64,000 bases of DNA from Nitrospirota bacterium (GTDB lineage Bacteria > Nitrospirota > Thermodesulfovibrionia > UBA6902 > DSMQ01). The position numbers were made by a program, and so were the translations under genes. Below the pieces are notes generated by a model. That model searched no databases. It was not told the origin of the DNA and saw only the letters and a program-made list of their open reading frames with translations. Positions 1 to 64,000 of the stretch are shown here, piece after piece (positions within the stretch are counted from its first letter, which is position 1; each line of letters starts with the position of its first letter). Where the stretch lies: positions 31,240 to 95,239 of the forward strand of contig JACRGX010000056.1 in NCBI GenBank assembly GCA_016212185.1, read 5' to 3'.

Positions 1-686
1 AGGATAACATTTATACAGAAAGTACATTTGTAACTGCACCCGATGCCGGTTATAATAGGATACACAAGGCAGTTTTTATATGCATCGCCATAAAAATCCT
101 CAACAGCTATTACATTATTTCTTGAATAACGTAGATGGTCTATCAAAGAAAAGTCCAAGGCAGGGATATTGCTGAGGTCATCTTTAACGGGGTTGGGGGG
201 GGTCTGTACTATTGAATGCTTCGCAGTCTTATAATATACTCCCGGAACTCCAGAGAGGTCCCCGCCTTCGGACAATGTCAAGCTTAGCGGGATAATCGTA
301 GCCGCCGCATCATTTACCACTACAATATCTACTGCCTTATCTTCAACGGTCTGCTCCGGGAAAAGTGTTGGGTGAACCCCTCCCCATACTATCACTGCAT
401 TGCTGTGTCTTTGCTTTATTGCCTGCGACACATGATATGCCCACGGCAGTTGCACAGTCATTACCGAAAAACCGACGAATATAACTCTTTCGTCAATTTC
501 TTTAAGAATAGAGTTTACAGCCTCATCAATCCTCTGATACCTGCCGTCAACCACAATGACTTGAAAACCTGCGTTATGGAGTATTGTTGCAAGAACCATT
601 ATTGCAGTATTCGGATAGGCGCCATATGACATAATCTCCTGAAAATGTGTGCCGGGGTTTACCAGAATTATCTTATTCTTCTTCAT
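1..686 (-). CDS. B12-binding radical SAM protein (N-terminal part; C-terminus lies beyond window start)
   Basis: Manual translation of minus strand from ATG at 684-686: MKKNKIILVNPG... Rossmann-like cobalamin-binding N-domain followed by GIGCSYKCTFC (CxxxCxxC). Open to position 1; not in ORF track because it runs off the window. Confidence 0.65.
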   Translation of the reverse strand, partial: MKKNKIILVNPGTHFQEIMSYGAYPNTAIMVLATILHNAGFQVIVVDGRYQRIDEAVNSILKEIDERVIFVGFSVMTVQLPWAYHVSQAIKQRHSNAVIVWGGVHPTLFPEQTVEDKAVDIVVVNDAAATIIPLSLTLSEGGDLSGVPGVYYKTAKHSIVQTPPNPVKDDLSNIPALDFSLIDHLRYSRNNVIAVEDFYGDAYKNCLVYPIITGIGCSYKCTFCINVI

Positions 687-2304
687 AGTATTTTCTGTGA
701 GTAAAAATTTTCATCTTAGATAAAAAAGTCTTTATAGTTAACTGCAACGCATAACCAATGCGTCCATGCCAGTAATACATTACAGCATAATCCTGTCTGT
801 TATGATTGCCTATATTCTGCTTGCAGCGTTCAATATCTTTTATGAAACTATACTCGCTGTAAAGTGATTCAATCAAATTCCTGCCCTCAGTTGTCATATT
901 GGATCTTATATAGCACCAGTAAAGCAACGGCACATAAGGCAGAAAAATCTCTCTGTTCATGCGCGGAGGATAATCGGCAAGCCATTCTCTTTCCATAGCC
1001 TGCAATTTCTCACCTCTTAAATATATCTTCCTGATCCAGAGGCTTTGCAGTATCCACTCCATATAACTGCCACGAAGCCATTTCTGCAGCAACAGGATAT
1101 CTTTAAGGTCAACCCTGCAGAGAAACAATTTTTCTATTTCATTTGAAAAAGGTATGCATGAAAATTTTTTATGTGCAAGTGACAATGCTTTTAAAGCCTG
1201 CGGCATACAGCCGGTAAACGCCCAAAAAATTGAGAGCAGTGACATTCTTTCCTCGGGTTTGTATAATTCTCCTTTATTCGCTATTTTCTTTATTCTGTCA
1301 AGGGTCTTCTCCAGCGCCAGTTCAGGGGAAACAGCAAGATGAGTTTTAAATATCGGGGCATAAACATCCATTTTTCTTTCTTCCACAATATGTAATATAT
1401 TTTTTATGTCCCCCCCGCTGTTTACTATCATATTGTCTAAAAGATTATGGAAAAATGTTTTCCTTCCCGCCGGCACTGCCACTACCGGCACATTTCTTTG
1501 CAGGGCATCTATAATCACCTGAGAGTTCCCACGGTTAAAAAGCACATCGGCAATGTCCAGAATATGATCTATGGGTGTATATTGATTTGCAATTTTTGCA
1601 TCAGGGGCATGCCTTTTTATAAATTCATAGATGTTTTTGTCCTGTTCGGCAGGATGGGGTTTAACAATAAGCTCATATCTCGCAGGCAGTCCTTTTGATA
1701 TGCACGCAAGCAGCTCTTTCCTGACTGCAGGAGTTTCTCCGCTTGGCGTCAGATATGCAAGACTCAGCACCGCTACGAGTTTGTTGTCGGATATCTTTAG
1801 TTCTTTTCTTAACGCTTCTTTCTTGTTTGAATCGGATGAATATAATTTTTTATACCTGAATACGCACCCAGTGGTTTCAACCACATCGCCGGGAACCCCT
1901 GTTTCAATAAACTTCTGCTGCTCATATTCCGACGCAACAAGCAAATGGTCAACAGGCAAAAAATATTCGTTTACAAAACCCTGCTCCAGCATCATCTGAA
2001 GTACCTCCTCAATTGCAATTACAGGAACTCCGAGCAGTGCAGCTTTCTGAATCAGATTGAGATGAGGCATTCTCGGTTGCGCTGAAAAGAGTATTAAAGC
2101 CTTTACATTGTCAAACAGCCCTTCCGGGGGATACCCGTCATTTAAAAAAAAGTTCCCGTTAATATGCCTTTTTTTATCAGAAAACCATTTAAGCTTAGGG
2201 TTATAAACACACTTTATATCCCATCCGGGCAGGAACTGCCTGAAGATTTCTATACTTCTATCGTGAACAATACTGACAGGATTAAAAAGAAGGGTATTCT
2301 TCAT
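673..2304 (-). CDS. TagF/Capsule_synth-like Rossmann-fold glycosyl- or phosphotransferase (putative)
   Basis: 543 aa ORF; motif LIVKPHPAEQ (KxHP-type motif of CDP-glycerol glycerophosphotransferase/capsule-synthesis families) followed by conserved C-terminal block; paralogous to 3 other ORFs in the locus. Confidence 0.4.
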   Translation of the reverse strand: MKNTLLFNPVSIVHDRSIEIFRQFLPGWDIKCVYNPKLKWFSDKKRHINGNFFLNDGYPPEGLFDNVKALILFSAQPRMPHLNLIQKAALLGVPVIAIEEVLQMMLEQGFVNEYFLPVDHLLVASEYEQQKFIETGVPGDVVETTGCVFRYKKLYSSDSNKKEALRKELKISDNKLVAVLSLAYLTPSGETPAVRKELLACISKGLPARYELIVKPHPAEQDKNIYEFIKRHAPDAKIANQYTPIDHILDIADVLFNRGNSQVIIDALQRNVPVVAVPAGRKTFFHNLLDNMIVNSGGDIKNILHIVEERKMDVYAPIFKTHLAVSPELALEKTLDRIKKIANKGELYKPEERMSLLSIFWAFTGCMPQALKALSLAHKKFSCIPFSNEIEKLFLCRVDLKDILLLQKWLRGSYMEWILQSLWIRKIYLRGEKLQAMEREWLADYPPRMNREIFLPYVPLLYWCYIRSNMTTEGRNLIESLYSEYSFIKDIERCKQNIGNHNRQDYAVMYYWHGRIGYALQLTIKTFLSKMKIFTHRKYYEEE

Positions 2305-3218
2305 TTAGCATTTTTCTTTAGATTATAATAAGCTGTATTTGTAGCGCCGACTTTAGAATTTTTTATCGTGGTGTATACCAGGACATCATCTCTTTTATGC
2401 AGCTGGTCGCATACATTACAAAAGGGAAACTTGTAAAAATTCCCTTCCTGGTGCGCCTGCCTGAACGCATTATACTCTTTGCTATGCAATACCTCGTGCA
2501 GAGTCTGTTTTTTAAAATCGCCTAAAACAATCTTGCTGTCATAATCAAAGCAGCAGGGAACCGCCAATCCGTCCCACTGCACCTGAACAGGCCCTGTAAA
2601 CGGACGGCCGCAGCTGGTTTTTTTCTCATCAAAGGGTCTGTATGTTCTTCCGTCTCCCCAGTTATGGGGCTTCCATACAGAAATGCCATCAGCTATTTCT
2701 TCATAACGCCTGAGAAAATCCTTCATCTCATGCTCATTTTCCGGCATTAATAAAAAATACATTTCTATCCTTAATTTACTGTTTTCCCTCCGGCGGGTCT
2801 CAAATAAATTCGCGACATTTTTACTGACATCTTCAAAAGACAGCCCTTTATGTATTCCTTCATAGGTTAACTTTGTTGTCCCGTACATGCTGATGCGTAT
2901 TTTATCAAACAGGTCTGCAACCTTTTCCGCCTTCTTTTCATCAAGAATGGAGCCGTTTGTTATGGTGTAAACCTCAAGTCCCTTTGATTTTGCATATTCA
3001 GCGCGCTCAAAGATATATGGATCCAGAAAGCTTTCCCCGTAATTTTCAAGCGAAACCAGCTTAGCCCCGCCGCCTACGGCTTCATCCAGAACTTTTTTAT
3101 AAAGGTTAAGGTCGAGGACGCCCTGGCGCCGTGTCATCCTCTCGCGCGGGCACATTATACATTTTGCATTACATTTGTTTGTTACTTCAAAACGTATTTC
3201 CGGGTTAATTAATTTCAT
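2301..3218 (-). CDS. radical SAM protein with C-terminal Cys-rich (SPASM/twitch-like) region
   Basis: N-terminal CNAKCIMCPRE (CxxxCxxC) radical SAM motif; C-terminal PCCFDYDS...CNVCDQ cysteine cluster. Confidence 0.7.
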   Translation of the reverse strand: MKLINPEIRFEVTNKCNAKCIMCPRERMTRRQGVLDLNLYKKVLDEAVGGGAKLVSLENYGESFLDPYIFERAEYAKSKGLEVYTITNGSILDEKKAEKVADLFDKIRISMYGTTKLTYEGIHKGLSFEDVSKNVANLFETRRRENSKLRIEMYFLLMPENEHEMKDFLRRYEEIADGISVWKPHNWGDGRTYRPFDEKKTSCGRPFTGPVQVQWDGLAVPCCFDYDSKIVLGDFKKQTLHEVLHSKEYNAFRQAHQEGNFYKFPFCNVCDQLHKRDDVLVYTTIKNSKVGATNTAYYNLKKNAK

Positions 3219-3278
3219 TTCAAATCCGCCTTTTCTTAGATTTATTTAAAAATACTATACAGCATTTTCATATTCCGG

Positions 3279-5189
3279 TTATTTTCTTATGAGCAGATCT
3301 TTGAAATAAGCGCTCAATTTTACTATTTCCTTATCATCAAAAACATGCTTTGCCCATACAGCTTCAGGCACTGTCCCATGAAAATGGTTTTTAATCAGCC
3401 AATTCAGCGCCCACGGGAAATTATCTGCCGAGTTCACATAATAGCATGAATCCGGCTCAGGCTTTGTCTCAGGAGCAAGTATCTGACATGGTATGTGGCA
3501 GTATTTACCTGTGGGATCATACTGCAAAACCGGAATTCTGTTTTGCAGGGCTTCTTCAATCGTTGTTGATGAGTAACTGACAAGCATGTCAGAGAGGGAC
3601 AGATACTCTTCAAACGACCCTTCGGTATGGATGTCGTAACAATCGGATTCAACCAATAAAGACTCTAAATCATTTTTTGATAAATAATCTTTCGGCCTGA
3701 ACCGGATAATTAAATGTAAATCACTAACTTTTTCCACAGCACTGATAAGTGAGTTCAGATTGCCGATATATTCATCCACTGTCTGATAAACATAAAATCT
3801 TAAATCATTATGCAGTCTGGGAGTATCGGCATGCAGTAGTATGATTTTATTTTCATACCCTCGAAGAAGTTTTTTTCTTAAAAGCACCCTCGTGTTTTCA
3901 TTTTTGTTAACCTTTGCAAAAAGTAGCGGACCTGTAATAATATGTGTGCTCCGTGTTGAAATCTCCTGAAGATATGCCCTTGCCCATGGAGATTGAACGG
4001 CAATATATTGATAGCGGGTATTCACTAAACCAAGACCGTGTTCCTTCCATTCCATCATCTCATACTGGTTTTTGGGAGGGACATGCGAACCATGTGAAAC
4101 CAGCAATGACGGTATATTATATAAAGAAGCGAGTTCACCGAGGTTATAATTCATAAACCTTGCCATCTGCGAAATAATAATTGCCGGTCTTAATTTCTTT
4201 AAAAACCCGTTTAGATGTAAGGTTTGATTATGTATATTAGAAATAGTGGAAACAATGTCGTCCCTGATTTTTTTAAATACTATCTCTTTAACGCTAATCC
4301 CTCTGTAGCTGAAAATTTCATCGCTGCCCGCTGATTCCCAAAGTCTTTGTACCGATTGATTTATTGTTTTTTTAAATCTTTTTTGTTTTTTGCCGCCAAT
4401 AACCGGCAAAGGGAAAAAAATATCTCCATCAGCCCTGAATAAAAAACTTAGTATTGAACTGGGATTTTTATCTGCCAAATAAAGCACACGGGCATCTGGC
4501 AATACCGGCATTAATTCATTGATGACCCTCTGAAAGTTATAACTCATTGACGGTGCAATAATAATTTGCCGGGCTTTAAGCAGACTGCTCATCGACAGTA
4601 TTAATTTATAGATAAGAAACTTACATAAATCAGAAGCATTTTTTTTAACCGCTCCGGCTGCCGGATTCCTGCTTATATGGACGCCCTGCATTAATTCATG
4701 TGCTATGCAGAGCTTTTCAGATATCCTCTTGCTGATAGTTCCTGCATATCCTTCGCTATCGGACAAATATGGATTAAGCGAATAGCTGCCGTCTCTTGAA
4801 AATGCGATTATTTGCTCAATATTCCAAAGTAAGCAGGCCCTGTAAATAATTTCAATAAGCCATAAAAAATAATGAATAAATGTTCTCAGGTAAAAGAGAA
4901 CGGTTATGTTATATCCCTGTGTTATTCTAAGTTCATCCTCTATCGTTAATAGAGATTCGCAGAATTTGTATATCTCATCCGATTTCAGTAATGCCTGTTC
5001 ATGCCCTTCTCTTCCAAAAAGTTCATAAGTGGTAAAAAAACGGATTCCATTGCGTTTTAACTGCAGTTGTGCCTCAGGGAGAATTGCAAGAACATAAGTG
5101 TCTTCCTTCCTTAGTTCCTCAATAGACCTCCGGGCGATGAAGGAATCTACTTCGTCTTTGAATTCAAATATGATAAGGGTTCTGCTCAA
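3279..5189 (-). CDS. hypothetical protein, TagF/Capsule_synth-like C-terminal domain
   Basis: 636 aa; C-terminal IIRFRPKDY...SYSSTTIEEAL pattern parallels KxHP paralogs 673-2304, 12548-14632, 14632-15678. Confidence 0.3.
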   Translation of the reverse strand: MSRTLIIFEFKDEVDSFIARRSIEELRKEDTYVLAILPEAQLQLKRNGIRFFTTYELFGREGHEQALLKSDEIYKFCESLLTIEDELRITQGYNITVLFYLRTFIHYFLWLIEIIYRACLLWNIEQIIAFSRDGSYSLNPYLSDSEGYAGTISKRISEKLCIAHELMQGVHISRNPAAGAVKKNASDLCKFLIYKLILSMSSLLKARQIIIAPSMSYNFQRVINELMPVLPDARVLYLADKNPSSILSFLFRADGDIFFPLPVIGGKKQKRFKKTINQSVQRLWESAGSDEIFSYRGISVKEIVFKKIRDDIVSTISNIHNQTLHLNGFLKKLRPAIIISQMARFMNYNLGELASLYNIPSLLVSHGSHVPPKNQYEMMEWKEHGLGLVNTRYQYIAVQSPWARAYLQEISTRSTHIITGPLLFAKVNKNENTRVLLRKKLLRGYENKIILLHADTPRLHNDLRFYVYQTVDEYIGNLNSLISAVEKVSDLHLIIRFRPKDYLSKNDLESLLVESDCYDIHTEGSFEEYLSLSDMLVSYSSTTIEEALQNRIPVLQYDPTGKYCHIPCQILAPETKPEPDSCYYVNSADNFPWALNWLIKNHFHGTVPEAVWAKHVFDDKEIVKLSAYFKDLLIRK

Positions 5190-5200
5190 GGTTAATGCAG

Positions 5201-6574
5201 CTAAACTGACTTCCCTGCCTGCCGGTCAGGCGGGTGAATCCAGAAATCAATAAGCCTTTCCGCCATTCTAAAGTCTTCTTCCTCTCTCACTTCAAGCGGC
5301 GAGTAAGGGTTGTTCACCGCGTAAATGCCTATTTTTTCGCCGAGCAGGGAGCCTTCGCGAATAAATTCAGGATGCGTGACTGAACACAGCCCTTTGATTC
5401 CGATAAATGAAGGTTCTTTGTATTTTCGCGGGATATCGCCTTTGTCTATTCTCTCAATTTTATTATCTTCCTGCTTCCATATAGACCTGTATTCGGTTCT
5501 GGCGGCAATAACGCTGTCCAGTCCTTCTTTAATTAATTGCTCTATTATGCTGTCTATGAGCTTTTTGGTCCTGAAAGGGAATGTCTCCTCAAGATAGACG
5601 ATAATATCAGGAAATATTTTTTGCTCTTCAAGCTTATTCAAAGAATACTGAAGCACCTTCTCAATATCAACAAAATCTCTTGAGAGCGCTTCATCTCTTA
5701 CAAACGGGGCGCTTGCTCCAAGAGTTTTTACAAGCTTTGCAAGCTCATGGTTATCCGTAGACACTATTACCTCTTTGATGTATTTTGATGCAAGCGCCTG
5801 TTCAATGGTATACCCTATAAGAGGCTTGCCTTTAAGATAATTAATCTTCCCCTTTACAGGTATAACAGCCATAATCCTGAGGTTTTTAATATCTACATGT
5901 ATATTGTTTTTTGTCTCCGGATTCAGCGATTCAAGTATATTCACCACACTTGCACACCTTTTCTTGTCTCCGCCCTGGTGAATGCCATGGTAGTGGTAAA
6001 CACTCGCATGAGGTTCATACACAATTACATATCCCTTTTGAAGCATTTTTTCCGCCCATATCCTGTCCTCAATATTCGCAGCCGTCTCGTCAAAAGGCAT
6101 CTCATTCCATGCTGATTTCCTTAGAATGCTGTTTGCATTGTGGAAAAAACTGTCTTTTTTCTGAACTCTCCGGTCCATGCCGAATATTATTGAGAGGTCT
6201 CTCTTATCTATATCCGGCGTATAGGCAAGCGGTTCCTGCCGTCCGTACACTCCAACCACTTTCGGGTCGTCAAAATTATTTAATAAACTTGACAGCCATT
6301 TTTCGTCAATAGGAATACAGTGGCCTGAAAGGCAGACAATATAATCTCCTCTGGATTCCCGTATCCCCATATTAAGGGCAAGCCCGGGTCTGTAGTCCTT
6401 GCACGTTATGACCTTTGCAATATTAAACTGCTGTGCCTTCTCAATTGTCTTGTCCGTGCTCTCATTATCAACTACAATAACTTCAAAATCAGTGAAATCC
6501 TGTTTGAATACCCCCATCAGACACGAGGTTATCCATCTTTCCTCATTTTTAGTCCTGATAATAATAGATACCAT
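5201..6574 (-). CDS. bifunctional GT2 glycosyltransferase / acylneuraminate-cytidylyltransferase-like protein
   Basis: N-term MVSIIIRTKNEERW...VVDNESTD (GT2 DxD region); C-term MAVIPVKGKINYLKGKPLIGYTIEQA... resembles CMP-NeuAc synthetase fold. Confidence 0.55.
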   Translation of the reverse strand: MVSIIIRTKNEERWITSCLMGVFKQDFTDFEVIVVDNESTDKTIEKAQQFNIAKVITCKDYRPGLALNMGIRESRGDYIVCLSGHCIPIDEKWLSSLLNNFDDPKVVGVYGRQEPLAYTPDIDKRDLSIIFGMDRRVQKKDSFFHNANSILRKSAWNEMPFDETAANIEDRIWAEKMLQKGYVIVYEPHASVYHYHGIHQGGDKKRCASVVNILESLNPETKNNIHVDIKNLRIMAVIPVKGKINYLKGKPLIGYTIEQALASKYIKEVIVSTDNHELAKLVKTLGASAPFVRDEALSRDFVDIEKVLQYSLNKLEEQKIFPDIIVYLEETFPFRTKKLIDSIIEQLIKEGLDSVIAARTEYRSIWKQEDNKIERIDKGDIPRKYKEPSFIGIKGLCSVTHPEFIREGSLLGEKIGIYAVNNPYSPLEVREEEDFRMAERLIDFWIHPPDRQAGKSV

Positions 6575-6714
6575 TCTTATCTAAATTCCTCTCGAATAAA
6601 AGAATTCATTGTAAATTTAACAATGCAAATTTAGCATTTAAAATTTGAAATGTTAATTGATAATTTTGCAATTTAAAATGTTCAGCATTATTTCTCTGCG
6701 TTCTCTGTAGTAAA

Positions 6715-7434
6715 TTACTTTTTTGAGGTTTTGACTATTTCATCATACTGAATCACATAACCGCCGGATGATGCCTTTGCCCTCATTACATAGTCTGCAA
6801 GCATGATGTCTTCCTTTGTTTTGATAATAATAGCCGTTTCTTTGCTCACCGGATGATATCCGATTTTGCCACAGAACAATGCGTGTCCATTTTTTTCAAA
6901 TGCGTCAATAAAGGTCTTGTTCTTCCACATCATAATTGAATACACAAAAGGCTGGACAGGCATCAAGTCCTGTGTCTGGGCGAAAATTTCATCAGTTTTA
7001 AAATTTACAGGGCTGCCTTTAAAAATACAGTGAACTTGTTCATTCTTAACAGTTATGAGGGTATCAAGATTTTCTTTAATGAAATAGTCTATAACTTCCT
7101 TTATCTCTTCGCCTGTCTGCAAGGGAGATGTCGGGTTAACCCATGCAACAATATCCGAAGGGTGCTTTAGCATAAAATCATATACAACATTATCTGATTT
7201 TGTAGCAGATGAACCGAGGTCTTTCGGCCTTAGATAAAATTCAACGCTGTATCTTCTGGCAATATCGGAAAATATTTCATCATCAGAATTAACAACTACC
7301 CTGCTGAAAACACCTGAAGCCTTTGCCGCCTCAATAGCATAGGAAATAAGGGGCTTCCCGTTTATAAGGGCAAGGTTCTTCATCTTAAGACGCGTACTGC
7401 CTATCCTTGCCGGAATCATAGCTATAATATTCAT
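6715..7434 (-). CDS. CMP-nonulosonic acid synthetase (acylneuraminate cytidylyltransferase family, NeuA/PseF/LegF-like)
   Basis: NIIAMIPARIGSTRLKMKNLALINGKPLISYAIEAA matches NeuA N-terminal IPARxGSKxxxxKN signature. Confidence 0.8.
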   Translation of the reverse strand: MNIIAMIPARIGSTRLKMKNLALINGKPLISYAIEAAKASGVFSRVVVNSDDEIFSDIARRYSVEFYLRPKDLGSSATKSDNVVYDFMLKHPSDIVAWVNPTSPLQTGEEIKEVIDYFIKENLDTLITVKNEQVHCIFKGSPVNFKTDEIFAQTQDLMPVQPFVYSIMMWKNKTFIDAFEKNGHALFCGKIGYHPVSKETAIIIKTKEDIMLADYVMRAKASSGGYVIQYDEIVKTSKK

Positions 7435-7484
7435 CGTTCTCCTTTCTACTATTGAGTAAGCACTGTGTAATAAATGTCCGAGGT

Positions 7485-7566
7485 CTTGCCATTCCCGCAG
7501 GTCTTAAGCGGGAATCCAGATGTTTTTAAAAGGCCCTGGATTCCGTGTCAAGCACAGAATGACACA
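7485..7566. repeat. MITE/REP-like element copy (two hairpin modules: ATTCCCGC-N9-GCGGGAATCCAG and inverted GGATTCCGTGTCAAGCACAGAATGACA)
   Basis: Shares GTCATTCC ... GGAATCCAG/GGAATGACA modules with 7 other copies in the window. Confidence 0.6.
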
Positions 7567-7589
7567 GAAAGAACATCTATGAAAAATGG

Positions 7590-8666
7590 TCATATCCCCA
7601 CAGAAAAGTCTGTAGAACCAAAAAATTTGATTTTATATTTTTCTGCCAATGCCTTGAACGCATTTAAATCAAGTTCTTTTACCGGAATGCCGTTTTTTGT
7701 CCGGTCCGCAAGGTTTTTCTTTTCCGGGTCGCCCGGCGACATTACAGGGGTATCCGCATCCCTTCCCGGCTCATTGCGAATATCATCCATAAGTTTTTTC
7801 ATCCTCTTTTTGAATAAACCGAGCGGCTGAAAAGCATCAATCTTTATTGCCATGTAGAACTGTCCGAGATGGCGTTTTTCAGAAAGCGGTGTCTTATACA
7901 TATCCGGAATATCCCTGCCAACCTTCATCCCGGTAAGCAGTCCGCATAGTATGTCAACAATCATTGCAAGTCCAAAACCCTTATAGCCGCCGATGGGAAG
8001 GAGCTGTGTCACCTTATGAGAATAACTTGTTGGACTGCCATTTTCATCCGCACCGCTAAGAACAGGCGCATCAAGATTTTCCTGGCGTAACTGCAGCAGT
8101 CTGTTCCATGTAATCACAGACGGCGCTGAATCATAGCAAAAAGGCTCTTCACCTTCGCAGGGCACAGCCATGGCTATAGGGTTCAGTCCAAAAAAGGGGC
8201 GTGTTGAGCCCGGCGTATTCAGCAGTGCATTTGCGTGTGTAAATGCCAATCCTATAAAATCTTTTTTTGCCGCTTCAACGGCAAAGAATGCAGATGTCCC
8301 GCAGTGGCTGGAATTATAAACCGAAACAAGTCCTGCGCCTGCTTCCCTTGCCATATCCACAGCCTTACGCATGGCTTCAATGCCTGCAGCATGTCCAAAG
8401 GTATGGTCCGCATCAAAAGTGCCTGCCGCAGAAGCCGTGCGTTCAAACTTGTACTGCGGATTGGGATTGAGCCGGCCCCCTTCAACTGAGGCAATATAAT
8501 GAGGCAGCAGTCTTATGCCGTGTGAATCAACGCCTCTCAGCGAGGCGTTCAGCAGCCCGTCCGCTACATGTACGGCAACATCATCTCTGACATTCACAGC
8601 CTTTAATACAGATTGTAAGAATTTGTATATTCTATCAGTGCTGAATTTCTTAATACTGTCAGACAA
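7590..8666 (-). CDS. Ldh_2 family (malate/L-lactate/sulfolactate dehydrogenase-type) oxidoreductase
   Basis: 358 aa; HVADGLLNASLRGVDSHGIRLLPHY and SSHCGTSAFF blocks typical of Ldh_2 family. Confidence 0.55.
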   Translation of the reverse strand: MSDSIKKFSTDRIYKFLQSVLKAVNVRDDVAVHVADGLLNASLRGVDSHGIRLLPHYIASVEGGRLNPNPQYKFERTASAAGTFDADHTFGHAAGIEAMRKAVDMAREAGAGLVSVYNSSHCGTSAFFAVEAAKKDFIGLAFTHANALLNTPGSTRPFFGLNPIAMAVPCEGEEPFCYDSAPSVITWNRLLQLRQENLDAPVLSGADENGSPTSYSHKVTQLLPIGGYKGFGLAMIVDILCGLLTGMKVGRDIPDMYKTPLSEKRHLGQFYMAIKIDAFQPLGLFKKRMKKLMDDIRNEPGRDADTPVMSPGDPEKKNLADRTKNGIPVKELDLNAFKALAEKYKIKFFGSTDFSVGI

Positions 8667-8668
8667 GT

Positions 8669-9889
8669 TTATTCTCCTCCCTGTTTATAATTAGATTTTA
8701 TATTTATCCATTTGCCGTTCCCGGCAAGACTCTTATTTACAGCTTCAATAATTGCAGTGGGGATAATGGAGTCCTTAAATGTCGGCCGTTTGCCTTCAAG
8801 TCCGGCAATTTTTACTGTCCCCGATTCAATAGCGCATACATCAGCGAGGAATTGAAGCACGCTCTCAATCCCATACCCGCGAAATGATACATCTCCGGCA
8901 GCAGTTCCGTACATAGAACAAAAATCAGGATTCGGCTCTTCTATTCCATTTCCATCTGTGATTATGCGTATCCCGCGATTTTTTTGGTCCGCTTCATAAC
9001 GCCCCTTTGTCCCAATCACTTTTATCTTCTGGTCAGACATCGCAGAGGTGTTTTCAGGGTCGATCCAGTTGGTAAAAAAGGAAGATGTGAAAACAGCGCC
9101 TGAGGGCATTTCCCATTCAATAACAGCCTGAATAGAATCATATGTATCAATGCCTTTTGAAATAAGGAATCTTTTCTGTCCTGTTGCCATTACCCTGAGA
9201 GGAATGGCTTTTGTCGCAAAATAAATTATATCAACATAGTGAACACCGAGATATTGGAATATGTTAGCCGTCTCAACCCAGCCCTTAAATCTTTCAGTCG
9301 GAATGCTTTTTCGCTGGCTGTATTCCACTATAAAATATAAAGGGGTACCGATTTTGCCGCTTGAAATGGCATCTTTTAATTTAAGGTTTGAACGGTCAAA
9401 CCGTTTATGAAATTCCACTGCTCCATAAACATTATGCCCTTGCTGAAGTTCAACGAGTTCCAATGTTTCCTTTAAGGCAGGCGCAAGAGGCTTTACTACA
9501 AGGGTATGCAAACCATTTTCAATAGTATCGCCTGCAATCTTTCGGTGAAGATTGTCAGGGACCGCCACAATGGCGCAGGCCGGTTTAGGAATATCCTTTA
9601 TTGCCTTCTTGTATGCGTTTACATCACTGTCTCCGGCACCGGGGTAATATCTTAAATTAACCTTAATACCTGTTAATTTGCTGAGTTCCACGGATTTTTT
9701 CTTTAAAATATTGATGCCCTTTGGATTTGTTCCGGCTATATAAACATCCCCGGCTTTCCCTTGTTTTTTCCATTCATAAATTGCAGGCAGTATCGTACCG
9801 TAACCATCTGTACCTCTCCCGCACACATACATGCCGGTGCCGATAACAAGGATGTTGAGGTTTTTGGGAGAAACAACAGTTTTTTTCAT
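8669..9889 (-). CDS. Gfo/Idh/MocA-like NAD(P)-dependent oxidoreductase (putative sugar dehydrogenase)
   Basis: N-terminal LNILVIGTGMYVCGRG Rossmann motif, about 400 aa two-domain layout. Confidence 0.45.
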   Translation of the reverse strand: MKKTVVSPKNLNILVIGTGMYVCGRGTDGYGTILPAIYEWKKQGKAGDVYIAGTNPKGINILKKKSVELSKLTGIKVNLRYYPGAGDSDVNAYKKAIKDIPKPACAIVAVPDNLHRKIAGDTIENGLHTLVVKPLAPALKETLELVELQQGHNVYGAVEFHKRFDRSNLKLKDAISSGKIGTPLYFIVEYSQRKSIPTERFKGWVETANIFQYLGVHYVDIIYFATKAIPLRVMATGQKRFLISKGIDTYDSIQAVIEWEMPSGAVFTSSFFTNWIDPENTSAMSDQKIKVIGTKGRYEADQKNRGIRIITDGNGIEEPNPDFCSMYGTAAGDVSFRGYGIESVLQFLADVCAIESGTVKIAGLEGKRPTFKDSIIPTAIIEAVNKSLAGNGKWINIKSNYKQGGE

Positions 9890-9893
9890 CGTT

Positions 9894-10349
9894 CTATACC
9901 CTGACCTTTACTACGATTTTTCTTACATGCCCGGGTTTATCAATAAAACAGCCTGGCATATGCGCATCCGCCGGATAAAATACGGCAAATATCCCCGGCG
10001 TCAAGATAAGTTGAGACCTACCTTCAGCGTCATGATAAAAAATCACATCTTTGTCCTCTGAGTACGGCGTCATTATTCCCAATTCATAGACAGGCAGCCA
10101 TCCAATTGCCTCTCTGCCTGAAACAATATATTGTATATCAATATATTGTCTGTGACTTTCAAATTTCTTAGTTTCCAGTGCATCTGTGCAGTAACTCTGC
10201 ACCATTGCATATATTTCATCACCTATAATATCATACCGCCCGTCAGGAGTATTCTCATTGAACACTTCAGTTATAAATTTGAAACCTTTATACATATCCG
10301 ATTCTTTATTAAAATAACCGCCCCAGTTTTCAATCCGGTCTAATATCAT
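9894..10349 (-). CDS. YhcH/YjgK/YiaL (DUF386) cupin-like protein
   Basis: 151 aa; family is associated with sialic-acid (nonulosonic acid) operons; FYPADAHMP cupin-like segment. Confidence 0.45.
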   Translation of the reverse strand: MILDRIENWGGYFNKESDMYKGFKFITEVFNENTPDGRYDIIGDEIYAMVQSYCTDALETKKFESHRQYIDIQYIVSGREAIGWLPVYELGIMTPYSEDKDVIFYHDAEGRSQLILTPGIFAVFYPADAHMPGCFIDKPGHVRKIVVKVRV

Positions 10350-10359
10350 CTCTATAAAT

Positions 10360-11145
10360 TTACTCCTTTCTCAAGATTGCATAGTAATAGCGCCATCCGG
10401 CACGGTGATAAAAAGTCGGTTTATCCTTGCACAAGTCACCTTTATGAAGGTAAAATTCAGCAGTAAACCCCTCTTCCTTAAAAATATCCTTCAGCTCTCT
10501 TATTGTCCTCCAGTGCTCTCCGTCAAAGGGGTTTGGCGACCTCAAATTTTTAAGATCAAACCCGAGTTTCTTTTTATTCCCTAAGTGTTTGAAATAGGAA
10601 ATAAAACGTTTTATCACCCAGACTGAATTCACATAATGCTCATTCGCTATCAGCACCCTGCCTTCCGGATTGAGCAGTTTTCTAATGTTCCTGAAAAGCT
10701 CCTGGATATATTTATCATAACAGTGATGAAATGAAGCGCATAAAACAAAAAGGTCAATTTTTTGAGTGATAGCAATTTCTTCAAAATTGCCGTTTAAAAT
10801 AGTAACTTTTCCTTCCGGCGCCCTTAAGTGTTTAAAGACACATTCAGCATGCCTGAGCCGTTCAGCGCTCGGTTCAACTGAATAGACATGCTTCACATAA
10901 GGCAGGTTTGCCAGTATCGCAGAAGTCCAGCAGATGCCTGAACCTATATCTGCCACTGTTATCCCTTTTTTGAGCCTTTCACTCCCAAAATGTCTCTGCA
11001 TCTCTTCAACAGCTTCTTCAAAATAGGGTTTAAAATTTGACTTTACTTCAAGCTGTTCCATCAGCCGGCTGAAGCTCTCTTTTGTTTCATCCACCTGCCA
11101 GTGCAGTGCCAGTGATTCATCTACAAATCTTTGCGCTATTTTCAC
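10360..11145 (-). CDS. class I SAM-dependent methyltransferase
   Basis: VADIGSGICWTSAILA glycine-rich SAM-binding motif. Confidence 0.7.
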   Translation of the reverse strand: MKIAQRFVDESLALHWQVDETKESFSRLMEQLEVKSNFKPYFEEAVEEMQRHFGSERLKKGITVADIGSGICWTSAILANLPYVKHVYSVEPSAERLRHAECVFKHLRAPEGKVTILNGNFEEIAITQKIDLFVLCASFHHCYDKYIQELFRNIRKLLNPEGRVLIANEHYVNSVWVIKRFISYFKHLGNKKKLGFDLKNLRSPNPFDGEHWRTIRELKDIFKEEGFTAEFYLHKGDLCKDKPTFYHRAGWRYYYAILRKE

Positions 11146-11171
11146 AGAATTATATTAACCTTTGACCTCTG

Positions 11172-12518
11172 CTATTTATCCGGCTTATCCGCCATAAAGT
11201 ATGATAAAGCCCCTTTCCATGCACTCAGTTCAAAAACGGCCATCCACGGCATGGGGTAAAGCCTGTTAACAAACATCCATGTAAGAATAAAAAAGGTAAG
11301 ATAAGCAAGGAAAGTTGCCTGCGCCGCACCAATGGCTCCATTAATCCTAATTAGTGCAAAGTTGGCGGCAACTGCCACCAGCCCCGACAGGAGTGTTATC
11401 CATGCAAGCAGATATGTCTTCCTTGAGAATGTGATGAATATCGCGAGAAGCCGGTACATTGCAAAGGCAACCTGCGACATTGCTATCCAGAAAATAAATA
11501 CCCCTGCACCGTAAAACCTCTCCCCCACAAGAAGCCTGAGGATGTAAGGGCCCGCCATTGATATAACAAATGCCGCCAGAATAAAAACGGCCAGATATAT
11601 GATAAAAAAGCAGACGAATTTTTTCTTCCCATTATCTTCATCCTTTCCAAGCATTCTATATATATGCGGGGAAACAGCATTGTCAAACGGAGCGGCAAGC
11701 ATAATGATAACTGTGCCAAATGTATATCCGACATTATAAACACCCAGTGTTTCCATCCCAAACATGGCATTTAAAAAAAACTTATCAATAGTCCCTATCA
11801 TCATAAGCCCGAGAGAATGAGGGAACAGCGGGAAGCCGAAAATTGCCACCTCTCTGAAATATTGCTTATTCAGCCGGAAATGCAGCCCGTCCTCTTTCAG
11901 AAGAAAGTAGAAACTAATCCCGAAGAAAATGATTTCAGCCATAATTATTCCGGCTATTCTTCCGCGCCAGTCAAACCAGAAAAAGGATATCATCAGGAAG
12001 GATAACCCTATATTCAGAAACGATTTGGCAACCAGAGTCGTCCCGTAGTGCAAAGGCTTTTCCTGATATATCCATAATTTAGCTTTGAAATTTCCAAATG
12101 ACGAAAAAAGCGCAAGCAGTGGAACAAACCATACCCACAGAACAGGAAAGTGCAGTTTATCTGAAATGACGCCCTGCAAAAAACACAGCAGTATTGCAAC
12201 AATAAAAAACAGCGCCAGATTGAATGCCATCGCATTAAATATGTAGCCCGGGAAGTCAAACCCTTTTTGATTCCTGTCAACCTGCGCCCTGCAGACAGCC
12301 CCGGCAGACGACATGGTTACCGCCGGCTCCATATTAGACCTGATGGCATTGAACGTTCCGATATAGCCATAATCGGCAGGCGTCAGCCAACGCGTCAGAA
12401 TTGGCAGAAAAACGAAAGGGACGGCCATATTGATTGTATTGCTGACCAGATAGATGCTGCTTGAAAGAAAAAATTTTTTTATATTTTCAGATAAATTCAT
12501 ATCTCTAAATCTGTCCAA
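11172..12518 (-). CDS. Wzx-like oligosaccharide/polysaccharide flippase (MOP superfamily)
   Basis: 448 aa, about 12-14 predicted TM helices, polysaccharide biosynthesis protein architecture. Confidence 0.65.
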   Translation of the reverse strand: MDRFRDMNLSENIKKFFLSSSIYLVSNTINMAVPFVFLPILTRWLTPADYGYIGTFNAIRSNMEPAVTMSSAGAVCRAQVDRNQKGFDFPGYIFNAMAFNLALFFIVAILLCFLQGVISDKLHFPVLWVWFVPLLALFSSFGNFKAKLWIYQEKPLHYGTTLVAKSFLNIGLSFLMISFFWFDWRGRIAGIIMAEIIFFGISFYFLLKEDGLHFRLNKQYFREVAIFGFPLFPHSLGLMMIGTIDKFFLNAMFGMETLGVYNVGYTFGTVIIMLAAPFDNAVSPHIYRMLGKDEDNGKKKFVCFFIIYLAVFILAAFVISMAGPYILRLLVGERFYGAGVFIFWIAMSQVAFAMYRLLAIFITFSRKTYLLAWITLLSGLVAVAANFALIRINGAIGAAQATFLAYLTFFILTWMFVNRLYPMPWMAVFELSAWKGALSYFMADKPDK

Positions 12519-12547
12519 TGTTTCTGCGCCGTGATTAAGACTGCCGG

Positions 12548-14632
12548 TTACACGACCTTGTCACTGCCCCATTTCTCGGAATATCTTCGCCTGCTTTCGG
12601 CTATAACATCCTCTCTGCTTAATCCAGCCTCAAAACCTTCAAGGCACCATCTTAGACACTCAGAGATACGTTCTGATGAAGCGCTGTCCATGAAAGGGTC
12701 CAGTATCTCATGAACCGCGCTGCAGTCGCCAAATCCGTCAAATCCGCCTTCTATATGCTTATGCAACGAGCCGAGCAATAACGGCATGCTGTCAAAGATG
12801 CAGATGTTTTTAAGGTTCTGCTGATAAAAAATACCCCTTATTGTCCTTAGAGGGTTAAACACAGCCGTGCGTTTTCCGCAGCATATGGATGTAAACATCG
12901 CGGTGGAAGGAAGACTGACTGCCATGTCAGCTACCTTTGACGAAAGCGTGACAGTGGTAAAAGGGTCCAGGATAAAACATCGCCGCTTTTCAACCAGAGA
13001 TTTAAAACCTTTCAATATATCCGCAGGCATGCGGCTGAAAAATTTCTCTTTCTTGGGTTTTATTACAACTGAGTATCCGCCCCTTTCCTCCATATCATTG
13101 AACAAGGTGCGGTAAAAATCAAAAATAACATCCCTGCCGTATATAAACCCGGGTTCATCAAAAACTGCTATCAGCGGACCGTTTTCAAAAGCGCCCATAT
13201 CTTTCAATTTGTCTTTAAGAAGATTAACCTGTTCACTAAGAGCTTCACTGTCCATCTGGTCATGATAGTAGCCGCTGATGACTTTATTAATGGCTTTATC
13301 CGGGTCAATAACCTGGCTAAGACTGTAACTGCCGGATAAAAAGGATACATTTGCCGGCCTGTCATCATAATATGAATGATTGCTGTATACCATGCTTCGT
13401 TCCACAAGGGCATTTATGCCGCCTGCCATCTCCATGGCAACCGCCCTCTGGTATATTTCAGCTCCGTAGGCGTCTTCAACATAAACTTTTATACTGTTTG
13501 ACATGAAATAGTCATACCACCATGCAACCCCTTTCAGTAAAAAAGCCGTCTGTACGTATGTCCAGAGGCGCTTGCGGCTGAACAGTATAATGTTTATCAG
13601 AAACAGACCCAAAAGCTTTAGAGACTTTGTAAGAATAATTTCATAATAAAGACCCGTCGGCTTCCATAGAGGGAATGAACCTTCTTCTGTGCCGGCATAA
13701 CCTCTTCTCCTTCCGTGGACTTTCATTTGAAGCCTGCCCGCCAACTCAAATTCCGCGTCGGTCGGCTGACGGTAGTCATTCTCCCAAAGACCTGCCAGAT
13801 GTGCGGGACTAAGCGCCCTTCCCCAAGCCCAATTAAGGTTGTTGCGCATATCAGGGGAAATTCCGTCAGAAATACTTGTAGCGATATAATAACCGAATAT
13901 TTTATGCGGCGCACCTGATGTTGAGATTTTTCCAAGAAAAGGGGCAATAAAAGGCAGCTGCGTTTCTGCCCGCTTATTCCTTACCAAATTGTTATCATGG
14001 GATTTATTAAGAAAAATTTTATTGAATATCTTTTCCGCATACCACGATGTAAAACCGGGATAACCGCCTCCGACAATCACTGCAAAAGGCATCTCCCTCA
14101 AATAAACTGCCAGTTCTTTCCCCCACCAGTTTGCCGGTACAAATAAAATGAACTCCTCTTTATCATCAGTTTTGCTCTTAGCCTGCCGCGATAAAATGTA
14201 AAATGCAAGATAGACAGCGGCTTCTATTTCCTGTGCAATCCTGAATTCTATGTATGCGGGTACAAATAAGCCGGCACTCAGTCCCGGCACAAGTGAACTG
14301 AAAGCATTTCTGTGTTCATTGGAAGAAACAATTTTTTTTGCTAATTGTATCACGGTATCATTTGCCCTTTCCCTGAGATTGTTACCGTTCTCATCGCAAA
14401 GCTCCTTTGCCGGAAGCGCATTAGGGCTGCAGGCAAGTCTCCTGGCGGTAATTTTTCTGGGAAATACTCTTGTCAGTAATGCAACCAGATGCTCAGCAAT
14501 AAAGTTTGCTTTCCAGTAGACAATCTCTAAAGAATTATATCTAAGGCAGACCTGCATTATGCGGATAAACAGCGATAATGAGATAAAAACAAAAACTATC
14601 GAACAGCGCCTGCCCCTGACCGACTTATGCAT
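12548..14632 (-). CDS. large hypothetical protein with TagF/Capsule_synth-like C-terminal domain
   Basis: 694 aa; C-terminal VVIKPKKEKF...STAMFTSICCGKR parallels KxHP paralogs. Confidence 0.3.
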   Translation of the reverse strand: MHKSVRGRRCSIVFVFISLSLFIRIMQVCLRYNSLEIVYWKANFIAEHLVALLTRVFPRKITARRLACSPNALPAKELCDENGNNLRERANDTVIQLAKKIVSSNEHRNAFSSLVPGLSAGLFVPAYIEFRIAQEIEAAVYLAFYILSRQAKSKTDDKEEFILFVPANWWGKELAVYLREMPFAVIVGGGYPGFTSWYAEKIFNKIFLNKSHDNNLVRNKRAETQLPFIAPFLGKISTSGAPHKIFGYYIATSISDGISPDMRNNLNWAWGRALSPAHLAGLWENDYRQPTDAEFELAGRLQMKVHGRRRGYAGTEEGSFPLWKPTGLYYEIILTKSLKLLGLFLINIILFSRKRLWTYVQTAFLLKGVAWWYDYFMSNSIKVYVEDAYGAEIYQRAVAMEMAGGINALVERSMVYSNHSYYDDRPANVSFLSGSYSLSQVIDPDKAINKVISGYYHDQMDSEALSEQVNLLKDKLKDMGAFENGPLIAVFDEPGFIYGRDVIFDFYRTLFNDMEERGGYSVVIKPKKEKFFSRMPADILKGFKSLVEKRRCFILDPFTTVTLSSKVADMAVSLPSTAMFTSICCGKRTAVFNPLRTIRGIFYQQNLKNICIFDSMPLLLGSLHKHIEGGFDGFGDCSAVHEILDPFMDSASSERISECLRWCLEGFEAGLSREDVIAESRRRYSEKWGSDKVV

Positions 14633-15678
14633 TATTTCAACTTGGATAAAACAAGACCGGCAACAGCGTCAACGGCGCCCCTGTGGTCAGGGGCTGATGC
14701 CTTAACCTCTTTCCAATCCCCCAGGTAACCGTGCCCTGCAAGATAATTCCAAAGCCTAGGCAGGAGAAATGAATTCTCCGGACTCCATCCTGAAAGAAAC
14801 GGCTCAACATTATATGTGGGAACCCCATATGCAACGCTTAACTGCGTAAACATTGAGGTAAGCCCGTAAACCCTGTCTGATATGCCGAGTACCGTCATCT
14901 CATCAGCCTCTTCAAATCCTATCCGCCTGAGTCTGTTATCAACCTTGTTTTTTTCATTTGGATGCGGCCTGACCAGAATAAGCACGTCTTTTCCTTCTTT
15001 TTCAACTATTTTTGCTTTTAAAGCAACACCCCCTGCATCCATATCAAACAGGCTGCCGCATCCTGCATCGCACGGCTCATAAAATGAGTGGCTATGGATA
15101 ATCTCTGACGCCAGAAAACAGACTTCTTTATCTTCTGGAATGCTTAGCTTTTTTTTTGTTTCTGTTTTCACTTTCTCAGACATTTTGGTCAAACTGCATT
15201 TTTCAAGATAGGGATGACCGGTAACCACAAGCTTGTCTTCAGGCATTCCCATATCAGCCAGCGCTGTTTTTGCGGCACTGTCCATCACCGCAAGTATATC
15301 CGGCATGTCATGCGTCAGCCCTCCGTCAGGTTCCAAAAATCTCTCAAGACCTTTGTAGTTGTCCAGAAAAGCAATACTAAACAGCCCCCTCTTTCCGGCT
15401 TCTCTAAAGATTTCCCGGTTAATCGTGTGTTTTGGATGACCATAGCCTGTCAATAAGAGGCTGAACTCTTTTGCAGGGAAATCCACCCAGCTCATGATTT
15501 TACTGTAATGTTTTTTATATACGATGTCTGACGGCGGTAGGGCATAAATATCTAACATAAGACCGGCTGACATCAATTTTCCAATAACCGGGATCAGTGC
15601 AGCAGCTGAACCTGCCTGCTGTGAAAAAATAAGTATGGATTTATCCGCTGCCTGTCTCAAGTTTTCTGAGTTCATCAA
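14632..15678 (-). CDS. TagF/Capsule_synth-like Rossmann transferase (putative)
   Basis: LILVRPHPNEKNK (RPHP) motif; 348 aa. Confidence 0.35.
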   Translation of the reverse strand: MMNSENLRQAADKSILIFSQQAGSAAALIPVIGKLMSAGLMLDIYALPPSDIVYKKHYSKIMSWVDFPAKEFSLLLTGYGHPKHTINREIFREAGKRGLFSIAFLDNYKGLERFLEPDGGLTHDMPDILAVMDSAAKTALADMGMPEDKLVVTGHPYLEKCSLTKMSEKVKTETKKKLSIPEDKEVCFLASEIIHSHSFYEPCDAGCGSLFDMDAGGVALKAKIVEKEGKDVLILVRPHPNEKNKVDNRLRRIGFEEADEMTVLGISDRVYGLTSMFTQLSVAYGVPTYNVEPFLSGWSPENSFLLPRLWNYLAGHGYLGDWKEVKASAPDHRGAVDAVAGLVLSKLK

Positions 15679-16936
15679 TATTTGCCTGTATCTTCCTGAG
15701 CGCTTTTACAAACTCTTCTACTTCTTTTTCAGTATGAGGATACCTGCATATATTAGTCACAACCATTTTCGTATCATGGATCAATTCCGCTTCAGGACAT
15801 ATTCCGGGAGAGTAGTCGGGCTTGCAATTATATTCAGGGAAAAGCCTTTTAAAGTTACCGGCTGCAGGGTCCTGATGTTCCTGATATATAGGGCACCTGT
15901 AGATAGGCGCAGCATAGTTAGATGCATGCACGCCTTCGGCAATTAACGACTTCAGCAAAAGATCGCGGGTTATTCCAAGTTTTTCACTTTTATAAAGCAT
16001 GGGGTAAAGATAAAAGACATGTGTGCATTCCTTACGAATTGCCGGCGGCATAATGAAATCTATCTCACCTAATGCAGCAGTAAGTTTCCCTGCAAGCGAA
16101 ATGCGTCCGGAATTCAGGGTTCCAAGCTTATTAAGCTGAGGGATGGCGACTGCTGCATGGAGTTCTGAAAGCCTGTAATTGAAGCCCACAACATCTGCAT
16201 TCCTGTTCGTCTCCCAGTCAAGAAGCACAACCTCTCCATGGTTCCGGCAAAGCTGCAGGCGCTCTGCAAACCGGCTGTCATCAGTCAGGACAACGCCTCC
16301 TTCTCCGCACTGGATAGTCTTGTGGCGGTTAAGGCTGAACACGCCCATATGGCCTGTCCTTCCGGTAAACCTTCCCTTGTATTTTGCTCCGGGCGCCTGG
16401 GCATTATCTTCAACAACTATAAGACCATGCCTTGCGGCTGTATCCATAACAGGATCCATGTCGGATGAAAGTCCGAAAAGATTTACCGCTATTACAGCTT
16501 TTGTGCGTTCAGTAACCGCAGCCTCCAGTTTTGACGGATCCAGGCAAAACATCTCAGGCTCTATGTCAATAAAGACAGGCACTGCATGGCACATAAGCAC
16601 TGCGGCTGCCGTTGCGCTCATGGAATAAGGCGGCACAATCACCTCATCGCCCGGGCCTATGCCTGCTGCAATCATGGTCCCGTGCAAAGCAGACGTGGCG
16701 GAGTTAAAGGAAATTGCATATCTGCTTCCGTACTTGGTGCAGAAAAGCGCTTCAAGCTCTCTGACCTTTGCGCCTCCGTAGAACTGTTCGTTTCCCCTCC
16801 CCACAAAGCCGGACAAAACTCCGGTATCAAGAACAGACATTGCCATTTTCTTTTCTTCATCGCCTATTGTGTTATAAGGGGGATAAGGCTCTCTGCGAAC
16901 AGGCTCGCCGCCAAACATCGCAAGTTTTTCAGGCAT
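15641..16936 (-). CDS. DegT/DnrJ/EryC1/StrS-family PLP-dependent sugar aminotransferase
   Basis: FNSATSALHGTMIAAGIGPGDEVIVPPYSMSATA and NRHKTIQCGEGG blocks characteristic of the family. Confidence 0.85.
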   Translation of the reverse strand: MPEKLAMFGGEPVRREPYPPYNTIGDEEKKMAMSVLDTGVLSGFVGRGNEQFYGGAKVRELEALFCTKYGSRYAISFNSATSALHGTMIAAGIGPGDEVIVPPYSMSATAAAVLMCHAVPVFIDIEPEMFCLDPSKLEAAVTERTKAVIAVNLFGLSSDMDPVMDTAARHGLIVVEDNAQAPGAKYKGRFTGRTGHMGVFSLNRHKTIQCGEGGVVLTDDSRFAERLQLCRNHGEVVLLDWETNRNADVVGFNYRLSELHAAVAIPQLNKLGTLNSGRISLAGKLTAALGEIDFIMPPAIRKECTHVFYLYPMLYKSEKLGITRDLLLKSLIAEGVHASNYAAPIYRCPIYQEHQDPAAGNFKRLFPEYNCKPDYSPGICPEAELIHDTKMVVTNICRYPHTEKEVEEFVKALRKIQANIDELRKLETGSG

Positions 16937-17939
16937 GATTATTTCTCCCTGAACTATACTGCTTATTAATCACCTCTGTGACATCTCCTATAAGCTTTGC
17001 CGTTTTTACGGAATCTTCAGGCGGTGAAAAAGTTGAATCACCGTTACCTTCAACCGCTTCAATCAGATTTGCAAGAGCCCTTGTAAACGAATCTTTCCAT
17101 CTGCAGATTACGGTTTCAGGTTCAGGGTTAAGAATATTCAAATGAGGGAACTCCTTATCGCTCATTACATGATAAATTTCAATCCGCCTTCCGTTTTCAC
17201 AGATGCGTATCCTAGCGTTTTCACAAAATATATCAAGTTCAAAAATATTGTAGCCGCCGCTTAAAGGCTGCAATATGCTGTATATTCCTCCGCGTGTTTT
17301 GCAGACCATATATACCGGACCGTCTCCGCCTCCTAAAAAACCGGCGGCAGGTTGAGCATGCATAAGAGAAAATTCCTCCTCAAAGAAATTCATCAGGTCA
17401 ATCATATGCGAACCATTCCGCACATAGCCCCCTGTGTACAGTCCGCTCATCATCTTTATTTTCCCGTAGAGCCCTCTGATGATATCGCTCCGTATCTCTG
17501 CTATTTCAGGTATGAACCGCCTGAAATAATTTATCTGCACCAGGATCCCCGATTCTCTGCTTCTGCCGCTTATTTCTTCTGCAGACCTGCCGTCAAGCGC
17601 CATGGGTTTTTCACACCATATGCCTTTCACTCTGCGGTTAATAGCTTTCACTAATAATTCATAATGTGAATCATCCGGAGTGCATATGCTCAATATATCA
17701 ACCTGCTCGTTATTGACAAGACTATCAAAATCCTCGTACGCCCTCAGTTGAGGAAACGCTTTCTTAACAGCAGTCCGCTGCGCCTTGTCGGTTTCTGCAA
17801 AAGCAATCAGCTCTACATGCCCGCTCAACTCCATATAGCTCCTGACATGTGTCATAGGATATTTTTTTTCTCCTATGCCTGTTGCAATAGTTCCGGCTCC
17901 GACTATGGCGGAATACAGCTTCTTTTCTGTGTAATTCAA
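16929..17939 (-). CDS. Gfo/Idh/MocA family oxidoreductase
   Basis: LYSAIVGAGTIATGIG N-terminal Rossmann; EKP motif region CEKPMALD. Confidence 0.75.
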   Translation of the reverse strand: MNYTEKKLYSAIVGAGTIATGIGEKKYPMTHVRSYMELSGHVELIAFAETDKAQRTAVKKAFPQLRAYEDFDSLVNNEQVDILSICTPDDSHYELLVKAINRRVKGIWCEKPMALDGRSAEEISGRSRESGILVQINYFRRFIPEIAEIRSDIIRGLYGKIKMMSGLYTGGYVRNGSHMIDLMNFFEEEFSLMHAQPAAGFLGGGDGPVYMVCKTRGGIYSILQPLSGGYNIFELDIFCENARIRICENGRRIEIYHVMSDKEFPHLNILNPEPETVICRWKDSFTRALANLIEAVEGNGDSTFSPPEDSVKTAKLIGDVTEVINKQYSSGRNNHA

Positions 17940-17984
17940 TTCTGCCCTGCCTCCGGAGGATAAATAAACATGCGGGTTTTTCTT

Positions 17985-18788
17985 TCACTTAACAGCAAAT
18001 ATAATTATATTCCAGCAGTATCTTTTTAAAAAAGGGAGTTGGTGTAAAAAATAATTATCAATCCTTTCCAGCCTCATATAGGTCTTTTCAAGTTTTCTGT
18101 GTTCCTTGAGAATTTTTTTCCAGTATCTTTCTTTGTTGGGGTCCACCCTGTCAATAAGATAATATTTAATGAATATCCAGAGAAGAAAGAACCATGTCGC
18201 ATAAGTTTCCAGGCGTGAAAAATATTTATTAAATATTTTCAGATCCCTCATGCTGAGCGGATGCTCATCTTCTGTTCTGACCTCATTGGCTATCCGCCTG
18301 TATATATTCAGTAGGATATTATGCGCAAGCGGGTCCCATGATACGAATATTCCGCCTTTTCTCAAAACCCTGTGAGCTTCTCTGACTGTACTTTCAATAT
18401 CAACATGATGAAGCAGGTTTGCGGCATAAACGATATCAAATGTCTCGTCTTCAAAAATAGTCTTATGTGAGTCTAACTGCTCGGTCAGTATGCTGACGCC
18501 GTGTTTTGAAGCAACTTTCTTTACGACTTCAAGCATCCCGGCTGAAATATCCGTCGCAATGACATCAGCGCCCTTTTTTGCAAAATATACAGAAGCCTCT
18601 CCAGCGCCGCAGCCGAGTTCCAGTATCTTTTTACCTTTCAGGTCTCCCAGTTTCCTGATAATCAGCCTGTTTTCAGGGGAAGTGCATGCCTCAAAAGATT
18701 CGTCAACCATGACCTCGTTAATATTTATTGAATCCGCCCACCTGTCATGGAATATCTCTTCTTTCCGGAATGCCTTATTCTCTGTCAC
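17985..18788 (-). CDS. class I SAM-dependent methyltransferase
   Basis: ILELGCGAGEASVYFAKKGADVIATD motif I. Confidence 0.75.
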   Translation of the reverse strand: MTENKAFRKEEIFHDRWADSININEVMVDESFEACTSPENRLIIRKLGDLKGKKILELGCGAGEASVYFAKKGADVIATDISAGMLEVVKKVASKHGVSILTEQLDSHKTIFEDETFDIVYAANLLHHVDIESTVREAHRVLRKGGIFVSWDPLAHNILLNIYRRIANEVRTEDEHPLSMRDLKIFNKYFSRLETYATWFFLLWIFIKYYLIDRVDPNKERYWKKILKEHRKLEKTYMRLERIDNYFLHQLPFLKRYCWNIIIFAVK

Positions 18789-18813
18789 AAAACCCTTTTA
18801 ACAAAAATGAGGC

Positions 18814-19758
18814 TTATTCAATATTTTTTCTGCCCTCTATTAAATATAACGGCCTGTTTTTTGCCTCTTCAAATATTCTGCCGATATATTCACCTACAAT
18901 GCCAAGCATAATAATCTGAAAGCCCCCTATTATTACAATTGTAATGATTACGGTAGATATACCCGGAGCAGACAGATGGGTAAATAATCTAAGATATGCT
19001 ATAAAAAGTCCTCCTAAAACGCCTACCCCCACTATCGCAATCCCAAAATATGTCGCAATCCTCAGGGGCACATTAGAAAAAGAAAAGACTGCGTCCAGCG
19101 CAAAGTTGACCATTTTGCTTACCGGATACTTAGTCTTGCCGGCATATCTTTCATCCCTTTGATAAACCAGGGGAGCGCTCTTAAAACCGCACCATGGAAC
19201 CATCCCCCTTATGAAACGGTGTTTTTCCCTCATCTGATTAAGCGACTTTAAAACCCGGCGCGTTATAAGACGGAAATCTCCGGTATCAGCCGGGATACTG
19301 ATATTGCACATTTTGTTCAGAAGCTTATAAAATATTTTGGCTGTAAATTTTTTAAAAAAAGAATCCCCCTTACGCTGATCTCTTTGCCCATAAATAATGT
19401 CAAATCCTTCTTTCGCCTTTTTGTACATATCCTCTATAAGCTCAGGCGGGTCCTGCAGGTCCCCGTCAATTATGGCGACATAATCAGCGTCTGCGTGGTC
19501 AAGCCCTGCTGTGACAGCGATCTGATGACCAAAATTCCTGCTAAGATTAATGACCTTGATGCAGTCGTGCTTATCAGCATATTTGTGCATCAGTTCTAGG
19601 CTCCGGTCTTTTGAGCCGTCATTTATCAATATAAAACTAATATCCAACTCACTGAGCTTTTCCTTAAATGCCAACAGCCTTTTCAGCAGCTCGGTAATGC
19701 AGAGCTCCTCATTATATACAGGAATTATAACCTCTAATTTTTCTTTTTCCTGTAGCAT
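18814..19758 (-). CDS. GT2 polyprenyl-phosphate glycosyltransferase (ArnC/GtrB/DPM1-like)
   Basis: VIIPVYNEE...LINDGSKDRS, DGDLQDPPE, C-terminal TM helices. Confidence 0.75.
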   Translation of the reverse strand: MLQEKEKLEVIIPVYNEELCITELLKRLLAFKEKLSELDISFILINDGSKDRSLELMHKYADKHDCIKVINLSRNFGHQIAVTAGLDHADADYVAIIDGDLQDPPELIEDMYKKAKEGFDIIYGQRDQRKGDSFFKKFTAKIFYKLLNKMCNISIPADTGDFRLITRRVLKSLNQMREKHRFIRGMVPWCGFKSAPLVYQRDERYAGKTKYPVSKMVNFALDAVFSFSNVPLRIATYFGIAIVGVGVLGGLFIAYLRLFTHLSAPGISTVIITIVIIGGFQIIMLGIVGEYIGRIFEEAKNRPLYLIEGRKNIE

Positions 19759-20651
19759 GCTGTTATTACACCTCCATTCCCCGGGAATAGTGAATCATAC
19801 AGTGAAAGCAATATTGCCGGCATAAGAAATAGAACTGCCAATGCATAGTTATAAATATCCAGAAACAGCAGTCTCTTTTTGCTTTTGTCAAAAACCTGCA
19901 TCCGTTTTTTTCTGTAATAGAAATAGTTGTGCGTAGAGTTGCATTTATTCATAAATCCCTGCAGATATCCAAAAATATTATATACCGACGACCTGAAGAT
20001 TTGGACCTTATCAAAACCGGAATTCTCCATAAGTCTGTTTAATGAGTCGGCAGAAAACTGATGAATATGGTTCTGCAGGTCATAAAATGCATAACCCTCA
20101 CCGAAGAGTCTGTACTGCAGGGAAAAGTTATTTGGGACAGAAATAACGATTCTTGTATTATCAAACGAGAGGCTCCTGACATGGCACAATATCTTTTTTA
20201 TATCATCTGCAGGCATGTGCTCCAGTGAATGCCAAAATGTAGCTACTGATATAGGACTTGTAATGGCGGCTACATCTGTCATAATATTCAACCTCAGCAC
20301 ATCTCTTGAAAACCTGATACATTCAGGCGTTATTTCAATACCGGCATGATTATGGAACATCTTCTTGTTATTAAAGAGAAACTTGCCGGAAGAGGCTCCT
20401 ACATCAAGAAGAAAATCATGCGCCTTAGAGCAATTTGCAATTACGCTCCGCTTAAATTTCTCAAGTAAATCAATTTTTTTGACCTTTTCCTCTGATAAAA
20501 TATCATTTATGATAAACTGCTGCTTATTTTTTTCTTTAAGCATCTCATGGCCGCAAACCGAACATTTCACATATGCATTTTCTCTTGCATTAGAAATTAT
20601 TTTGCCGCCGCATATAAAACATACCTGATCGAAGCTTCCATTAATGCCCAT
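19734..20651 (-). CDS. zinc-ribbon-containing class I methyltransferase (sugar C-/N-methyltransferase-like)
   Basis: N-terminal CFICGG...CSVCGHE zinc-binding domain followed by MTase fold (LLDVGASSGKF). Confidence 0.55.
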   Translation of the reverse strand: MGINGSFDQVCFICGGKIISNARENAYVKCSVCGHEMLKEKNKQQFIINDILSEEKVKKIDLLEKFKRSVIANCSKAHDFLLDVGASSGKFLFNNKKMFHNHAGIEITPECIRFSRDVLRLNIMTDVAAITSPISVATFWHSLEHMPADDIKKILCHVRSLSFDNTRIVISVPNNFSLQYRLFGEGYAFYDLQNHIHQFSADSLNRLMENSGFDKVQIFRSSVYNIFGYLQGFMNKCNSTHNYFYYRKKRMQVFDKSKKRLLFLDIYNYALAVLFLMPAILLSLYDSLFPGNGGVITACYRKKKN

Positions 20652-20679
20652 ATATTATCAGCTTGTGCATGAATTATTA

Positions 20680-22161
20680 TCAAAACCAGTCTACTGAAAA
20701 TGCCGCCTTAATCGTAGCGAATAAGGTTTTGTTCCTGACAGAGTGTATAAACCTTCTCAAGATGTACTGCGGGTTTAAATAAAAATTCCGGTAAAATTTT
20801 TTCTGAAATTTCTCAATTATCTCCCACTCAAGCGAAGGATGCCTGTAGACTTCTTTGGGAGAAGTATATACATTATATTCTCTATAATCTCCCGGCGGTT
20901 TCAACAGGCCGAGTTCTCTGTATTTATTATGAAGGGGGGATCCCGGAAACGGCATAATGAGACTGGCCTTGGCAAAATCAAGAGGGAGGCTTCTGGCAAA
21001 TCTGACTGTATCCTGCATAGTATCTTCTGTGTCGTCAAGGAACCCGAACATAAAATATCCAAAGACTTCCAGCCCGGCTTTCTTTGCCATCTTTACTGCT
21101 GATTCAATCTGGGATAAAGTGATCTTCTTGCCCAAATTATCCAGGACACTCTGGTTTCCGCTTTCCATACCAAATGAAAGTCTGTAACAACCCGCTTTAC
21201 GCATCTTGACTAATAGCCCCGGAGTTACCCTATCCACTCTTATCCCGTTTATACAAGCCCAGGTGACAGATAAATTCCTGCTGATTAACCCGTCACATAT
21301 TTCTTCTGCACGTTTCATATTGGATGTAAAACCATCATCGGCTATCAAAAATTCTCTGACACCCATCTTATAATAAAACTCAATTTCATTAAGGACTCTG
21401 ACGGATGATTTCGGTCTGAACGTCTGCCCATGAACCACTTTATTGCAGATCATGCAGTCAAACGGACATCCCCTGCTTGTCTCTATCCACAAAACAGGAT
21501 TTTGCCGTGCATGCATATTGGGCAGATAATAATTTGATAAATCATAAAGAGAGTACTCAGGAAAGGGGAATTTGTCCAGATCTTTTAAAAAACCTGTACT
21601 CGGCCTTATATGAAGGCTGCCGTCATTTTTTTTAAAAGCCAGACCTTCTATGTCTTCAGGATTAATGCCATTAAGAAACTGCCTGAAAGATATTTCCGCT
21701 TCTCCTATAAAAAGGTAATCAAAGCAGTTATTGTTCAGAGTATCTTCAACTGTAGAACTTGCATGCGGGCCTCCAATCAATATCCTGGCGCCAGGCTGCT
21801 TTTTCCTGATAAATCTTGCTATTTCCAACACATGAAAATAAATAGCAGTTGTGCCGGTTAAACAAACATATGCCGGATTAGGCGATAATTTTCCCTCCAG
21901 TATTTTTTCAAAATTATCATAGAGGGTCAGATCTAATACCTCCGGAATATATCCGGATTCTTTAGCCGCAGCGCCTAAAATCGCAAAGGCCAGTGAAGGC
22001 AGATGAAAGGAGCCTACTTTGACAGAAACATTTTCATAGACCTTTTTTTCATCCGGTATTATAAATAGTATTTTTTTGTCGTCCATGTCTAGTTTTATAC
22101 TTATCTCATCCTTGAAAAAAGCTTGCCCCATAGCTTTATATTTATCTCTCTCGGCAGGCAT
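20680..22161 (-). CDS. B12-binding radical SAM protein
   Basis: N-terminal cobalamin-binding-like domain then TSRGCPFDCMICNK (CxxxCxxC). Confidence 0.8.
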   Translation of the reverse strand: MPAERDKYKAMGQAFFKDEISIKLDMDDKKILFIIPDEKKVYENVSVKVGSFHLPSLAFAILGAAAKESGYIPEVLDLTLYDNFEKILEGKLSPNPAYVCLTGTTAIYFHVLEIARFIRKKQPGARILIGGPHASSTVEDTLNNNCFDYLFIGEAEISFRQFLNGINPEDIEGLAFKKNDGSLHIRPSTGFLKDLDKFPFPEYSLYDLSNYYLPNMHARQNPVLWIETSRGCPFDCMICNKVVHGQTFRPKSSVRVLNEIEFYYKMGVREFLIADDGFTSNMKRAEEICDGLISRNLSVTWACINGIRVDRVTPGLLVKMRKAGCYRLSFGMESGNQSVLDNLGKKITLSQIESAVKMAKKAGLEVFGYFMFGFLDDTEDTMQDTVRFARSLPLDFAKASLIMPFPGSPLHNKYRELGLLKPPGDYREYNVYTSPKEVYRHPSLEWEIIEKFQKKFYRNFYLNPQYILRRFIHSVRNKTLFATIKAAFSVDWF

Positions 22162-23798
22162 CCTGCAAAAAACAGCAGAAGTTTTGTTTTCACTCCCAGA
22201 ATTACGACACTTCTCTTTTTATCAATAGCTTTCAATAGTCTATGCGCTACATATTCGGGCGTCAGTAGTCCTTTACCTTCATTAACAACTTTTACACCGG
22301 CTCCTTTTTGAAAATTCGTGAATGTGCCTGATGGCGAAAAAGTGATTACCTTATTTGTCTTTCTCAGTTCATAGGAAAGCGCCTCTGACCAGTTTGCCAG
22401 AAACGCTTTTGAAGCAGAATACAATGACATTCCGGGCAGAGGATTATACGCAACACTGCTTGCGACGTTGACAATCACGCTCCTGTTTTCAATTAAAGCA
22501 TCAAGCATTAATTTCGTAAAAATAACCGGATAAAATATATTTACATCTACCGTCTTTCTGATTTTTTCAAGGTCAATTTCACGCAGCGAGCCCCGGAAAC
22601 CAACGCCGGCATTGTTTACCAGACAGAATATTTTGTACTGTTTTACGTTATCTGCCAGTCTTTCAATTTCACCGTATCTGCCCAGGTCAGCCCTGAGGAC
22701 AGTCTGGTTTTTAAAGCTGTCAAGGTTATTTGTGTCTTTATCAATCAGAATCAGTTTCTTGTTCAGAGCGTTCAGCTTCCTTGCAAGCTCAAGCCCTATC
22801 CCGCTGTTTGCCCCTGTGATTACCCAATAGCCGTTATGTATATTCGTTGAGATAATTTCATCCGCACCGTCAATTAACCTCCTGACGCCGTCAATCTGAA
22901 AATCCTTTCTGAAATCCGCGTCTTCGGCATATAGATAATCCAGAAAAAGGTTTGAGACGGTTACCGGCAGTCTGTGATGAATTCTTTTAAACAAAAAATG
23001 AAGCGCCGGCATACTGATCTGTCCGGGCTTTCTGTTCCGGATCCTGCTGTAAATGATATTGAAAATATTTCCGATGGACAATGCCTCAGTCTCGGCAAAA
23101 TAAATCTTGTTTATGACTCTATCGTTATTGATGCACCTGACAAATGCCCGGCAGAGATCATCCGTATGTATCAAAGATACCTTGCCGGGAAAGCCCACCC
23201 GGGAAACAGGGCTGTTCTCGTACACCATAGATACGAATTTGTTGATATGCGAGTCTGCTCTCATATTTTTTCCATAAACCCAGGTTGGCCTGATTATTGT
23301 ATGCGGGATACCGCTTTTTTTAATATATTTTTCGGATTTTAATTTAGACTCCCCGTACAAAGACCTGGGGTTGGGAGAGCTCTTAACCGTCATAGGGTTA
23401 CTGCAATCATCGCCTTTGCTCCTGTCAACCGCCCCTATGGTGCTGACAAAGATAAAGTTCCTGAGGCTGCTACTCTTTTTAAGCAGGTCTACTATCTGAA
23501 CAGTGGGATCATAGTTAACCTTGTCATAATTAATGTCACTGCCAAAAACAGGATTTGCCGCAATATGGAAAAAGTATTCACACTGCAGTATTTCGTCTTT
23601 AAATTTTGTTATCTCTTCAAGGCTCCCGTTCAACTGTGTTATCCTGCTGTCGTCAAATAACGCCTTTTTCCGCACCAGCACAAAGCACCTGTCATCAGCT
23701 CCCATGGCAGGATACAGCTGCTCCATGAAGTTCTTTCCGATAAAACCAGTTGCACCTGTTATAAAAATATTCATTCTCTCCCGTCTCTGTCGTTCCAC
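22101..23798 (-). CDS. fusion of NAD-dependent epimerase/dehydratase domain and short-chain dehydrogenase (SDR) domain
   Basis: N-term IFITGATGFIGKNF and YGESK; C-term VITGANSGIGLELARKL and YSASK. Confidence 0.65.
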   Translation of the reverse strand: MERQRRERMNIFITGATGFIGKNFMEQLYPAMGADDRCFVLVRKKALFDDSRITQLNGSLEEITKFKDEILQCEYFFHIAANPVFGSDINYDKVNYDPTVQIVDLLKKSSSLRNFIFVSTIGAVDRSKGDDCSNPMTVKSSPNPRSLYGESKLKSEKYIKKSGIPHTIIRPTWVYGKNMRADSHINKFVSMVYENSPVSRVGFPGKVSLIHTDDLCRAFVRCINNDRVINKIYFAETEALSIGNIFNIIYSRIRNRKPGQISMPALHFLFKRIHHRLPVTVSNLFLDYLYAEDADFRKDFQIDGVRRLIDGADEIISTNIHNGYWVITGANSGIGLELARKLNALNKKLILIDKDTNNLDSFKNQTVLRADLGRYGEIERLADNVKQYKIFCLVNNAGVGFRGSLREIDLEKIRKTVDVNIFYPVIFTKLMLDALIENRSVIVNVASSVAYNPLPGMSLYSASKAFLANWSEALSYELRKTNKVITFSPSGTFTNFQKGAGVKVVNEGKGLLTPEYVAHRLLKAIDKKRSVVILGVKTKLLLFFAGCLPREINIKLWGKLFSRMR

Positions 23799-25015
23799 AA
23801 CCGCTGCGGAATATTTGAAGCCTTAGGCCATTTTTTCCCGTCTCTGTACCGGAATTCCCTTTCCTTTCCGTAAACATTATACTTGCGCTTAATCATATTT
23901 ATTGTCTCAAACAGCTCATCTTCTTCAACCGGCTTCAGCCCCGAAGCTCTGGCTTTAAACTGTAAGCGCACCCGTTCTCTGATAGTAGAAAATGATCTTG
24001 CGGAAAGGGTGATCTCCGGGAAACTTCCAAAATTACAGCCTGAACACTTATGTGTTATGCTTCTTACCTTCTCACGAAACTCCCGCGACTTAAAAATCTT
24101 CGGGAACTCAGGGTCAGACACGTATATGTCCTCCTTTAGTTTATAGTCACAGCATGGAGCAAACCGCCCGTCAGGCAGGATGACAAAATACAGATACGGG
24201 GAATCGCAGATCCCTTTATGCCGCCAGTCAGGACTGCCGGTGGTAATAAAATGATGCACTGAATCAAGGTAGTCGTCAGAATCAAACAGTTTAGCGCCCT
24301 CCCGTTTTTTCTTTTTCAGTCTTTCAATAAGCGCCCTGATTTTGGGAAAGTCTTTTTCATTAAAACTGAACAATTCATCATAACCCCTGAAATTCAGCGG
24401 AGCGTCAGGATTTGTGATATGTACCGGAACGAGGGACAGCCACCAGCCTATCTGTGTTGCAAAATCAAGCACTGCCTCTATTTCGTCAATATTATAACTT
24501 GACATAACACACCCCAGCGCACAGATGGAATCACTGCGGGGGAAGGTCCTTGATATAAATGATATTGTCCTGATTGCATTCCTCCATGACCCTTCTGCGC
24601 CGTTGATGTAGTCCGAGAGCCGCTCGTCCAGGGAATCCAGGCTCACATTAATATCCCTTGCGCCGTACTGGACGCATTTGCGGATTTTCTCCCTTTTTGA
24701 GTACAGCCCGGCAGTTTGAAGCCTTATGTCCAGCCCTCTTGATTTAAATATGCGAACTATTTCATCAATGTCGTCCCTTAAAAAAGGCTCCCCTCCGGTC
24801 AGCAAAACAACGCCTGCCCCTACCTTGACGAGATTATCGGCAATCATCCCAATATTTTCGGTTTTAAAAGGGTGGATATCGGCATTTGCCTCAACTATAT
24901 TGCACATCTTGCATTTCAGATAGCAGACGTTTGAAACATAGAACTGCACATAAAAAGGAGACCTTTTTGTCAGTAGCGCTTTTGCCATTGATAATTTAGT
25001 GCGGAAAGTAAACAT
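23771..25015 (-). CDS. radical SAM protein with SPASM-like C-terminal domain
   Basis: SNVCYLKCKMCNI CxxxCxxC; C-terminal APCCDYK...CSGCNFG cysteine clusters. Confidence 0.75.
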   Translation of the reverse strand: MFTFRTKLSMAKALLTKRSPFYVQFYVSNVCYLKCKMCNIVEANADIHPFKTENIGMIADNLVKVGAGVVLLTGGEPFLRDDIDEIVRIFKSRGLDIRLQTAGLYSKREKIRKCVQYGARDINVSLDSLDERLSDYINGAEGSWRNAIRTISFISRTFPRSDSICALGCVMSSYNIDEIEAVLDFATQIGWWLSLVPVHITNPDAPLNFRGYDELFSFNEKDFPKIRALIERLKKKKREGAKLFDSDDYLDSVHHFITTGSPDWRHKGICDSPYLYFVILPDGRFAPCCDYKLKEDIYVSDPEFPKIFKSREFREKVRSITHKCSGCNFGSFPEITLSARSFSTIRERVRLQFKARASGLKPVEEDELFETINMIKRKYNVYGKEREFRYRDGKKWPKASNIPQRLWNDRDGRE

Positions 25016-25017
25016 TT

Positions 25018-26427
25018 TTATGAACTCAATACGGATTTAAGCTTGACAAACAACGCCCTGCCGCCGCGCTTTTTAAGAACAAACTCCCTGAAAAGCCTCT
25101 TGAGCGGTTTTAGTCTTAAATAAAATTTCATATACGCATATCTCTGCAGCTGTTTCAGCTTCTCAGGGGAAACAAGACTGTTCCTAAAAATCACCTTGTC
25201 AGGCTTCATATCGTCCCAGTTGATTCTGTCTATCTCAAGCGCCCCGCCTGCAACAAGTTCATCAAATATCTCAGAACCGGGCAGGGGCATGAAAATTGAA
25301 AAATTCGTTTTATCAATATCAAGCTCAATCGCAAAATCAATGGTCTTCCTTATATCCTCTTCTGTCTCATCCGGAAAGCCGACCATAAAAAGCCCCTGAG
25401 GAACAACCTTTGAGCGTTTTACCATAGCGACTTTTTCCCGTATCACTTCAGTTGAAATATTCTTCTTCATGCTCTTCAGTATCCTGTTGTTTCCGCTTTC
25501 TATGCCGACAGAGATATACCGGCAGCCGGCCTTGTACATAATATCAAGAACTTCATCGTCCAGCGTATCAAGTCTTACGCCGTTGGAACATTCCCATTTC
25601 AGATTTAGTCCGCTTTTTATTAAACCTTTGCAAAGATCAATAAAATAATTACGGTTCAGTGTCAGCTCATCATCACTGAAATTAAAACCCTCAATTTTAT
25701 GAGTTTCCTTAAGAAACCGCAGTTCATCAATAACATTTTCTACTGAACGATATCTCATTTTGCGCCCCACAATAGAATGGGCTGCGCAATATTTACACTG
25801 GAAAGGGCATCCTCTCGTTGCCATAACCGGAATAAAAGGCAGTGATGTGAGAAAGTCAGGATAGTCTTCAATACTGACGTCTTCCCACTGGATGCGCGGC
25901 AGTCTGTCAAGCTCATCAACTGCCACACATTTGTTTTGTACAACACCTTTTTCCCTTCTGTAGGCAATGTTCGGAGCTTCCAGCAGCGGCTTCCCTGCAA
26001 GAACCTTTTCACAAAAAACGGGAAACCCCGCCTCCCCCTCTCCTCTGAAGACATAATCTATCCCCGGCATATCTTCAAGAATATATTCCGGCAGGCATGT
26101 AGGATGAGGTCCGCCTGCAACAGTTACACATTCAGGAAGAACCTGTTTTGCAATCAATGACATCCTTTTTACTGAATTATGGTCCACAGAGAACATTTTA
26201 AACCCGATAGTCTTTATATGAAGGTTTGCCTGAAGTATCTCCCTGAATTTTTCTTCGGTTATACCGTCTTTAGGGCAGTGCATTATTGTTGAAACAATAC
26301 CCTTAGCCTTTAGTGCGCTGTAAATATGAAGAAGTCCGAGGTCTATCGTGATACCGGAATAACCCTTCCTGACCGGCACAACCAGCAAAATGTCTGATGT
26401 AATTTTATTATTCCCCTGCTGAAACAT
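25018..26427 (-). CDS. B12-binding radical SAM protein
   Basis: N-terminal B12-binding-like domain; ATRGCPFQCKYCAAH CxxxCxxC. Confidence 0.8.
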   Translation of the reverse strand: MFQQGNNKITSDILLVVPVRKGYSGITIDLGLLHIYSALKAKGIVSTIMHCPKDGITEEKFREILQANLHIKTIGFKMFSVDHNSVKRMSLIAKQVLPECVTVAGGPHPTCLPEYILEDMPGIDYVFRGEGEAGFPVFCEKVLAGKPLLEAPNIAYRREKGVVQNKCVAVDELDRLPRIQWEDVSIEDYPDFLTSLPFIPVMATRGCPFQCKYCAAHSIVGRKMRYRSVENVIDELRFLKETHKIEGFNFSDDELTLNRNYFIDLCKGLIKSGLNLKWECSNGVRLDTLDDEVLDIMYKAGCRYISVGIESGNNRILKSMKKNISTEVIREKVAMVKRSKVVPQGLFMVGFPDETEEDIRKTIDFAIELDIDKTNFSIFMPLPGSEIFDELVAGGALEIDRINWDDMKPDKVIFRNSLVSPEKLKQLQRYAYMKFYLRLKPLKRLFREFVLKKRGGRALFVKLKSVLSS

Positions 26428-26432
26428 GATTT

Positions 26433-28898
26433 TTAATAAACGTTTTCTGTTTTTCTTTTCTCAAAAATCATAATAACGATAAAAATAATAAATCCGCAGG
26501 CTGAGATAACAGTCCATCCCCAATAATGCCTGAGGCTGTACTGAATCACAGCCTTTTCTGTCATATCAATGTCAACTATCCTGAACGGTCCGTTAGATAA
26601 TGGAAAATCAACACGCGATTTATTCTCCTTAACAACTTCCCATCTCCCTTCCGCGGGAATATTGGTCAGGGGAAAACTGATATTTCTGTGATATTCCAGA
26701 GGGTGGTTCATAAAAAGGGCGCCTCCCGTGCCTCTCAAATCAGGCGGCGCAGAGACCTCCCACCTGATATTGGAACTGCGTGAAAAATTCAATTTGCGTT
26801 TAAGCCTGTCTAAAACCAAAAAATCATAAACTGCTTTTTGGGAGCCTCTTGCTAATCCCTGAATAGTCTCTTTCAAAAACCTGCTGTCCGCCCCAGGGAA
26901 ATAAGTTATGTCAGGCCATGGTTCACCAAGCTCATACAGGCGCAGTCCACTGGTCTGTTTTATTTTCTTTGCCCCGATGTCATTTATTTCACGGTCTGTA
27001 AAAAGATATTTTACCCCAAGCGCCCTGAAGAGGCTTTTTGCAGAAATAACCATACTTGAATCTTTTTCAGATATCACTTTTTCAGAGCATATCCAGTTTA
27101 CCTCCATGAGATTTACGCCTTTTTTATTCAGTTCTTCAATATCATTAAGCGGCGCCCAGAAGCACCTCATCTCGGTAAAAATGCCTGTATCCGTAGGGCC
27201 GTCAAATGTGCTGAAACCCGCTAATGTAGCCTCATTGCGATACCACTGGTGTCCGGCAGAGCCGCAGTCTTCCAGGGTCAGCGCCTTATCCCTGTTTTTT
27301 ATTTCAATGCCGGAAAAAATCGGATGTCTTAAAACATCATATTTAGAAAGAAGGTCCGGCCTCTGAAACTGGTAAATTAAGAGGTAGCCGATTCCAATAA
27401 GAAGCACCAGCAGGAGCTGTGCCCTGGAAGTGTTCTTTGAAGAACTGCTGTAAACATTGAGGCGCCAGAAAGAAAAAAAAAAGATTGATATCAGTAATCC
27501 AAGTCCGGTAGTAAAAAACCGCTCCTCATGATTATGGATTAGCCCTGCGAATTCAGGCAGTTTGCCGGGCAATGCCCTCACTAACTCAGGTGAAAGCATC
27601 TGCAAAACAGAAACTGACCAGTAGACAGCATTTGCCAGGAGTACAACAGCAAGGACCAGCAATATAATTTTCATAAAATTCTTACCTGCTTTCTCCTTGT
27701 TGTTTTTAAAATATTCCGACAGCCATGCGATAAGAATAAAGCCAAACAGATTGGCAAAAAAAAGCATACGGAATAATGCATTATTAGAATATTTCATTCC
27801 CGGCATTACGCTGCGGAATATCGCCTGAAGACCCTCAAAACTCGTAATCAAAAAGGCGGCTACCCAGAAATATATCATCGCAATTATCCCTACAGGGAAA
27901 TTTTTCAATAAAGACAGATACAGCAGGATAGGGAGTATAAACAAAAAAGGGACATAAGCGTTATTGCCCAATCCAAAAACACTCAGCGAACTTATCACGG
28001 CATTCAAGTTGTTCCACGGCGCATAGCTTGAATAACTTGGGGCTACAGGCTCCCTGACAAGATAGCTCTCCAGAAGTATGGGCCCGAGGAAAAAAGAGCA
28101 AAAAAGAACTGCGGAGGAATAGCATGCAACGCCTCTTGCGATACGGCTGACCCTCTCCTTCCTTGGTATCGTGGAGTGCAAAACAAAGGCAACAGAAATC
28201 ACAACAAGGAATAAAGATATAAAAAGAAGTACTGAAAGAAAATTAGTGATAATTGAAAGGCTTAAAAAAATAAAAAGCAGGGACAAATAAAATGGGTTTC
28301 TGTGCTGCAGATATAAATAATATGCCAGAGTTATATATAACCCTGAATATAGGATTCCCGGTTGATGCGTATGAGCGTAAAAATGAAGTGACAGCGGAGT
28401 AAATAACCCGAATATCATAACCATAAACGTCCAGACAGGTGAAATTTGCAAAGTTCTGCACCAGAACAAAAACCCCAGCATCCCGTAATTCAGCAATAGA
28501 AATATCTGCACCCCCTTTGCAATATGGTCATCTGAAATGACAAGCCAGGGCAAATGGAAGGGAGAGAGGTAGCTGTATATCATTGAATCTTCCTGTGATA
28601 CCCCTCCAAAAGTCCTTTCGTTCCAGAATGGCAAATCACCTTTAAGAATGCTCTCTCTGTAAAACCTGAGAAATATGCGCTCCTGGTCAAAGAAGTCTCT
28701 CTGACCATACTGGTTGCGGAGCGTCATAGCCTCATGCACCTGCCCCGAAGATGCAAATGTGCCTGTGTACAAAACCTCTTTTGGGGCATAGGCGTACCTG
28801 CCTGAAAGATACGGCAATGCTGTCAGGATAATTATGATTTCAATCAATATGACAATTTTTACGAGTTCGCTGTTTTTATTGAACATTCTTAAGCTCAC
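26433..28898 (-). CDS. large polytopic membrane protein, YfhO/GT-C-like glycosyltransferase (putative)
   Basis: 821 aa; N-terminal about 450 aa multi-TM region plus soluble C-terminal domain, typical of GT-C enzymes. Confidence 0.4.
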   Translation of the reverse strand: MSLRMFNKNSELVKIVILIEIIIILTALPYLSGRYAYAPKEVLYTGTFASSGQVHEAMTLRNQYGQRDFFDQERIFLRFYRESILKGDLPFWNERTFGGVSQEDSMIYSYLSPFHLPWLVISDDHIAKGVQIFLLLNYGMLGFLFWCRTLQISPVWTFMVMIFGLFTPLSLHFYAHTHQPGILYSGLYITLAYYLYLQHRNPFYLSLLFIFLSLSIITNFLSVLLFISLFLVVISVAFVLHSTIPRKERVSRIARGVACYSSAVLFCSFFLGPILLESYLVREPVAPSYSSYAPWNNLNAVISSLSVFGLGNNAYVPFLFILPILLYLSLLKNFPVGIIAMIYFWVAAFLITSFEGLQAIFRSVMPGMKYSNNALFRMLFFANLFGFILIAWLSEYFKNNKEKAGKNFMKIILLVLAVVLLANAVYWSVSVLQMLSPELVRALPGKLPEFAGLIHNHEERFFTTGLGLLISIFFFSFWRLNVYSSSSKNTSRAQLLLVLLIGIGYLLIYQFQRPDLLSKYDVLRHPIFSGIEIKNRDKALTLEDCGSAGHQWYRNEATLAGFSTFDGPTDTGIFTEMRCFWAPLNDIEELNKKGVNLMEVNWICSEKVISEKDSSMVISAKSLFRALGVKYLFTDREINDIGAKKIKQTSGLRLYELGEPWPDITYFPGADSRFLKETIQGLARGSQKAVYDFLVLDRLKRKLNFSRSSNIRWEVSAPPDLRGTGGALFMNHPLEYHRNISFPLTNIPAEGRWEVVKENKSRVDFPLSNGPFRIVDIDMTEKAVIQYSLRHYWGWTVISACGFIIFIVIMIFEKRKTENVY

Positions 28899-28919
28899 TG
28901 CAGATAAATTCTGGAAACC

Positions 28920-29738
28920 CTATTTGCCGGCTTTAGCTCTGAGCCGCTCGTGTGCAATCCTCTGCTGAACACCGGCATTTATCGCCTTCAGTTCCGGATT
29001 TTCTGAAACCAGCTTTATGGCTTCAAGGGATGAAAACGCAGGATTACGATGATAAAGCATATTGTATATTCGGGACATCAACTCATAGTCTTCAGGCGTA
29101 TCAACTGTAAAGCGCAGTTCAGGATGTCTCCATTCAATGTATTTCCCTTCCGCCTGAAAATCACCGAGTTTATATTTGCCGTCTGTACGGTTATATATTC
29201 CGTAGGTTCCGTGCTCCCGGATTTTAATGTCTTTTATTTCCTCAGAAACATCAAGAATTATTCCCGCCCTGATGACCTGGACCGAGATGCCCGCAGGGAA
29301 TGTACGTTCAGCCATCCACTTATCCGAATGGTGCATATGCGTGCTGGCTGCATAATCATACCCCTTGCTGAAGAAAAAACTGACCATGTCGTCAATAAGC
29401 ACGGGGTCTATCAGCGGATTATCGCCGGTAAGGCTGACGACTACATCAGGGGTATATTTTTTTATTGCGCCTGCAAGCCTGTCCAGCACATCTTCCTCGC
29501 TTCCCCTGTAATAGTCTGTGCCGAGTTCTTCTGCAAGATGAACAAGGACGTCATCCCTTTTCTCCGTAGTAGTAGCCAAGACCACCCGGTCAATACTTCC
29601 GGCTCCGGCAGCCCTCTCAAAAACACGCTGAAGCATAGGGGCGCCTGCAAGCGGTTTTAATACTTTTCCGGGAAGGCGCGTAGAGCCCATCCGGGCTTCA
29701 ATGGTTGCTATTATTTTTTTTTGGACTGCCATCGGCAT
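28920..29738 (-). CDS. cytidylyltransferase (SpsF/PseF/acylneuraminate cytidylyltransferase family)
   Basis: KIIATIEARMGSTRLPGKVLKPLAGAPML N-terminal signature. Confidence 0.75.
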   Translation of the reverse strand: MPMAVQKKIIATIEARMGSTRLPGKVLKPLAGAPMLQRVFERAAGAGSIDRVVLATTTEKRDDVLVHLAEELGTDYYRGSEEDVLDRLAGAIKKYTPDVVVSLTGDNPLIDPVLIDDMVSFFFSKGYDYAASTHMHHSDKWMAERTFPAGISVQVIRAGIILDVSEEIKDIKIREHGTYGIYNRTDGKYKLGDFQAEGKYIEWRHPELRFTVDTPEDYELMSRIYNMLYHRNPAFSSLEAIKLVSENPELKAINAGVQQRIAHERLRAKAGK

Positions 29739-29783
29739 CAGGAATTGTTCTCAATGCCTTCCTGACATTGCATATTGGTGAGG

Positions 29784-30323
29784 TTATTTCTGCTTTTTTA
29801 TCACTGCTAAACGAACTACATCGGTAAAAAGACCGTTTCTCAGAAAATGATCCCTGAATATCCCTTCCTCAACAAAGCCTGCTTTCTTATATGCCCTGAT
29901 TGCGGCCTCATTATGGGCATTAACACCGAGACCTATCCTGTGAAGGTTCAGCTTATTAAATGCATGTGCCGCCAATAAATTTATCGCCTCGGTTCCATAG
30001 CCCTTTAATTGAGCATCTTTTTCACCTATCAAAATTGCCAGCTCGGCGCGCCTGTGAATCCAGTTTATCTCATGCAGACCGATATTCCCTATATGACGGT
30101 CGGTTGATTTTTCATGTATACAGAAAACCACGTCGTTTTTGTGTCCGCTGACGCGTTTATAAAAAACCCTCATCTTCTCCTTTGTATTCGGCCACATGGC
30201 GTGACTTGTATAGAGGTCATTGTCATGGTCGTTGAGCCACTGGAAGTATCTGTCATTATTCAGGTCAGACTCTTCAATCCCCCGGAGATAGACCTTATTG
30301 CCGATTAAAAAAGGATCCTTCAT
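29784..30323 (-). CDS. GNAT family N-acetyltransferase (RimL/PseH-like)
   Basis: 179 aa; NIGLHEINWIHRRAELAILIGEKDAQLKGYGTEA acetyl-CoA binding motif region. Confidence 0.75.
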   Translation of the reverse strand: MKDPFLIGNKVYLRGIEESDLNNDRYFQWLNDHDNDLYTSHAMWPNTKEKMRVFYKRVSGHKNDVVFCIHEKSTDRHIGNIGLHEINWIHRRAELAILIGEKDAQLKGYGTEAINLLAAHAFNKLNLHRIGLGVNAHNEAAIRAYKKAGFVEEGIFRDHFLRNGLFTDVVRLAVIKKQK

Positions 30324-30329
30324 AATTTT

Positions 30330-31703
30330 TTATACAGTCTCAATCCCTGTTCCGCCTTCAGCTACTTTTACGGGCGGCACTAATTCCAGGTCATCAAGAT
30401 AGTCAAGAAAATTTATAAGAAGCAGGTCATTATATCTTTTTGCTACAACCTGAAGGCCAAACGGGAGTCCTTTCGGTCCTGTAAATACCGGCACATTTAC
30501 AGCCGGGACATGGCATAAGGTCCAGATAGGACAATAATCTTTATCCCTCGCCTCTTCTACAGGCGCCTCTCCAAATGAGGACAGGCTTAGCAAAATGTCG
30601 TACTCTTCAAATACGCTGTCAAGCCTGTGAATCAGTGTCCTCTGCTCTTTCAATGCACTTGAATAATTATCAGGCGGATATGAAAACCCGAGTTTAATAT
30701 GATGCTTTAAAACATCACTCATTAACTCAGGCTGTCTGTAATATTCTTCTTTGAAATAATAGGCAAGGTCTGAATTATAGATATGAGAATGAATCGCATG
30801 GACATTTTCAAATCCTTCGGGAAGTCCGGCTTCTTCTATTAATATATTTTCATTTGCCAGTCGGCTGATAAAATCAATGAAGTCCTTCTTAGCATATTCA
30901 GAAACACCATTCCATATACTGCCTTTAACAATACCCACTTTCCAGAATTTTCTTCCTATATCCTTTAACAGTTTTTCTTCTTTGAGGGGATGGTCCCTGC
31001 CTCCTATTCTTGCGGAATCGAACAGCAGCTTAATGTCACGGACTGAACGCGTAAAAAACCCTACCTGGTCCAGAGTTTCCATTGTCTTAAGCACCCCTGT
31101 CCTCGGAATCATGCCAAAAGTGGGTTTCATGGCATATATACCGCAGTAGCTCGCCGGTCGTATCAAGGAGCCTGCTGTCTGTGTACCCAGAGCAACAGGA
31201 ACCATCAAGGATGCAACCGCTGCGGCAGAACCGCTTGAAGAAGTTCCGGGCGTGTGTTTGATATTGTGAGGGTTTCTTGTCGCCCCGGGAAAATGAACGG
31301 CAAATTCGGCAGTAACAGTTTTGCCCATGATTATCCCGTCATCCCACATCATCTGTTCTACAACCCTCGCGTCATTGCCGGCCTTATGCCCCTTCCATAT
31401 CGGACTCCCCATTTCAACAGGGAACCCCCTTGTATTAAATATGTCCTTAACGCCGATTGGAACCCCGCACAGTCTGCCGCAAACCTTACCGCGTGACAAA
31501 TTATTGTCCACTGCGGCGGTCTGTTCAAAGACATGCTCCTCATTAAGAAATTCCCATGCGCTGATTTTCCCCTCCAAACTTCTGATTCTTTCAAGATATG
31601 TCATGGCAACATCAGCGGCGGAAAGATTCCCGGACCGTATTTCTTTGACAATATCAGATGCCGTTTTAATTAATTTGATATTGACTACGCCTGAACTATT
31701 CAT
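30330..31703 (-). CDS. amidase signature family protein
   Basis: GTSSSGSAAAVASLMVPVALGTQTAGSLIRPAS amidase signature (GGSSGG-type). Confidence 0.8.
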   Translation of the reverse strand: MNSSGVVNIKLIKTASDIVKEIRSGNLSAADVAMTYLERIRSLEGKISAWEFLNEEHVFEQTAAVDNNLSRGKVCGRLCGVPIGVKDIFNTRGFPVEMGSPIWKGHKAGNDARVVEQMMWDDGIIMGKTVTAEFAVHFPGATRNPHNIKHTPGTSSSGSAAAVASLMVPVALGTQTAGSLIRPASYCGIYAMKPTFGMIPRTGVLKTMETLDQVGFFTRSVRDIKLLFDSARIGGRDHPLKEEKLLKDIGRKFWKVGIVKGSIWNGVSEYAKKDFIDFISRLANENILIEEAGLPEGFENVHAIHSHIYNSDLAYYFKEEYYRQPELMSDVLKHHIKLGFSYPPDNYSSALKEQRTLIHRLDSVFEEYDILLSLSSFGEAPVEEARDKDYCPIWTLCHVPAVNVPVFTGPKGLPFGLQVVAKRYNDLLLINFLDYLDDLELVPPVKVAEGGTGIETV

Positions 31704-31728
31704 CTAAAAACCGCCGTCTCTGGAGCTA

Positions 31729-32874
31729 TCAGGGCAAACGCCCTGCCGCTCCTTTTCTCTGTCCCTTTATTTCCTTTATTATCTCTGCTTCGCTGAGGCC
31801 TGTAATTTCCATATAATATTTCAGCGCTTCAGGTTTAAGTGAATCATATTTTTTTATCATTTCAAAGCCCTCTTCCTGCGTCAATATGCCGGCCCTGACG
31901 TCTCTGGTGGCATGGTCAGTGGTGCGTCCGAAGCCGCGTTTCAGATATTTTAAATAATCATGCACTCCTGCCATGTTACATTCTACGCTTTTATAACCTT
32001 TGTATGTACCTTCAACATCTCCCTCTCTCCAGCCATATTCCTTCTTTATAAAATCCACCTGCCGTTCATCATCCCAGAATATATAATCTCCAAGATGTAT
32101 TCCTTCAACCCCTGCCTTCCTCATCTCTTCAGCTGTGGGAAACATGAAAGGCCTCAATTCACTTCTTTTAATCTCATCACTTACCATTTGGTCAATGCCG
32201 ACTTTTGAAGATATCTTTTGAAAATATTCCGCGTCATATCTGACAGGGTTAAAGTATGTAGCCTTAGTGCCGTTTTCAGCCGCTGATTCACCCCAAATAA
32301 TAAGTTTTATGCCGAATTTTATGGCTACCTGCAGGGGAAATGCGCCAACCCCTGCGTGGCAGTGCCAGCAGGAGTCGCCTATTTTATAAAGCGACTGTTT
32401 TGCAAGGCGGTCTACAAGGCTTTTCTTGGGTGTGAACATTATATGGTCAATATCAAATTTTTCAAGACAGTTCTGCAAATTATATTTCCCTGTTTCAGAA
32501 AACCATGTATGGCTGAAAGTCACGGCAAGAGGACGCATTCCCAAAACTTTTGTAACAACATGAAGCTGGTATGTGCTGTCTTTACCGCCGCTGATAGGCA
32601 CAATACAGTGATAATTATCCCCTGCAATTTTTTTATTATGCTCCACTTTCTTAAGCAATTCGTTCCATCTGTCTTCCCAGTTTATCTTCATCTTCTGTTC
32701 CGAACTGTTACAACCCGAGCATATTCCTCTCTCATCAAAGGTTATACCCTCAACAGTCTCAGGCAGACAGCAGCGGACACAGTATTTCAACTGGGGGAAA
32801 GGGACTTCAAGCTCTCCTTTTTTTACGGCTTTTTCTGTTTTGATTTTATCAATTAATTTCATAATTGCCTCCAC
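31729..32874 (-). CDS. N-acetyl sugar amidotransferase (PP-loop ATPase; PseA/WbuX-like)
   Basis: N-terminal CxxC zinc ribbon plus IVPISGGKDSTYQ PP-loop (SGGKDS). Confidence 0.75.
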   Translation of the reverse strand: MEAIMKLIDKIKTEKAVKKGELEVPFPQLKYCVRCCLPETVEGITFDERGICSGCNSSEQKMKINWEDRWNELLKKVEHNKKIAGDNYHCIVPISGGKDSTYQLHVVTKVLGMRPLAVTFSHTWFSETGKYNLQNCLEKFDIDHIMFTPKKSLVDRLAKQSLYKIGDSCWHCHAGVGAFPLQVAIKFGIKLIIWGESAAENGTKATYFNPVRYDAEYFQKISSKVGIDQMVSDEIKRSELRPFMFPTAEEMRKAGVEGIHLGDYIFWDDERQVDFIKKEYGWREGDVEGTYKGYKSVECNMAGVHDYLKYLKRGFGRTTDHATRDVRAGILTQEEGFEMIKKYDSLKPEALKYYMEITGLSEAEIIKEIKGQRKGAAGRLP

Positions 32875-32900
32875 GTATCTTTATTTAACCTTAACCCCGG

Positions 32901-33935
32901 TTAGCTGCCTGCTTTATCAATATTATTGTACGTCAATGGCTCTTCGCTATCTATATCCTTTTGGGCGATAAATGAGCTGACAGTATCAAAATCTTCAAAA
33001 GAGACACTGTTTGCAGGTACCGGTCTTAACCAGATGACGTCTGCGGCAGTTATTTTTTGTCCTTTACGGATATTGTATTTAGCATATGCACTGCGGCGCA
33101 GGTTTGTCCTTCCGTATTCCTCAGAGGGCTGGATTTTTCTCGGATAATCTCCCATCATTTTCTCCAGCCGCCTGATGTCCCTGATAAAGTCTGACATCTC
33201 CTTAGGCTCAAGTGAAAGCGCACGGTCCCCCCCGGGAATAGACCGGTCAAGAATAAAATGCTTCTCAATTACAACCGCCCCAGTTGCCACTGCAGCAAGC
33301 GGGGCAAGGGTGTCAGCAGTATGGTCGGAATATCCCACCGGCAACCCGTATCTTTGATTATAAAAAGGTATCAGAGACAGACCTGTTTCATTATCAGGGA
33401 CAGGATACGCGCCGATACAGTGAAGCAGAATTGACCCTTTTTTCGGGAGCATTTCAGCAAGCCTGTCTACCTCCTCCTGCTTGCAAAATCCGGTTGATAC
33501 GAGAACCGGCTTGCCTTTTGAAATAACGTGCCTAAGCAAAGGCAGATTATTTGCATCTCCTGATGCAACTTTGAACGCCGGTACAATATCATCAAGAAAA
33601 TCAGCGCTCTTTTCGTCAAAAGGGGTGCATAAAAATACCATGCCAATAGATTCCGCCTTCTGCGCCAATTCCCGGAAGACTCCTCCGGGAAGAACCATAC
33701 TTTTAAATCTCTCCCTTTGTGTGCCGTGTGATTTATCAGGCACATGTTTAAGCACCGGCGCATCTTTGCTTACAAGGAGCTCCGGGTCAAAAAGCTGGAA
33801 TTTAACGGCATCCGCCCCGCTTGCAGCCGCAGCTTCAAGGGTTTTCATGGCAAGCTCGGCATCGCCCAAATGATTGTTTCCGATTTCGGCAATTATAAAT
33901 GTCTTTCTGCCAATTTCAAAATTACCTATTTTCAT
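32901..33935 (-). CDS. nonulosonic acid synthase (N-acetylneuraminate synthase family, NeuB/PseI/LegI-like)
   Basis: FIIAEIGNNHLGDAELAMKTLEAAAASGADAVKFQ hallmark; C-terminal SAF-like domain. Confidence 0.9.
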   Translation of the reverse strand: MKIGNFEIGRKTFIIAEIGNNHLGDAELAMKTLEAAAASGADAVKFQLFDPELLVSKDAPVLKHVPDKSHGTQRERFKSMVLPGGVFRELAQKAESIGMVFLCTPFDEKSADFLDDIVPAFKVASGDANNLPLLRHVISKGKPVLVSTGFCKQEEVDRLAEMLPKKGSILLHCIGAYPVPDNETGLSLIPFYNQRYGLPVGYSDHTADTLAPLAAVATGAVVIEKHFILDRSIPGGDRALSLEPKEMSDFIRDIRRLEKMMGDYPRKIQPSEEYGRTNLRRSAYAKYNIRKGQKITAADVIWLRPVPANSVSFEDFDTVSSFIAQKDIDSEEPLTYNNIDKAGS

Positions 33936-33965
33936 TTATCAATAAAAAGACGCCCGCAGGCGGTA

Positions 33966-35384
33966 TTACTTTTCATAAAGGTACTTATCTTTCGGTACCC
34001 TGTCCAAATATCCCTCTTTCATGATTTGAGAAGCCAGCCATATTGAAAATTCATTATTTACTACTTCAATGCTTTCATTCTGCGACAGCTCAATAAAACC
34101 GATGGAATTCCCGAGCCAGTCTTTTCCAAGCAGATTTTTTGTCTTAACAATTCGTATGCCGCCGGTCTCCAAATATAGGGTATCGCTGTCTTCCTTCATT
34201 ATCTTTCTGTCATACCCGAATGGCACCAGTCCGCTTGGTCCTGGTCTCCAGTAAAAGTCATAATGCTCCATAACTGAGATCACTGAGTCATAATCATGTA
34301 TCAACATTGTATCAATAGCCTCGGTCAGATGATAAGATTTTATAAAAGGACAGTTTATTGAAATCGTTGCCATTATGTCAGGCATGCTATGCCCCCTTTT
34401 ATCCATCTCTCTGACAAAGTAGCTCACAACTTCACCCCTTGTTACAGTCGGGCTTGCTAATCCCTTTGGGTGCAGTCCCAGCGACTTTGCTCCGTATTTT
34501 ACGGCAATCTCCTCTACTTCCTCATCATCGGTCAATATATAAACATCCTGCATATATTCACATTCCATTAATGCATTAAGGGAATAATTTATGAGCGGCA
34601 TGCCATTTATATCTGCAAGTGCAATCTTAGGAATGCCCGATTTCTTAAGAAAAACTGATTCGCGAATCAATCCAATAACCTTCCTGTCTGCCCCAACTTT
34701 TTCTCTGACAAATTCGTGCTTGACATGCCTGCGCGCCATTGACCGTTTCTCTGAGTTTGTTGACATAGTTCCTTCATGTCTGCGGTAATACATAAGCGGC
34801 AGCCTTACATTATAGACATTGAACCTGTTGATAAAACGGAGCCAGAAGTCATAATCCTCCTGATATTTTAGTTCCTCATTATAACCGCCGATTTCGTCAT
34901 AGCACTGTTTCCTGTACATAGCCCCTGCGCCTAATGGAGCCCTGTCCAGGAGTTTGATCTCATCATTGCTCTTCATCAGCCTGTAATGCTCTATAATATT
35001 GCCGGAGTAGTCAACTTTAAAATAGTCCGAATAGACAAGGTGGACCTCTGGCTTAGAGTCCAGTATCCGGCTTTCAACCAATAAGGCATTTTCATCAAAG
35101 TAGTCATCGGCGTCCAGCCTTATGATGTATTGCCCCCTTGACTCCCTGATTGCAGCGTTGCATGCAGCAGCCAGCCCCACGCCTTTAAGTCTGACGACCC
35201 TGACTTTAGGATGTTTAGTATATTTTTCAAGAACTTCATCCGTATGGTCGGTGCTGCCGTCTTCAGCTATGATAAGTTCAAACTCCTGGCATGTCTGGTT
35301 TAGTACGCTATCTATTGCCTGCCCCAGAAACTTTGCATAATTATGCGCTGTCAGTATTACGCTTATTTTTGGTTTGTCACTCAT
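33966..35384 (-). CDS. bifunctional GT2 glycosyltransferase / cytidylyltransferase-like protein
   Basis: ISVILTAHNYAKFL...IIAEDGSTDHT (GT2) then C-terminal CMP-sugar synthetase-like domain. Confidence 0.55.
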   Translation of the reverse strand: MSDKPKISVILTAHNYAKFLGQAIDSVLNQTCQEFELIIAEDGSTDHTDEVLEKYTKHPKVRVVRLKGVGLAAACNAAIRESRGQYIIRLDADDYFDENALLVESRILDSKPEVHLVYSDYFKVDYSGNIIEHYRLMKSNDEIKLLDRAPLGAGAMYRKQCYDEIGGYNEELKYQEDYDFWLRFINRFNVYNVRLPLMYYRRHEGTMSTNSEKRSMARRHVKHEFVREKVGADRKVIGLIRESVFLKKSGIPKIALADINGMPLINYSLNALMECEYMQDVYILTDDEEVEEIAVKYGAKSLGLHPKGLASPTVTRGEVVSYFVREMDKRGHSMPDIMATISINCPFIKSYHLTEAIDTMLIHDYDSVISVMEHYDFYWRPGPSGLVPFGYDRKIMKEDSDTLYLETGGIRIVKTKNLLGKDWLGNSIGFIELSQNESIEVVNNEFSIWLASQIMKEGYLDRVPKDKYLYEK

Positions 35385-35394
35385 TATTAATTCT

Positions 35395-36393
35395 CTATTT
35401 ACTGTTCTTGAAATATTTAAATGTTTTTTTCAGCCCGGATTTCAGGTCATGTTCCGGTTCAAACCCAAGGATATTTTTTGCCTTTGAAATATCTGCAAAG
35501 TTTCTCTTTACATCACCGGGTCTCTGTTCTGAATAAATAATATTCACATCCCTGCCGGTTTCTTTCTTCACAATTTCCTTTATTGCCTCCGCAATCTCAT
35601 TTACCGTGGTCTCCTTATGCGTAGCGATCTGGAAGACCTCGCCTCCTATGTCAGCCTTCACAGAAAGCATAATAGCATTAATTAGGTCCTCAATAAATAT
35701 AAAATCCCTTGTCTGTTCCCCATTGCCGTAAATCTCAATGCGCTCCCCGGCAAGCGCATTTTTAAAGAATTTTGCCACCACACTGTTTTTATTTTTTGAC
35801 AGATGGCCGTAAACGTTGCTGAATCTGAGGGCTATTGTTTTCACGCCGAAGGTCCTGAAATAGGCTGAACAGTATGCCTCACCTGCAAGTTTGCTTGCAC
35901 CGTATGGTGATACCGGTCTTGGCGCCTTATCCTCATGAACAGGCGGAACAACATCACCCAGCGGGGCCCCGGAAGAGGCAAAAATAAACTTTTTTATGCC
36001 CTGCCGCCTTGATGCTTCCAGCATATTTAATGTTCCAATGACATTTGCCTCCATATCTGCCCTTGGATTTTCAACAGACTGCGGGACGCCCGTGCTTGCC
36101 GCAAGATGGACAACAACATCTACCGAACTGCAGCAACGAATGCAGGCCTCAGGGTTTCTGATGTCGCCGATGACGAGTTCAAGCCCTTCAGGGCGGCCTT
36201 TAAGTGACAATACATCTTTCTCTATAAAAGGTCCGGCTCCTGACAGTGCATCCCTGCTTCCTGAAGAAAGATTATCAAGTATTCTTATATTAACACCCGG
36301 GACTTCTTTCAGCAGTCTGTATATTAATGTGCTTCCTATAAATCCGCAGCCGCCGGTTATAAGCCATGACCGGGCATCTAAAAGTTCAGTCAA
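35395..36393 (-). CDS. NAD-dependent epimerase/dehydratase (UDP-sugar 4-epimerase/decarboxylase-like)
   Basis: ITGGCGFIGSTL, YGASK catalytic YxxxK. Confidence 0.8.
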   Translation of the reverse strand: MTELLDARSWLITGGCGFIGSTLIYRLLKEVPGVNIRILDNLSSGSRDALSGAGPFIEKDVLSLKGRPEGLELVIGDIRNPEACIRCCSSVDVVVHLAASTGVPQSVENPRADMEANVIGTLNMLEASRRQGIKKFIFASSGAPLGDVVPPVHEDKAPRPVSPYGASKLAGEAYCSAYFRTFGVKTIALRFSNVYGHLSKNKNSVVAKFFKNALAGERIEIYGNGEQTRDFIFIEDLINAIMLSVKADIGGEVFQIATHKETTVNEIAEAIKEIVKKETGRDVNIIYSEQRPGDVKRNFADISKAKNILGFEPEHDLKSGLKKTFKYFKNSK

Positions 36394-36405
36394 AATATCA
36401 ATCCC

Positions 36406-37596
36406 CTATTTACCATTAATGAAGTCGCACCTTACCCTCTTCCCGTCCCAGCGGATGTCAGGTATGAGAGCCTCTTTGCGCGCCTCTATTCTGTTTTTGT
36501 ACTTTATAAGGTCCTTTAACATAATGCCGATTTCATGCTCAATATCATGGGTTGGTTTATATCCAAGGTCAAGAAGGCGCTGATGGTCCGGTTTAAAATA
36601 ATGCTCTTCAAGCTCCTTCCTCGGATTAATCAGATTTCTGATCTGAACATCCAGCCCAAAACTATCGCCGACTTTTTTTACCTTCCCGGCGAGTTCAGTA
36701 ATGTCATAAACCTCCTCAAACTGGTTAAACACTCTGTACTCACCGGCTCCAGGAGGATTCTCAACAGTAATCGCCAAACATTGCATTGAGTCCCTCAAAG
36801 GGAGAAAACCCCTTTTCTGATGTCCCTTGCCATAAGGAGACAGAGGATGCCCTATTACCGCCTCACAGCAAAAACGGTTAATAGCCGTACCAAAGCTCTG
36901 GTCAAAATCCAGTCTGGTCAGCAAACGTTCGTCATCGCCCATCTCGTCAATACGCGTTCCGAATACCACACCCTGCATAATATCCGTTGAGCGCAGGTTC
37001 CATATTCTGCACGCCATCATAACATTGTTGCTGTCATGGACCTTGCTCTGATGATACCAGCTACCGGCCTGTTTTGGAAAAGGCAGGTAATCCTTCCTAC
37101 CCCTGAACTCTACTTCAAAGAATCCCTCGGGAATATCAATTTTAGGCGTCCCATATTCTCCCATGGTCCCCAGTTTAACCAGATGGGACTCAGGACATAT
37201 GTCACGCATGGCATAAAGTATATTAAGGGTCCCAACAATATTATTTACCTGTGTCCATGTGGCGTGTTCAACGTCAATCATGCTGTATGGAGCAGACGGC
37301 ATCTCCCCAAGATGTACTATTGCCTCCGGTTTAAAATGCCTGAAAATATTCTCAATAAAATTATATTCCGTAAGGTTCCCCTTGAAAAACCTTAGGTTCT
37401 TTCCGAAGTTCTCGCGAAAAGCCTCAAGCCTCTCCGTCATTTTACATATAGGGGTTGCAGACTGAGACCCCATCTCTTGTACCCAGTCCCTTCTTAAATA
37501 ATTATCCGCTCCAGAAACCTCATGCCCCCTTTTAGTCAAATACATTGCAAGCGCCCAGCCCAGATAACCGTCAATTCCAGCGATAAAGACTCTCAA
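36406..37596 (-). CDS. UDP-sulfoquinovose synthase homologue (SQD1/SqdB/Agl3-like)
   Basis: Long colinear similarity to plant SQD1 recalled from memory: IAGIDGYLGWA, SAPYSMID, VKLGTMGEYGTP, PKQAGSWYHQSKVHD, DQSFGTAINRFC, GHPLSPYGKGHQKRGFL, FRVFNQFEE. Confidence 0.75.
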   Translation of the reverse strand: MRVFIAGIDGYLGWALAMYLTKRGHEVSGADNYLRRDWVQEMGSQSATPICKMTERLEAFRENFGKNLRFFKGNLTEYNFIENIFRHFKPEAIVHLGEMPSAPYSMIDVEHATWTQVNNIVGTLNILYAMRDICPESHLVKLGTMGEYGTPKIDIPEGFFEVEFRGRKDYLPFPKQAGSWYHQSKVHDSNNVMMACRIWNLRSTDIMQGVVFGTRIDEMGDDERLLTRLDFDQSFGTAINRFCCEAVIGHPLSPYGKGHQKRGFLPLRDSMQCLAITVENPPGAGEYRVFNQFEEVYDITELAGKVKKVGDSFGLDVQIRNLINPRKELEEHYFKPDHQRLLDLGYKPTHDIEHEIGIMLKDLIKYKNRIEARKEALIPDIRWDGKRVRCDFINGK

Positions 37597-37759
37597 ATCA
37601 TCTCCCCCTTTAATTATAATTTATACATATATATTTGCCTTTTTGAAGACTGCTCCGCCCTTTCAGTCACATCTAAGCAACCGGCAGAGTTAAGAGTTAA
37701 AAGTTAATTTTTTCTTTTTTGCACTATAACTCTTAACTTATAACTTTCAACTTTTAACT
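37597..37759 (-). promoter_or_regulatory. leader between NusG paralog and first biosynthetic gene with repeated AACT(T/C)TTAACT motifs, T-tract and inverted repeat
   Basis: gagttaagagttaaaagttaattttttctttttt ... aactcttaacttataactttcaacttttaacttta; position matches where NusG-paralog-dependent antitermination leaders occur. Confidence 0.35.
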
Positions 37760-38281
37760 TTATACTCTCTCAACATTAGCCGCTTCTATCTTTACCGCCA
37801 CTCCCTGACGGAGAATATCAACCGAAAGCACCAGCATATGCTGTCCCAGTTTTTCAACGAGTATTCCCTCAACACCGCTCAGGGAGCCGTATTTAATCCT
37901 TACCCTTTGCCCTTCTTGCAGATATGGATAAGGGTCCAGCGTTTCCTTGCTTTCAATAAGTTTTTTAAGCGATATTATTTGTTCGTCAGGGATAGGCTCA
38001 GGCTCTCCGCGTCCTGCGCCGAGGAGCCGCACCACTCCCTTAATCCGGACCACATTTAATATATCCTGCGACCTTTTTGTTGTATAAACAAATATGTACC
38101 CCGGGAACAGGGGAAATGTAACTGCTTTTTTCCTGTCCTTCCATTTTCTGAGCCGCTCCACTGCAGGCAGAAAAGCCTCAATGCCTTTCATTTTAAGCCT
38201 GTCATACACCTGAAATTCATGACGGGACCTTGTATGGACCGCATACCAGTTCTGTTCTGCATTTGCCGTTAGTTCCATCAT
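37760..38281 (-). CDS. NusG-paralog transcription antiterminator (UpxY/LoaP/RfaH-like)
   Basis: NGN domain WYAVHTRSRHEF..LPGYIFV plus C-terminal KOW (GQRVRIKYGSLSGVEGILVEK). Confidence 0.8.
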   Translation of the reverse strand: MMELTANAEQNWYAVHTRSRHEFQVYDRLKMKGIEAFLPAVERLRKWKDRKKAVTFPLFPGYIFVYTTKRSQDILNVVRIKGVVRLLGAGRGEPEPIPDEQIISLKKLIESKETLDPYPYLQEGQRVRIKYGSLSGVEGILVEKLGQHMLVLSVDILRQGVAVKIEAANVERV

Positions 38282-38886
38282 CCCTCTTTAGAAAGCAAAA
38301 ATAATTTTTTTGTATCTGCACCCATATCCATAGCCCTCTGCCTTTCGTTTTCCTTGTCTTTTAAGGATGTAATCAAAATGGCGTCATAATTTAAGCCGGC
38401 TAAATCCTGCGGGGCATAAATGTTATGCCCGAAAAAACCGTTGTCCGCCCTTTTATTGTCAATTATTCCAATCAGATTAAGCGGCAAGCCCCGCAGGGAA
38501 ACATAACATAATTCCGCAACTTCCCCGTCGCCCCATAACAGGAGGTTTTTTGCCCCTGATGAAATCATCTGTTTATAGACATTGTCTATTCTCTGGCGGA
38601 TGTCCTTGAAATAACTCAGGGAGAAATGCATATATTCATAGGTCAATCTTACCTTCTCTGTAAAACCTTTGGGGGTAAGGATATATTTGACCCTGTTTTG
38701 CGGGATAGTGGTAACCTTTATATACCCTTTTTTAGCCAGCCGCTTCATGTAGGCATTCACAAGCCCAAGGGCAACATCAAGCTTGCCCGATAGAGAGCGC
38801 TGTGTGACATGAGGCTCTTTGCTTAATTCGTCAAGGATTCTTAGTGTAATATCATCATCATGCCTGTCAGTCTTAAGCTTGTTCAT
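38278..38886 (-). CDS. Rex-like winged-helix transcriptional regulator with C-terminal Rossmann/CoA-binding-type domain
   Basis: N-term wHTH RLAKKGYIKV resembles Rex ALGKKGYGY; C-term LLLWGDGEVA...LIGIIDNKRADNGFFGHNIYAP...DAILITS parallels Rex NADH-binding domain layout. Overlaps nusG-paralog start by 4 nt. Confidence 0.45.
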   Translation of the reverse strand: MNKLKTDRHDDDITLRILDELSKEPHVTQRSLSGKLDVALGLVNAYMKRLAKKGYIKVTTIPQNRVKYILTPKGFTEKVRLTYEYMHFSLSYFKDIRQRIDNVYKQMISSGAKNLLLWGDGEVAELCYVSLRGLPLNLIGIIDNKRADNGFFGHNIYAPQDLAGLNYDAILITSLKDKENERQRAMDMGADTKKLFLLSKEG

Positions 38887-38948
38887 ATTATGAACATGAT
38901 AAGGGGTTTGAGACGGTTTGTCAAGTAAAATGATAAATTAAGAAGCCT

Positions 38949-39215
38949 CTATTCGCTTCCTATGCCCTTTCTCAGTTTCCTGTCCGCCTTAATAATCTCC
39001 TCTGCATTGTCACCGCTTATTTCCCATGAGTAGTCATTCTTTGCGTCGCGTTTGAGTTTTATCTTCGGGGGTTTTTCAGGTTTTATTTCCCTAATCTCCG
39101 GAATCTGTTTAAATACAGGCTGAACCTGCTGTTTATCTTCCTTGGGCGCGCATGAAAAAATAAATATTACAAAAAAAACCAGCAGCAAACGCTTAACAAA
39201 CATTTTAACCTCCAA
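38949..39215 (-). CDS. small secreted/lipoprotein, hypothetical
   Basis: Signal peptide with lipobox-like FIFSC; 88 aa. Confidence 0.4.
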   Translation of the reverse strand: MEVKMFVKRLLLVFFVIFIFSCAPKEDKQQVQPVFKQIPEIREIKPEKPPKIKLKRDAKNDYSWEISGDNAEEIIKADRKLRKGIGSE

Positions 39216-39239
39216 TTTTTATTTTAAATCATGCTGCAG

Positions 39240-40985
39240 TCAGTAGCTTCTGTATCTATTTGTAATCGGAAACCGCCTGTCCTTCCCGAATGCCCTCGGC
39301 GTTATCTTTATCCCGGGCGGCGCCTGACGCCTTTTATATTCAGAGCAGTCAATCATTTTAATGACCTTTTGAGCGCACTCAAGGTCGCAGCCCATTTTCA
39401 ATATCTCATCAAAACCCTTATCCTCTTCCACATATGCCTTTAAAATAGGATCCAGCACAGGGTAGGGCGGCAGAGTGTCAGTGTCTCTCTGTTCCGGCTT
39501 GAGCTCTGCCGTAGGTTCTTTCCAAAAAACCCTTTCGGGTATAAGATTTTTTCTTTCCTTTTCATTCCTCCACTTACAAAGGTCATATACCATTGTCTTT
39601 GGCACATCTTTAATGACAGCAAACCCTCCTGCCATATCACCGTAAAGTGTTGCATATCCCACGCTCATCTCGGATTTATTCCCGGTTGTGAGCACAAGCC
39701 ATCCGAATTTATTGGAAAACGCCATTAATATATTACCCCTGATTCTTGCCTGAAGATTTTCTTCGGTGATGTCTTTTTTTGCGCCCTTGAATTTCACCGC
39801 AAGCGTATTAAGATATGTCTTAAATATCTTATCAATCGGAACCCTGATAATTTTTATGCCGAGATTTTTTGCAAGGCGGTAGGCATCTTCACGGCTTTCT
39901 TTTGATGTATAAGGCGACGGCATAAACAGCCCCTGCACATTTTCCCTGCCGATTGCATCAACGGCTATTGCCGCAACAAGCGCGGAATCAATGCCTCCGC
40001 TTAATCCGATTATCACGCCGTTGAATCCGTTTTTCCGCACATAATCTTTTGTGCCAAACAAAAGCGCATTATAGACCTCTTCTTCGGGAGAAAGCGTAAT
40101 AAATTTTTTGGGCTTAATAGCAGGCTTGCCGGTTTTGATTAAATAGTCTATTTTTATTTTCTCAATATTGTCTTCCGAAGAAACGTAGGACTGAGTTTTT
40201 TCTGCAACCTTATCAGATGTTTTTAATGCTTCCATGCCAATATCAAAAACAATCAACTCTTCCTTAAATTGACCCGTCCTTAAAATGATTTTCCCTGATT
40301 TATCAGCAGCAAAACTGCCCCCGTCAAAGACAAGTTCATCCTGCCCCCCGACCATATTCACATAAGCTATTGCAACTTTATTCTTCAATGCCTGAGCGGC
40401 GATTAACTGCTCCCTGAAAGAAATTTTCCCCGTATGATAAGGCGATGCATTGATATTGATAATTATATCCGCTCCGGCGACTGCCTGAATATTTACAGGT
40501 CCATGCTCATGCCATATATCCTCGCAGATATTAACGCTGAATTTTACTGCGCCAATATCATAAACAGGGTATCTTATGCCCGGCTTAAAATAGCGGTACT
40601 CGTCAAAGACGCTGTAATTTGGCAGATGCATTTTGTGATAAACGTCTGCTAATTTGCAGTCTGAAATTACGGCAGCGGCATTGTGCAGGCCCCGCGAGTC
40701 AAGATAGCTCATGCGTATATTTTCATCAACAAAGCCCGCAATGGAAATTATGTCTTTTGAGGCGGCGATTATCTTATTCAGCGCATCAATATTGTCTTTT
40801 ATAAACTGGGGCTTTAAGAGCAGGTCTTCGGGCGGGTATCCTGTGACAGCAAGCTCGGGGAATGCAACAATATCAGTCCTTAAATCCCTTGCCTTTTTCA
40901 TAAAGGCAATTATTTTTTTTACATTTCCGGACAGGTCGCCGACCGTAGGGTTCATCTGGGCAAGGGCAATCCTCAGCATTTTCAT
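39240..40985 (-). CDS. nadE: glutamine-dependent NAD+ synthetase
   Basis: N-terminal CN-hydrolase domain plus C-terminal NAD synthetase with GLSGGIDSALVAAIA PP-loop. Confidence 0.9.
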   Translation of the reverse strand: MKMLRIALAQMNPTVGDLSGNVKKIIAFMKKARDLRTDIVAFPELAVTGYPPEDLLLKPQFIKDNIDALNKIIAASKDIISIAGFVDENIRMSYLDSRGLHNAAAVISDCKLADVYHKMHLPNYSVFDEYRYFKPGIRYPVYDIGAVKFSVNICEDIWHEHGPVNIQAVAGADIIININASPYHTGKISFREQLIAAQALKNKVAIAYVNMVGGQDELVFDGGSFAADKSGKIILRTGQFKEELIVFDIGMEALKTSDKVAEKTQSYVSSEDNIEKIKIDYLIKTGKPAIKPKKFITLSPEEEVYNALLFGTKDYVRKNGFNGVIIGLSGGIDSALVAAIAVDAIGRENVQGLFMPSPYTSKESREDAYRLAKNLGIKIIRVPIDKIFKTYLNTLAVKFKGAKKDITEENLQARIRGNILMAFSNKFGWLVLTTGNKSEMSVGYATLYGDMAGGFAVIKDVPKTMVYDLCKWRNEKERKNLIPERVFWKEPTAELKPEQRDTDTLPPYPVLDPILKAYVEEDKGFDEILKMGCDLECAQKVIKMIDCSEYKRRQAPPGIKITPRAFGKDRRFPITNRYRSY

Positions 40986-41291
40986 TATCTAAATGATAAT
41001 TAAACAAACCGTGTTTGTCTACCCCATTGGAATTTAACGGGGTGAATCATTGAGGATGTGAGGGCAGTATGGAACTGGGTGCTGGGCAATTATCCTGAGT
41101 TAATGCACTTGGCATTATATGCGGTAAATGAAAGATTCGGAGATTTTAAATTAACATGGGCGTCCTGCCTTGACATGGAAGAAGGCTCCAGGGTAATAGC
41201 CCCTGCATGGAGGCCCGGAGGGGTGCGGAGCGTAAGGGTGACGTAATTAGCATAGCATCTTATGTTATAATTGAAACATAGGAGGTTATAA

Positions 41292-41513
41292 ATGGGCATA
41301 TCTGTGAACCTTCCCGAATTAAATATATCAGAGAAAGAATTAAAATTATTGCTTGCTATCAAGCTTTTTGACGACGGCTTAGTGTCTCTTGGTAAGGCAT
41401 CTGAGATAGCCGGCTATTCTGAAAAGGCATTTGTAGAAATATTGTTGCAAAAAGGAATGTCTCCGCTAAAATACCAGAAGTTAAATCTTGATAAAGAACT
41501 GTCCAATGCCTGA
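41292..41513 (+). CDS. UPF0175-family antitoxin-like protein
   Basis: 73 aa; RBS ggagg 7 nt upstream; family normally paired with DUF3368 PIN toxins. Confidence 0.45.
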   Translation: MGISVNLPELNISEKELKLLLAIKLFDDGLVSLGKASEIAGYSEKAFVEILLQKGMSPLKYQKLNLDKELSNA

Positions 41514-41739
41514 AACAGTTATTGTTGACGCCTCTGTTTTAATAGCCTTTGAAAAAATAAATCTTTGCTTGCTAAGATGGCAAAAAATAAATAATCTTTA
41601 TTGCTTTTAGATGAGAATTAAAACATCTAACAACAAACTGCCTATACCGCTTTATCATGGAACATCAAGTTTTTTCTGTGGGTCTATCCTTAAAAATGGG
41701 CTTGGTGCTATTAATATAGTAGAAGAATATGTGATATGA
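41506..41739 (+). pseudogene. degraded toxin gene remnant (PIN/DUF3368-like N-terminus MPETVIVDASVLIAFEKI then stops)
   Basis: ATG overlaps antitoxin stop; 34-codon fragment then second 42-codon fragment. Confidence 0.35.
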
Positions 41740-41802
41740 TTATGTTCTTGAGTTGCTAAAAAACTATTTTATACTTTTTGCCGTCATTGACCTGAAAATA
41801 GA

Positions 41803-41922
41803 CTGTCATTGTCCGGCTTGACCGGACAATCCAGTACTTTCATATTCTGGTTCCCCGCTTTCGCGGGAACGGCACCTGCCGGCAGGCAGGTCTGGATACC
41901 CCGATTAAATCGGGGTATGACA
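41803..41922. repeat. MITE/REP-like composite element (3 hairpins plus CCTGCCGGCAGG palindrome)
   Basis: tgtcattgtccggcttgaccggacaatccag...ggttccccgctttcgcgggaac...cctgccggcagg...tggataccccgattaaatcggggtatgacaat. Confidence 0.6.
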
Positions 41923-41941
41923 ATTGAAAAGGAGGGGTGTT

Positions 41942-42424
41942 ATGCAAGTCTTGATTCTTTACTATTCCAAAGGGGGCAATACAAAAAAGCTTGCGGAGAT
42001 CATTGCAAAAGGCGTGGAGTCCGCCGGCGTAAAGGCTGTAATGAAAACCACGCAGGAGGTTACAAAGGATGACTTTCTTAATTCCGCAGGAATAATTGCC
42101 GGCTCTCCTGTTTATTTCGGGGTAATGGCTGCTGACCTTAAGCGGATATTTGACGAGTTTATCGGCACCAGGAGAAAAATTGGCGATTTTAAAGTCGGCG
42201 CTGCCTTTGCCACTGGAGGTCATCACACAGGAGGCAAGGAAACTACCATTATTTCCATCCTTCAGTGCATGCTCATATACGGAATGATTATAGTAGGGGA
42301 CCCTATGAGCGCATCTGGACATTACGGCGTAGGCTGTGTAGGCGCGCCGGATAAAACAGCTGATGATGAGGGCTTTAAGCTCGGCGCGCGTGTGGCAGAA
42401 CTTTGCAAGAGATTAAAAGGATAA
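41942..42424 (+). CDS. flavodoxin-like fold protein (WrbA/NAD(P)H:quinone oxidoreductase-type or flavodoxin)
   Basis: MQVLILYYSKGGNTKKLAEIIAKG flavodoxin signature; RBS aaaggagggg upstream; track ORF begins at an upstream TTG (41924) inside the repeat. Confidence 0.7.
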   Translation: MQVLILYYSKGGNTKKLAEIIAKGVESAGVKAVMKTTQEVTKDDFLNSAGIIAGSPVYFGVMAADLKRIFDEFIGTRRKIGDFKVGAAFATGGHHTGGKETTIISILQCMLIYGMIIVGDPMSASGHYGVGCVGAPDKTADDEGFKLGARVAELCKRLKG

Positions 42425-42428
42425 CTTT

Positions 42429-43184
42429 ATGGACTGGATAACTGACCCGCAGGCATGGATAGCGCTGGCAACACTTACAGCGCTTGAAATTGTGCTGGGC
42501 ATTGACAATATTATTTTCATCTCCATACTGACAGGCAAACTGCCTGTGCATCAGCGGAGAAAATCGCAGACCATCGGCCTCGCGCTGGCAATGCTTACGC
42601 GCATTATGCTTTTGTTTTCCCTTACATGGCTTATGCGACTTACCGCACCGCTTTTTTCCGTGCTGGAAAACAACATCTCAGGCAGGGACCTTATCCTGAT
42701 TACCGGCGGGTTGTTCCTTATTGGCAAAAGTACATTTGAAATTCACGACAAGCTTGAGGGCGAGGCTGGGCATTCTTCCGGCCGGACTGCGGCTTCCTTT
42801 GCAAGCGTTATCATACAGATAATGTTCCTTGACATTATTTTTTCGCTTGACTCCGTCATCACTGCCATAGGCATGGCAAATCAACTGATAATTATGGTTT
42901 TGGCAGTTGTCATTGCAGTAGTGTTTATGATGATGTCGGCAGGCAGGGTAAGCGGTTTTATTGAAAGGCATCCGACAATAAAAGTGCTTGCGTTAAGCTT
43001 CCTTCTTCTAATAGGCGTGGCCCTGATAGCTGATGGACTTGATTCCCACATTCCCAAAGGCTACATTTATTTTGCAATGGCATTCTCTGTATTTGTGGAG
43101 ATGCTGAACATCAGGGTGCGGCGCCGAGCCGTCCCCGTTAAACTTCACCAGTCGTATGTTGAAGAAGACGGCAATAATCCCTGA
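42429..43184 (+). CDS. TerC family integral membrane protein
   Basis: ALEIVLGIDNIIFISIL and second DSVITAIG repeat typical of TerC. Confidence 0.8.
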   Translation: MDWITDPQAWIALATLTALEIVLGIDNIIFISILTGKLPVHQRRKSQTIGLALAMLTRIMLLFSLTWLMRLTAPLFSVLENNISGRDLILITGGLFLIGKSTFEIHDKLEGEAGHSSGRTAASFASVIIQIMFLDIIFSLDSVITAIGMANQLIIMVLAVVIAVVFMMMSAGRVSGFIERHPTIKVLALSFLLLIGVALIADGLDSHIPKGYIYFAMAFSVFVEMLNIRVRRRAVPVKLHQSYVEEDGNNP

Positions 43185-43195
43185 AAATGGTTTTG

Positions 43196-43225
43196 TTGAC
43201 AGTAATCACGTCTGCTATTTATAAT
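43196..43225 (+). promoter_or_regulatory. candidate sigma70 promoter TTGACA-N18-TATAAT upstream of htrA
   Basis: ttgaca gtaatcacgtctgctatt tataat; second TAGTATAAT at about 43273-43281. Confidence 0.35.
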
Positions 43226-43285
43226 TCTAATAATAAGGATACCTAAACTACTCTGCGACAAAACCTCAGGGTAGTATAATCATAA

Positions 43286-43372
43286 CGTCATTCCGTGCTT
43301 GACACGGAATCCAGAATTTGTACTACAAAAACTGCAAACTACTGGATTCCCCGATTAAATCGGAGAATGACA
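43286..43372. repeat. MITE/REP-like element in htrA 5' region
   Basis: cgtcattccgtgcttgacacggaatccag ... ctggattccccgattaaatcggagaatgacag. Confidence 0.6.
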
Positions 43373-43388
43373 GCCAAAGGAGTTTACT

Positions 43389-44849
43389 ATGTCTTTAAGA
43401 AAAAATTTCAAGATTCTTTTAACTATTGCCCTTGCATCAGGCATAATCTTTTCTGTTACTGCGGGATTCACTCCCAATGCTTATTCTGAGACGCCGAAGA
43501 TTTCAAAAGAATCTGTAGATGTTCTCACAAAAACAGGCCAGGCAATGGCAGATGTGGCAGCCGCTGTTAAACCTGCTGTTGTAAATGTGTCAACTTCGCG
43601 CACCGTTAAAACCCCCCAGAGTGATTTCGGCCCGTTTTTTAACGACCCGTTTTTTAGAAGGTTTTTTGGCGATGAATTCAGCCAGAGGCGGATGCCCAGG
43701 GAACACAAGACAGAAAGCCTCGGCTCAGGAGTGATTGTATCGCCTGACGGGTATATCCTTACAAACAACCATGTCATTAAAGATGCCGATGAAATAAAAG
43801 TTATGCTTTCAGACAAAAGGGAATTCAACGGCACGGTCAAAGGTGTTGACCCAAAAACAGACATCGCCGTCATTAAGATAGACGCCGTAAACCTCCCGAC
43901 AGTTCCGTGGGGAGATTCTGACAGGCTACGGGTAGGCGAAATAGTGCTTGCGGTTGGAAGCCCTTACGGGCTTAACCAGACTATAACAATGGGCATAGTC
44001 AGTGCAGTAGGAAGGGCAAATGTCGGCATTGCTGATTATGAAGATTTTATCCAGACAGACGCCGCAATAAATCCCGGCAACTCAGGCGGGGCAATGGTCA
44101 ATGCAAAAGGCGAGCTTATCGGCATCAACACTGCTATCTTCAGCACAAGCGGCGGGTATCAGGGCATTGGTTTTGCAATACCGAGCAACATGGCAAAGAC
44201 TGTCATGGACAGCCTTATCAAAAAAGGCAAGGTCATACGCGGCTGGCTCGGCGTATCAATACAGCCGGTTACCCCTGAGCTTGCAAAACAATTTAACCTA
44301 AAGGAAGAATATGGCGCGCTTGTCAGTGATATCGTTGAAAAAAGCCCGGCTGAAAATGCCGGCATTATGCGCGGTGACGTTATCATTGAAATTGAAGGCA
44401 AAAAAGTTGACGAACCTGATCATTTAAGAAATATGGTGGCAGGCACTCCTCCGGGCACTGAGATTAACCTTAAGGTGATAAGAGAAGGCAAATCAAAATC
44501 CTTTAAGATTACAGTAGGCGAACTTCCTGCTGAGATGCAGAAGACGACAGGAGGCGAATATGACAATGTCCTGAAGGGCGTAAGCGTACAGGATTTAACC
44601 TCTGAGATATCAAAGCAGTTAAACATCCCTTCAAGGATAAAGGGAGTCGTCATTACCGATATTGCAGAGGGAGCTCCTTCAGAAGGAACCCTCAGGCAAG
44701 ATGACGTTATTGTGGAGATAAACAGGAAGAAAATTACTGACATCAAGAGTTATGAGAATATCGTCTCAAAGATAAAATCAAAAGAAGATATCCTGCTGAC
44801 GGTTTTTAGAAACGGGGCTGCAATTTATATACCGCTTTCTTGGAAGTAA
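43389..44849 (+). CDS. htrA: HtrA/DegP/DegQ-family periplasmic serine protease with two PDZ domains
   Basis: Signal peptide; catalytic triad context (HVI, D, GNSGGAMVN); two PDZ domains. Confidence 0.9.
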   Translation: MSLRKNFKILLTIALASGIIFSVTAGFTPNAYSETPKISKESVDVLTKTGQAMADVAAAVKPAVVNVSTSRTVKTPQSDFGPFFNDPFFRRFFGDEFSQRRMPREHKTESLGSGVIVSPDGYILTNNHVIKDADEIKVMLSDKREFNGTVKGVDPKTDIAVIKIDAVNLPTVPWGDSDRLRVGEIVLAVGSPYGLNQTITMGIVSAVGRANVGIADYEDFIQTDAAINPGNSGGAMVNAKGELIGINTAIFSTSGGYQGIGFAIPSNMAKTVMDSLIKKGKVIRGWLGVSIQPVTPELAKQFNLKEEYGALVSDIVEKSPAENAGIMRGDVIIEIEGKKVDEPDHLRNMVAGTPPGTEINLKVIREGKSKSFKITVGELPAEMQKTTGGEYDNVLKGVSVQDLTSEISKQLNIPSRIKGVVITDIAEGAPSEGTLRQDDVIVEINRKKITDIKSYENIVSKIKSKEDILLTVFRNGAAIYIPLSWK

Positions 44850-44858
44850 GCGAAGTAA

Positions 44859-45146
44859 TCACAGCGTCCCGAAGCTTCGGGACGCTGCAAAGTCCAATGC
44901 CGCATTCAAGCCTTCCTTTGTCAATGTCGGATAACCGCGCAGGATATCCTCTTTAGTCATGCCGGATGCAATATTTTGCAGTATTAAGGCAATAGATATT
45001 TTTGTGCCTTTTTTCTCTCTTGCAGTGCCAATTTTTTCCAAGTAGATATTTAGTCTTAGTTTGGTGAAGGGTTGTGATTTACCAAGTCTATACAGGGATT
45101 TCTTCTGGCTTGAGCCAAACAATTTTGCCATTACGCCATACAACAA
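44859..45146 (-). CDS. DUF433 domain protein (antitoxin-like HTH)
   Basis: C-terminal GTKISIALILQNIASGMTKEDILRGYPTLTKEGLNAALDFAA matches DUF433 pattern. Confidence 0.45.
   Translation of the reverse strand: MLYGVMAKLFGSSQKKSLYRLGKSQPFTKLRLNIYLEKIGTAREKKGTKISIALILQNIASGMTKEDILRGYPTLTKEGLNAALDFAASRSFGTL
44863..44887. terminator. perfect 12-bp palindromic hairpin between convergent htrA and DUF433 gene ends
   Basis: agcgtcccgaag/cttcgggacgct; no U-tract. Confidence 0.3.
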
Positions 45147-45273
45147 CCGGGTTGCCAGCCTGTTTGTGTTTCAACAGAGCATCCCTTACACCCCGAGTAA
45201 GCGCCTTAGTTATCTTGTCAGGGTCAGCAAAGGCTTCTGCTATTCTGTCTTTATGTTTTTCTTTTACCGCCAT
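45088..45273 (-). CDS. small hypothetical protein, possible partner/antitoxin of downstream P-loop kinase
   Basis: 61 aa; start overlaps kinase gene stop by 23 nt. Confidence 0.3.
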   Translation of the reverse strand: MAVKEKHKDRIAEAFADPDKITKALTRGVRDALLKHKQAGNPVVVWRNGKIVWLKPEEIPV

Positions 45274-45850
45274 ATGTTACCTCAATATTATGCCAGATAT
45301 CTGAATCATTTACCACTAATCCTTGTTTATGATCGCAATAGGCTATCAATGCAGGTTCTTCACCTGAGTTGTCATAAAAAAACCATGTATCCGATAGGGG
45401 GCAATAGAGCTTAAAAAAATTCCTAATACCAGCATGATAACGACGTCTGATGGTTTCTTCAGGAACATTGTGTCCGCCCATACGTACCCTTTCTGCCACA
45501 CGGTCAATAGCAAATTCTTCATTTGGCAGCCATAAAAAAATCAGATGAAGTGCGTAACCTGTCTTACGAAGTTCAGTAATCCATGGAGCAAAAGTACGGC
45601 TTGCTAATGTTGTTTCAAAGGCAAAATCAACACGTTTTTTTGCAAGATAATGTATGCGCTCAAGCATAACACGTCCTGCATGAAAAACTGCGCCTTCAGG
45701 CTGAAATCCGGAGAGACCTTGTGCTATTAGGTCTGCATTAACAAACTCGGTAACCTTAAGCGTACCTTTCAGTAAGGAAGGCGCGGTTGTTGATTTCCCT
45801 GCACCGTTAGGGCCTGCAATAACTATAAGATTTTGCCGCTGAATTTTCAT
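45251..45850 (-). CDS. P-loop kinase of zeta-toxin/AAA_33 type
   Basis: LIVIAGPNGAGKST Walker A; about 200 aa. Confidence 0.5.
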   Translation of the reverse strand: MKIQRQNLIVIAGPNGAGKSTTAPSLLKGTLKVTEFVNADLIAQGLSGFQPEGAVFHAGRVMLERIHYLAKKRVDFAFETTLASRTFAPWITELRKTGYALHLIFLWLPNEEFAIDRVAERVRMGGHNVPEETIRRRYHAGIRNFFKLYCPLSDTWFFYDNSGEEPALIAYCDHKQGLVVNDSDIWHNIEVTYGGKRKT

Positions 45851-45872
45851 GTTAAGTATAATTTTGTTGCGA

Positions 45873-47051
45873 CTAAACGATTAAGGCTCTATCTGATTTT
45901 TTCATAACCTCAATCAGGGGCTTATTCAGCTTCTCCGCAATTTTTTTGCAGTCTTCATATTCAGGCGCGGATTTCAGAATCTCATTCCCCAGCTTTGAAA
46001 TTTTCACGCGTACATTTCCAAACTCAGTTTTTACTGTCTTAATCTCACGCTGTAATGTAATTCTGTCTGCCTCATAAAATCTTACTCCAATGCTTGTTGT
46101 CTCTTTTAAAATTATTTTGATTAAGCCCTCTTTTTTATCCGCACTGCACAGCACGGTAAGCACTATGCCGGGCCTGTCCTTTTTCATAATTACCTGTGTT
46201 AAAAATACGTCAAGCGCGCCTGCCTTAAAAAGCCTCTCCATAACGTATTCATAAACCTGCGGGTTCATATCGTCAATATTGGTTTCTATAATAGTAACCC
46301 CCTGACCCCTGACCCCTGACCCCTGACCCTCTCCCACAAACACTCTCAAAACATTCGGGTGCGTTTTAAAATCCCTGCCTCCTGCGCCTATGCCGATTTT
46401 AGAAACGCTCATCACGGGCATCTGCCCGAAACCGTCAGCAAGCGAGGATATGAGCACTGCGCCTGTCGGTGTAGTAAGTTCAAATTTTGTATCCGATGAA
46501 TAAACAGGTATGTACTTCAGTAATTCCAAGGTTGCAGGCGCGGGCACGGGCAGTATGCCGTGCTCTGTCTTTATCATGCCGCTTCCTAAATTCAACGGGG
46601 AAGCATAGATTTTTTTTACCCCTAAGATATCCAGTCCGATTAACGCGCCGAAAATATCCACAATGCAGTCAACAGCGCCGAGTTCATGCAGATGGACTTT
46701 ATCAACCCTCTCCCCATGCACCTTTGCCTCTGCCTCAAAAAGCCGTCTAAAGATTGATAAACCTTTCTGCTTTACAATATTGGGAAGGGAAGATTTTTTA
46801 ATTATTCTCTCTATATCCTTCCATCTTCTGACTTCTGACTTCTGACTCCTGACTCCTGTTTTTAAGATGACCTCAATCTTCGTCGCCAAAAATCCCGCGC
46901 GTTTCACTTTCCGTGATTCTAATTCATACCCGCGCATAGGAAGTTTGGAGAGTTCCTTTTTTAATTTTTCAAGGGGAACGCCGGCATCAACCAGCGCGCC
47001 CAGAATCATATCACCGCTTATGCCTGATGAAGTGTCAAAGTATATGATCAT
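45873..47051 (-). CDS. larC: nickel-pincer cofactor biosynthesis protein LarC (DUF111)
   Basis: MIIYFDTSSGISGDMILGALVDAGVP N-terminal hallmark; contains two in-frame heptamer repeat tracts. Confidence 0.8.
   Translation of the reverse strand: MIIYFDTSSGISGDMILGALVDAGVPLEKLKKELSKLPMRGYELESRKVKRAGFLATKIEVILKTGVRSQKSEVRRWKDIERIIKKSSLPNIVKQKGLSIFRRLFEAEAKVHGERVDKVHLHELGAVDCIVDIFGALIGLDILGVKKIYASPLNLGSGMIKTEHGILPVPAPATLELLKYIPVYSSDTKFELTTPTGAVLISSLADGFGQMPVMSVSKIGIGAGGRDFKTHPNVLRVFVGEGQGSGVRGQGVTIIETNIDDMNPQVYEYVMERLFKAGALDVFLTQVIMKKDRPGIVLTVLCSADKKEGLIKIILKETTSIGVRFYEADRITLQREIKTVKTEFGNVRVKISKLGNEILKSAPEYEDCKKIAEKLNKPLIEVMKKSDRALIV
46298..46333. repeat. tandem heptamer (CCCCTGA)x4 inside larC CDS
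   Basis: Encodes GQGSGVRGQGV on minus strand. Confidence 0.8.
46825..46858. repeat. tandem heptamer (CTTCTGA)x3 plus (CTCCTGA)x2 inside larC CDS
   Basis: Encodes GVRSQKSEVRR on minus strand. Confidence 0.8.
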
Positions 47052-47068
47052 AATAGTTCTTCGTTAGT

Positions 47069-47142
47069 GTGTCATTCCCGTGAAAACGGGAATCCAGAAT
47101 ACAAAAAATCTGGATGCCCGATTAAGAATCTCGGGCATAACA
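47069..47142. repeat. MITE/REP-like element between larC and larB
   Basis: tgtcattcccgtgaaaacgggaatccag ... ctggatgcccgattaagaatctcgggcataaca. Confidence 0.6.
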
Positions 47143-47147
47143 GATCC

Positions 47148-47882
47148 TTATAACGTATTTATTTTATGCGCTAAAACCCCGGCGCCGAAGCCATTGTCAA
47201 TGTTCATAACCGCAATGCCCGGAACGCATGAATTAAGCATTGCAAAGAGCGCTGTTAATCCCGCAAAGCTTGTGCCGTAACCGACAGATGTAGGAACAGC
47301 AATCACAGGTTTGTCCGTCATCCCGCCCACAACAGAGGGAAGGGCACCTTCCATGCCTGCAACAACAATTATCACATGCGCTTTTTTCAAATATTCAGCA
47401 TTCCCCATCAGCCTGTGGAGCCCTGCCACCCCTACATCATAAACAGTGGTTACACTGCTTCCAAGAAATTCCGCAGTCACCGCCGCCTCTTCCGCAACAG
47501 CAATATCAGAGGTCCCCGCGGTCAAAACAAGCACATGGCCCTTTTTCTTTATTTCCCCGCCGATTGAGATCATGCCTGATGCAGAATGGAATACGGCATT
47601 TTTTATTTTCAGGGAATTATAAATCCTCTCCGTTGCCTTTGAAATAAGAAGCCTCCGACTCTTTTTATACATTGCCTCTGCAATCTTTATCACCTGCTCC
47701 TCAGTCTTGCCCGCGGCAAAAATAACCTCCGGAACTCCGAGCCTGAGATGCCTGTGGTGGTCCACCTTTGCAAATGAAATGTCCTCATACGGCAGGTGCT
47801 TGAATTTTTTTACTGCCTCATCCACGGAGATACTGCCTGATTTTACAGAATTTAGAATTCGTTGTAATTTTTTATTGTCCAT
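47148..47882 (-). CDS. larB: nickel-pincer cofactor biosynthesis protein LarB (PurE-like)
   Basis: N-terminal extension plus PurE-like fold (VLVLTAGTSDIAVAEEA...VVAGMEGALPSVVGG). Confidence 0.8.
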   Translation of the reverse strand: MDNKKLQRILNSVKSGSISVDEAVKKFKHLPYEDISFAKVDHHRHLRLGVPEVIFAAGKTEEQVIKIAEAMYKKSRRLLISKATERIYNSLKIKNAVFHSASGMISIGGEIKKKGHVLVLTAGTSDIAVAEEAAVTAEFLGSSVTTVYDVGVAGLHRLMGNAEYLKKAHVIIVVAGMEGALPSVVGGMTDKPVIAVPTSVGYGTSFAGLTALFAMLNSCVPGIAVMNIDNGFGAGVLAHKINTL

Positions 47883-47892
47883 AATTTTAACC

Positions 47893-47985
47893 TGTCATTC
47901 CGCACTTGATGCGGAATCCAGGGTTCCCCGTGAAAACAGGGCTCTAAATCCTAATGTCTGGATTCCCGCCTTCGCGGGAATGACA
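47893..47985. repeat. MITE/REP-like element with clear terminal inverted repeats (TGTCATTCCGC ... GCGGGAATGACA)
   Basis: tgtcattccgcacttgatgcggaatccag ggttccccgtgaaaacaggg ... ctggattcccgccttcgcgggaatgaca. Confidence 0.65.
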
Positions 47986-47994
47986 AAAACCATG

Positions 47995-48984
47995 TTAGAA
48001 CTCCGCCTTAAGCGCCCTTGTCATAAGCAATCTTACCGCATCCCCGGGATTTTTACCCTGATAAATAACCTCATAAACCTGCTCAACTATCGGCATTTCT
48101 ACATTATGCTTTTTTGAAAGCTCATAGGCAGACTGTGCAGTCGCCACCCCCTCTGCAACGCTTTTTTTGGCTGAAAGAATGTCTTTGAGCTTTATTCCTT
48201 TGCCGAGATTTATGCCTACGGTATAATTCCTTGAAAGCGGTCCTGTGCAGGTAAGCACAAGGTCGCCAAGCCCGCTTAAGCCTGAAAAGGTCCTCGGGTC
48301 AGCACCCATCGTCTTCCCCAATCTCACAATCTCTGCAAGCCCTCTTGTTATAAGCGCTGCCCTTGCATCATGCCCAAGCCCAAGCCCGTCTGATATGCCT
48401 GACGCTATTGCGATGACGTTCTTGAGCGCGCCGCCAAGCTCAGCCCCAAGCACGTCAGTGTGAGTATAAACCCTGAAATAGTTCGTATTGAAAATTTCCT
48501 GAAGCCTTTGTCCTGTTTCAGGATTGTCTGTTGCAAGCGTAACAGCCGTAGGCAATTTTTTAATCACCTCTTTTGCAAAGCTCGGGCCGGAGAGCGCCGC
48601 CGCCTGCCTGCCTGTGATTTCCCTAATGATTGCCGATACCGTAAGCAGGGTCTTTTGTTCAATGCCCTTTGAGGCGCTGATGATTACGGCGCTTGGCGGA
48701 ATAAGATTTGCCGCTTTTTTAAATATGGCGCGCGTAAACTGCGCCGGCACAACGCTTAATATGCAGTCAGCATTTTTTACCGCATGTTCAATGTCGTCTG
48801 TTGCCTTTAAATTTGCCGGCAGGTACGCCTCAGGAATATATATGCTGTTTGTGTGTGCATTATTAATCTCAACAGCAGTCTCTTTCTCAAACGCCCAGAG
48901 CAGGACCTCATACCCTTTTCCGGCAAGCAGGCTTGCAAGGACCGTTCCCCAGCTTCCGGCGCCTATGACAGTAATGCGTTTCAT
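47995..48984 (-). CDS. gpsA: NAD(P)H-dependent glycerol-3-phosphate dehydrogenase
   Basis: [21 protein letters not shown]; start placed at MKRITV because it abuts the glnS stop (longest ORF extends to 49014). Confidence 0.9.
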
Positions 48985-50660
48985 TTCTTTTGTCCCTTTT
49001 CTATCTTCGCCCATTCATCTTTTAACGTAACCGTGCGGTTAAATACAAGCTTCCCTGCAGATGAATCAGGGTCCACGCAAAAATAACCCAATCGCTCAAA
49101 TTGAAACCTCTCGCATGCTTTTGCGCCAGCAAGCCCCGGCTCTGTCTTGCACAATGTCAATTTTTCAAGAGAGGCTGGATTTAAAGCAGCCTCCTCCGTG
49201 TCAGTCTTTAAAAAAAGCTGGTCGTACAACCTTACCTCCGCAGTGACCGCATGCGGGGCAGAGACCCAGTGCAGGGTTGCTTTGACCTTGCGCTTGTCAG
49301 GCGCATCTCCGCCGCGCGTCTCAGGGTCATATGTGCAGTGAATCTCAATCAGCTCTCCTGTTTGGGGGTCTTTGACAACACTATTGCATTTGATAAAATA
49401 CGCATACCTAAGCCTCACCTCGCGCCCGGGCGCAAGACGGAAAAACTGTTTGGGCGGATCCTCGCGGAAATCCTCCTGTTCAATGTACAGTGTTTTTGAA
49501 AAAGGAACCTTGCGCATTCCCTTTCCCGGGGCTTCGGGATTATTCACTGCGTCAAGCTCTTCACTCTGATTTTCCGGATAGTTTGTTATGATGACCTTAA
49601 GGGGACGGAGCACTGCCATGACGCGCGGCGTTTTCTTGTTTAAATCCTCGCGCACGCAGTATTCAAGCAATGCCGAGTCAACCACGCTGTCCCTTTTGGC
49701 AACACCAATGCGCTCGCAGAAATTTCTTACTGCCTCAGGCGTATAGCCGCGCCTTCTTATGCCTGCTATTGTAGGCATCCTCGGGTCGTCCCATCCCGCA
49801 ACCTGCTTCTCATTCACAAGCCCGATAAGCTTCCTCTTGCTGAGCACCGTGCGGCTCAAATTAAGACGCGCAAACTCTATCTGCTGAGGATGATAAATGT
49901 TCAGCTCATTTAAAAACCAGTCATAAAGCAGGCGGTGGTCTTCAAATTCAAGCGTGCAGATTGAATGTGTGATGCCTTCAATGGAATCCGATATGCAGTG
50001 CGCATAATCATACATCGGATAAATGCACCACTTGTTTCCTGTCCTGTGATGTTCAGCGCGAAGAATGCGGTACATGACCGGGTCGCGCATATTGATATTG
50101 CCCGATGTCATATCAATCATTGCCCTGAGCGTGCGTGAGCCGTCCGGGAATTCTCCCGCGCGCATGCGCTTAAATAAATCTAAGTTTTCCTCAACAGGGC
50201 GGCTGCGATACGGGCTTTCTTTGCCCGGCTCAGTCAACGTTCCGCGGTATTTTCTGATTTCATCAGCGCTCAAATCGCAGACATACGCCTTTCCTTTTTG
50301 AATCAACTGCACGGCATATTCATACATCCGCTCAAAATAATCTGATGCATAATAAAGCCTGTCCTGCCAGTCAAAGCCAAGCCACCTCACATCTTCTTTT
50401 ATTGATTCCACATACTCAACTTCTTCTTTTGACGGGTTTGTGTCATCAAAGCGCAGGTTGCAAAGCCCTTTAAATTCAGCGGCAGCGCCGAAATTAAGGC
50501 AGATGGATTTTGCGTGTCCTATGTGCAGATAGCCGTTTGGCTCCGGCGGAAAGCGGGTATGGACCCGGCTGTCGTTTTTGCCTGTCCGAAGGTCTTCCTT
50601 GATAATCTCCCGGATAAAATCAGCGCGGGAGGCATCGGTTGTGGATATATCTTTTTCCAT
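48981..50660 (-). CDS. glnS: glutaminyl-tRNA synthetase
   Basis: [21 protein letters not shown] motif, about 560 aa. Confidence 0.9.
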
Positions 50661-50730
50661 AAATTATATCTCTTATGCGGGTTTGATGGGATATTTTAAC
50701 ACATTAAGTAGTTTTATCAGAGGGCGTTTT

Positions 50731-52164
50731 CTATCCTATCGTCTTTATCGCCTTGTCCAGTCTCTTCAGCGCTTTTTCCTTGCCCAGCACTTCAAGCACT
50801 TCAAATATCCCCGGGCTTTCCGTGCCGCCGGTCATGGCAACGCGCACAGGCTGTGCAAGGTCTTTAAGCTTGACCCCGTGCTTTTCTGTAACCGCCTTAA
50901 ATGCCCCTTCAAGCTCCTGATGGGAGAATCCTGTAAGGGATATCAGGCTGCTTTTCAGCTCTGATAATAATTCCCTGCTTTTTTCATTTAGAAATTTCTC
51001 TTTTGCTTTTTCGTTGTATTCAACCTCTTCGGCAATATAGTATCTGAGTGAGTTTGCAAGCTCCACCAGCGTCTTTGAACGTTCTTTAAGGGTATTATTT
51101 GCCTTTGACAGCCATTCTTTATTTAATTCCTGCCCCTCGCTGATTATTTTGTCTTTAATAAGAAACAGCAGGACCAGTTCTGCAAGTTTTTCAGCCGGCG
51201 TATTGATAATGTACTGGCCGTTAAGCCAGAGGAGTTTTTCAGGATTAAACACTGCCGCCGCCTTGCCGACATGTTCAAAAGAAAATTTTTCTATCAACTC
51301 TTTGCGGGAAAATATTTCCTGGTCCCCGAAAGACCATCCGAGCCTTACGAGATAGTTAACAAGTGCGTCCGGCAGAAAGCCCATTTCCTGATATGCCATG
51401 ACAGCGGTTGCACCGTGTCTTTTTGAAAGCCGCGTCTTGTCAGCGCCTAAAATCATGGGCAGATGCGCAAATTTAGGAATTTCATAACCGAGCGCCTTGT
51501 AAATGTGTATTTGTTTGGGGGTATTGTTAAGGTGGTCGTCCCCGCGGATGACGTGGGTGATATTCATATCTACATCATCAACAACAACCGTAAAATTGTA
51601 TGTAGGCGTTCCGTCAGAGCGGAGGATAATCAGGTCGTCAAGCTGTGAATTATCAAATATAACCGCCCCTCTTATCAGGTCGTCAACAATAGTCTGCCCG
51701 TCTGCCGGCATTTTAAACCTCACTGCAGCGCCTTGTTCTTGACCCCTTGAATCCTTGACCCCTTGAACCCTTTCTGTCGCTCTGCACCTTCCGTCATATT
51801 TTTGAGGCAGACCTTTTGCCGCCGCCTCTTTGCGCCTTGCCTCAAGCTCTTCAGGGGTGCAGAAGCAATAATACGCCTTGCCCTCTTTCAACAGCTTATC
51901 AACATATCCCCTGTAAACATCAAACCGGTCCGTCTGCCTGAACGGTCCCTCGTCCCATTCAAGCCCAAGCCATTTCATCCCTTCAATTATTGCCTCAATG
52001 TATTCGTCTGTTGAGCGGCTCCTGTCCGTGTCCTCAATTCTTAAAATGAACGCGCCGCCCTGGTGTCTTGCAAGGAGATAGTTGAAAAGCGCTGTTCTTG
52101 CGCCTCCTATGTGAAGGTGCCCGGTCGGGCTTGGTGCAAATCTTACGCGTATTTTATCAGGCAA
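50731..52164 (-). CDS. gltX: glutamyl-tRNA synthetase
   Basis: RFAPSPTGHLHIGGARTALFN; proposed TTG start at 52162-52164 preceded by AAAGGAG RBS (track ORF extends to GTG at 52209). Carries an in-frame repeat-derived insertion. Confidence 0.9.
   Translation of the reverse strand: MPDKIRVRFAPSPTGHLHIGGARTALFNYLLARHQGGAFILRIEDTDRSRSTDEYIEAIIEGMKWLGLEWDEGPFRQTDRFDVYRGYVDKLLKEGKAYYCFCTPEELEARRKEAAAKGLPQKYDGRCRATERVQGVKDSRGQEQGAAVRFKMPADGQTIVDDLIRGAVIFDNSQLDDLIILRSDGTPTYNFTVVVDDVDMNITHVIRGDDHLNNTPKQIHIYKALGYEIPKFAHLPMILGADKTRLSKRHGATAVMAYQEMGFLPDALVNYLVRLGWSFGDQEIFSRKELIEKFSFEHVGKAAAVFNPEKLLWLNGQYIINTPAEKLAELVLLFLIKDKIISEGQELNKEWLSKANNTLKERSKTLVELANSLRYYIAEEVEYNEKAKEKFLNEKSRELLSELKSSLISLTGFSHQELEGAFKAVTEKHGVKLKDLAQPVRVAMTGGTESPGIFEVLEVLGKEKALKRLDKAIKTIG
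51738..51770. repeat. CTTGACCCCTTGAATCCTTGACCCCTTGAACCC repeat inside gltX CDS
   Basis: 27-nt stretch identical (reverse complement) to 56770-56796; encodes VQGVKDSRGQEQG loop. Confidence 0.8.
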
Positions 52165-52195
52165 AATAAAACTCCTTTGAATCCAATTGGCTGGT

Positions 52196-52363
52196 TTACA
52201 GTCTGTCACAGCGGTGGTTTGTTAATTTATCCCATGTGTGTTCGTCTATTTCAGAGATATAGTCCTGTATAGAAAATTCTTTACCGCACCCCGTGCAGTA
52301 TAAGCGGACATGGCTTCAACTGAAAATTACTCTTAGCTCCCCTTCACATTTTTTGCATTTCAT
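52196..52363 (-). CDS. C4 zinc-ribbon small protein with in-frame TGA (selenoprotein candidate, recoded gene or pseudogene)
   Basis: MKCKKCEGELRVIFS-[TGA]-SHVRLYCTGCGKEFSIQDYISEIDEHTWDKLTNHRCDRL*; CxxC-N20-CxxC needs read-through of the TGA at 52316-52318; stem-loop (ACUGCAC-GGG-GUGCGGU) begins about 17 nt after UGA. Confidence 0.35.
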
Positions 52364-52423
52364 TATTGCCCTTTCTCTGTAGTGGAATCAATTTAATTCT
52401 TTATAATATCATATTTTAATTTC

Positions 52424-53524
52424 TTAAGCCTCTTTTATCCTCCCCTTGTTTATCAACATCCTTTTTTTGCCGTTTTTATAAATCATCCATACGGTCGGTT
52501 TGAAAAATATATAGTCCTGATGAAACGGCGTGCTTACCTTGCCTCCGAAGGAGCTGTTGTCGCCAAAGGCGATGTGGATTGTGCCGAGGATTTTTTCGGT
52601 CTCAAGGATGCTGTCAGGTCTTGATGCCTTATCATTAGTTCCAATGCCGAGCTCTGCAATATTTGCATTCTCCGGTCTTTCTGAAAACTTTTTTCTTAAA
52701 AAACCCGCGTATTCTTCTTTCCCTTTTACATCAACGGCTATTCCGTTTTTAACGGTAATTGTTATCGCTGATTTTAATTTTTGTGTCGGCGCCCACTCTA
52801 AAATTAATTTTCCGTTAGCCGTGCCTTCAACTGGCGCAAAATAGACCTCTCCTGCAGGCAGGTTGCTGTAAGCGCCTTTTTGTGTGATAATCCCTGTATC
52901 TGCTTTTGCCTTACGCCCCCTTTTTGAAAATGAAATGTGCGTGCCGTTTGGCGTTCTTATCTTCACCCTGTCTGCTTTATTTATGGTTTGCGCTATTTTT
53001 TCAGTCCTTTCTGCCATTTTCCCCCAGTCAACGTTCATTGCGCCTTTGAGCATTCTCTTTTCAAAAAGCGGCATGCTTGCATAGCGTGCCTTGCATATTT
53101 CCGTAAGAAATCTGCGGAAATTTGTGTGCGTTGTTGAATAGTGTGACAATGCAACTACAATATTGACTGAATCTTTTTTAAATTTTTTTATTATCTTTTC
53201 TGCCTCTTTAAGACTGGCTTTATTTATTTTTTTATCACGCAGGGGCTTAAAAATCTTTTTAGCCTTTAATTCTTTTACTACATTCCTACTAAATGCCTTT
53301 AGCCATAAAGCCTCTGGAGGCTCTGCCCCGTGACTGCCTGTAACCTGATATTTCAGAAAAGCAACTCTCTTTGTAAAATTTTTTCCCTCTTTTGTAATTA
53401 ATTTTGCCGTTTTGGTCAACTCATTACTGTATCTATCCGTAAATACAATAACGCTTTCGCTCTTTTTAATCTTGAAATTTACCTTGTAGATATTTGTTAT
53501 TGTATTTTGAATAACATTTTTCAC
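52424..53524 (-). CDS. aminopeptidase (M29/AmpS-like) family protein
   Basis: C-terminal IAELGIGTNDKA...ILETEKILGTIHIAFGDN resembles M29 family blocks (from memory). Confidence 0.45.
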   Translation of the reverse strand: MKNVIQNTITNIYKVNFKIKKSESVIVFTDRYSNELTKTAKLITKEGKNFTKRVAFLKYQVTGSHGAEPPEALWLKAFSRNVVKELKAKKIFKPLRDKKINKASLKEAEKIIKKFKKDSVNIVVALSHYSTTHTNFRRFLTEICKARYASMPLFEKRMLKGAMNVDWGKMAERTEKIAQTINKADRVKIRTPNGTHISFSKRGRKAKADTGIITQKGAYSNLPAGEVYFAPVEGTANGKLILEWAPTQKLKSAITITVKNGIAVDVKGKEEYAGFLRKKFSERPENANIAELGIGTNDKASRPDSILETEKILGTIHIAFGDNSSFGGKVSTPFHQDYIFFKPTVWMIYKNGKKRMLINKGRIKEA

Positions 53525-53544
53525 ATTAAGCTCCGTATTTTACT

Positions 53545-53604
53545 TGTCATTCCCGCAAGCCCCGAACAAGTTCTAACAAACCGGAATAACTGCGGGGTAT
53601 TTCA
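53545..53604. repeat. truncated MITE/REP-like element (first 29 nt identical to copy at 59721)
   Basis: cttgtcattcccgcaagccccgaacaagt shared exactly. Confidence 0.55.
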
Positions 53605-53922
53605 TTATAATTTATTGTCAAGTCTTTATTCTTTTTTATCTTTATTCTTTAATAATCCTTTTAGAAGTAGTAGTAATAATGTAGGTAGATTTGTGAATTA
53701 AACAGAAACAGCATGATAATTAATTAAAATTAATGTTAAAAACTTCACCGAAAACCATAGAATGTTTTCTTGACAAACAGCAGTTGAAATGATACGCTTT
53801 TAAGTCGGTTATATTTATTTTTAATTAATGAGTAGGTTATAATTCTTTATCCACCAAAAATCCACAGGTATTAACAAATTGCTAAGGAAATAGATAGAAA
53901 AAAGGAAAGTAAAGGTATTAGA

Positions 53923-55005
53923 ATGTCACGCAGATATAATTTTAGCGCAGGACCGGCAATGCTTCCCAAGGAAGTGCTTGAGAAAGCTGCTTCAGAAATG
54001 ATTGACTGGCGCGGCAGCGGTATGTCAATTATGGAAATGAGCCACCGCGACAAGGAATTTATTGCAGTTGCAGAAAAAGCCGAAGCAGACCTGAAAGAGC
54101 TTTTGGCAATACCGCAGAATTATAAGGTTTTGTTTCTTCAGGGCGGGGCTTCGTCTCAGTTTGCCATGGTGCCGATGAACCTTTTAAGAGGCCGGAAGAC
54201 CGCTGATTATATTAATACGGGGCAGTGGTCAAAAAAGGCAATATCAGAGGCAAAGCGTTACTGTAGTGTAAATATTGCCGCGACAAGCGAGCCGACGAAA
54301 TTTACAACAATACCTGAGCCCGCAGAATGGTCCCTGAATCCTGAGGCAGCTTATGTGCACTACACGCCTAATGAAACAATAGGTGGGGTTGAATTTCCGT
54401 ATATTCCTGAAACAGGCAGCGTACCGCTAATTGCCGATATGTCTTCAACAATACTTTCACGGCCGCTAAATGTTTCAAAATTCGGAGTTATTTATGCCGG
54501 TGCGCAGAAAAACATAGGACCTGCAGGGCTGACAATTGTAATTATACGCGAAGATCTAATAGGCGGAGAACTGCCTAGCACCCCGACAATGTTCAGCTAT
54601 AAAATTCATGCCGAAAACAACTCTATGTACAACACCCCGCCCACGTACGGCTGGTATATTGCAGGGCTTGTATTTGAATGGATTAAGCAAAAAGGCGGAC
54701 TAAAGGCAATGGCAGAGATTAACAGGCGCAAGGCGGGGAAGCTCTATAATTTTATAGACAATTCCGCTTTTTATAAAAACCCGGTAAGCATTTCCTGCCG
54801 CTCTTGGATGAATGTGCCGTTTACGCTTGTCAAACAGGAGCTTGACAAGAAATTTCTTGAAGAGGCAGGCAAAGCCGGGCTTGTTGCGCTTAAGGGACAC
54901 CGCTCTGTCGGAGGCCTGAGGGCGAGTATTTACAATGCCATGCCGGAGCAAGGCATTGATGCGCTTATTGAATTTATGGCGGACTTTAAAAAGAGCAATG
55001 CTTAA
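53923..55005 (+). CDS. serC: phosphoserine aminotransferase
   Basis: NFSAGPAMLP N-terminus, 360 aa class-V aminotransferase. Confidence 0.9.
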   Translation: MSRRYNFSAGPAMLPKEVLEKAASEMIDWRGSGMSIMEMSHRDKEFIAVAEKAEADLKELLAIPQNYKVLFLQGGASSQFAMVPMNLLRGRKTADYINTGQWSKKAISEAKRYCSVNIAATSEPTKFTTIPEPAEWSLNPEAAYVHYTPNETIGGVEFPYIPETGSVPLIADMSSTILSRPLNVSKFGVIYAGAQKNIGPAGLTIVIIREDLIGGELPSTPTMFSYKIHAENNSMYNTPPTYGWYIAGLVFEWIKQKGGLKAMAEINRRKAGKLYNFIDNSAFYKNPVSISCRSWMNVPFTLVKQELDKKFLEEAGKAGLVALKGHRSVGGLRASIYNAMPEQGIDALIEFMADFKKSNA

Positions 55006-55041
55006 AATAAAAAAAGGGAGAAGCTTATATGGAGTATTTTT

Positions 55042-55130
55042 TGTCATTCCCGTGCAAACCTGCCTACCGGCAGGCAGATGGGAAGCCAGAGGATTGTTTT
55101 TACTGGATTCCTGCTTTCGCAGGAATTACA
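55042..55130. repeat. MITE/REP-like element between serC and serA
   Basis: tgtcattcccgtgcaaacctgcctaccggcaggcag ... ctggattcctgctttcgcaggaattaca. Confidence 0.55.
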
Positions 55131-55176
55131 GCTTGTTTCCGAAACGTTATATAATATTTGAACAGAAAGAGAAACT

Positions 55177-56766
55177 ATGAAAGTTCTTGTAAGCGACAGC
55201 ATATCTGAGAAAGGCGTTAATATTCTAAAAAAAGCCGGGTTTGATGTAACCGTAAAGACAGGGCTTAAGCCCGAGGAGCTTAAGGCGGAGATCGGCACAT
55301 ACGACGCCCTTATCGTAAGAAGCGCCACAAAGGTGACGGCAGACATCATAAGCGCCGCCAAAAACCTGAAGGTTATAGGACGCGCAGGCTCGGGGCTTGA
55401 CAATGTTGATAAAAACGCCGCCACCAAGCAGGGCATTGTGGTGATGAACACGCCCGGCGGCAATACAATTACCACAGCCGAGCACACAATGGCGCTGCTT
55501 TTTTCCATGGCGAGGCTCATACCGCAGGCAACGGCCTCCATGAAAAGCGGCAAGTGGGAAAAGAAAAAATTTATGGGTATTGAGCTTTACAATAAGACGC
55601 TTGGAATAATAGGTTTTGGCAATATCGGCGCCCATGTGGCGCGTATGGCTCACGGCATAGGGATGAATGTAATTACCTTTGACCCGTTTTTGAATGAGGA
55701 AAAGGCAAAAACGCTGGGCGTTAAGGTCGTGGAGCTTGACGAATTAATACAAAAATCGGATTTTATAACCATACACACACCGCTTACAAACGAAACAAAA
55801 TATCTTATCAATGCGGAAAAAATTGCCATGATGAAAGATGGCGTGAGGATTATTAATGCCGCAAGAGGCGGAATTGTTGATGAAAAGGCGCTTTACAATG
55901 CGCTGAAGTCAGGCAAGGTAGGCGGCGCTGCGCTGGATGTCTTTGAAAAGGAGCCGTCTGACACCGTGTCCTGTCCGCTGCTTGAGAGTGATAACATTAT
56001 CTGCACCCCGCATCTCGGCGCAGCCACAGAAGAGGCGCAGGAAAATGTTGCAATTGCCATTGCAGAGCAGATAGTAGAATACCTTGTCTCAGGGACCATC
56101 AGAAATGCGGTCAACTTCCCCTCGGTGCCTTCAGATGCCCTGCCGAGACTTCAGCCTTACATAAATCTTGCGGAAAGGCTCGGCAGTTTCCTCTCACAGG
56201 GTATAAACGGCGGCATTAATGAGGTCACAATAGAGTTTATGGGCGAGGTGACGAAGCTTACGCTTGCGCCAATAACAATTGCCGTGTTAAAGGGGATTCT
56301 GACGCCCATACTTGAGGAAACGGTCAATTTTGTAAATGCGCCCTTAATTGCAAAGGAACGCGGCATTGCCGTCAGAGAAATTACTACAACCGAGGCCGGT
56401 GATTATCACAGCATGCTTAAGGTCAGGGTAAAGGTTGATTCAAAGGAACACATTGTCGCAGGCGTGCTTTACGGCAAGAAAGAACCGCGCATCATAACAA
56501 TAAATGATTTTGCCATAGAAGTAGTCCCCGAGGGGGCGATGCTGGTGCTGTCAAATGTTGACAAGCCCGGCGTAATTGGGAACGTAGGCACACTGCTTGG
56601 CAAAAACAATATCAATATCGCACGGATGCAGTTTGGGAGGGAGCAGTTAGGCGGCAGGGCCATATCTGTTGTCAGCATAGATACGCCTGCGTCAAAAGAA
56701 ATACTTGCAGAGATAAAAAAACTTCCCAATGTCCTTTCCGTAAAACAGATTTATCTGCCGGTATAA
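55177..56766 (+). CDS. serA: D-3-phosphoglycerate dehydrogenase (with ASB and ACT domains)
   Basis: 529 aa; GIIGFGNIGAHVARMA NAD-binding; C-terminal ACT. Confidence 0.9.
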   Translation: MKVLVSDSISEKGVNILKKAGFDVTVKTGLKPEELKAEIGTYDALIVRSATKVTADIISAAKNLKVIGRAGSGLDNVDKNAATKQGIVVMNTPGGNTITTAEHTMALLFSMARLIPQATASMKSGKWEKKKFMGIELYNKTLGIIGFGNIGAHVARMAHGIGMNVITFDPFLNEEKAKTLGVKVVELDELIQKSDFITIHTPLTNETKYLINAEKIAMMKDGVRIINAARGGIVDEKALYNALKSGKVGGAALDVFEKEPSDTVSCPLLESDNIICTPHLGAATEEAQENVAIAIAEQIVEYLVSGTIRNAVNFPSVPSDALPRLQPYINLAERLGSFLSQGINGGINEVTIEFMGEVTKLTLAPITIAVLKGILTPILEETVNFVNAPLIAKERGIAVREITTTEAGDYHSMLKVRVKVDSKEHIVAGVLYGKKEPRIITINDFAIEVVPEGAMLVLSNVDKPGVIGNVGTLLGKNNINIARMQFGREQLGGRAISVVSIDTPASKEILAEIKKLPNVLSVKQIYLPV

Positions 56767-56769
56767 AAT

Positions 56770-56844
56770 AAGGGGTCAAGGATTCAAGGGGTCAAGTTTA
56801 CGACAATTCACTTGAACCCTTGACCGCAGGAATCCTTGAACCCT
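56770..56844. repeat. inverted-repeat hairpin built from GGGTCAAGG-type units in serA-purA spacer
   Basis: aaggggtcaaggattcaaggggtcaag [loop] cttgaacccttgaccgcaggaatccttgaaccc; left arm identical to gltX internal repeat. Confidence 0.75.
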
Positions 56845-56864
56845 GTCTTTAAGGAGTTAACTAA

Positions 56865-58208
<1,344 letters not shown>

Positions 58209-58215
58209 TTTAAGT

Positions 58216-58977
58216 ATGAAAACGATACAGAAGCACAAAAGGCTTTTATTTCTATTTCTTGCAGTTTCTATCCTCCTTTCTGCCTGCGGCGGCAAAAAAG
58301 AAGTAGCGCCTGTCTTTAATCCGGATGCGTCTTTTAAGCAGGCGGCGGAAAAGGCAAAGGAAGGCTATTATGAAGAAGCCAGAAAAATACTTGAAGAGGT
58401 AAAGGCACAGGATGCGTCAGGCAAATATTCTCCGCTGGCACAGATACGCATCGGAGATATGTATTTTGAGGAAGGCTCTTATGAGGAGGCGGCCGCCGAA
58501 TACGAGCGATTTCTTGACATCCATTCTTATCACAGATATGCCTATTACGCTCAGTATCAGCTGGCCATGTGTTATTACAGGAGAATTGATACTATTGACG
58601 TAAGTTATGGATGGGCGCGGCAAGCCTTAACGGAATTTGAAAAACTTCAGACGACATATCCGCGCAATCCTTATATGAATGTTACTGAAAGCAGGATAAA
58701 GGAGTGCAGGAATATCCTTGCAGGGTTTGAATTTTATGTCGGAGAGTTTTATTTTAAGAAGGAGTCCTTTAATGCGGCTGTACTGCGGTTTAATCAGGTG
58801 CTTCAGAAATATCCCGATTCAAAAAAAGAAAGCGATGCGCTTTATTATCTGGCGCTGTCTTACAAAAACCTTGGGGATAAAGACAAAGCCATAGAGGCGC
58901 TTAACATGCTTCTTGATAAGCATCCGACAACAAGGCAGGCTGATGCAGCGAAAAAACTGATGACAACTTTAAAATGA
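58216..58977 (+). CDS. bamD: outer membrane assembly lipoprotein BamD-like (TPR lipoprotein)
   Basis: Lipobox LSACGG; TPR repeats; C-terminal YPDSKKESDALYYLALSYKNL parallels E. coli BamD. Confidence 0.65.
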   Translation: MKTIQKHKRLLFLFLAVSILLSACGGKKEVAPVFNPDASFKQAAEKAKEGYYEEARKILEEVKAQDASGKYSPLAQIRIGDMYFEEGSYEEAAAEYERFLDIHSYHRYAYYAQYQLAMCYYRRIDTIDVSYGWARQALTEFEKLQTTYPRNPYMNVTESRIKECRNILAGFEFYVGEFYFKKESFNAAVLRFNQVLQKYPDSKKESDALYYLALSYKNLGDKDKAIEALNMLLDKHPTTRQADAAKKLMTTLK

Positions 58978-59034
58978 GGATGAAGGCAGTTTTATTTTCT
59001 CTTCATCCTTCAGAATTCAACCTTCAACCTTTCA

Positions 59035-59658
59035 ATGAACTACTATCCGGTATATTTAAATCTTAGAGGTAAAAAAGCGGTTGTTGCCGGCGGCGGCAAT
59101 GTTGCGGAAAGAAAAGCGCTGGCCCTGCTGAAGGCAGGCGCCGCTGTTGCGGTTGTCAGCCCAGAGCTTACGGAACGGCTGGGATATCTGAAAAAAAAGG
59201 GCAAAATAACTCATATCAGAAGACAGTATAAAAAAGGCGACCTCAGGAATGCATTTATCGTTGTCGCCTGCACTTCTTCGGAAAAGACCAATACAGAAAT
59301 TGCCCGCAATGCAAAGTGCCTTGTAAATGTCGTTGGTACGCCTTCAGAGGGGAACTTTATTGTCCCCTCTACGGTAAAAAGAGGACATTTGACTATTGCC
59401 GTTTCAACGGGAGGCGTAAGCCCGGCGGTTTCAAAGGCCATCAGGAAAGAGCTTGAAAAGCTTTACGGCAGGGAGTTTGCGCATTATCTCAGGGCGCTTG
59501 TACAGATGCGCAGGAAGGCAATTAAGAAAATAAAAGACATCAAAAAAAGAAGAAAGAAATTTAAAGACCTTGCCTCAGAGGAAATGTTTAATATTCTCAG
59601 GAGCAAGGGCTTTAAAGCCGCCAGTGAGAAAGTAAGACAGTTATTTGATAGGGGATAA
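59035..59658 (+). CDS. precorrin-2 dehydrogenase / sirohydrochlorin ferrochelatase (CysG N-terminal / SirC-Met8 type)
   Basis: YPVYLNLRGKKAVVAGGGNVAERK signature. Confidence 0.8.
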   Translation: MNYYPVYLNLRGKKAVVAGGGNVAERKALALLKAGAAVAVVSPELTERLGYLKKKGKITHIRRQYKKGDLRNAFIVVACTSSEKTNTEIARNAKCLVNVVGTPSEGNFIVPSTVKRGHLTIAVSTGGVSPAVSKAIRKELEKLYGREFAHYLRALVQMRRKAIKKIKDIKKRRKKFKDLASEEMFNILRSKGFKAASEKVRQLFDRG

Positions 59659-59722
59659 GTTATGCATCAAACACAAAGTCATTGACCAGAAAACACCCTA
59701 TGGGTTTAATCAAAAAATTGCT

Positions 59723-59820
59723 TGTCATTCCCGCAAGCCCCGAACAAGTCGGGACAGGCTCCACACGTCGGGAATCTTTCTTGAATCCCGATACATCGGG
59801 ACGGACAAGCCGGAATGACA
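59723..59820. repeat. MITE/REP-like element with terminal inverted repeats TGTCATTCCCGC ... GCCGGAATGACA
   Basis: Three internal hairpins (cccgaacaagtcggg, cccgatacatcggg). Confidence 0.65.
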
Positions 59821-59827
59821 GATAAAT

Positions 59828-60238
59828 TTATTTTATCCCTGCCACGGTCGCTATTTCTTCATGTATGCGCTGGGCATCCTGTTTATCTCCGAAATTTCCA
59901 ACGCGCACACTAATAGTGGAAACTCCCTGTCCCCTGTCCGTAATATATATAGCTACCTTTGTGCCGTCTTTCCGAACAGCCGTTATGTTGCCCTTAACTC
60001 CTTCATTAGAACTGTTTGATACTGTTATAGAGAGATTGGCAAGTGCAGTGTTCGTTGTCTCCCAGGCCTTGGTATAGGCAAGGGGATAGTCCCGAGTCAT
60101 ACTGCCTTCAAGATACTTATAAGTACCTGCTCCCACACCTGCACCAATCCCTGCTCCGATTAAAAACACCTCTGCACCACAGCCCCACAAACAAGTTAAT
60201 GACAACAGTAGCACGGTTAACCTAAAAAATTTCTTCAT
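59828..60238 (-). CDS. hypothetical lipoprotein
   Basis: Signal peptide with LWGCGA lipobox; Gly-rich GAGIGAGVGAG segment. Confidence 0.5.
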   Translation of the reverse strand: MKKFFRLTVLLLSLTCLWGCGAEVFLIGAGIGAGVGAGTYKYLEGSMTRDYPLAYTKAWETTNTALANLSITVSNSSNEGVKGNITAVRKDGTKVAIYITDRGQGVSTISVRVGNFGDKQDAQRIHEEIATVAGIK

Positions 60239-60348
60239 TCCTTACCTCCTCTAAGAGTCATTGACCGATTTAGTTTCTGTATAAAGGAATAACAAAAAAA
60301 ATTAAAAATTACAAGTAAAAATTTAATGGCTGTATGTTAGAATGAAAA

Positions 60349-60987
60349 ATGTTACGGCTTTTACTGAGGGAGCATCCGTTAGAAACGGTTTTAAAAAACG
60401 CACTGCAAGCGCTAAAAGATGGCGGTATTATAGCTTATCCTACTGAGAGTTTTTACGCACTTGGGGTTAACGCGCATAATGAAGATGCCATTAGGCGGCT
60501 TTATGAAGTTAAAAAAAGACCTGCTGATAAACCGGCGCCGTTAATTGCCGGCAGTAGGGAAATTCTTAGGACCCTCGTTAAATCCATTCCTCCGCAGGCA
60601 GAAGGGTTAATGAAAAATTTCTGGCCCGGCGCATTGACAATGGTCTTTGACGCCGCAGAAGGTTTGCCGGATGTCTTAACGGCCGGCATAGGAAAGGTGG
60701 CAGTAAGGATTCCCGGAGAAAGTTTTGCTTTGAGTTTAGCAAAGTCGGCGGATTTTCCAATCACGGCAACAAGCGCAAATCACTCAGGAAGTCCCCCGGC
60801 TGAAACTGCGGATGAGGTAATAAAGTATTTTGGAGAAGAGATTGATTTAATCATTGACGCCGGAAAAACCTCAGGCGGGGAACCCTCAACGATTATAAAC
60901 GTTACGGTTATGCCGTTTAAGGTGTTGAGGGAAGGAAGGGTGAAGGTACAAAATTGCCGCGGGCGAATACAGTTATTGGGCCTTTGA
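60349..60987 (+). CDS. tsaC: L-threonylcarbamoyladenylate synthase (YrdC/Sua5 domain)
   Basis: IIAYPTESFYALGVNAHNEDAIRRLYEVKKRP. Confidence 0.85.
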   Translation: MLRLLLREHPLETVLKNALQALKDGGIIAYPTESFYALGVNAHNEDAIRRLYEVKKRPADKPAPLIAGSREILRTLVKSIPPQAEGLMKNFWPGALTMVFDAAEGLPDVLTAGIGKVAVRIPGESFALSLAKSADFPITATSANHSGSPPAETADEVIKYFGEEIDLIIDAGKTSGGEPSTIINVTVMPFKVLREGRVKVQNCRGRIQLLGL

Positions 60988-61172
60988 TAGAAGTGCCTAT
61001 AATGCTGGCGCTCATGTGGTTTGCAAAAAAGACAGAGCACAGGTTTTTTAAGGAGATTAAGGAAAAGGGATAAATTGTGAAAATCAGAATTAGCGCAGGT
61101 TGTGAGATTGCAGAAAGGATTGCAAATCAGGATTTATAAGGGATATAATAAAGTACAAATAAGGAGGTCGTT

Positions 61173-61400
61173 ATGGCTGAGGCAGCAATAAAATTAACAA
61201 AAGAAAAATTAATTGAAGGACTTACAGCACTCAGTTTTAAAGAGATTAAAGATATTATGGATTCTCTGATACAGAAGAAACTTTTCAGTCCCTCTTCTGC
61301 AAAAAATATTTATAAAGAAGCCGCTGAAATTGTAAGAAAGGGGAAAATTAATCCGGTAGTTGCAGAAGAGGCGGTTAAGTGGGCAAGGGCGAAAAAGTAG
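61173..61400 (+). CDS. small protein, probable antitoxin of downstream PIN toxin
   Basis: 75 aa; stop overlaps PIN gene start by 22 nt; RBS aaggagg upstream. Confidence 0.4.
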   Translation: MAEAAIKLTKEKLIEGLTALSFKEIKDIMDSLIQKKLFSPSSAKNIYKEAAEIVRKGKINPVVAEEAVKWARAKK

Positions 61401-61795
61401 TAATTGATACTAATATTTTCATTTCTGCCTTTGGATGGGGCGGCAACCCGCTGCATATAATTGAATTATTAGAGCAAAAGAAATTAATAAACTGCACCTC
61501 GGAAGAAATACTCAACGAACTCAACTGCGCACTTTCTTATCCAAAGCTTGATTTTCCCCAGAAACTTCAGACATATATCTTAGAATTTGTTCTTGCGCAT
61601 TCCAACATCTATAAAACAGAGAAACATTTGAAGATTGCGACTGACCCCGGAGATAACAAGTTTTTAGAATGTGCTGTCTCTGCTAATGCTAAATTTATAA
61701 TCACTGGTGATAAAAAACTTTTGTCTATAAAACAATTTAAAAATGTGAAAATAACCAATGCAGACGATTTTCTTAAAGAAAGAAACTATAAATGA
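61379..61795 (+). CDS. PIN-domain toxin (putative toxin-antitoxin system toxin)
   Basis: VVIDTNIFISAF...ECAVSANAKFIITGDKKLL. Confidence 0.7.
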   Translation: MGKGEKVVIDTNIFISAFGWGGNPLHIIELLEQKKLINCTSEEILNELNCALSYPKLDFPQKLQTYILEFVLAHSNIYKTEKHLKIATDPGDNKFLECAVSANAKFIITGDKKLLSIKQFKNVKITNADDFLKERNYK

Positions 61796-61908
61796 TTAAG
61801 CGTGGAAGTTATACGTTATAATACACAGCGGATATAATAGCTTATGTTGAATAACATCTTAGACAACCTCAAAGAAACTGTACCTGATGCCGTAGAAAAT
61901 CAGCGATA

Positions 61909-62142
61909 ATGTCAGTTAGTGATGCAAAAAAATACAAGGAGTCTTTAAGTGTTCTATTAATCTGTAAGCCATATATAGAAGATGATGCACTAACGTTTAC
62001 AAGTAGTTGCCATAATAAACCTACATTTGATAGCCCAATAGAAATTAACGATAGTGTATTAAGTATAAATGTAGAATTGATTGAAGTTTGGATATATGAT
62101 TTTAAGACTGGCAAGATACTTTATAAGCAAAACTATCTGTAA
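61909..62142 (+). CDS. hypothetical small protein in AT-rich segment
   Basis: 77 aa ORF; an alternative 81 aa minus-strand ORF overlaps, so the coding strand is uncertain. Confidence 0.2.
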   Translation: MSVSDAKKYKESLSVLLICKPYIEDDALTFTSSCHNKPTFDSPIEINDSVLSINVELIEVWIYDFKTGKILYKQNYL

Positions 62143-62203
62143 AAAAATTGTTTTACCGTTTAAAGATAGAAGCGTCCCCTACAAAGCATAGACCAAAAAA
62201 CAT

Positions 62204-63136
62204 TTGATGACTAAGACCACTTATAACATCCCTTCCGGCGCAAAGCCTGAGCGCCTTGATATTTATCTCTCTTTAAAAACCGGATTATCGCGCGGGCGCA
62301 TTCAGAATCACATAAAGCAGGGGCTTGTGCAGGTTAATTCAAAAACGCAAAAGGCAAGTTATAAAATACGGCAGGGCGACAGGATAGAGGTTGCTGTGTC
62401 GGACGAGCCTGAAAATACGCTTGTTCCCGAAGATATTCCAGTAGACATTATTTATGAAGATGAACACATAATAGTTGTCAACAAACCTCCGGGCCTGGTG
62501 GTCTATCCTGCGGCAGGCCATGAGAGCGGCACCCTTATGAATGCCCTGATTTTCAGGTGTAAAAAACTCGCCCCAACAGGCGCGCCGTTAAGGCCCGGGG
62601 TGGTGCATAGGCTTGATAAAGATACATCAGGCGTTATGGTCCTTGCAAAAAATGACAGCGCATATTTAAATCTCTGCAGGCAATTCAGGGAAAGGACCGT
62701 TGAAAAACAGTACATTGCGCTTTTGTACGGCAACCTTAAAAATAATACCGGAGAGATAAACGCGCCAATAGGCAGGGCGGCTTCAGACAGGAAAAAAATG
62801 TCTGTCAGGACAAAAAAAGGCAAAGAGGCAATTACCCGCTATGATGTAATCAAAAGATTCAAATCAGCAATGCTTGCGAAGGTCAGCATTCTTACCGGAA
62901 GGACGCATCAGATAAGGGTGCATTTAGCATCAGCAGGGCATCCGGTGCTTGGGGATAAAACATACGGAAAAAAGGTTGAAGTTAATGCTGAGGCGAAGAA
63001 AAAATTTTTATTTTCAAGGCAAATGCTTCATGCGCACAGTTTAAAAATTAAACACCCGGTAAGCCTTGAACCGCTGGAATTTACCGCCCCTATGCCTGAG
63101 GATATTAAAAAGGCAGTTGCAGAATTAAGCGGCTGA
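62204..63136 (+). CDS. rluD: RluA-family 23S rRNA pseudouridine synthase (RluD-like) with S4 domain
   Basis: HRLDKDTSGVMVLAKN catalytic motif. Confidence 0.85.
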   Translation: MMTKTTYNIPSGAKPERLDIYLSLKTGLSRGRIQNHIKQGLVQVNSKTQKASYKIRQGDRIEVAVSDEPENTLVPEDIPVDIIYEDEHIIVVNKPPGLVVYPAAGHESGTLMNALIFRCKKLAPTGAPLRPGVVHRLDKDTSGVMVLAKNDSAYLNLCRQFRERTVEKQYIALLYGNLKNNTGEINAPIGRAASDRKKMSVRTKKGKEAITRYDVIKRFKSAMLAKVSILTGRTHQIRVHLASAGHPVLGDKTYGKKVEVNAEAKKKFLFSRQMLHAHSLKIKHPVSLEPLEFTAPMPEDIKKAVAELSG

Positions 63137-63262
63137 CAGGTTCAGGTTGACTAAGATGCAATTTTAATGTTATAAATCATAGGGTATAACCTGCCGACTA
63201 CAAGCGAGCATTTAAGCCCTGCCTGAGAATATATTTAGCAGCGCTTACATGGAGGATTTAAG

Positions 63263-64000
63263 TTGGAAGACAAAGAAAAAACCAAACCAGAGAGCAGTCC
63301 TGTATCTGATATTTCTGATAAAATCTGGGATTTTTTTACATCGGTCAAGCTTACAATAGTCATTCTTATCATTATTGCTCTTACCTCAATCATCGGGACC
63401 ATCATAGAGCAGGACGCAGAACCCGAAAAAAATATCCAACTGCTTGCAAAATTTTTTGGCGACAGCATGGCGCCTACGTTTTACAACATTTTTTTAAAGC
63501 TTGATTTTATGAATATGTACCATTCGTGGTGGTTTATTGCCCTCCTTCTGCTTTTTTGCGTTAACCTCATCGTATGCACTCTTGACAGGCTGCCCAAGAC
63601 GCTGAAGATTATCAATGCGCCGATGAAACCCATGGGAGAAACGGTTATAAAAACACTTCCGGTTAAAAAAGAACTGCGGGTCAACGCCGGTCTTGCAGCG
63701 GCAAAGGATGCGTTTTTAAACAGCCTCAGCGCCGCAGGATTCCGGGTATTTGAAGCAACAGAAGGAGATTCGGTTGAGCTTTATACGCAAAAAGGCAGAT
63801 ATAGCCGGCTTGGGCTTTATATTGTCCACTTAAGTATTTTCCTTATATTTATCGGCGCAATTATCGGCGCAAGATTCGGGTTTAATGCAATGTTGAATAT
63901 CCCGGAAGGTGGCACATCGGATATAGCGTATCAACGAGGCGGAAAGCAGATACCATTAGGGTTTACCGTGAAATGCAATTGGTACAGGACAGATTATTAC
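63263..64000 (+). CDS. resB: cytochrome c biogenesis protein ResB/Ccs1 (N-terminal part; continues beyond window)
   Basis: TTG start with GGAGGA RBS 6 nt upstream; DKIWDFFTSVKLTIVILIIIALTSIIGTIIEQ ... YNIFLKLDFMNMYHSWWFIALLLLFCVNLIVCTLDRLP typical ResB N-terminus; open to window end. Confidence 0.7.
   Translation, partial: MEDKEKTKPESSPVSDISDKIWDFFTSVKLTIVILIIIALTSIIGTIIEQDAEPEKNIQLLAKFFGDSMAPTFYNIFLKLDFMNMYHSWWFIALLLLFCVNLIVCTLDRLPKTLKIINAPMKPMGETVIKTLPVKKELRVNAGLAAAKDAFLNSLSAAGFRVFEATEGDSVELYTQKGRYSRLGLYIVHLSIFLIFIGAIIGARFGFNAMLNIPEGGTSDIAYQRGGKQIPLGFTVKCNWYRTDYY

What the first reader, a model, noticed from the sequence alone, without database searches (positions are those of the whole stretch)
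30330..32874. Amidase plus PP-loop amidotransferase pair suggests an acetamidino-modified nonulosonic acid
The PseA/WbuX-type N-acetyl sugar amidotransferase (31729-32874) is directly followed by an amidase-signature enzyme (30330-31703) and a GNAT (29784-30323). In Campylobacter, PseA converts Pse5Ac7Ac to the acetamidino form. The adjacent amidase could supply ammonia, GatA-like, or remove an acyl group. This would be a possible new glutamine-amidotransferase arrangement.
Basis: inference. Interest (0 to 1): 0.5.

Follow-up and report, generated by a model that had tools for sequence, protein, structure and literature searches.

The report
Amidase partner for acetamidino-sugar amidotransferase
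A sugar-modifying enzyme that turns N-acetyl groups into acetamidino groups is almost always encoded beside, and in many bacteria fused to, a dedicated malonamidase-like amidase that most likely supplies its ammonia; no paper in the library searched describes this pairing.

Summary
31729-32874(-) is a WbuX/PseA-type N-acetyl sugar amidotransferase (PP-loop and Zn-ribbon intact). 30330-31703(-) is an amidase-signature enzyme with an intact Ser-cisSer-Lys triad. 29784-30323(-) is a GNAT. All lie in a UpxY-headed glycan operon of a Nitrospirota MAG.

The amidase is not housekeeping GatA (205 bits against a 481 cut-off; 26% identity; GatA's glutamine-binding elements are absent). Its nearest solved relative is malonamidase E2.

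The pairing is strongly conserved. 78 of 79 informative orthologue loci have WbuX adjacent, against 0 of 7 paralogue loci (p=1.5e-9), and the reverse test gave 5 of 5. At least 74 protein clusters are natural WbuX-amidase fusions with both active sites invariant, one from cultured Solidesulfovibrio alcoholivorans. An AlphaFold model of that fusion is confident (pTM 0.85).

The classical WbuX partners, HisH/HisF-like WbuY/WbuZ, are absent. Where both system types share a locus, each WbuX paralogue keeps its own partner.

Best reading (about 0.6): the amidase is the ammonia-generating module of a two-part or fused acetamidino-forming amidotransferase, replacing WbuY/WbuZ. The amide donor is unknown and cannot be assumed to be glutamine. 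This is a new variant of a known kind, and it is testable.

The parts
31729..32874 (-). WbuX/PseA-type N-acetyl sugar amidotransferase (NASAT). A PP-loop ATP pyrophosphatase with a Zn ribbon, and the synthetase component.
   Evidence: TIGR03573 at 335.7 bits, above the 203.2 cut-off. Matches 8WEX at 132 bits. SGGKDS and CxxC...CxxC motifs present. 50-75% identical orthologues sit next to the amidase in 78 loci.
30330..31703 (-). Malonamidase-E2-like amidase-signature enzyme. The proposed ammonia-generating partner of WbuX.
   Evidence: PF01425 at 233.5 bits. Below every NCBIfam cut-off, including GatA at 205 against 481. Malonamidase E2 scores 199.7 bits against 141 for GatA. Triad K86/S155/S179 and R182 conserved; GatA glutamine-site elements absent. 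Fused to WbuX in at least 74 clusters.
29784..30323 (-). GNAT N-acetyltransferase. Probably makes the N-acetyl group that WbuX converts.
   Evidence: PF13302 at 79 bits and PseH at 55 bits. Within 6 kb in 83% of well-flanked loci. GNAT-WbuX fusions exist: P0170, P0195, P0470, P0477, P0478 and P0483.
28920..29738 (-). KdsB/PseF-like cytidylyltransferase (CMP-sugar synthetase) that travels with the module.
   Evidence: PF02348 at 106 bits. Present in 62% of well-flanked loci.
32901..33935 (-). NeuB-family ulosonic/nonulosonic acid synthase.
   Evidence: PF03102 at 236.8 bits. Scores 280 on NeuB and 236 on PseI, both below their cut-offs. Present in 62% of well-flanked loci.
15641..16936 (-). DegT/PseC/LegC-like sugar aminotransferase, a member of the co-travelling module.
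   Evidence: PF01041 at 291.8 bits. PseC 221 bits and LegC 182 bits, both below cut-off. Present in 92% of well-flanked loci.
16929..17939 (-). GFO/IDH/MocA oxidoreductase, a member of the co-travelling module.
   Evidence: PF01408 at 62 bits. Present in 79% of well-flanked loci.
14632..15678 (-). 348-aa protein of unknown function that often travels with the module. Possibly a GT-B-type nucleotide-sugar hydrolase or transferase.
   Evidence: No Pfam or NCBIfam hit. Homologues occur in L001, L003, L011, L015, L018 and L023. Counterparts in L003 and L096 carry weak Glyphos_transf/Epimerase_2 hits.
37760..38281 (-). UpxY-family NusG-like antiterminator at the head of the glycan operon that contains the pair.
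   Evidence: NF033644 at 139.8 bits, above the cut-off of 100.

Best explanation
WbuX and the amidase form one enzyme system: two subunits in this window, a single polypeptide in many other bacteria.

- WbuX uses ATP at its PP-loop to activate the carbonyl of a sugar N-acetyl group. That group is installed by the neighbouring GNAT on an amine made by the DegT aminotransferase.
- The amidase hydrolyses a primary-amide donor at its Ser-cisSer-Lys triad and hands the released ammonia to WbuX.
- The ammonia attacks the activated carbonyl to give the acetamidino group.

The amidase therefore occupies the role played in classical systems by the HisH/HisF-like pair WbuY/WbuZ. The sugar is probably a CMP-activated 5,7-diamino nonulosonic acid or its nucleotide-hexose precursor.

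**Shown:** gene identities, intact catalytic residues, conserved linkage, fusions, and complementary distribution with HisH/HisF.

**Inferred:** ammonia transfer, the identity of the amide donor (unknown; not demonstrably glutamine), and the sugar substrate.
For: 1. **Linkage.** 78 of 83 orthologue loci have WbuX adjacent. In 73 it lies directly upstream on the same strand, with a median projected gap of -5.5 nt. Four of the five exceptions are truncated contigs. Distant paralogue loci score 0 of 7 (p=1.5e-9). The reverse test, starting from WbuX, gave 5 of 5.
2. **Fusions.** 66 clusters are WbuX-amidase and 8 are WbuX-WbuX'-amidase, supported by several contigs and sources and including Solidesulfovibrio alcoholivorans DSM 5433. 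Fused and unfused forms are interleaved in a neighbour-joining tree.
3. **Active sites.** Both are invariant in 58 full-length fusions: the PP-loop SGGKDS and K493/S562/S586.
4. **HisH/HisF.** They are absent from the 64-kb window and from 81 of 83 loci (777 kb). In L057 and L098 a classical-type WbuX (30-36% identity) sits with HisH and HisF, while a second WbuX is next to (L057) or fused with (L098) the amidase. The classical layout MviM dehydrogenase - aminotransferase - acetyltransferase - WbuX - HisF2 - HisH is documented in PMC11340318.
5. **Structure.** The AlphaFold2 model of the 875-aa fusion has pLDDT 87.9 and pTM 0.85, with only the linker at low confidence.
6. **Nearest relative.** Malonamidase E2 is an ammonia-releasing primary-amide hydrolase.
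7. **Co-evolution.** Amidase-WbuX distance matrices correlate at r=0.69, against 0.49-0.55 for pairs involving DegT or GNAT.
Against: - There is no biochemical evidence.
- Adjacency and fusion also occur between consecutive pathway enzymes; GNAT-WbuX fusions exist. They do not prove ammonia hand-over.
- GatA's glutamine-recognition elements are missing, so there is no positive evidence for any particular donor.
- From my own knowledge, some WbuX-family enzymes such as Campylobacter PseA have no dedicated partner, and WbuY/WbuZ have been reported as dispensable. A partner is therefore not chemically required.
- In L057 a gap of about 630 nt (or a 230-aa N-terminal extension) separates WbuX#2 from the amidase.
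Confidence: 0.6

Rival explanations
1. The amidase is a consecutive pathway enzyme acting on the sugar or glycan rather than an ammonia donor. It might remove or exchange an N-acyl group before GNAT and WbuX act, or work as a ClbL-like transacylase.
For: The fusions and operon order fit consecutive steps equally well, and GNAT-WbuX fusions show that such fusions occur in this pathway. Amidase-signature enzymes that cleave secondary amides or catalyse transacylation appear among the structural neighbours: 6-aminohexanoate cyclic dimer hydrolase, FAAH and ClbL. The invariant R182, equivalent to malonamidase E2 Arg158, could bind a sugar-acid carboxylate.
Against: Classical WbuX/HisH/HisF systems make acetamidino sugars without any amidase. 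Amidase-type systems lack HisH/HisF, and where both occur each WbuX has exactly one partner, which points to functional equivalence. The amidase is tied to WbuX (100%) more tightly than to GNAT (83%, variable position). Deacylation would undo the GNAT step.
Confidence: 0.2
2. The amidase is housekeeping GatA, the glutaminase of the tRNA-dependent GatCAB amidotransferase, and lies next to WbuX by chance.
For: GatA is the top NCBIfam hit by E-value, and JGI labels relatives as 'GatA subunit family amidase'.
Against: It scores 205 bits against the GatA cut-off of 481 and is 26% identical to S. aureus GatA. The GatA segments holding Tyr309 and Asp425 are deleted and Arg358 is not conserved. No gatB or gatC lies in the window. 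Linkage to WbuX is conserved and fusions exist.
Confidence: 0.01
3. The amidase works with WbuX but cleaves a covalent adduct instead of supplying free ammonia. WbuX would couple the activated acetyl carbon to the nitrogen of an amide- or amine-bearing donor, and the amidase would then release the carrier to leave the amidine, by analogy with argininosuccinate synthetase and lyase.
For: This fits the strict 1:1 pairing, the fusions and both active sites being essential. PP-loop enzymes such as argininosuccinate synthetase and TilS do use amine nucleophiles other than ammonia (my own knowledge).
Against: Nothing supports it directly. Amide nitrogens are poor nucleophiles. Classical WbuX enzymes pair with HisH/HisF-type ammonia generators, and the amidase-type WbuX is clearly homologous to them, with the same motifs.
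Confidence: 0.07

Closest known systems
WbuX/WbuY/WbuZ (also WbpG with HisH2/HisF2, and the Methanococcus and Legionella equivalents): N-acetyl sugar amidotransferase with HisH-like glutaminase and HisF-like partner
   Same: It has the same synthetase component (TIGR03573, PP-loop, Zn tetracysteine). It sits in the same pathway logic of oxidoreductase, DegT aminotransferase, acetyltransferase and then WbuX, within glycan clusters.
   Different: HisH and HisF are absent. A single amidase-signature protein takes their place, adjacent or fused. The WbuX itself belongs to a distinct clade, 50-75% identical within the clade and only 30-36% identical to HisH/HisF-linked WbuX in the same loci.
Malonamidase E2 (Bradyrhizobium japonicum; PDB 1OCK, 1O9O and others)
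   Same: It is the closest solved relative of the amidase: 199.7 bits, 35% identity, TM 0.88. Both have a compact amidase-signature fold without the GatA insertions, the same triad, and the GS-x-I-R-P motif with an Arg at the nucleophile+3 position, as Arg158 is in malonamidase E2.
   Different: Malonamidase E2 lies outside the WbuX-linked clade. More than 150 cluster representatives are closer to the window protein than it is. Whether the substrate is the same is unknown.
GatA of GatCAB (tRNA-dependent amidotransferase)
   Same: GatA is an amidase-signature enzyme that acts as the ammonia-generating subunit of a multi-subunit amidotransferase. The triad aligns residue for residue.
   Different: The window protein is not an orthologue (205 bits against 481; 26% identity). 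Its partner is a PP-loop enzyme, not GatB/GatC. The glutamine-binding Tyr309 and Asp425 segments are deleted and Arg358 is not conserved.
Glutamine-dependent PP-loop amidotransferases (NadE, GuaA, AsnB)
   Same: They follow the same design principle: an amide hydrolase module feeds ammonia to a PP-loop adenylating module, as separate subunits or a fusion. A NadE of this type lies in the same window at 39240-40985.
   Different: Their hydrolase modules are of the nitrilase, class-I triad or Ntn type. To my knowledge, and in the literature I could search, none uses an amidase-signature module.

Membership tests
N-acetyl sugar amidotransferase (NASAT; WbuX/PseA/WbpG; TIGR03573) | Scores above the curated family HMM cut-off | tested here: met
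   335.7 bits against a cut-off of 203.2.
N-acetyl sugar amidotransferase (NASAT; WbuX/PseA/WbpG; TIGR03573) | PP-loop SGGxDS and Zn-binding tetracysteine motif CxxCxn[GN]xCxxC (as defined in PMC10607449) | tested here: met
   S95-GGKDS, and C32-VR-C35 ... G-I-C52-SG-C55.
N-acetyl sugar amidotransferase (NASAT; WbuX/PseA/WbpG; TIGR03573) | ATP-dependent conversion of a sugar N-acetyl group to acetamidino | not testable with these tools
   Needs an enzyme assay or glycan structure analysis.
Classical WbuX-WbuY-WbuZ system | HisH-like glutaminase and HisF-like protein encoded with WbuX | tested here: not met
   tblastn with E. coli HisH and HisF found no hit in the window or in 81 of 83 orthologue loci.
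Amidase signature (AS) superfamily | Pfam PF01425 above cut-off, the Gly/Ser-rich signature, and the Ser-cisSer-Lys triad | tested here: met
   233.5 bits. The GTSSSGS motif is present. K86/S155/S179 align with GatA K79/S154/S178 and malonamidase E2 K62/S131/S155 and are invariant in 44 and 58 homologues.
GatA (TIGR00132 equivalog) | Scores above the equivalog cut-off | tested here: not met
   204.9 bits against 481.1.
GatA (TIGR00132 equivalog) | Glutamine-recognition residues of S. aureus GatA (Tyr309, Arg358, Asp425; residue roles from my own knowledge of the 2F2A/2DF4 work) | tested here: not met
   The Tyr309 and Asp425 segments are deleted. The Arg358 position is variable (H, Q, D or N) (GatA sequence verified against 2DF4).
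GatA (TIGR00132 equivalog) | Works with GatB and GatC | tested here: inconclusive
   No gatB or gatC lies in the 64-kb window. The rest of the genome was not available.
Malonamidase E2-like amidases | Closest sequence and fold match, and conservation of the Arg at nucleophile+3 (malonamidase E2 Arg158) | tested here: met
   199.7 bits, TM 0.88, and R182 is Arg in 42 of 44 sequences.
Malonamidase E2-like amidases | Hydrolysis of malonamate | not testable with these tools
   Needs an enzyme assay.
Nonulosonic acid (Pse/Leg-type) biosynthesis cluster | NeuB-family synthase, CMP-transferase, DegT aminotransferase and N-acetyltransferase in one cluster | tested here: met
   All four are present in the window, but none reaches a PseI, NeuB, PseC, PseH or PseF equivalog cut-off, so the sugar type is unassigned.

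The most novel reading that the evidence does not exclude
This is a new class of amidotransferase in which a malonamidase-like amidase-signature module, rather than a class-I, Ntn or nitrilase glutaminase, feeds a PP-loop synthetase from a non-glutamine carboxy-amide donor. One attractive version: the co-travelling DegT aminotransferase uses glutamine as its amino donor, and the resulting 2-oxoglutaramate is hydrolysed by the amidase. One glutamine would then supply both nitrogens of the acetamidino group.
Probability: 0.15. Interest if true: 0.75.

Novelty: new variant of a known kind. Interest (0 to 1): 0.6.

Why it matters
- **Surface glycans.** Acetamidino sugars such as PseAm, LegAm, FucNAm and ManNAc3NAmA decorate flagella, O-antigens and capsules and shape immune recognition. 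How their amidotransferases obtain nitrogen is poorly understood; the only structural paper says little is known (PMC10607449).
- **Enzymology.** A dedicated amidase partner would add a new combination to amidotransferase enzymology, an amidase-signature module paired with a PP-loop module. It is found in many phyla and repeatedly fused to WbuX.
- **Annotation.** It would correct hundreds of database entries now called 'amidase', 'GatA family amidase' or simply 'N-acetyl sugar amidotransferase'.
- **Experiments.** It offers a ready single-chain test system from a cultured organism, S. alcoholivorans DSM 5433.

Tried and rejected
- **Single-sequence genome scan.** The loci served as a negative control.
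- **GatA hypothesis.** Rejected on HMM score, identity and active-site comparison.
- **HisH/HisF exceptions.** I first read the HisH/HisF hits in L057 and L060 as evidence against exclusivity. ORF-level analysis showed a second, classical-type WbuX paired with HisH/HisF, and L098 confirmed the pattern.
- **Signature-block insertion.** I first thought the family shares a one-residue insertion with malonamidase E2. Realignment showed no insertion, only a shifted Arg: GS-x-I-R-P against GS-I-R-Q-P.
- **Literature.** Searches combining amidase with N-acetyl sugar amidotransferase, acetamidino, nonulosonic or PseA found nothing relevant.
- **Active-site distance.** I could not measure it, because the model coordinates are not exposed.
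- **RNA elements.** tRNA and Rfam scans of the window found nothing.
- **DegT donor preference.** NCBIfam could not resolve whether it uses glutamine or glutamate.
Full report
**1. The observation**

- 31729-32874 scores 335.7 bits on TIGR03573 (WbuX, N-acetyl sugar amidotransferase; cut-off 203.2). It matches the only solved family member, Legionella NASAT 8WEX. It carries the two family hallmarks named in PMC10607449: the PP-loop SGGKDS and the Zn-binding tetracysteine motif.
- 30330-31703 is a Pfam Amidase (233.5 bits).
- 29784-30323 is a GNAT.

The gaps are 25 nt between WbuX and the amidase and 6 nt between the amidase and the GNAT.

The genes lie in a long minus-strand glycan operon. A UpxY-type antiterminator heads it (37760-38281). 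It also encodes a NeuB-family synthase, cytidylyltransferases, a DegT aminotransferase, a GFO/IDH/MocA oxidoreductase, glycosyltransferases, several radical-SAM enzymes and a flippase. The window is identical to a Nitrospirota MAG contig.

**2. The amidase is not GatA**
- It scores 205 bits against the GatA equivalog cut-off of 481, and it reaches no NCBIfam cut-off at all.
- It is 26% identical to S. aureus GatA and 35% identical to malonamidase E2.
- Among solved structures, malonamidase E2 is the best sequence match (199.7 bits against 141 for GatA) and the best fold match (TM 0.88).
- I aligned 44 family members with GatA (sequence verified against 2DF4) and with malonamidase E2. The triad K86/S155/S179 is invariant and aligns with the known catalytic residues.
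- In the same alignment, the GatA segments carrying Tyr309 and Asp425 are deleted, and the Arg358 position is variable.
- The family shares the GS-x-I-R-P motif with malonamidase E2, including the Arg equivalent to Arg158.
- No gatB or gatC lies in the window.

The protein is therefore an active amide hydrolase of the compact malonamidase type, and its substrate is unknown.

**3. Conserved linkage**

The amidase has a large family of relatives at about 40-50% identity. They occur in Nitrospirota, Betaproteobacteria, Thermodesulfobacteriota, Magnetococcales, Bacillota, Actinomycetota, Omnitrophota, Binatia and a MAG labelled Nanoarchaeota. I examined 83 orthologue loci: three from exact look-ups and 80 from a metagenome scan.
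- 78 have a WbuX homologue next to the amidase.
- In 73 of these, WbuX is directly upstream on the same strand, with a median projected gap of -5.5 nt.
- Of the five loci without WbuX, four are cut by the contig end. The fifth (L030) has only 169 nt downstream.
- Seven loci carrying distant amidase paralogues have none, giving Fisher p=1.5e-9.
- Starting from WbuX orthologues instead, five of five have the amidase immediately downstream.
- Distance matrices of the two proteins correlate at r=0.69. Pairs involving DegT or GNAT give 0.49-0.55.
- Among 24 loci with at least 6 kb on both sides, DegT is present in 92%, GNAT in 83%, GFO in 79%, and the cytidylyltransferase and NeuB in 62% each.
- Some loci lie in Maf/pse flagellin-glycosylation islands.

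**4. Natural fusions**

An exhaustive search of 1.84 billion representatives showed that six of the top eleven hits are long proteins with a C-terminal amidase domain, and all six have WbuX at the N-terminus. A search with one fusion, followed by domain classification, gave these architectures:

| Architecture | Clusters at 90% identity | Notes |
|---|---|---|
| WbuX-amidase | 66 | 58 are full length (848-922 aa); linker about 45 aa |
| WbuX - degenerate WbuX - amidase | 8 | 1123-1183 aa |
| Degenerate WbuX - WbuX | 11 | |
| GNAT-WbuX | 4 | |

- Several contigs and independent data sources support the fusions, so they are not assembly artefacts.
- One is from the cultured Solidesulfovibrio alcoholivorans DSM 5433, and NCBI names it only 'N-acetyl sugar amidotransferase'.
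- In all 58 full-length fusions, the PP-loop and the amidase triad are invariant.
- In a neighbour-joining tree, fused and unfused amidases are interleaved, with malonamidase E2 and GatA outside. This suggests repeated fusion or fission. The tree is rough and has no support values.
- AlphaFold2 on the naturally paired alignment gives pLDDT 87.9 and pTM 0.85, with only the linker at low confidence. That implies a defined orientation of the two halves.
- No solved structure covers both halves.

**5. Relation to the known partner**

In classical systems, WbuX is encoded with HisH-like and HisF-like proteins. One example is the Sphingomonas cluster: MviM dehydrogenase, aminotransferase, acetyltransferase, WbuX, HisF2, HisH (PMC11340318). 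Legionella clusters are another (PMC3694923).
- HisH and HisF homologues are absent from the window and from 81 of 83 loci, a total of 777 kb.
- The exceptions are informative. L057 encodes GNAT - WbuX#1 - HisH - HisF, followed by WbuX#2 and the amidase.
- The S. alcoholivorans locus encodes classical WbuX - HisH - HisF - GNAT. It then encodes CTP-transferase - GFO - unknown - DegT - GNAT - WbuX::amidase.
- L060 is compatible with the same pattern.

Each WbuX paralogue therefore has exactly one partner type. This is what I would expect if the amidase and HisH/HisF do equivalent jobs through specific docking.

**6. Mechanism**

The best reading, at about 0.6, is this:
- The GNAT acetylates a sugar amine made by DegT.
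- WbuX adenylates the acetamido carbonyl.
- The amidase hydrolyses an amide donor and passes ammonia to WbuX, which forms the acetamidino group.

Shown: gene identities, catalytic residues, linkage, fusions and complementary distribution. Inferred: ammonia transfer, the donor and the sugar.

The main rival, at about 0.2, is that the amidase is a consecutive enzyme acting on the sugar. Fusion alone cannot exclude this, because GNAT-WbuX fusions also exist. The one-partner-per-WbuX pattern and the absence of any amidase in classical systems argue against it. An adduct-cleaving role (about 0.07) and housekeeping GatA (about 0.01, refuted) are minor alternatives.

**7. Novelty**

No paper in the searchable library connects an amidase with this enzyme family. 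No curated NCBIfam model covers the amidase. Databases label the proteins generically.

The system is a new variant of a known kind. It is an N-acetyl sugar amidotransferase whose accessory nitrogen module is an amidase-signature enzyme, a combination I do not know from any characterised PP-loop amidotransferase.

Its 'GatA-like glutamine' detail is not.

Noticed in passing
window 37760-38886 (-): A UpxY-family NusG-like antiterminator (139.8 bits, cut-off 100) and a winged-helix regulator head the roughly 37-kb glycan operon. UpxY is best known from Bacteroides capsule loci, but here it is in a Nitrospirota MAG.
   Followed up: partly
window 36406-37596 (-): A UDP-sulfoquinovose synthase-like gene (567 bits, just under the 575 cut-off) is the first biosynthetic gene of the operon. 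It hints at a sulfonated sugar in the same glycan.
   Followed up: no
window 25018-26427, 20680-22161, 23771-25015, 2301-3218 (-): Two B12-binding radical-SAM enzymes and two radical-SAM/SPASM enzymes lie inside the glycan operon. Similar genes travel with the WbuX-amidase module in L001, L094 and L098, which suggests C-methylation or other radical chemistry on the sugar.
   Followed up: no
window 33966-35384 and 5201-6574 (-): Two GT2 glycosyltransferase::cytidylyltransferase fusion proteins. A similar one is in L092. These could activate a sugar acid and transfer it within one polypeptide.
   Followed up: no
window 26433-28898, 12548-14632, 3279-5189, 673-2304, 14632-15678 (-): Five operon ORFs (821, 694, 636, 543 and 348 aa) have no Pfam or NCBIfam hit. 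The 348-aa one co-travels with the module, and its counterparts carry weak GT-B-type hits, so it may be a PseG/LegG-like hydrolase.
   Followed up: partly
P0129, P0131, P0133, P0139 and others; L094 6001-7959; L027 1219-4665: Tandem WbuX proteins pair a canonical WbuX with a degenerate copy, about 25-30% identical, that has lost its PP-loop in the copy examined (L027). The degenerate copy sits at the N-terminus or acts as a spacer between WbuX and the amidase. It may be a pseudo-enzyme scaffold domain.
   Followed up: partly
L098 (S. alcoholivorans) 1175-11628; L057 1888-8302: Two acetamidino-forming systems, WbuX+HisH+HisF and WbuX+amidase, lie side by side, each with its own GNAT. This suggests two different acetamidino groups, or a doubly amidinated sugar.
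   Followed up: partly
window 39240-40985 (-): A glutamine-dependent NAD synthetase (nitrilase-type hydrolase fused to a PP-loop synthetase) lies just upstream of the operon. It is a housekeeping example of the same 'amide hydrolase plus PP-loop' design.
   Followed up: no
window 48981-52209 (-): A GlnRS-type and a GluRS-type aminoacyl-tRNA synthetase are adjacent. A dedicated GlnRS would make the Glu-tRNA(Gln) transamidation route unnecessary in this organism.
   Followed up: no
window 45873-47882 (-): LarC (nickel insertion protein, 492.6 bits) lies next to a LarB-like AIR-carboxylase-family gene. These are parts of the lactate-racemase nickel-pincer cofactor pathway.
   Followed up: no

What the first reader, a model, noticed from the sequence alone, without database searches (positions are those of the whole stretch)
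36406..37596. UDP-sulfoquinovose synthase (SQD1) homologue inside a bacterial nonulosonic-acid cluster
The 396-aa ORF is colinear with plant and cyanobacterial SQD1 and archaeal Agl3 over nearly its whole length (motifs listed in the feature). SQD1 adds sulfite to UDP-glucose to give UDP-6-sulfoquinovose. Here it sits between a 4-epimerase-like gene and the NusG paralogue, with no sqdX-type lipid glycosyltransferase visible. This suggests a sulfonated sugar in a glycan rather than in a sulfolipid. The Ldh_2-family dehydrogenase at 7590-8666 belongs to the family that includes sulfolactate dehydrogenase, which could hint at sulfonate metabolism.
Basis: partly seen in the sequence, partly recalled or inferred. 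Interest (0 to 1): 0.7.

Follow-up and report, generated by a model that had tools for sequence, protein, structure and literature searches.

The report
Sulfo-sugar synthase gene heading a bacterial glycan operon
A bacterium from the Nitrospirae group carries a close relative of the plant and archaeal enzyme that makes the sulfonated sugar sulfoquinovose, placed as the first gene of a 37-kb cell-surface sugar operon rather than next to a lipid-making gene, so the sulfo-sugar (or a close derivative) probably decorates a surface glycan, something reported so far for archaea but, in the literature I could search, not for bacteria.

Summary
ORF 36406-37596 (minus strand, 396 aa) belongs to the SQD1/SqdB/Agl3 family. 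It is 46% identical to Arabidopsis SQD1 over 382 residues with one gap (424 bits; next PDB family 29 bits), and the model matches SQD1 at TM 0.91-0.93. The TMG...YHxxK signature and His95, Met145, Glu147 and Tyr148 are present. One exception: Arg101, essential in Agl3, is Pro here and throughout its bacterial subfamily. Relatives 66-84% identical occur in many non-phototrophic phyla. Seven of 81 loci have a PAPS-reductase gene beside them, one also ATP sulfurylase, which supports sulfite use. In the window the gene follows a UpxY-family NusG paralogue and opens a co-directional array of 30 genes (NeuB-type synthase, cytidylyltransferases, GT2s, Wzx, radical-SAM enzymes). No GT4/SqdX-type transferase occurs in any frame. 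The adjacent 4-epimerase-like SDR is a conserved partner, and the linkage holds in both directions, which suggests UDP-sulfoquinovose is modified further, possibly to UDP-sulfofucose. The Ldh_2 "sulfonate" hint is not supported. Verdict: a probable UDP-sulfoquinovose-type synthase feeding a bacterial surface glycan. The enzyme kind is known, the context is new, and the biochemistry is untested.

The parts
36406..37596 (-). SQD1/SqdB/Agl3-family SDR (probable UDP-sulfoquinovose synthase, Pro-101 subtype), 396 aa, TTG start
35395..36393 (-). Extended-SDR, UDP-hexose 4-epimerase-like (ASSgA..G / SPYGASK, no dehydratase acid/base pair). Conserved partner of SQD-family genes; 12-nt gap to the synthase gene
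33966..35384 (-). GT2 glycosyltransferase fused to a partial cytidylyltransferase domain. Candidate transferase for the sulfo-sugar; the same SQD-SDR-GT2 trio occurs in L015 (60% id) and an orthologue is nearby in L069 (49% id)
37597..37759 (-). 163-nt leader between the NusG paralogue and the synthase. Contains a promoter-like site (37750-37723, TTGAAA-16-TATAGT) overlapped by AGTTAAR heptamer direct and inverted repeats (37686-37768), and an SD before the TTG
   Evidence: no Rfam match; fold z = -1.2
37760..38281 (-). UpxY-family NusG paralogue (processive antiterminator of polysaccharide operons)
   Evidence: NF033644, 139.8 bits against cut-off 100
38278..38886 (-). MarR/HTH_24 regulator, nearest the EPS-associated MarR family (70.6 bits against cut-off 88). 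Overlaps the NusG paralogue by 4 nt; promoter-like site at 38924-38896
32901..33935 (-). NeuB-family nonulosonic-acid synthase (below both the NeuB and PseI equivalog cut-offs)
18814..19758 (-). PgfS/ArnC-like GT2 (polyprenyl-phosphate sugar transferase type)
11172..12518 (-). Wzx-type flippase (Polysacc_synt)
673..32874 (-). Rest of the co-directional glycan array: WbuX amidotransferase, amidase, GNAT, three free and one more fused cytidylyltransferase, two B12-radical-SAM and two radical-SAM/SPASM enzymes, three methyltransferases, DegT, two GFO oxidoreductases, YhcH-like, Ldh_2, and five proteins without Pfam hits. May continue past the left end of the window

Best explanation
The ORF encodes an NAD+-containing extended SDR of the SQD1/SqdB/Agl3 family that makes a UDP-6-deoxy-6-sulfohexose. 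By the established family mechanism, bound NAD+ oxidises C4 of UDP-glucose. Water is then eliminated across C5-C6 to give the 4-keto-5,6-ene. Sulfite adds to C6, and the C4 ketone is reduced back, giving UDP-sulfoquinovose. Here the gene is the first structural gene of a roughly 37-kb operon. That operon is driven from a promoter in the 163-nt leader and kept processive by the UpxY-type NusG paralogue encoded just upstream. The sulfo-sugar nucleotide is handed to the co-conserved 4-epimerase-like SDR next door, which may or may not change it. It is then transferred by a GT2 enzyme, most likely the GT2 fusion immediately downstream, into a nonulosonic-acid-containing cell-surface glycan that is exported through a Wzx-type route. 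Shown: family membership, fold, motifs, gene order, and the conserved linkage to the SDR and (in relatives) to sulfite-supplying genes. Inferred: sulfite addition by this Pro-101 subtype, UDP-glucose as substrate, which GT transfers the sugar, and glycan rather than lipid as the acceptor.
For: Family and fold. Signature [ST]MG...Yx3K (PMC8987622) is present as T144-M145-G146 ... Y181-H182-x-x-K185. The Agl3-essential or important residues His95, Met145, Glu147, Tyr148, Tyr182 and Lys186 (PMC4388408) are all conserved. The protein is 46% identical to SQD1, whereas the two validated enzymes SQD1 and Agl3 are about 40% identical to each other. Sulfite use in the subfamily: a PAPS-reductase gene lies within two genes of the synthase in 7 of 81 loci. 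In L035 the order is PAPS reductase, ATP sulfurylase, synthase, GT2. Glycan context: 30 co-directional genes with mostly <50-nt gaps behind a UpxY-family antiterminator. No GT4 is present in any frame. Relatives are embedded among GT2, Wzx, DegT, NeuB and Wzz genes in Desulfobacterota, Chloroflexota, Planctomycetota, Acidobacteriota and others. Partner SDR: an orthologue of at least 43% id is in 30 of 81 loci and directly adjacent in 19. Reciprocally, 10 of 13 informative metagenome loci found with the SDR carry an SQD-family gene within two genes.
Against: Arg101 (EQRSAP in SQD1 and Agl3; R101A is inactive in Agl3) is Pro here (GEMPSAP). I could not tie any experimentally validated synthase to the Pro-101 type. 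The NCBIfam equivalog cut-off is missed by 8 bits. No sulfite-generating gene and no UDP-glucose-supplying gene lies in the window. Only 64 kb of the genome was seen, so an sqdX, SQD2 or sqdD gene elsewhere is possible. Some relatives sit beside GT21/GT2-type enzymes that could be lipid glycosyltransferases. No bacterial sulfoquinovose-containing glycan turned up in the literature searched, so there is no chemical precedent in bacteria.
Confidence: 0.6

Rival explanations
1. It is a genuine UDP-sulfoquinovose synthase, but the product goes into a membrane glycolipid (SQDG or another sulfoquinovosyl lipid). The transferase would be encoded elsewhere in the genome, or would be one of the GT2-type enzymes acting on a lipid acceptor. 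On this reading the position in the glycan operon reflects shared regulation only.
For: SQDG synthesis is the classical role of the family. sqdB and sqdX are unlinked in some cyanobacteria (PMC13436972). In related loci the synthase is flanked by GT21/GT2 enzymes of the kind that make glycolipids (L077, cluster 4), and in L075 a GT4 lies two genes away. Only 64 kb of the genome is visible.
Against: No GT4 is present in the window. The gene is separated by 12 nt from the next gene of a 30-gene glycan array behind a dedicated antiterminator. The conserved partner is a nucleotide-sugar SDR, not a lipid enzyme. The organism and most relatives are non-phototrophs.
Confidence: 0.15
2. The Pro-101 subfamily has drifted from sulfite addition. 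It would act only as a UDP-hexose 5,6-dehydratase (as Agl3 does without sulfite) or would add another nucleophile. Together with the adjacent SDR it would form a Pen/Pal-like two-enzyme route to a 4-keto-6-deoxy sugar, for example for the nonulosonic-acid pathway, which otherwise lacks an obvious 4,6-dehydratase in this window.
For: Arg101 is essential in Agl3 and is replaced by Pro. Agl3 makes UDP-glucose-5,6-ene without sulfite, and Pen/Pal in Bacillus thuringiensis is a 5,6-dehydratase plus SDR pair feeding pseudaminic acid (PMC8987622). No PseB/LegB equivalog was found in the window. Pal (6bwl) is among the PDB matches of the partner SDR.
Against: Position 101 is the only systematic difference between the R-type and P-type sequences. 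P-type genes sit next to PAPS reductase and ATP sulfurylase, which has no rationale without sulfite. The SQD-SDR pair occurs mostly in loci without NeuB: NeuB is in about 6 of 81 loci and the SDR in 30. The SDR is much closer to 4-epimerases (198 bits) than to Pal (124 bits). Pen has a [ST]DK motif, not TMG.
Confidence: 0.12
3. The sulfo-sugar nucleotide is itself the precursor of a sulfonated nonulosonic acid. A UDP-6-sulfohexose would be hydrolysed and 2-epimerised, condensed with PEP by the NeuB-type synthase, and CMP-activated, giving a 9-deoxy-9-sulfo nonulosonic acid.
For: Compact cassettes of synthase + NeuB + Epimerase_2 + cytidylyltransferase occur in L023, L026 (two synthase copies) and L067, where PAPS reductase and the synthase sit between Epimerase_2 and the cytidylyltransferase. 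In the window the synthase lies two genes upstream of NeuB.
Against: The window has no Epimerase_2 homologue. The NeuB proteins linked to the synthase are only 28-42% identical to one another, so no single co-inherited pathway is evident. Nonulosonic-acid genes are common in glycan loci anyway. There is no chemical precedent.
Confidence: 0.05

Closest known systems
Arabidopsis SQD1 / bacterial SqdB (UDP-sulfoquinovose synthase of sulfolipid SQDG biosynthesis; PDB 1qrr, 1i24)
   Same: Same fold, length and insertions (TM 0.91-0.93), 46% identity. Shared GxxGxxG, TMG, YHxxK, His95 and Glu147/Tyr148. Presumably the same oxidation, 5,6-dehydration, sulfite addition and reduction chemistry.
   Different: Arg101 is Pro. 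There is no SqdX/SQD2 (GT4) or SqdD/SqdC partner in the window. The gene is embedded in a glycan operon in a non-phototroph, and it has a conserved 4-epimerase-like SDR partner that the sulfolipid pathway lacks.
Sulfolobus acidocaldarius Agl3 (UDP-sulfoquinovose synthase for the S-layer, archaellin and cytochrome N-glycan)
   Same: Closest in logic: a UDP-sulfoquinovose synthase that serves glycan rather than lipid synthesis. The residues tested by mutagenesis in Agl3 are conserved, except Arg101.
   Different: Agl3 is archaeal, works in a dolichol-linked N-glycosylation pathway, and carries Arg101. Here the setting is a bacterial Wzx-type polysaccharide or glycoconjugate operon with nonulosonic-acid genes and a UpxY antiterminator.
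Bacteroides-type UpxY-regulated capsular polysaccharide loci
   Same: A NusG paralogue of the UpxY family (above the NCBIfam cut-off) lies at the head of a long one-strand polysaccharide operon.
   Different: The host is a Nitrospirae MAG. A MarR-type gene precedes the UpxY-like gene, and no UpxZ was identified. Sulfo-sugar synthases are not a described feature of those loci, as far as I know.
Thermoplasma acidophilum N-glycan with 6-C-sulfofucose (chemistry known, genes unknown)
   Same: A synthase followed by a C4 epimerase is the simplest route to UDP-sulfofucose. The paper states that no biosynthetic pathway for sulfofucose is known (PMC12421959).
   Different: No link to Thermoplasma was found. 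Both SDR-linked synthase subclades are bacterial, and epimerase activity on UDP-sulfoquinovose is untested.
Pen/Pal (Bacillus thuringiensis) and TunA UDP-GlcNAc 5,6-dehydratases
   Same: SDR enzymes that stop at the 5,6-ene, followed by a second SDR.
   Different: They carry different active-site motifs ([ST]DK or TCE rather than TMG) and have no similarity beyond the general SDR level. The subfamily here is linked to sulfite-supplying genes.

Membership tests
SQD1/SqdB/Agl3 UDP-sulfoquinovose synthases | Full-length colinearity and fold of SQD1, including the insertions absent from GalE and RmlB | tested here: met
   Query 2-385 aligns to chain 3-384 at 424 bits. TM 0.91-0.93 to 1qrr/1i24, against 0.69 or less for other SDRs.
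SQD1/SqdB/Agl3 UDP-sulfoquinovose synthases | GxxGxxG NAD-binding motif and catalytic Thr145/Tyr182/Lys186, with the family-specific [ST]MG...Yx3K signature and His183 | tested here: met
   G7/G10/G13, T144-M145-G146 and Y181-H182-x-x-K185 (window numbering is SQD1 numbering minus 1). These are invariant in a 33-sequence alignment. Signature taken from PMC8987622.
SQD1/SqdB/Agl3 UDP-sulfoquinovose synthases | Residues whose Ala replacement inactivates or cripples Agl3: His95, Met145, Glu147, Tyr148, Tyr182, Lys186 | tested here: met
   All are conserved.
SQD1/SqdB/Agl3 UDP-sulfoquinovose synthases | Arg101 (EQRSAP), essential in Agl3 and conserved in SQD1 | tested here: not met
   Pro here (GEMPSAP). 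The position is Pro in 151 and Arg in 9 of 164 aligned family sequences, and it is the only systematic R-type versus P-type difference. Its role in SQD1 could not be looked up, because the paper is not held.
SQD1/SqdB/Agl3 UDP-sulfoquinovose synthases | Score above the curated NCBIfam equivalog cut-off (NF041015) | tested here: not met
   567 bits against a 575-bit cut-off, aligned end to end. This probably explains the generic public name 'NAD-dependent epimerase/dehydratase family protein'.
SQD1/SqdB/Agl3 UDP-sulfoquinovose synthases | Sulfite-dependent conversion of UDP-glucose to UDP-sulfoquinovose | not testable with these tools
   Indirect support only: PAPS reductase adjacent in 7 of 81 related loci and ATP sulfurylase in L035. 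None lies in the window.
SQDG sulfolipid pathway (sqdB-sqdX / SQD1-SQD2 / sqdBDC) | A GT4 (SqdX/SQD2) or SqdD-type sulfoquinovosyltransferase linked to the synthase | tested here: not met
   No Glycos_transf_1 or GT4 hit in any scanned ORF. Six-frame tblastn with three GT4 probes gave best E > 1. The rest of the genome was not seen.
Agl3-like use of sulfoquinovose in a glycan | Synthase gene embedded in a glycan-assembly cluster with glycosyltransferases and a flippase | tested here: met
   A 30-gene one-strand array with four GT2 domains, Wzx, NeuB and cytidylyltransferases. Similar contexts occur in relatives.
Agl3-like use of sulfoquinovose in a glycan | Sulfoquinovose chemically present in the glycan | not testable with these tools
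   Needs monosaccharide analysis or MS of the glycan.
UpxY-family NusG paralogues | Score above the NF033644 cut-off and position at the head of a polysaccharide operon | tested here: met
   139.8 bits against cut-off 100, with RfaH, LoaP and NusG models below their cut-offs. The gene lies directly upstream of the array.
L-sulfolactate dehydrogenase (for the Ldh_2 gene at 7590-8666) | Score above the NF040650 cut-off, or a sulfonate-metabolism context | tested here: not met
   197 bits against cut-off 500. The AllD model scores higher (228 bits). Neighbours are a YhcH-like protein and a GFO oxidoreductase.

The most novel reading that the evidence does not exclude
The synthase and the neighbouring 4-epimerase-like SDR form a dedicated two-gene module, conserved across at least six bacterial phyla and two divergent synthase subclades. 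The module would make UDP-6-deoxy-6-sulfo-D-galactose (UDP-sulfofucose) from UDP-glucose and sulfite. This would be the first biosynthetic route proposed for sulfofucose. It would also imply that sulfonated hexoses are widespread, overlooked components of bacterial surface glycans in anaerobic and sediment lineages such as Nitrospirota, Desulfobacterota, anammox Planctomycetota and Anaerolineae.
Probability: 0.3. Interest if true: 0.75.

Novelty: new variant of a known kind. Interest (0 to 1): 0.55.

Why it matters
[quoted passage not shown] It is treated almost entirely as a product of phototroph sulfolipid synthesis, with archaeal N-glycans as the only glycan exception. If this operon and its many relatives put a C-sulfonated hexose into bacterial surface glycans, there would be a second, non-phototrophic source of sulfo-sugars in anoxic sediments, groundwater and wastewater communities. 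That would bear on sulfoglycolysis and on sulfur cycling. It would also give these bacteria a permanently anionic, phosphate-free surface group. The conserved synthase-epimerase pair is a concrete, cheaply testable candidate for sulfofucose biosynthesis, which was explicitly stated to be unknown in 2025. On the practical side, the protein and many relatives carry only a generic public name because they fall just below an equivalog cut-off.

Tried and rejected
(1) Role of Arg101 in the SQD1 crystal structure: the primary paper (PMC23906) is not held, so the meaning of the Arg-to-Pro change stays open.

(2) Anchoring the Pro-101 type to a genetically validated cyanobacterial SqdB. I used the 'Stigonema' MAG homologue L077 as a bridge. 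Its nearest relatives are Chloroflexi, Anaerolineae and Gemmatimonadetes MAGs, with no named cyanobacteria. The contig is probably mis-binned or horizontally acquired, so no anchor was obtained.

(3) Linking the SDR-coupled synthases to Thermoplasma, the known sulfofucose producer. The second synthase subclade turned out to be bacterial: Jettenia, Nitrospirota and Deltaproteobacteria.

(4) The Ldh_2 'sulfonate metabolism' hint is rejected.

(5) A riboswitch or known RNA element in the leader: no Rfam match at E <= 1, and the predicted fold is not better than shuffles (z = -1.2).

(6) A sulfonated nonulosonic acid: kept only as a low-probability rival. The window lacks a hydrolysing 2-epimerase, and the linked NeuB proteins are not co-inherited.

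(7) Two analysis slips, both corrected. An identity filter of >45% hid the second synthase subclade next to the SDR (fixed). A tblastn run with default filtering returned nothing and was repeated without SEG.

(8) My early estimate of about 55% identity to SQD1 was wrong. The measured value is 46%.
Full report
THE OBSERVATION. The window has an intact ORF at exactly 36406-37596, on the minus strand: 396 codons with a TTG start. A strong ribosome-binding site (AAGGGGGAG) sits just upstream. A sequence search of all PDB chains returns Arabidopsis SQD1 (1qrr, 1i24, 1i2b) at E = 5e-126 and 424 bits, covering residues 2-385. The next family, CDP-tyvelose 2-epimerase, scores 29 bits. Identity to SQD1 is 46% over 382 residues with a single gap. 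The NCBIfam equivalog model for UDP-sulfoquinovose synthase (NF041015) aligns end to end at 567 bits, just under its 575-bit cut-off, and the next model scores 34 bits. An AlphaFold2 model (pLDDT 83, pTM 0.86) superposes on the SQD1 crystal structures at TM 0.91-0.93. GalE, RmlB and other SDRs reach TMq 0.69 at most. An identical protein is public under the generic name 'NAD-dependent epimerase/dehydratase family protein [Nitrospirae bacterium]', on a 133-kb MAG contig.

ACTIVE SITE. The family signature that separates UDP-sulfoquinovose synthases from 4,6-dehydratases and epimerases is [ST]MG...Yx3K (PMC8987622). It is present as T144-M145-G146 and Y181-H182-Q-S-K185. In Sulfolobus Agl3, alanine replacement of His95, Arg101, Met145, Tyr182 or Lys186 abolishes activity, and replacement of Glu147 or Tyr148 reduces it to 12-15% (PMC4388408). 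All of these are conserved here except one. The Arg of EQRSAP (Arg101 in both SQD1 and Agl3) is Pro (GEMPSAP). This is not a lesion in this gene. Pro is found in all 120 closest database proteins, in all the related genomic loci where the motif could be read, and in 151 of 164 aligned family sequences, against Arg in 9. It is the only position that systematically separates the two types. I could not read the SQD1 structure paper. I also could not connect the Pro type to any experimentally validated enzyme. This remains the main caveat on activity.

DISTRIBUTION. More than 8000 proteins match at E < 1e-20. A scan of one genome per species returned 80 loci that are 66-84% identical. They come from Desulfobacterota, Thermodesulfobacteriota, Chloroflexota (Anaerolineae, Chloroflexaceae, Dehalococcoidia), Planctomycetota (including Brocadiaceae), Acidobacteriota, Actinomycetota, Gemmatimonadota, Omnitrophota and others. 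Nearly all are MAGs.

NEIGHBOURS OF THE RELATIVES. I called ORFs in these loci and clustered the neighbours, then named the clusters with Pfam. Three results matter.
- Sulfite supply. A PAPS-reductase (CysH-type) gene lies within two genes of the synthase in seven loci. In L035 the order is PAPS reductase, ATP sulfurylase, synthase, GT2, a self-contained sulfate-to-sulfo-sugar cassette. This is the best available evidence that Pro-101 enzymes use sulfite.
- Glycoconjugate context. The commonest neighbours are glycoconjugate genes: a DUF2304-GT2 fusion (20 loci, 10 directly downstream), a membrane GT2 (9 loci), DegT aminotransferases (13), Wzx flippases, NeuB, B12-radical-SAM enzymes and Wzz. 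GT4 enzymes of the SqdX/SQD2 family are rare neighbours.
- A conserved SDR partner. An orthologue of the window's 4-epimerase-like SDR (at least 43% identity) is present in 30 of 81 loci and directly adjacent in 19.

THE SDR PARTNER. The protein at 35395-36393 has ASSgA..G and SPYGASK motifs and no dehydratase acid/base pair. Its best solved relatives are UDP-hexose 4-epimerases: Thermotoga TM0509 at 198 bits, then WbpP and WbgU. Pal scores 124 bits. The linkage also holds in the reverse direction. I searched metagenome contigs with the SDR. Of 13 informative loci at 57% identity or more, 10 carry an SQD-family gene within two genes. Eight of those synthases belong to a second, divergent subclade (381-382 aa, HYAEQPSAP / GTMGEYG / YHTTK, 43-47% identical to the window protein). 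That subclade occurs in Ca. Jettenia, Nitrospirota and Deltaproteobacteria, where a further SDR often precedes it. An SDR that stays next to the synthase across two subclades and many phyla is unlikely to be a mere UDP-glucose supplier. The simplest reading is that it acts on the synthase's product. A C4 epimerase acting on UDP-sulfoquinovose would give UDP-sulfofucose. Sulfofucose is known from a Thermoplasma N-glycan and from Fucaceae lipids, and its biosynthesis is stated to be unknown (PMC12421959). This is an inference from gene linkage and family resemblance only.

THE WINDOW'S CONTEXT. From 38886 down to 673, 32 ORFs lie on the minus strand, mostly with gaps under 50 nt or with overlaps. 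In order they are:
- a MarR-type regulator near the EPS-associated family;
- a NusG paralogue that passes the UpxY-family cut-off (139.8 against 100);
- a 163-nt leader, then the synthase, the SDR and a GT2 fused to a partial cytidylyltransferase domain;
- a NeuB-type synthase, a WbuX amidotransferase, an amidase, a GNAT and a cytidylyltransferase;
- an 821-aa unknown, then two B12-radical-SAM and two SPASM radical-SAM enzymes and an SDR-SDR fusion;
- three methyltransferases, a PgfS/ArnC-like GT2, two GFO oxidoreductases and DegT;
- Wzx, a YhcH-like protein, Ldh_2, another cytidylyltransferase, a second GT2-cytidylyltransferase fusion, and further unknowns.

The leader holds a promoter-like site (TTGAAA-16-TATAGT at 37750-37723). 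The site is overlapped by AGTTAAR heptamer direct and inverted repeats, which could be an operator. No Rfam element matches and no unusually stable fold is predicted. The flanks are housekeeping genes, including a BamD-like lipoprotein, so the organism is diderm. No GT4 domain is found by Pfam or by six-frame tblastn. No PAPS reductase and no Epimerase_2 is present either. The same synthase-SDR-GT2 trio recurs in a Planctomycetia MAG (L015, GT2 60% identical), and an orthologous GT2 fusion lies near the pair in an Omnitrophota MAG (L069, 49%). This makes the GT2 fusion the best candidate transferase.

MOST LIKELY MECHANISM. The enzyme probably works as SQD1 and Agl3 do. Tightly bound NAD+ oxidises C4 of UDP-glucose. 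Water is lost across C5-C6. Sulfite adds to C6 of the enone, and the ketone is reduced (established for the family). The product, perhaps after epimerisation by the partner SDR, is built into a nonulosonic-acid-containing surface glycan whose operon is read through by the UpxY-type factor. I put about 0.97 on family membership, about 0.75-0.8 on sulfite addition to a UDP-hexose, and about 0.7-0.75 on a glycan destination given that. This gives roughly 0.6 for the whole statement.

RIVALS.
- A sulfolipid destination through a transferase elsewhere or a GT2/GT21-type lipid transferase (0.15). Some relatives do sit beside GT21-like enzymes.
- A functionally shifted Pro-101 enzyme acting as a 5,6-dehydratase in a Pen/Pal-like pair (0.12). 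The CysH/Sat linkage argues against it, as does the fact that the pair is mostly found without NeuB.
- A sulfonated nonulosonic acid (0.05). It is suggested by compact synthase-NeuB-Epimerase_2-cytidylyltransferase cassettes in L023, L026 and L067 but has no support in the window.

COMPARISON WITH WHAT IS KNOWN. The protein is a member of a known enzyme family, and JGI's automatic annotation already names close relatives 'UDP-sulfoquinovose synthase'. What is not described, in the library I could search, is a bacterial glycan containing sulfoquinovose. No paper combines sulfoquinovose with nonulosonic acids. Searches pairing sulfoquinovose or UDP-sulfoquinovose with O-antigen, polysaccharide, exopolysaccharide, lipopolysaccharide or glycosylation gene clusters returned only archaeal, algal, plant or catabolic work. 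A 2026 review of bacterial sulfoquinovose cycling has no occurrence of 'glycoprotein', 'S-layer' or 'polysaccharide' in its main text. The library is incomplete, so this is absence of evidence. The closest precedent in logic is archaeal Agl3. I therefore rate the finding a new variant of a known kind: known chemistry, a new host group and destination, a new conserved partner, and a subfamily-wide change at a residue thought essential.

THE Ldh_2 SIDE REMARK. It is not supported. The protein at 7590-8666 reaches no equivalog cut-off (ureidoglycolate dehydrogenase 228/496, sulfolactate dehydrogenase 197/500, 3-dehydro-L-gulonate 2-dehydrogenase 150/316). It sits with a YhcH/N-acetylneuraminate-anomerase-like protein and a GFO oxidoreductase. 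That arrangement recalls, from my own knowledge, the yiaK-yiaL and nan-operon pairings in E. coli. It points to keto-sugar-acid chemistry rather than sulfonate metabolism.

Noticed in passing
window 37686-37768: A run of AGTTAAR/AACTTWW heptamers forms direct repeats (14-nt spacing) and several 12-20-nt inverted repeats. They overlap the promoter-like site in the leader between the UpxY-like gene and the synthase. This could be an operator for the MarR-type regulator encoded two genes upstream.
   Followed up: partly
L085-L091, L094, L100, L148 (Ca. Jettenia), L149 (Nitrospirae): A second SQD-family subclade (381-382 aa, YHTTK, 43-47% id to the window protein) sits in a three-SDR cassette. The order is a Polysacc_synt_2-type SDR (353-379 aa), the synthase, then, in the metagenome loci, the 4-epimerase-like SDR. 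In Jettenia the cassette lies in a Wza/Wzc/ABC/Wzx/Wzy polysaccharide locus.
   Followed up: partly
L035:1426-5338: PAPS reductase, ATP sulfurylase, SQD-family synthase and a DUF2304-GT2 lie in a row in a Bipolaricaulota MAG. This is a self-contained sulfate-to-sulfo-sugar-to-transfer cassette.
   Followed up: partly
L023:2738-7013, L026:3399-10037, L067:8026-11966: Compact cassettes join the synthase (two copies in L026) with NeuB, a hydrolysing-type UDP-sugar 2-epimerase (Epimerase_2) and a cytidylyltransferase. In L067 PAPS reductase and the synthase sit between the 2-epimerase and the cytidylyltransferase. This raises the idea of a sulfonated nonulosonic acid.
   Followed up: partly
window 33966-35384 and 5201-6574: Two paralogous fusion proteins join an N-terminal GT2 glycosyltransferase to a partial CTP_transf_3/PseF-like cytidylyltransferase domain. 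Counting these, the array carries five cytidylyltransferase domains.
   Followed up: no
window 20680-26427 and 2301-3218: The glycan array is unusually rich in radical-SAM enzymes. There are two B12-binding radical-SAM proteins (HpnJ/P-methyltransferase-like) and two SPASM-domain radical-SAM proteins, plus an SDR-SDR fusion and three SAM methyltransferases. This implies heavy C-methylation or other radical tailoring of the sugars.
   Followed up: no
window 673-2304, 3279-5189, 12548-14632, 14632-15678, 26433-28898: Five proteins of 348-821 aa inside the glycan array have no Pfam match, and none has an NCBIfam match where tested. They are candidates for a polymerase, ligase or novel transferases.
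   Followed up: no
window 36406-37596 (public record): The identical public protein is named only 'NAD-dependent epimerase/dehydratase family protein'. The likely reason is that it scores 567 bits against a 575-bit equivalog cut-off. Many close relatives share that generic name, while JGI calls others UDP-sulfoquinovose synthase.
   Followed up: yes
window 45873-47882: LarC-like nickel-insertion protein (PF01969, 493 bits) lies next to a LarB/AIR-carboxylase-like protein. These are genes of the nickel-pincer cofactor pathway. A zeta-toxin/AAA_33-like kinase at 45251-45850 lies beside them.
   Followed up: no
window 48981-52209: Two adjacent class-I Glu/Gln-tRNA synthetase paralogues lie on the same strand: 559 aa with GlnRS-type C-terminal domains, and 492 aa with a GluRS-type anticodon domain.
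   Followed up: no
L077 ('uncultured Stigonema sp.' MAG contig): The synthase is flanked by two copies of a 386-aa GT21/GT2-type transferase. Its nearest relatives are Chloroflexi and Anaerolineae MAG proteins rather than cyanobacterial ones, so the contig may be mis-binned or horizontally acquired.
   Followed up: partly

What the first reader, a model, noticed from the sequence alone, without database searches (positions are those of the whole stretch)
37597..38886. Rex-like regulator plus NusG-paralog plus repeat-containing leader as control module of the glycan operon
A wHTH protein with a Rex-like Rossmann C-domain (38278-38886) overlaps the start of a NusG paralogue. The 163-nt leader downstream of that paralogue contains repeated AACT(T/C)TTAACT motifs, an inverted repeat and a T-tract. 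This fits the ops/leader-terminator logic of RfaH, LoaP and UpxY systems, but with a different regulator (Rex-like, possibly redox- or NAD(H)-sensing). Redox-coupled antitermination of a surface-glycan operon would be new.
Basis: partly seen in the sequence, partly recalled or inferred. Interest (0 to 1): 0.6.

Follow-up and report, generated by a model that had tools for sequence, protein, structure and literature searches.

The report
Regulator, NusG paralog and ops-like leader
A 37-kb surface-sugar operon of a Nitrospirota bacterium starts with a conserved control unit: a promoter with a palindromic operator, a DNA-binding regulator, an RfaH/UpxY-type elongation factor, and a hairpin followed by an ops-like loading site. 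The repeats and the redox (Rex) idea that first drew attention are not the working parts.

Summary
The two genes are real. A 202-aa winged-helix (wHTH) protein with a small Rossmann-like C-domain (38886..38278, minus strand) overlaps by 4 nt a 173-aa NusG paralog (38281..37760). NCBIfam places the paralog in the UpxY family. The pair heads a ~37-kb glycan operon.

The heptamer repeats in the leader exist but are not conserved. In relatives, similar inverted heptamer arrays flank an inserted 23S-rRNA-IVS-protein gene, so the window seems to hold an empty relic. There is no sense-strand T-tract or terminator.

The conserved leader element lies at 37692..37645. It is a hairpin followed by TGTRACYGARAGGGCGGAGCAGTG. 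The core GCG-G-AGC…GT|G resembles E. coli ops (GGCGGTAGCGTG) and the hairpin-plus-ops sites of Bacteroides UpxY. It is present in 54 of 62 informative loci and in 103 metagenome contigs, often ahead of EPS genes with neither gene nearby.

A second new element is the exact palindrome GTTCA-N5-TGAAC (38881-38895). It sits just after a TTGACA-17-TATCAT promoter, overlaps the regulator's start codon, and occurs in 76 of 80 loci. It is probably the regulator's own operator.

"Rex-like" holds only at the level of general fold. Redox sensing is unsupported.

Verdict: a new variant of RfaH/UpxY-type control, moderately interesting.

The parts
38896..38924 (-). Sigma-70-type promoter: TTGACA (38924-38919), 17-nt spacer, TATCAT (38901-38896)
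   Evidence: It is the best promoter-like site in the region, 11 of 12 matches. A TTGAC-type -35 lies at a fixed distance (22-23 nt or 15 nt) upstream of the palindrome in 71 of 75 loci. The -10 ends 9 nt before the ATG and there is no Shine-Dalgarno, so the regulator mRNA is probably leaderless (inferred).
38881..38895 (.). Exact palindrome GTTCA-N5-TGAAC, the putative operator. Its right half is the regulator's ATG-AAC (Met1-Asn2).
   Evidence: It is the only exact copy in the 64-kb window. An exact copy is present in 76 of 80 loci, within 120 nt of the regulator start in 75. It is embedded in ATGAAC in 56 of 75 loci. This explains why M1 and N2 are nearly invariant. In Nitrospira loci it overlaps the -10 region instead. 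Binding by the regulator is inferred, not shown.
38278..38886 (-). Regulator, 202 aa: PadR/MarR_EPS-like wHTH, a long helix (residues 72-109), and a ~90-aa Rossmann-like domain with invariant WGDGE[VI]AE
37760..38281 (-). Specialised NusG paralog, 173 aa (NGN + KOW), overlapping the regulator's stop by 4 nt (translational coupling inferred)
   Evidence: Pfam NusG E 2e-22. NCBIfam UpxY family 139.8 bits (cutoff 100). RfaH 83.1 (cutoff 144.5), LoaP 74.7 (cutoff 125) and housekeeping NusG 38.8 (cutoff 135.7) are all below cutoff. The gene lies downstream of the regulator in 47 of 62 loci that have enough flank.
37686..37761 (-). Inverted arrays of heptamers: 5 x AGTTAnn, then AAAAAAGAAAAAA, then 3 x TTAACTn.
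   Evidence: The sequence is not conserved among loci. In L001, the closest relative, similar inverted heptamer arms at the same leader position flank a 120-aa 23S_rRNA_IVP gene (PF05635, 135.6 bits). L017 has a 43-aa remnant. Other heptamer arrays occur elsewhere in the window.
37645..37692 (-). Conserved hairpin plus ops-like element. The stem is CUCUGCCGGUUGC / GUGACUGAAAGGG(CGGAG). The conserved block is TGTGACTGAAAGGGCGGAGCAGTC (37671..37648). The predicted pause is at T37649.
   Evidence: A 17-mer with <=3 mismatches is found in 62 of 80 loci, always in the sense orientation. A covariance model built without the window hits here at 24.8 bits, E 1.9e-5, the only significant hit in 64 kb. 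The model gives 53 hits in the loci. The stem is 83% paired against 34-55% for slid controls. The flanking TGTAAC, which was not part of the search pattern, is nearly invariant. Hairpins in relatives fold with z -5 to -6. There is no Rfam match.
673..37596 (-). Co-directional glycan biosynthesis operon, about 30 genes
   Evidence: ORF map. First gene is UDP-sulfoquinovose-synthase-like (567 bits, cutoff 575). Others: epimerases, GT2 glycosyltransferases, NeuB, cytidylyltransferases, a DegT aminotransferase, a Wzx-type flippase, B12-radical-SAM enzymes, methyltransferases.

Best explanation
This is a two-tier control head for a long surface-glycan operon.

Tier 1, initiation. A sigma-70-type promoter is immediately followed by the palindrome GTTCA-N5-TGAAC. 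The dimeric wHTH regulator encoded right there most likely binds this palindrome and so autoregulates the promoter. Its activity is probably modulated by a nucleotide-type ligand bound to the small Rossmann-like C-domain. The regulator mRNA is probably leaderless, and the NusG paralog is translationally coupled to it.

Tier 2, elongation. RNA polymerase then transcribes the leader. There a nascent-RNA hairpin and a G-rich ops-like sequence (GGGCGGAGCAGT|G) probably pause it. They would expose a GCG-G-AGC hairpin on the non-template strand, and the UpxY-family NusG paralog would load onto it. The modified polymerase would then read through the ~37-kb operon without premature termination.

The same ops-like element in front of other EPS operons lets the paralog act in trans.

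Shown here: the genes, their families, the conservation and positions of both cis-elements, and the predicted hairpin. Inferred: who binds what, the pausing, the ligand, and whether the regulator represses or activates.
For: Gene pair and families.

Module conservation across Thermodesulfovibrionia, Nitrospira and Methylomirabilota. Among 62 loci with at least 1.5 kb downstream, 47 have the paralog and 54 have the ops-like motif. The orders seen are R-N-ops, R-ops-N and R-ops. The module is also present in the cultured Dissulfurispira thermophila, in the order regulator, ops, paralog.

The ops-like element. A model built without the window detects it there, E 1.9e-5, as the single hit. The block TGTAACyGAgAGGGCGGAGCagTg is nearly invariant. 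The stem keeps its pairing through G-U and C-G changes and through inner hairpins of unrelated sequence. A metagenome scan with the motif alone gave 103 contigs. Of the 42 with at least 1.3 kb upstream, 9 have the NusG paralog but no regulator, and 17 have neither. Among the neither and paralog-only contigs whose downstream ORF I read, many precede EPS or PEP-CTERM-type genes, named from the sequences by eye and not scanned. This is the pattern expected of a trans-acting recruitment site.

Similarity to known sites. It shares GGCGG, AGC and GTG with E. coli ops (GGCGGTAGCGTG, quoted from established knowledge). It has the GG(-11/-10)...T(-1)G(+1) pause pattern. Its hairpin ends at about -9. 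This is the 'pause hairpin + ntDNA hairpin with 5'-GCG-AGC stems' design shown experimentally for Bacteroides UpxY opsX sites (PMC11685472).

The operator. The exact palindrome occurs in 76 of 80 loci at a fixed distance from a TTGAC -35, and there is one copy in the window. The half-site spacing of 10 bp suits a wHTH dimer. The N-terminal half is PadR/MarR-like with a long dimerisation-type helix.

The target is a long co-directional glycan operon.
Against: No experiment exists for any member. The pause site, the non-template-strand hairpin and loading of the paralog are inferred by analogy.

In the window the +1 base is C, whereas in most loci it is G or A, and the window's hairpin is the short, weaker version (z -1.96).

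Covariation in the stem is modest. The 3' arm is almost invariant, and only 4 of 12 pairs show a double change.

Thirteen of 62 loci have the regulator and the motif but no adjacent paralog, so the motif could in principle belong to the regulator.

Six loci have the regulator and paralog but no motif within 3 mismatches.

The ligand of the C-domain is unknown.

The promoter and the leaderless start are consensus-based predictions. The organism's promoter rules are assumed to be sigma-70-like.
Confidence: 0.6

Rival explanations
1. A Rex-like NAD(H)-sensing repressor couples redox state to antitermination. The AACTxTTAACT repeats, the inverted repeat and the T-tract form the leader terminator and recruitment signal.
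Confidence: 0.07
2. The hairpin-ops element is the target of the wHTH regulator (as RNA or DNA) or of another factor. The NusG paralog would then act without a specific site.
For: The motif follows the regulator directly, with no adjacent paralog, in 13 of 62 genome loci and 6 of 42 metagenome loci. In Nitrospira it lies between the regulator and the paralog.
Against: The motif also occurs with the paralog and no regulator (9 of 42) and with neither (17 of 42). The regulator already has a far better candidate site, the palindrome. The motif is not palindromic. Its conserved part resembles ops and a consensus pause, and the variable length of the inner hairpin argues against a duplex-DNA operator.
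Confidence: 0.12
3. The element is an autonomous structured RNA, such as an RNase processing or stability site, a small riboswitch-like leader, or an sRNA. It would be unrelated to NusG-type elongation control.
For: Relatives have a stable, conserved hairpin (z -5 to -6). It occurs in intercistronic positions inside EPS clusters. The adjacent heptamer hairpin could also be an RNase III substrate (inference).
Against: The highest conservation is in the 3' single-stranded tail and the 3' arm, not in a ligand-pocket-like core. The element is only about 45-65 nt. It is strongly linked to NusG paralog genes. It matches no Rfam family.
Confidence: 0.12
4. The element is a promoter for an alternative (ECF-type) sigma factor, with TGTAAC as the -35.
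For: TGTAAC resembles some ECF -35 boxes (from memory).
Against: The would-be spacer (GAGAGGGCGGAGCAG) is the most conserved part, and no conserved -10-like CGT box follows. The upstream half pairs with it as a hairpin of variable length.
Confidence: 0.04

Closest known systems
Bacteroides UpxY / opsX (Saba et al. 2024, PMC11685472; Chatzidaki-Livanis et al. 2009, from memory)
   Same: The NusG paralog passes the NCBIfam UpxY-family model. It is encoded at the head of the glycan operon it presumably serves. The leader carries a nascent-RNA hairpin directly followed by an ops-like site with GCG...AGC, a predicted pause, and a hairpin reaching about -9.
   Different: There is no UpxZ-type inhibitor. 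The partner gene is instead a wHTH-Rossmann regulator placed upstream. The ops-like site lies downstream of the paralog gene (or between regulator and paralog) rather than in the 5' UTR ahead of it. One nearly invariant ops sequence is shared across loci and taxa instead of locus-specific opsX variants. There are no invertible promoters.
E. coli RfaH / ops (JUMPstart)
   Same: A specialised NusG paralog for long envelope-glycan operons. The 12-13-nt G-rich element GGGCGGAGCAGTG compares with GGCGGTAGCGTG: GGCGG, AGC and GTG are shared, with 8 of 12 identical without gaps. The trans-acting logic is also shared, since the element is found at operons that lack the gene.
   Different: The RfaH HMM score is below cutoff (83 vs 144.5). 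The loop of the putative non-template-strand hairpin is one nt shorter. The element is preceded by an RNA hairpin, whereas RfaH ops is a hairpin-less class II pause. The Rfam JUMPstart model does not match. Fold-switching of the KOW domain was not examined.
LoaP (Firmicutes; binds a leader RNA hairpin)
   Same: A NusG paralog with a leader hairpin in its target operon.
   Different: The LoaP HMM score is below cutoff (74.7 vs 125). The targets are glycan genes, not polyketide genes. Conservation is concentrated in the tail 3' of the hairpin.
Rex redox repressor
   Same: The domain order is a wHTH followed by a small Rossmann-like nucleotide-type domain. A dimeric palindromic operator is plausible.
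   Different: No detectable sequence homology in either domain. The wHTH is PadR/MarR_EPS-like. The motif is GxGxxA (WGDGEVAE), not GxGxxG. The operator is different. The C-domain is closer to the CAC2185 N-domain (PF22674).
MarR family EPS-associated regulator (TIGR04176)
   Same: The N-terminal 100 residues match this model over its full length (E 1e-19). Both are associated with EPS loci. A short member of this type sits behind a palindrome plus ops-like element in metagenome locus L170 (MarR_EPS type judged by eye, not scanned).
   Different: The score is below the trusted cutoff (70.6 vs 88). This protein carries an extra ~95-aa Rossmann-like domain that the 105-position model does not cover.
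Heptanucleotide tandem repeats (cyanobacterial STRR, from memory) and 23S rRNA intervening-sequence protein cassettes
   Same: Tandem 7-nt units arranged as inverted arrays that flank a PF05635 gene in relatives.
   Different: The window holds only the arms, with no gene between them. No role in control of the operon is supported.

Membership tests
Rex (redox-sensing repressor) | Rex-type N-terminal DNA-binding domain (Pfam PF06971) and a Rex NCBIfam model | tested here: not met
Rex (redox-sensing repressor) | C-terminal NAD(H)-binding Rossmann domain (Pfam CoA_binding PF02629) with GxGxxG | tested here: not met
Rex (redox-sensing repressor) | NADH/NAD+ binding that controls DNA binding | not testable with these tools
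   This needs ITC or EMSA with the purified protein.
UpxY family (NCBIfam NF033644) | HMM score above the curated cutoff | tested here: met
   139.8 bits against a cutoff of 100, covering model positions 1-162 of 164.
UpxY family (NCBIfam NF033644) | Encoded at the 5' end of the polysaccharide operon it regulates | tested here: met
   It is the second gene of the unit, directly ahead of ~30 glycan genes. The arrangement is conserved in 47 of 62 loci.
UpxY family (NCBIfam NF033644) | Leader opsX site: pause hairpin plus ops sequence | tested here: inconclusive
   A conserved hairpin plus ops-like block is present. Pausing and recruitment are not testable here.
UpxY family (NCBIfam NF033644) | Adjacent UpxZ trans-inhibitor | tested here: not met
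   The downstream neighbour is a UDP-sulfoquinovose-synthase-like enzyme and the upstream neighbour is the wHTH regulator. No UpxZ model was available for a direct scan.
RfaH (TIGR01955 / PRK09014) | HMM score above cutoff | tested here: not met
   83.1 against 144.5, and 63.8 against 124.
RfaH (TIGR01955 / PRK09014) | Canonical ops GGCGGTAGnnTG in target leaders | tested here: not met
   The element is GGGCGGAGCAGTG. It is similar but not identical, and there is no Rfam JUMPstart hit.
LoaP (NF033641) | HMM score above cutoff | tested here: not met
   74.7 against 125.
MarR_EPS (TIGR04176) | HMM score above cutoff; ~105-aa single-domain protein | tested here: not met
   70.6 against 88. The protein is 202 aa with an extra domain.
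Intrinsic leader terminator (attenuator logic) | GC-rich hairpin followed by a U-tract in the sense strand of the leader | tested here: not met
   No site in 37597-37759. The A/T-tract is the loop of the heptamer hairpin and reads as A's in the mRNA.

The most novel reading that the evidence does not exclude
The regulator's Rossmann-like domain senses a nucleotide cofactor or activated sugar (NAD(P)(H), an NDP- or CMP-sugar). It gates not only its own promoter but also, through the tightly coupled NusG paralog, processive antitermination of EPS operons. This would make glycan synthesis metabolically, and possibly redox, gated at both initiation and elongation. In addition, the near-identity of the GCG..AGC ops core in Proteobacteria, Bacteroidota and Nitrospirota would reflect an ancient, shared recruitment code for specialised NusG paralogs.
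Probability: 0.15. Interest if true: 0.75.

Novelty: new variant of a known kind. Interest (0 to 1): 0.5.

Why it matters
Specialised NusG paralogs (RfaH, UpxY, LoaP) are the main known way bacteria drive long envelope-glycan operons. Their recruitment sites are characterised in only a few model groups.

This work defines, by comparative evidence alone, a complete and strongly conserved control unit in Nitrospirota and Methylomirabilota, phyla with few genetic tools. The unit consists of a promoter, a palindromic operator, a ligand-type wHTH regulator, a NusG paralog, and a hairpin-ops site.

The ops-like core is strikingly close to E. coli ops and has the hairpin-ops design recently shown for Bacteroides. 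That bears on how old and how universal this recruitment code is.

The two cis-elements are short, exact and easy to test in vitro. They can be used to predict the EPS regulon in genomes and metagenomes, and the module is present in the cultured Dissulfurispira thermophila. The result also corrects a tempting but unsupported 'redox-coupled antitermination' reading.

Tried and rejected
- Rfam scan of 37300-39300 at E<=10 gave only chance hits (best 21.5 bits against a gathering score of 70). No JUMPstart or other family matched.
- A profile of the C-domain searched against PDB sequences gave nothing below E 0.5. Pfam gives only a sub-threshold PF22674 hit.
- The afdb50 library was unavailable.
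- My first regex for the motif was one base short and missed most sites. I replaced it with a fuzzy 17-mer search.
- A MAFFT alignment of all hairpins (A3) did not put the 5' arms in register. I built the model from 20 long-type sequences instead (A4).
- The promoter-like site inside the heptamer array (TTGAAA-16-TATAGT, 37750..37723) was considered as an internal promoter. I did not adopt it, because the array is not conserved.
- The idea that GGAG in the motif is a Shine-Dalgarno was rejected. The distance to the next start varies from about 10 to more than 100 nt, and the window has its own SD 50 nt downstream.
- Literature searches for NusG paralogs in Nitrospirota, for MarR+NusG in EPS loci, and for CAC2185/2G6T found nothing relevant. 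Wang et al. 2020 does not mention Nitrospirae.
Full report
**What is at the coordinates.** All relevant genes are on the minus strand. ORF 38886..38278 encodes a 202-aa protein, and ORF 38281..37760 encodes a 173-aa protein. The two share the four bases ATGA, with the stop TGA lying inside ATGATG. A 163-nt leader (37759..37597) follows. After it comes a run of about 30 co-directional ORFs reaching down to about position 673.

The first ORF after the leader scores 567 bits on the UDP-sulfoquinovose synthase model, against a cutoff of 575. The others include epimerases, GT2 transferases, a NeuB-family synthase, cytidylyltransferases, a DegT aminotransferase, a Wzx-type flippase, B12-radical-SAM enzymes and methyltransferases. 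'Glycan operon' is therefore correct. The window comes from a Nitrospirae MAG: the regulator is 100% identical to an NCBI protein of that origin.

**The two proteins.** The 173-aa protein is a NusG paralog. It matches Pfam NusG at E 2e-22 and the NCBIfam UpxY-family model at 139.8 bits (cutoff 100). RfaH (83), LoaP (75) and housekeeping NusG (39) are all below their cutoffs.

It sits at the beta1-alphaA turn, so it is a GxGxxA variant of the dinucleotide fingerprint, and an acidic residue lies at or next to the end of beta2. A nucleotide-type ligand is therefore plausible. Nothing points specifically to NAD(H) or to Rex.

They are real: five AGTTAnn heptamers, then AAAAAAGAAAAAA, then three TTAACTn heptamers in inverted orientation. 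Three things argue against a control role.
- The T-tract is on the antisense strand and forms the loop. No terminator-like site exists in the leader, and folding is unremarkable.
- Homologous loci have heptamer arrays at the same place but with unrelated unit sequences, or none at all.
- In the closest relative (L001, 84-91% identical proteins), similar inverted heptamer arms at the same leader position flank a 120-aa gene of the 23S-rRNA-intervening-sequence-protein family (PF05635, 135.6 bits). L017 keeps a 43-aa remnant.

The window therefore appears to hold an 'empty' relic of a small cassette. Other heptamer arrays occur elsewhere in the window. The leader looks like an insertion hotspot, since L005 carries a nucleotidyltransferase/HepT pair between two copies of the element described next.

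**What is actually conserved in the leader.** I lined up the sequence downstream of the paralog in 80 related loci from GTDB genomes. This exposed a block that is nearly invariant: TGTAACyGAgAGGGCGGAGCagTg, preceded by its complement (…GCCUUCUUGGUUAC…) and a variable inner hairpin.

A 17-mer with at most 3 mismatches occurs in 62 of 80 loci, always in the sense orientation and always downstream of the regulator. I estimate about one chance hit for the whole set. The six bases TGTAAC, which were not part of the search pattern, are nearly invariant.

A covariance model built from 20 loci, excluding the window, finds the window's copy at 37692..37645 (24.8 bits, E 1.9e-5). This is the only significant hit in 64 kb. 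The model finds 53 copies in the loci.

The outer stem is 83% paired, against 34-55% when the partners are slid. Double compensatory changes are few because the 3' arm hardly varies. The inner hairpins differ completely in sequence but always pair. In relatives the element folds with z -5 to -6, while the window has the short version at z -2. Rfam has no matching family.

**How the leader element compares with known recruitment sites.** The single-stranded tail GGGCGGAGCAGT|G shares GGCGG, AGC and GTG with E. coli ops (GGCGGTAGCGTG, established knowledge). It contains the same GCG…AGC arms that form the ops hairpin on the non-template strand. It also fits the GG(-11/-10)…T(-1)G(+1) pause pattern, and the RNA hairpin would end at about -9.

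This is the design shown experimentally for Bacteroides UpxY. There, opsX sites combine a NusA-stabilised pause hairpin reaching -12 to -9 with a non-template-strand hairpin that has '5'-GCG-AGC stems' (PMC11685472).

**Position and distribution.** Among 62 loci with enough flank, 47 have the paralog and 54 have the motif. Three orders occur: regulator–paralog–ops (30 loci, as in the window), regulator–ops–paralog (11 loci, Nitrospira and D. thermophila), and regulator–ops without an adjacent paralog (13 loci).

An unbiased metagenome scan with the motif alone returned 103 contigs. Of the 42 with at least 1.3 kb upstream, 10 have both genes, 6 have the regulator only, 9 have the paralog only, and 17 have neither. 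I read the flanking ORFs of the last two groups. Many of the downstream ones look like EPS or PEP-CTERM/exosortase-type genes: a deacetylase, an exosortase, a Wza-like exporter and a beta-barrel protein. These names come from reading the sequences, not from a family scan. This is what a trans-acting recruitment site should look like. It links the motif to the paralog independently of the regulator.

Immediately upstream of the regulator is the best promoter-like site of the region: TTGACA, 17 nt, TATCAT (38924..38896, 11 of 12 matches). Directly after the -10 comes the exact palindrome GTTCA-TAATA-TGAAC (38895..38881). Its right half is the start codon plus Asn2.

The palindrome is the only exact copy in the window. 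It is present in 76 of 80 loci at the same place. In 71 of 75 loci it follows a TTGAC-type -35 at a fixed distance: 22-23 nt in Thermodesulfovibrionia, and 15 nt in Nitrospira, where it overlaps the -10. It is embedded in ATGAAC in 56 of 75 loci. This explains the near-invariant Met-Asn start of the family.

The geometry implies a leaderless or nearly leaderless regulator mRNA. The 10-bp centre-to-centre spacing of the half-sites suits a wHTH dimer. Autoregulation by the encoded regulator is the simplest reading, but it is an inference. L054 carries a duplicated promoter and palindrome with a truncated regulator start, followed by a second hairpin-ops.

**Mechanism proposed.** The promoter and operator, controlled by the regulator (probably ligand-responsive), set initiation. 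The regulator and paralog are made together. RNAP pauses at the hairpin-ops site, the paralog loads, and RNAP becomes processive through the 37-kb operon. The same site at other EPS operons extends the regulon.

Shown: the genes, their families, the elements, and their conservation and positions. Inferred: binding partners, pausing, the ligand, and the sign of regulation. I give this 0.6.

The rivals are listed with their tests: the redox/Rex model with a repeat-based terminator (0.07), the element as the regulator's target (0.12), an autonomous RNA element (0.12), and an ECF-type promoter (0.04).

**Novelty.** The paralog is a new member of a known kind. The constant partnership with a wHTH-Rossmann regulator, the palindromic operator on a leaderless start, and a single nearly invariant hairpin-ops sequence shared across classes and phyla together make a new variant of RfaH/UpxY-type control. 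I found no description of it in the searchable literature or in Rfam.

Noticed in passing
window 46299-46329 and 46825-46858: Two heptamer tandem arrays (CCCCTGA x4.4 and CTTCTGA x4.9) lie inside the coding sequence of a LarC-like nickel-insertion protein gene (45873..47051, minus strand; Pfam Ni_insertion 492 bits). They do not break the reading frame and encode Gly/Ser/Arg-rich inserts. It is unusual to find this kind of repeat within a gene.
   Followed up: partly
L001 4370-4840; L017 5106-5400; L005 3013-3868: The leader between the NusG paralog and the ops-like element is an insertion hotspot. L001 has a full 23S_rRNA_IVP (four-helix-bundle, bAvd-like) gene flanked by inverted heptamer arrays. 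L017 has a 43-aa remnant of the same gene. L005 has a nucleotidyltransferase/HepT toxin-antitoxin pair between two copies of the hairpin-ops element.
   Followed up: yes
window 36406-37596 (minus strand); L006 4790-5395: The first gene after the leader is UDP-sulfoquinovose-synthase-like (567 bits, cutoff 575). In L006 an adenylylsulfate-kinase-like gene (read by eye from its N-terminus) occupies the same position. This hints at sulfonated or sulfated sugars in these Nitrospirota glycans.
   Followed up: no
window 20680-26427 (minus strand): Three radical-SAM enzymes, two of them with B12-binding domains, sit inside the glycan operon next to NeuB and cytidylyltransferase genes. Large unannotated ORFs are also present (821 aa at 26433-28898; 694 aa at 12548-14632). 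This suggests unusual sugar modifications.
   Followed up: no
L054 7120-7370: A duplicated promoter and GTTCA-N5-TGAAC palindrome with only the first ~13 codons of the regulator, followed ~190 nt later by a second hairpin-ops element. It is a natural 'minimal' promoter-operator-ops cassette.
   Followed up: partly
L170 4818-5633 (metagenome): A short regulator that looks MarR_EPS-like by eye (not scanned), without the Rossmann-like domain, lies downstream of a palindrome (4818) and an ops-like element (4992). The same cis-elements apparently serve the single-domain relatives too.
   Followed up: no
window 38939-38962 (minus strand) and 38949-39215: A small 88-aa ORF that looks lipoprotein-like by eye (no significant Pfam hit) ends in a weak terminator-like hairpin just upstream of the module's promoter. 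A glutamine-dependent NAD synthetase gene (39240-40985) lies further upstream. This neighbourhood is shared only with the closest relative, so it is not evidence for NAD sensing.
   Followed up: partly
L086 (Dissulfurispira thermophila BLAB01000001.1): A cultured species with a complete genome carries the module in the order regulator (P0054), hairpin-ops (401-423), NusG paralog (447-959). It is a practical organism for experiments.
   Followed up: yes
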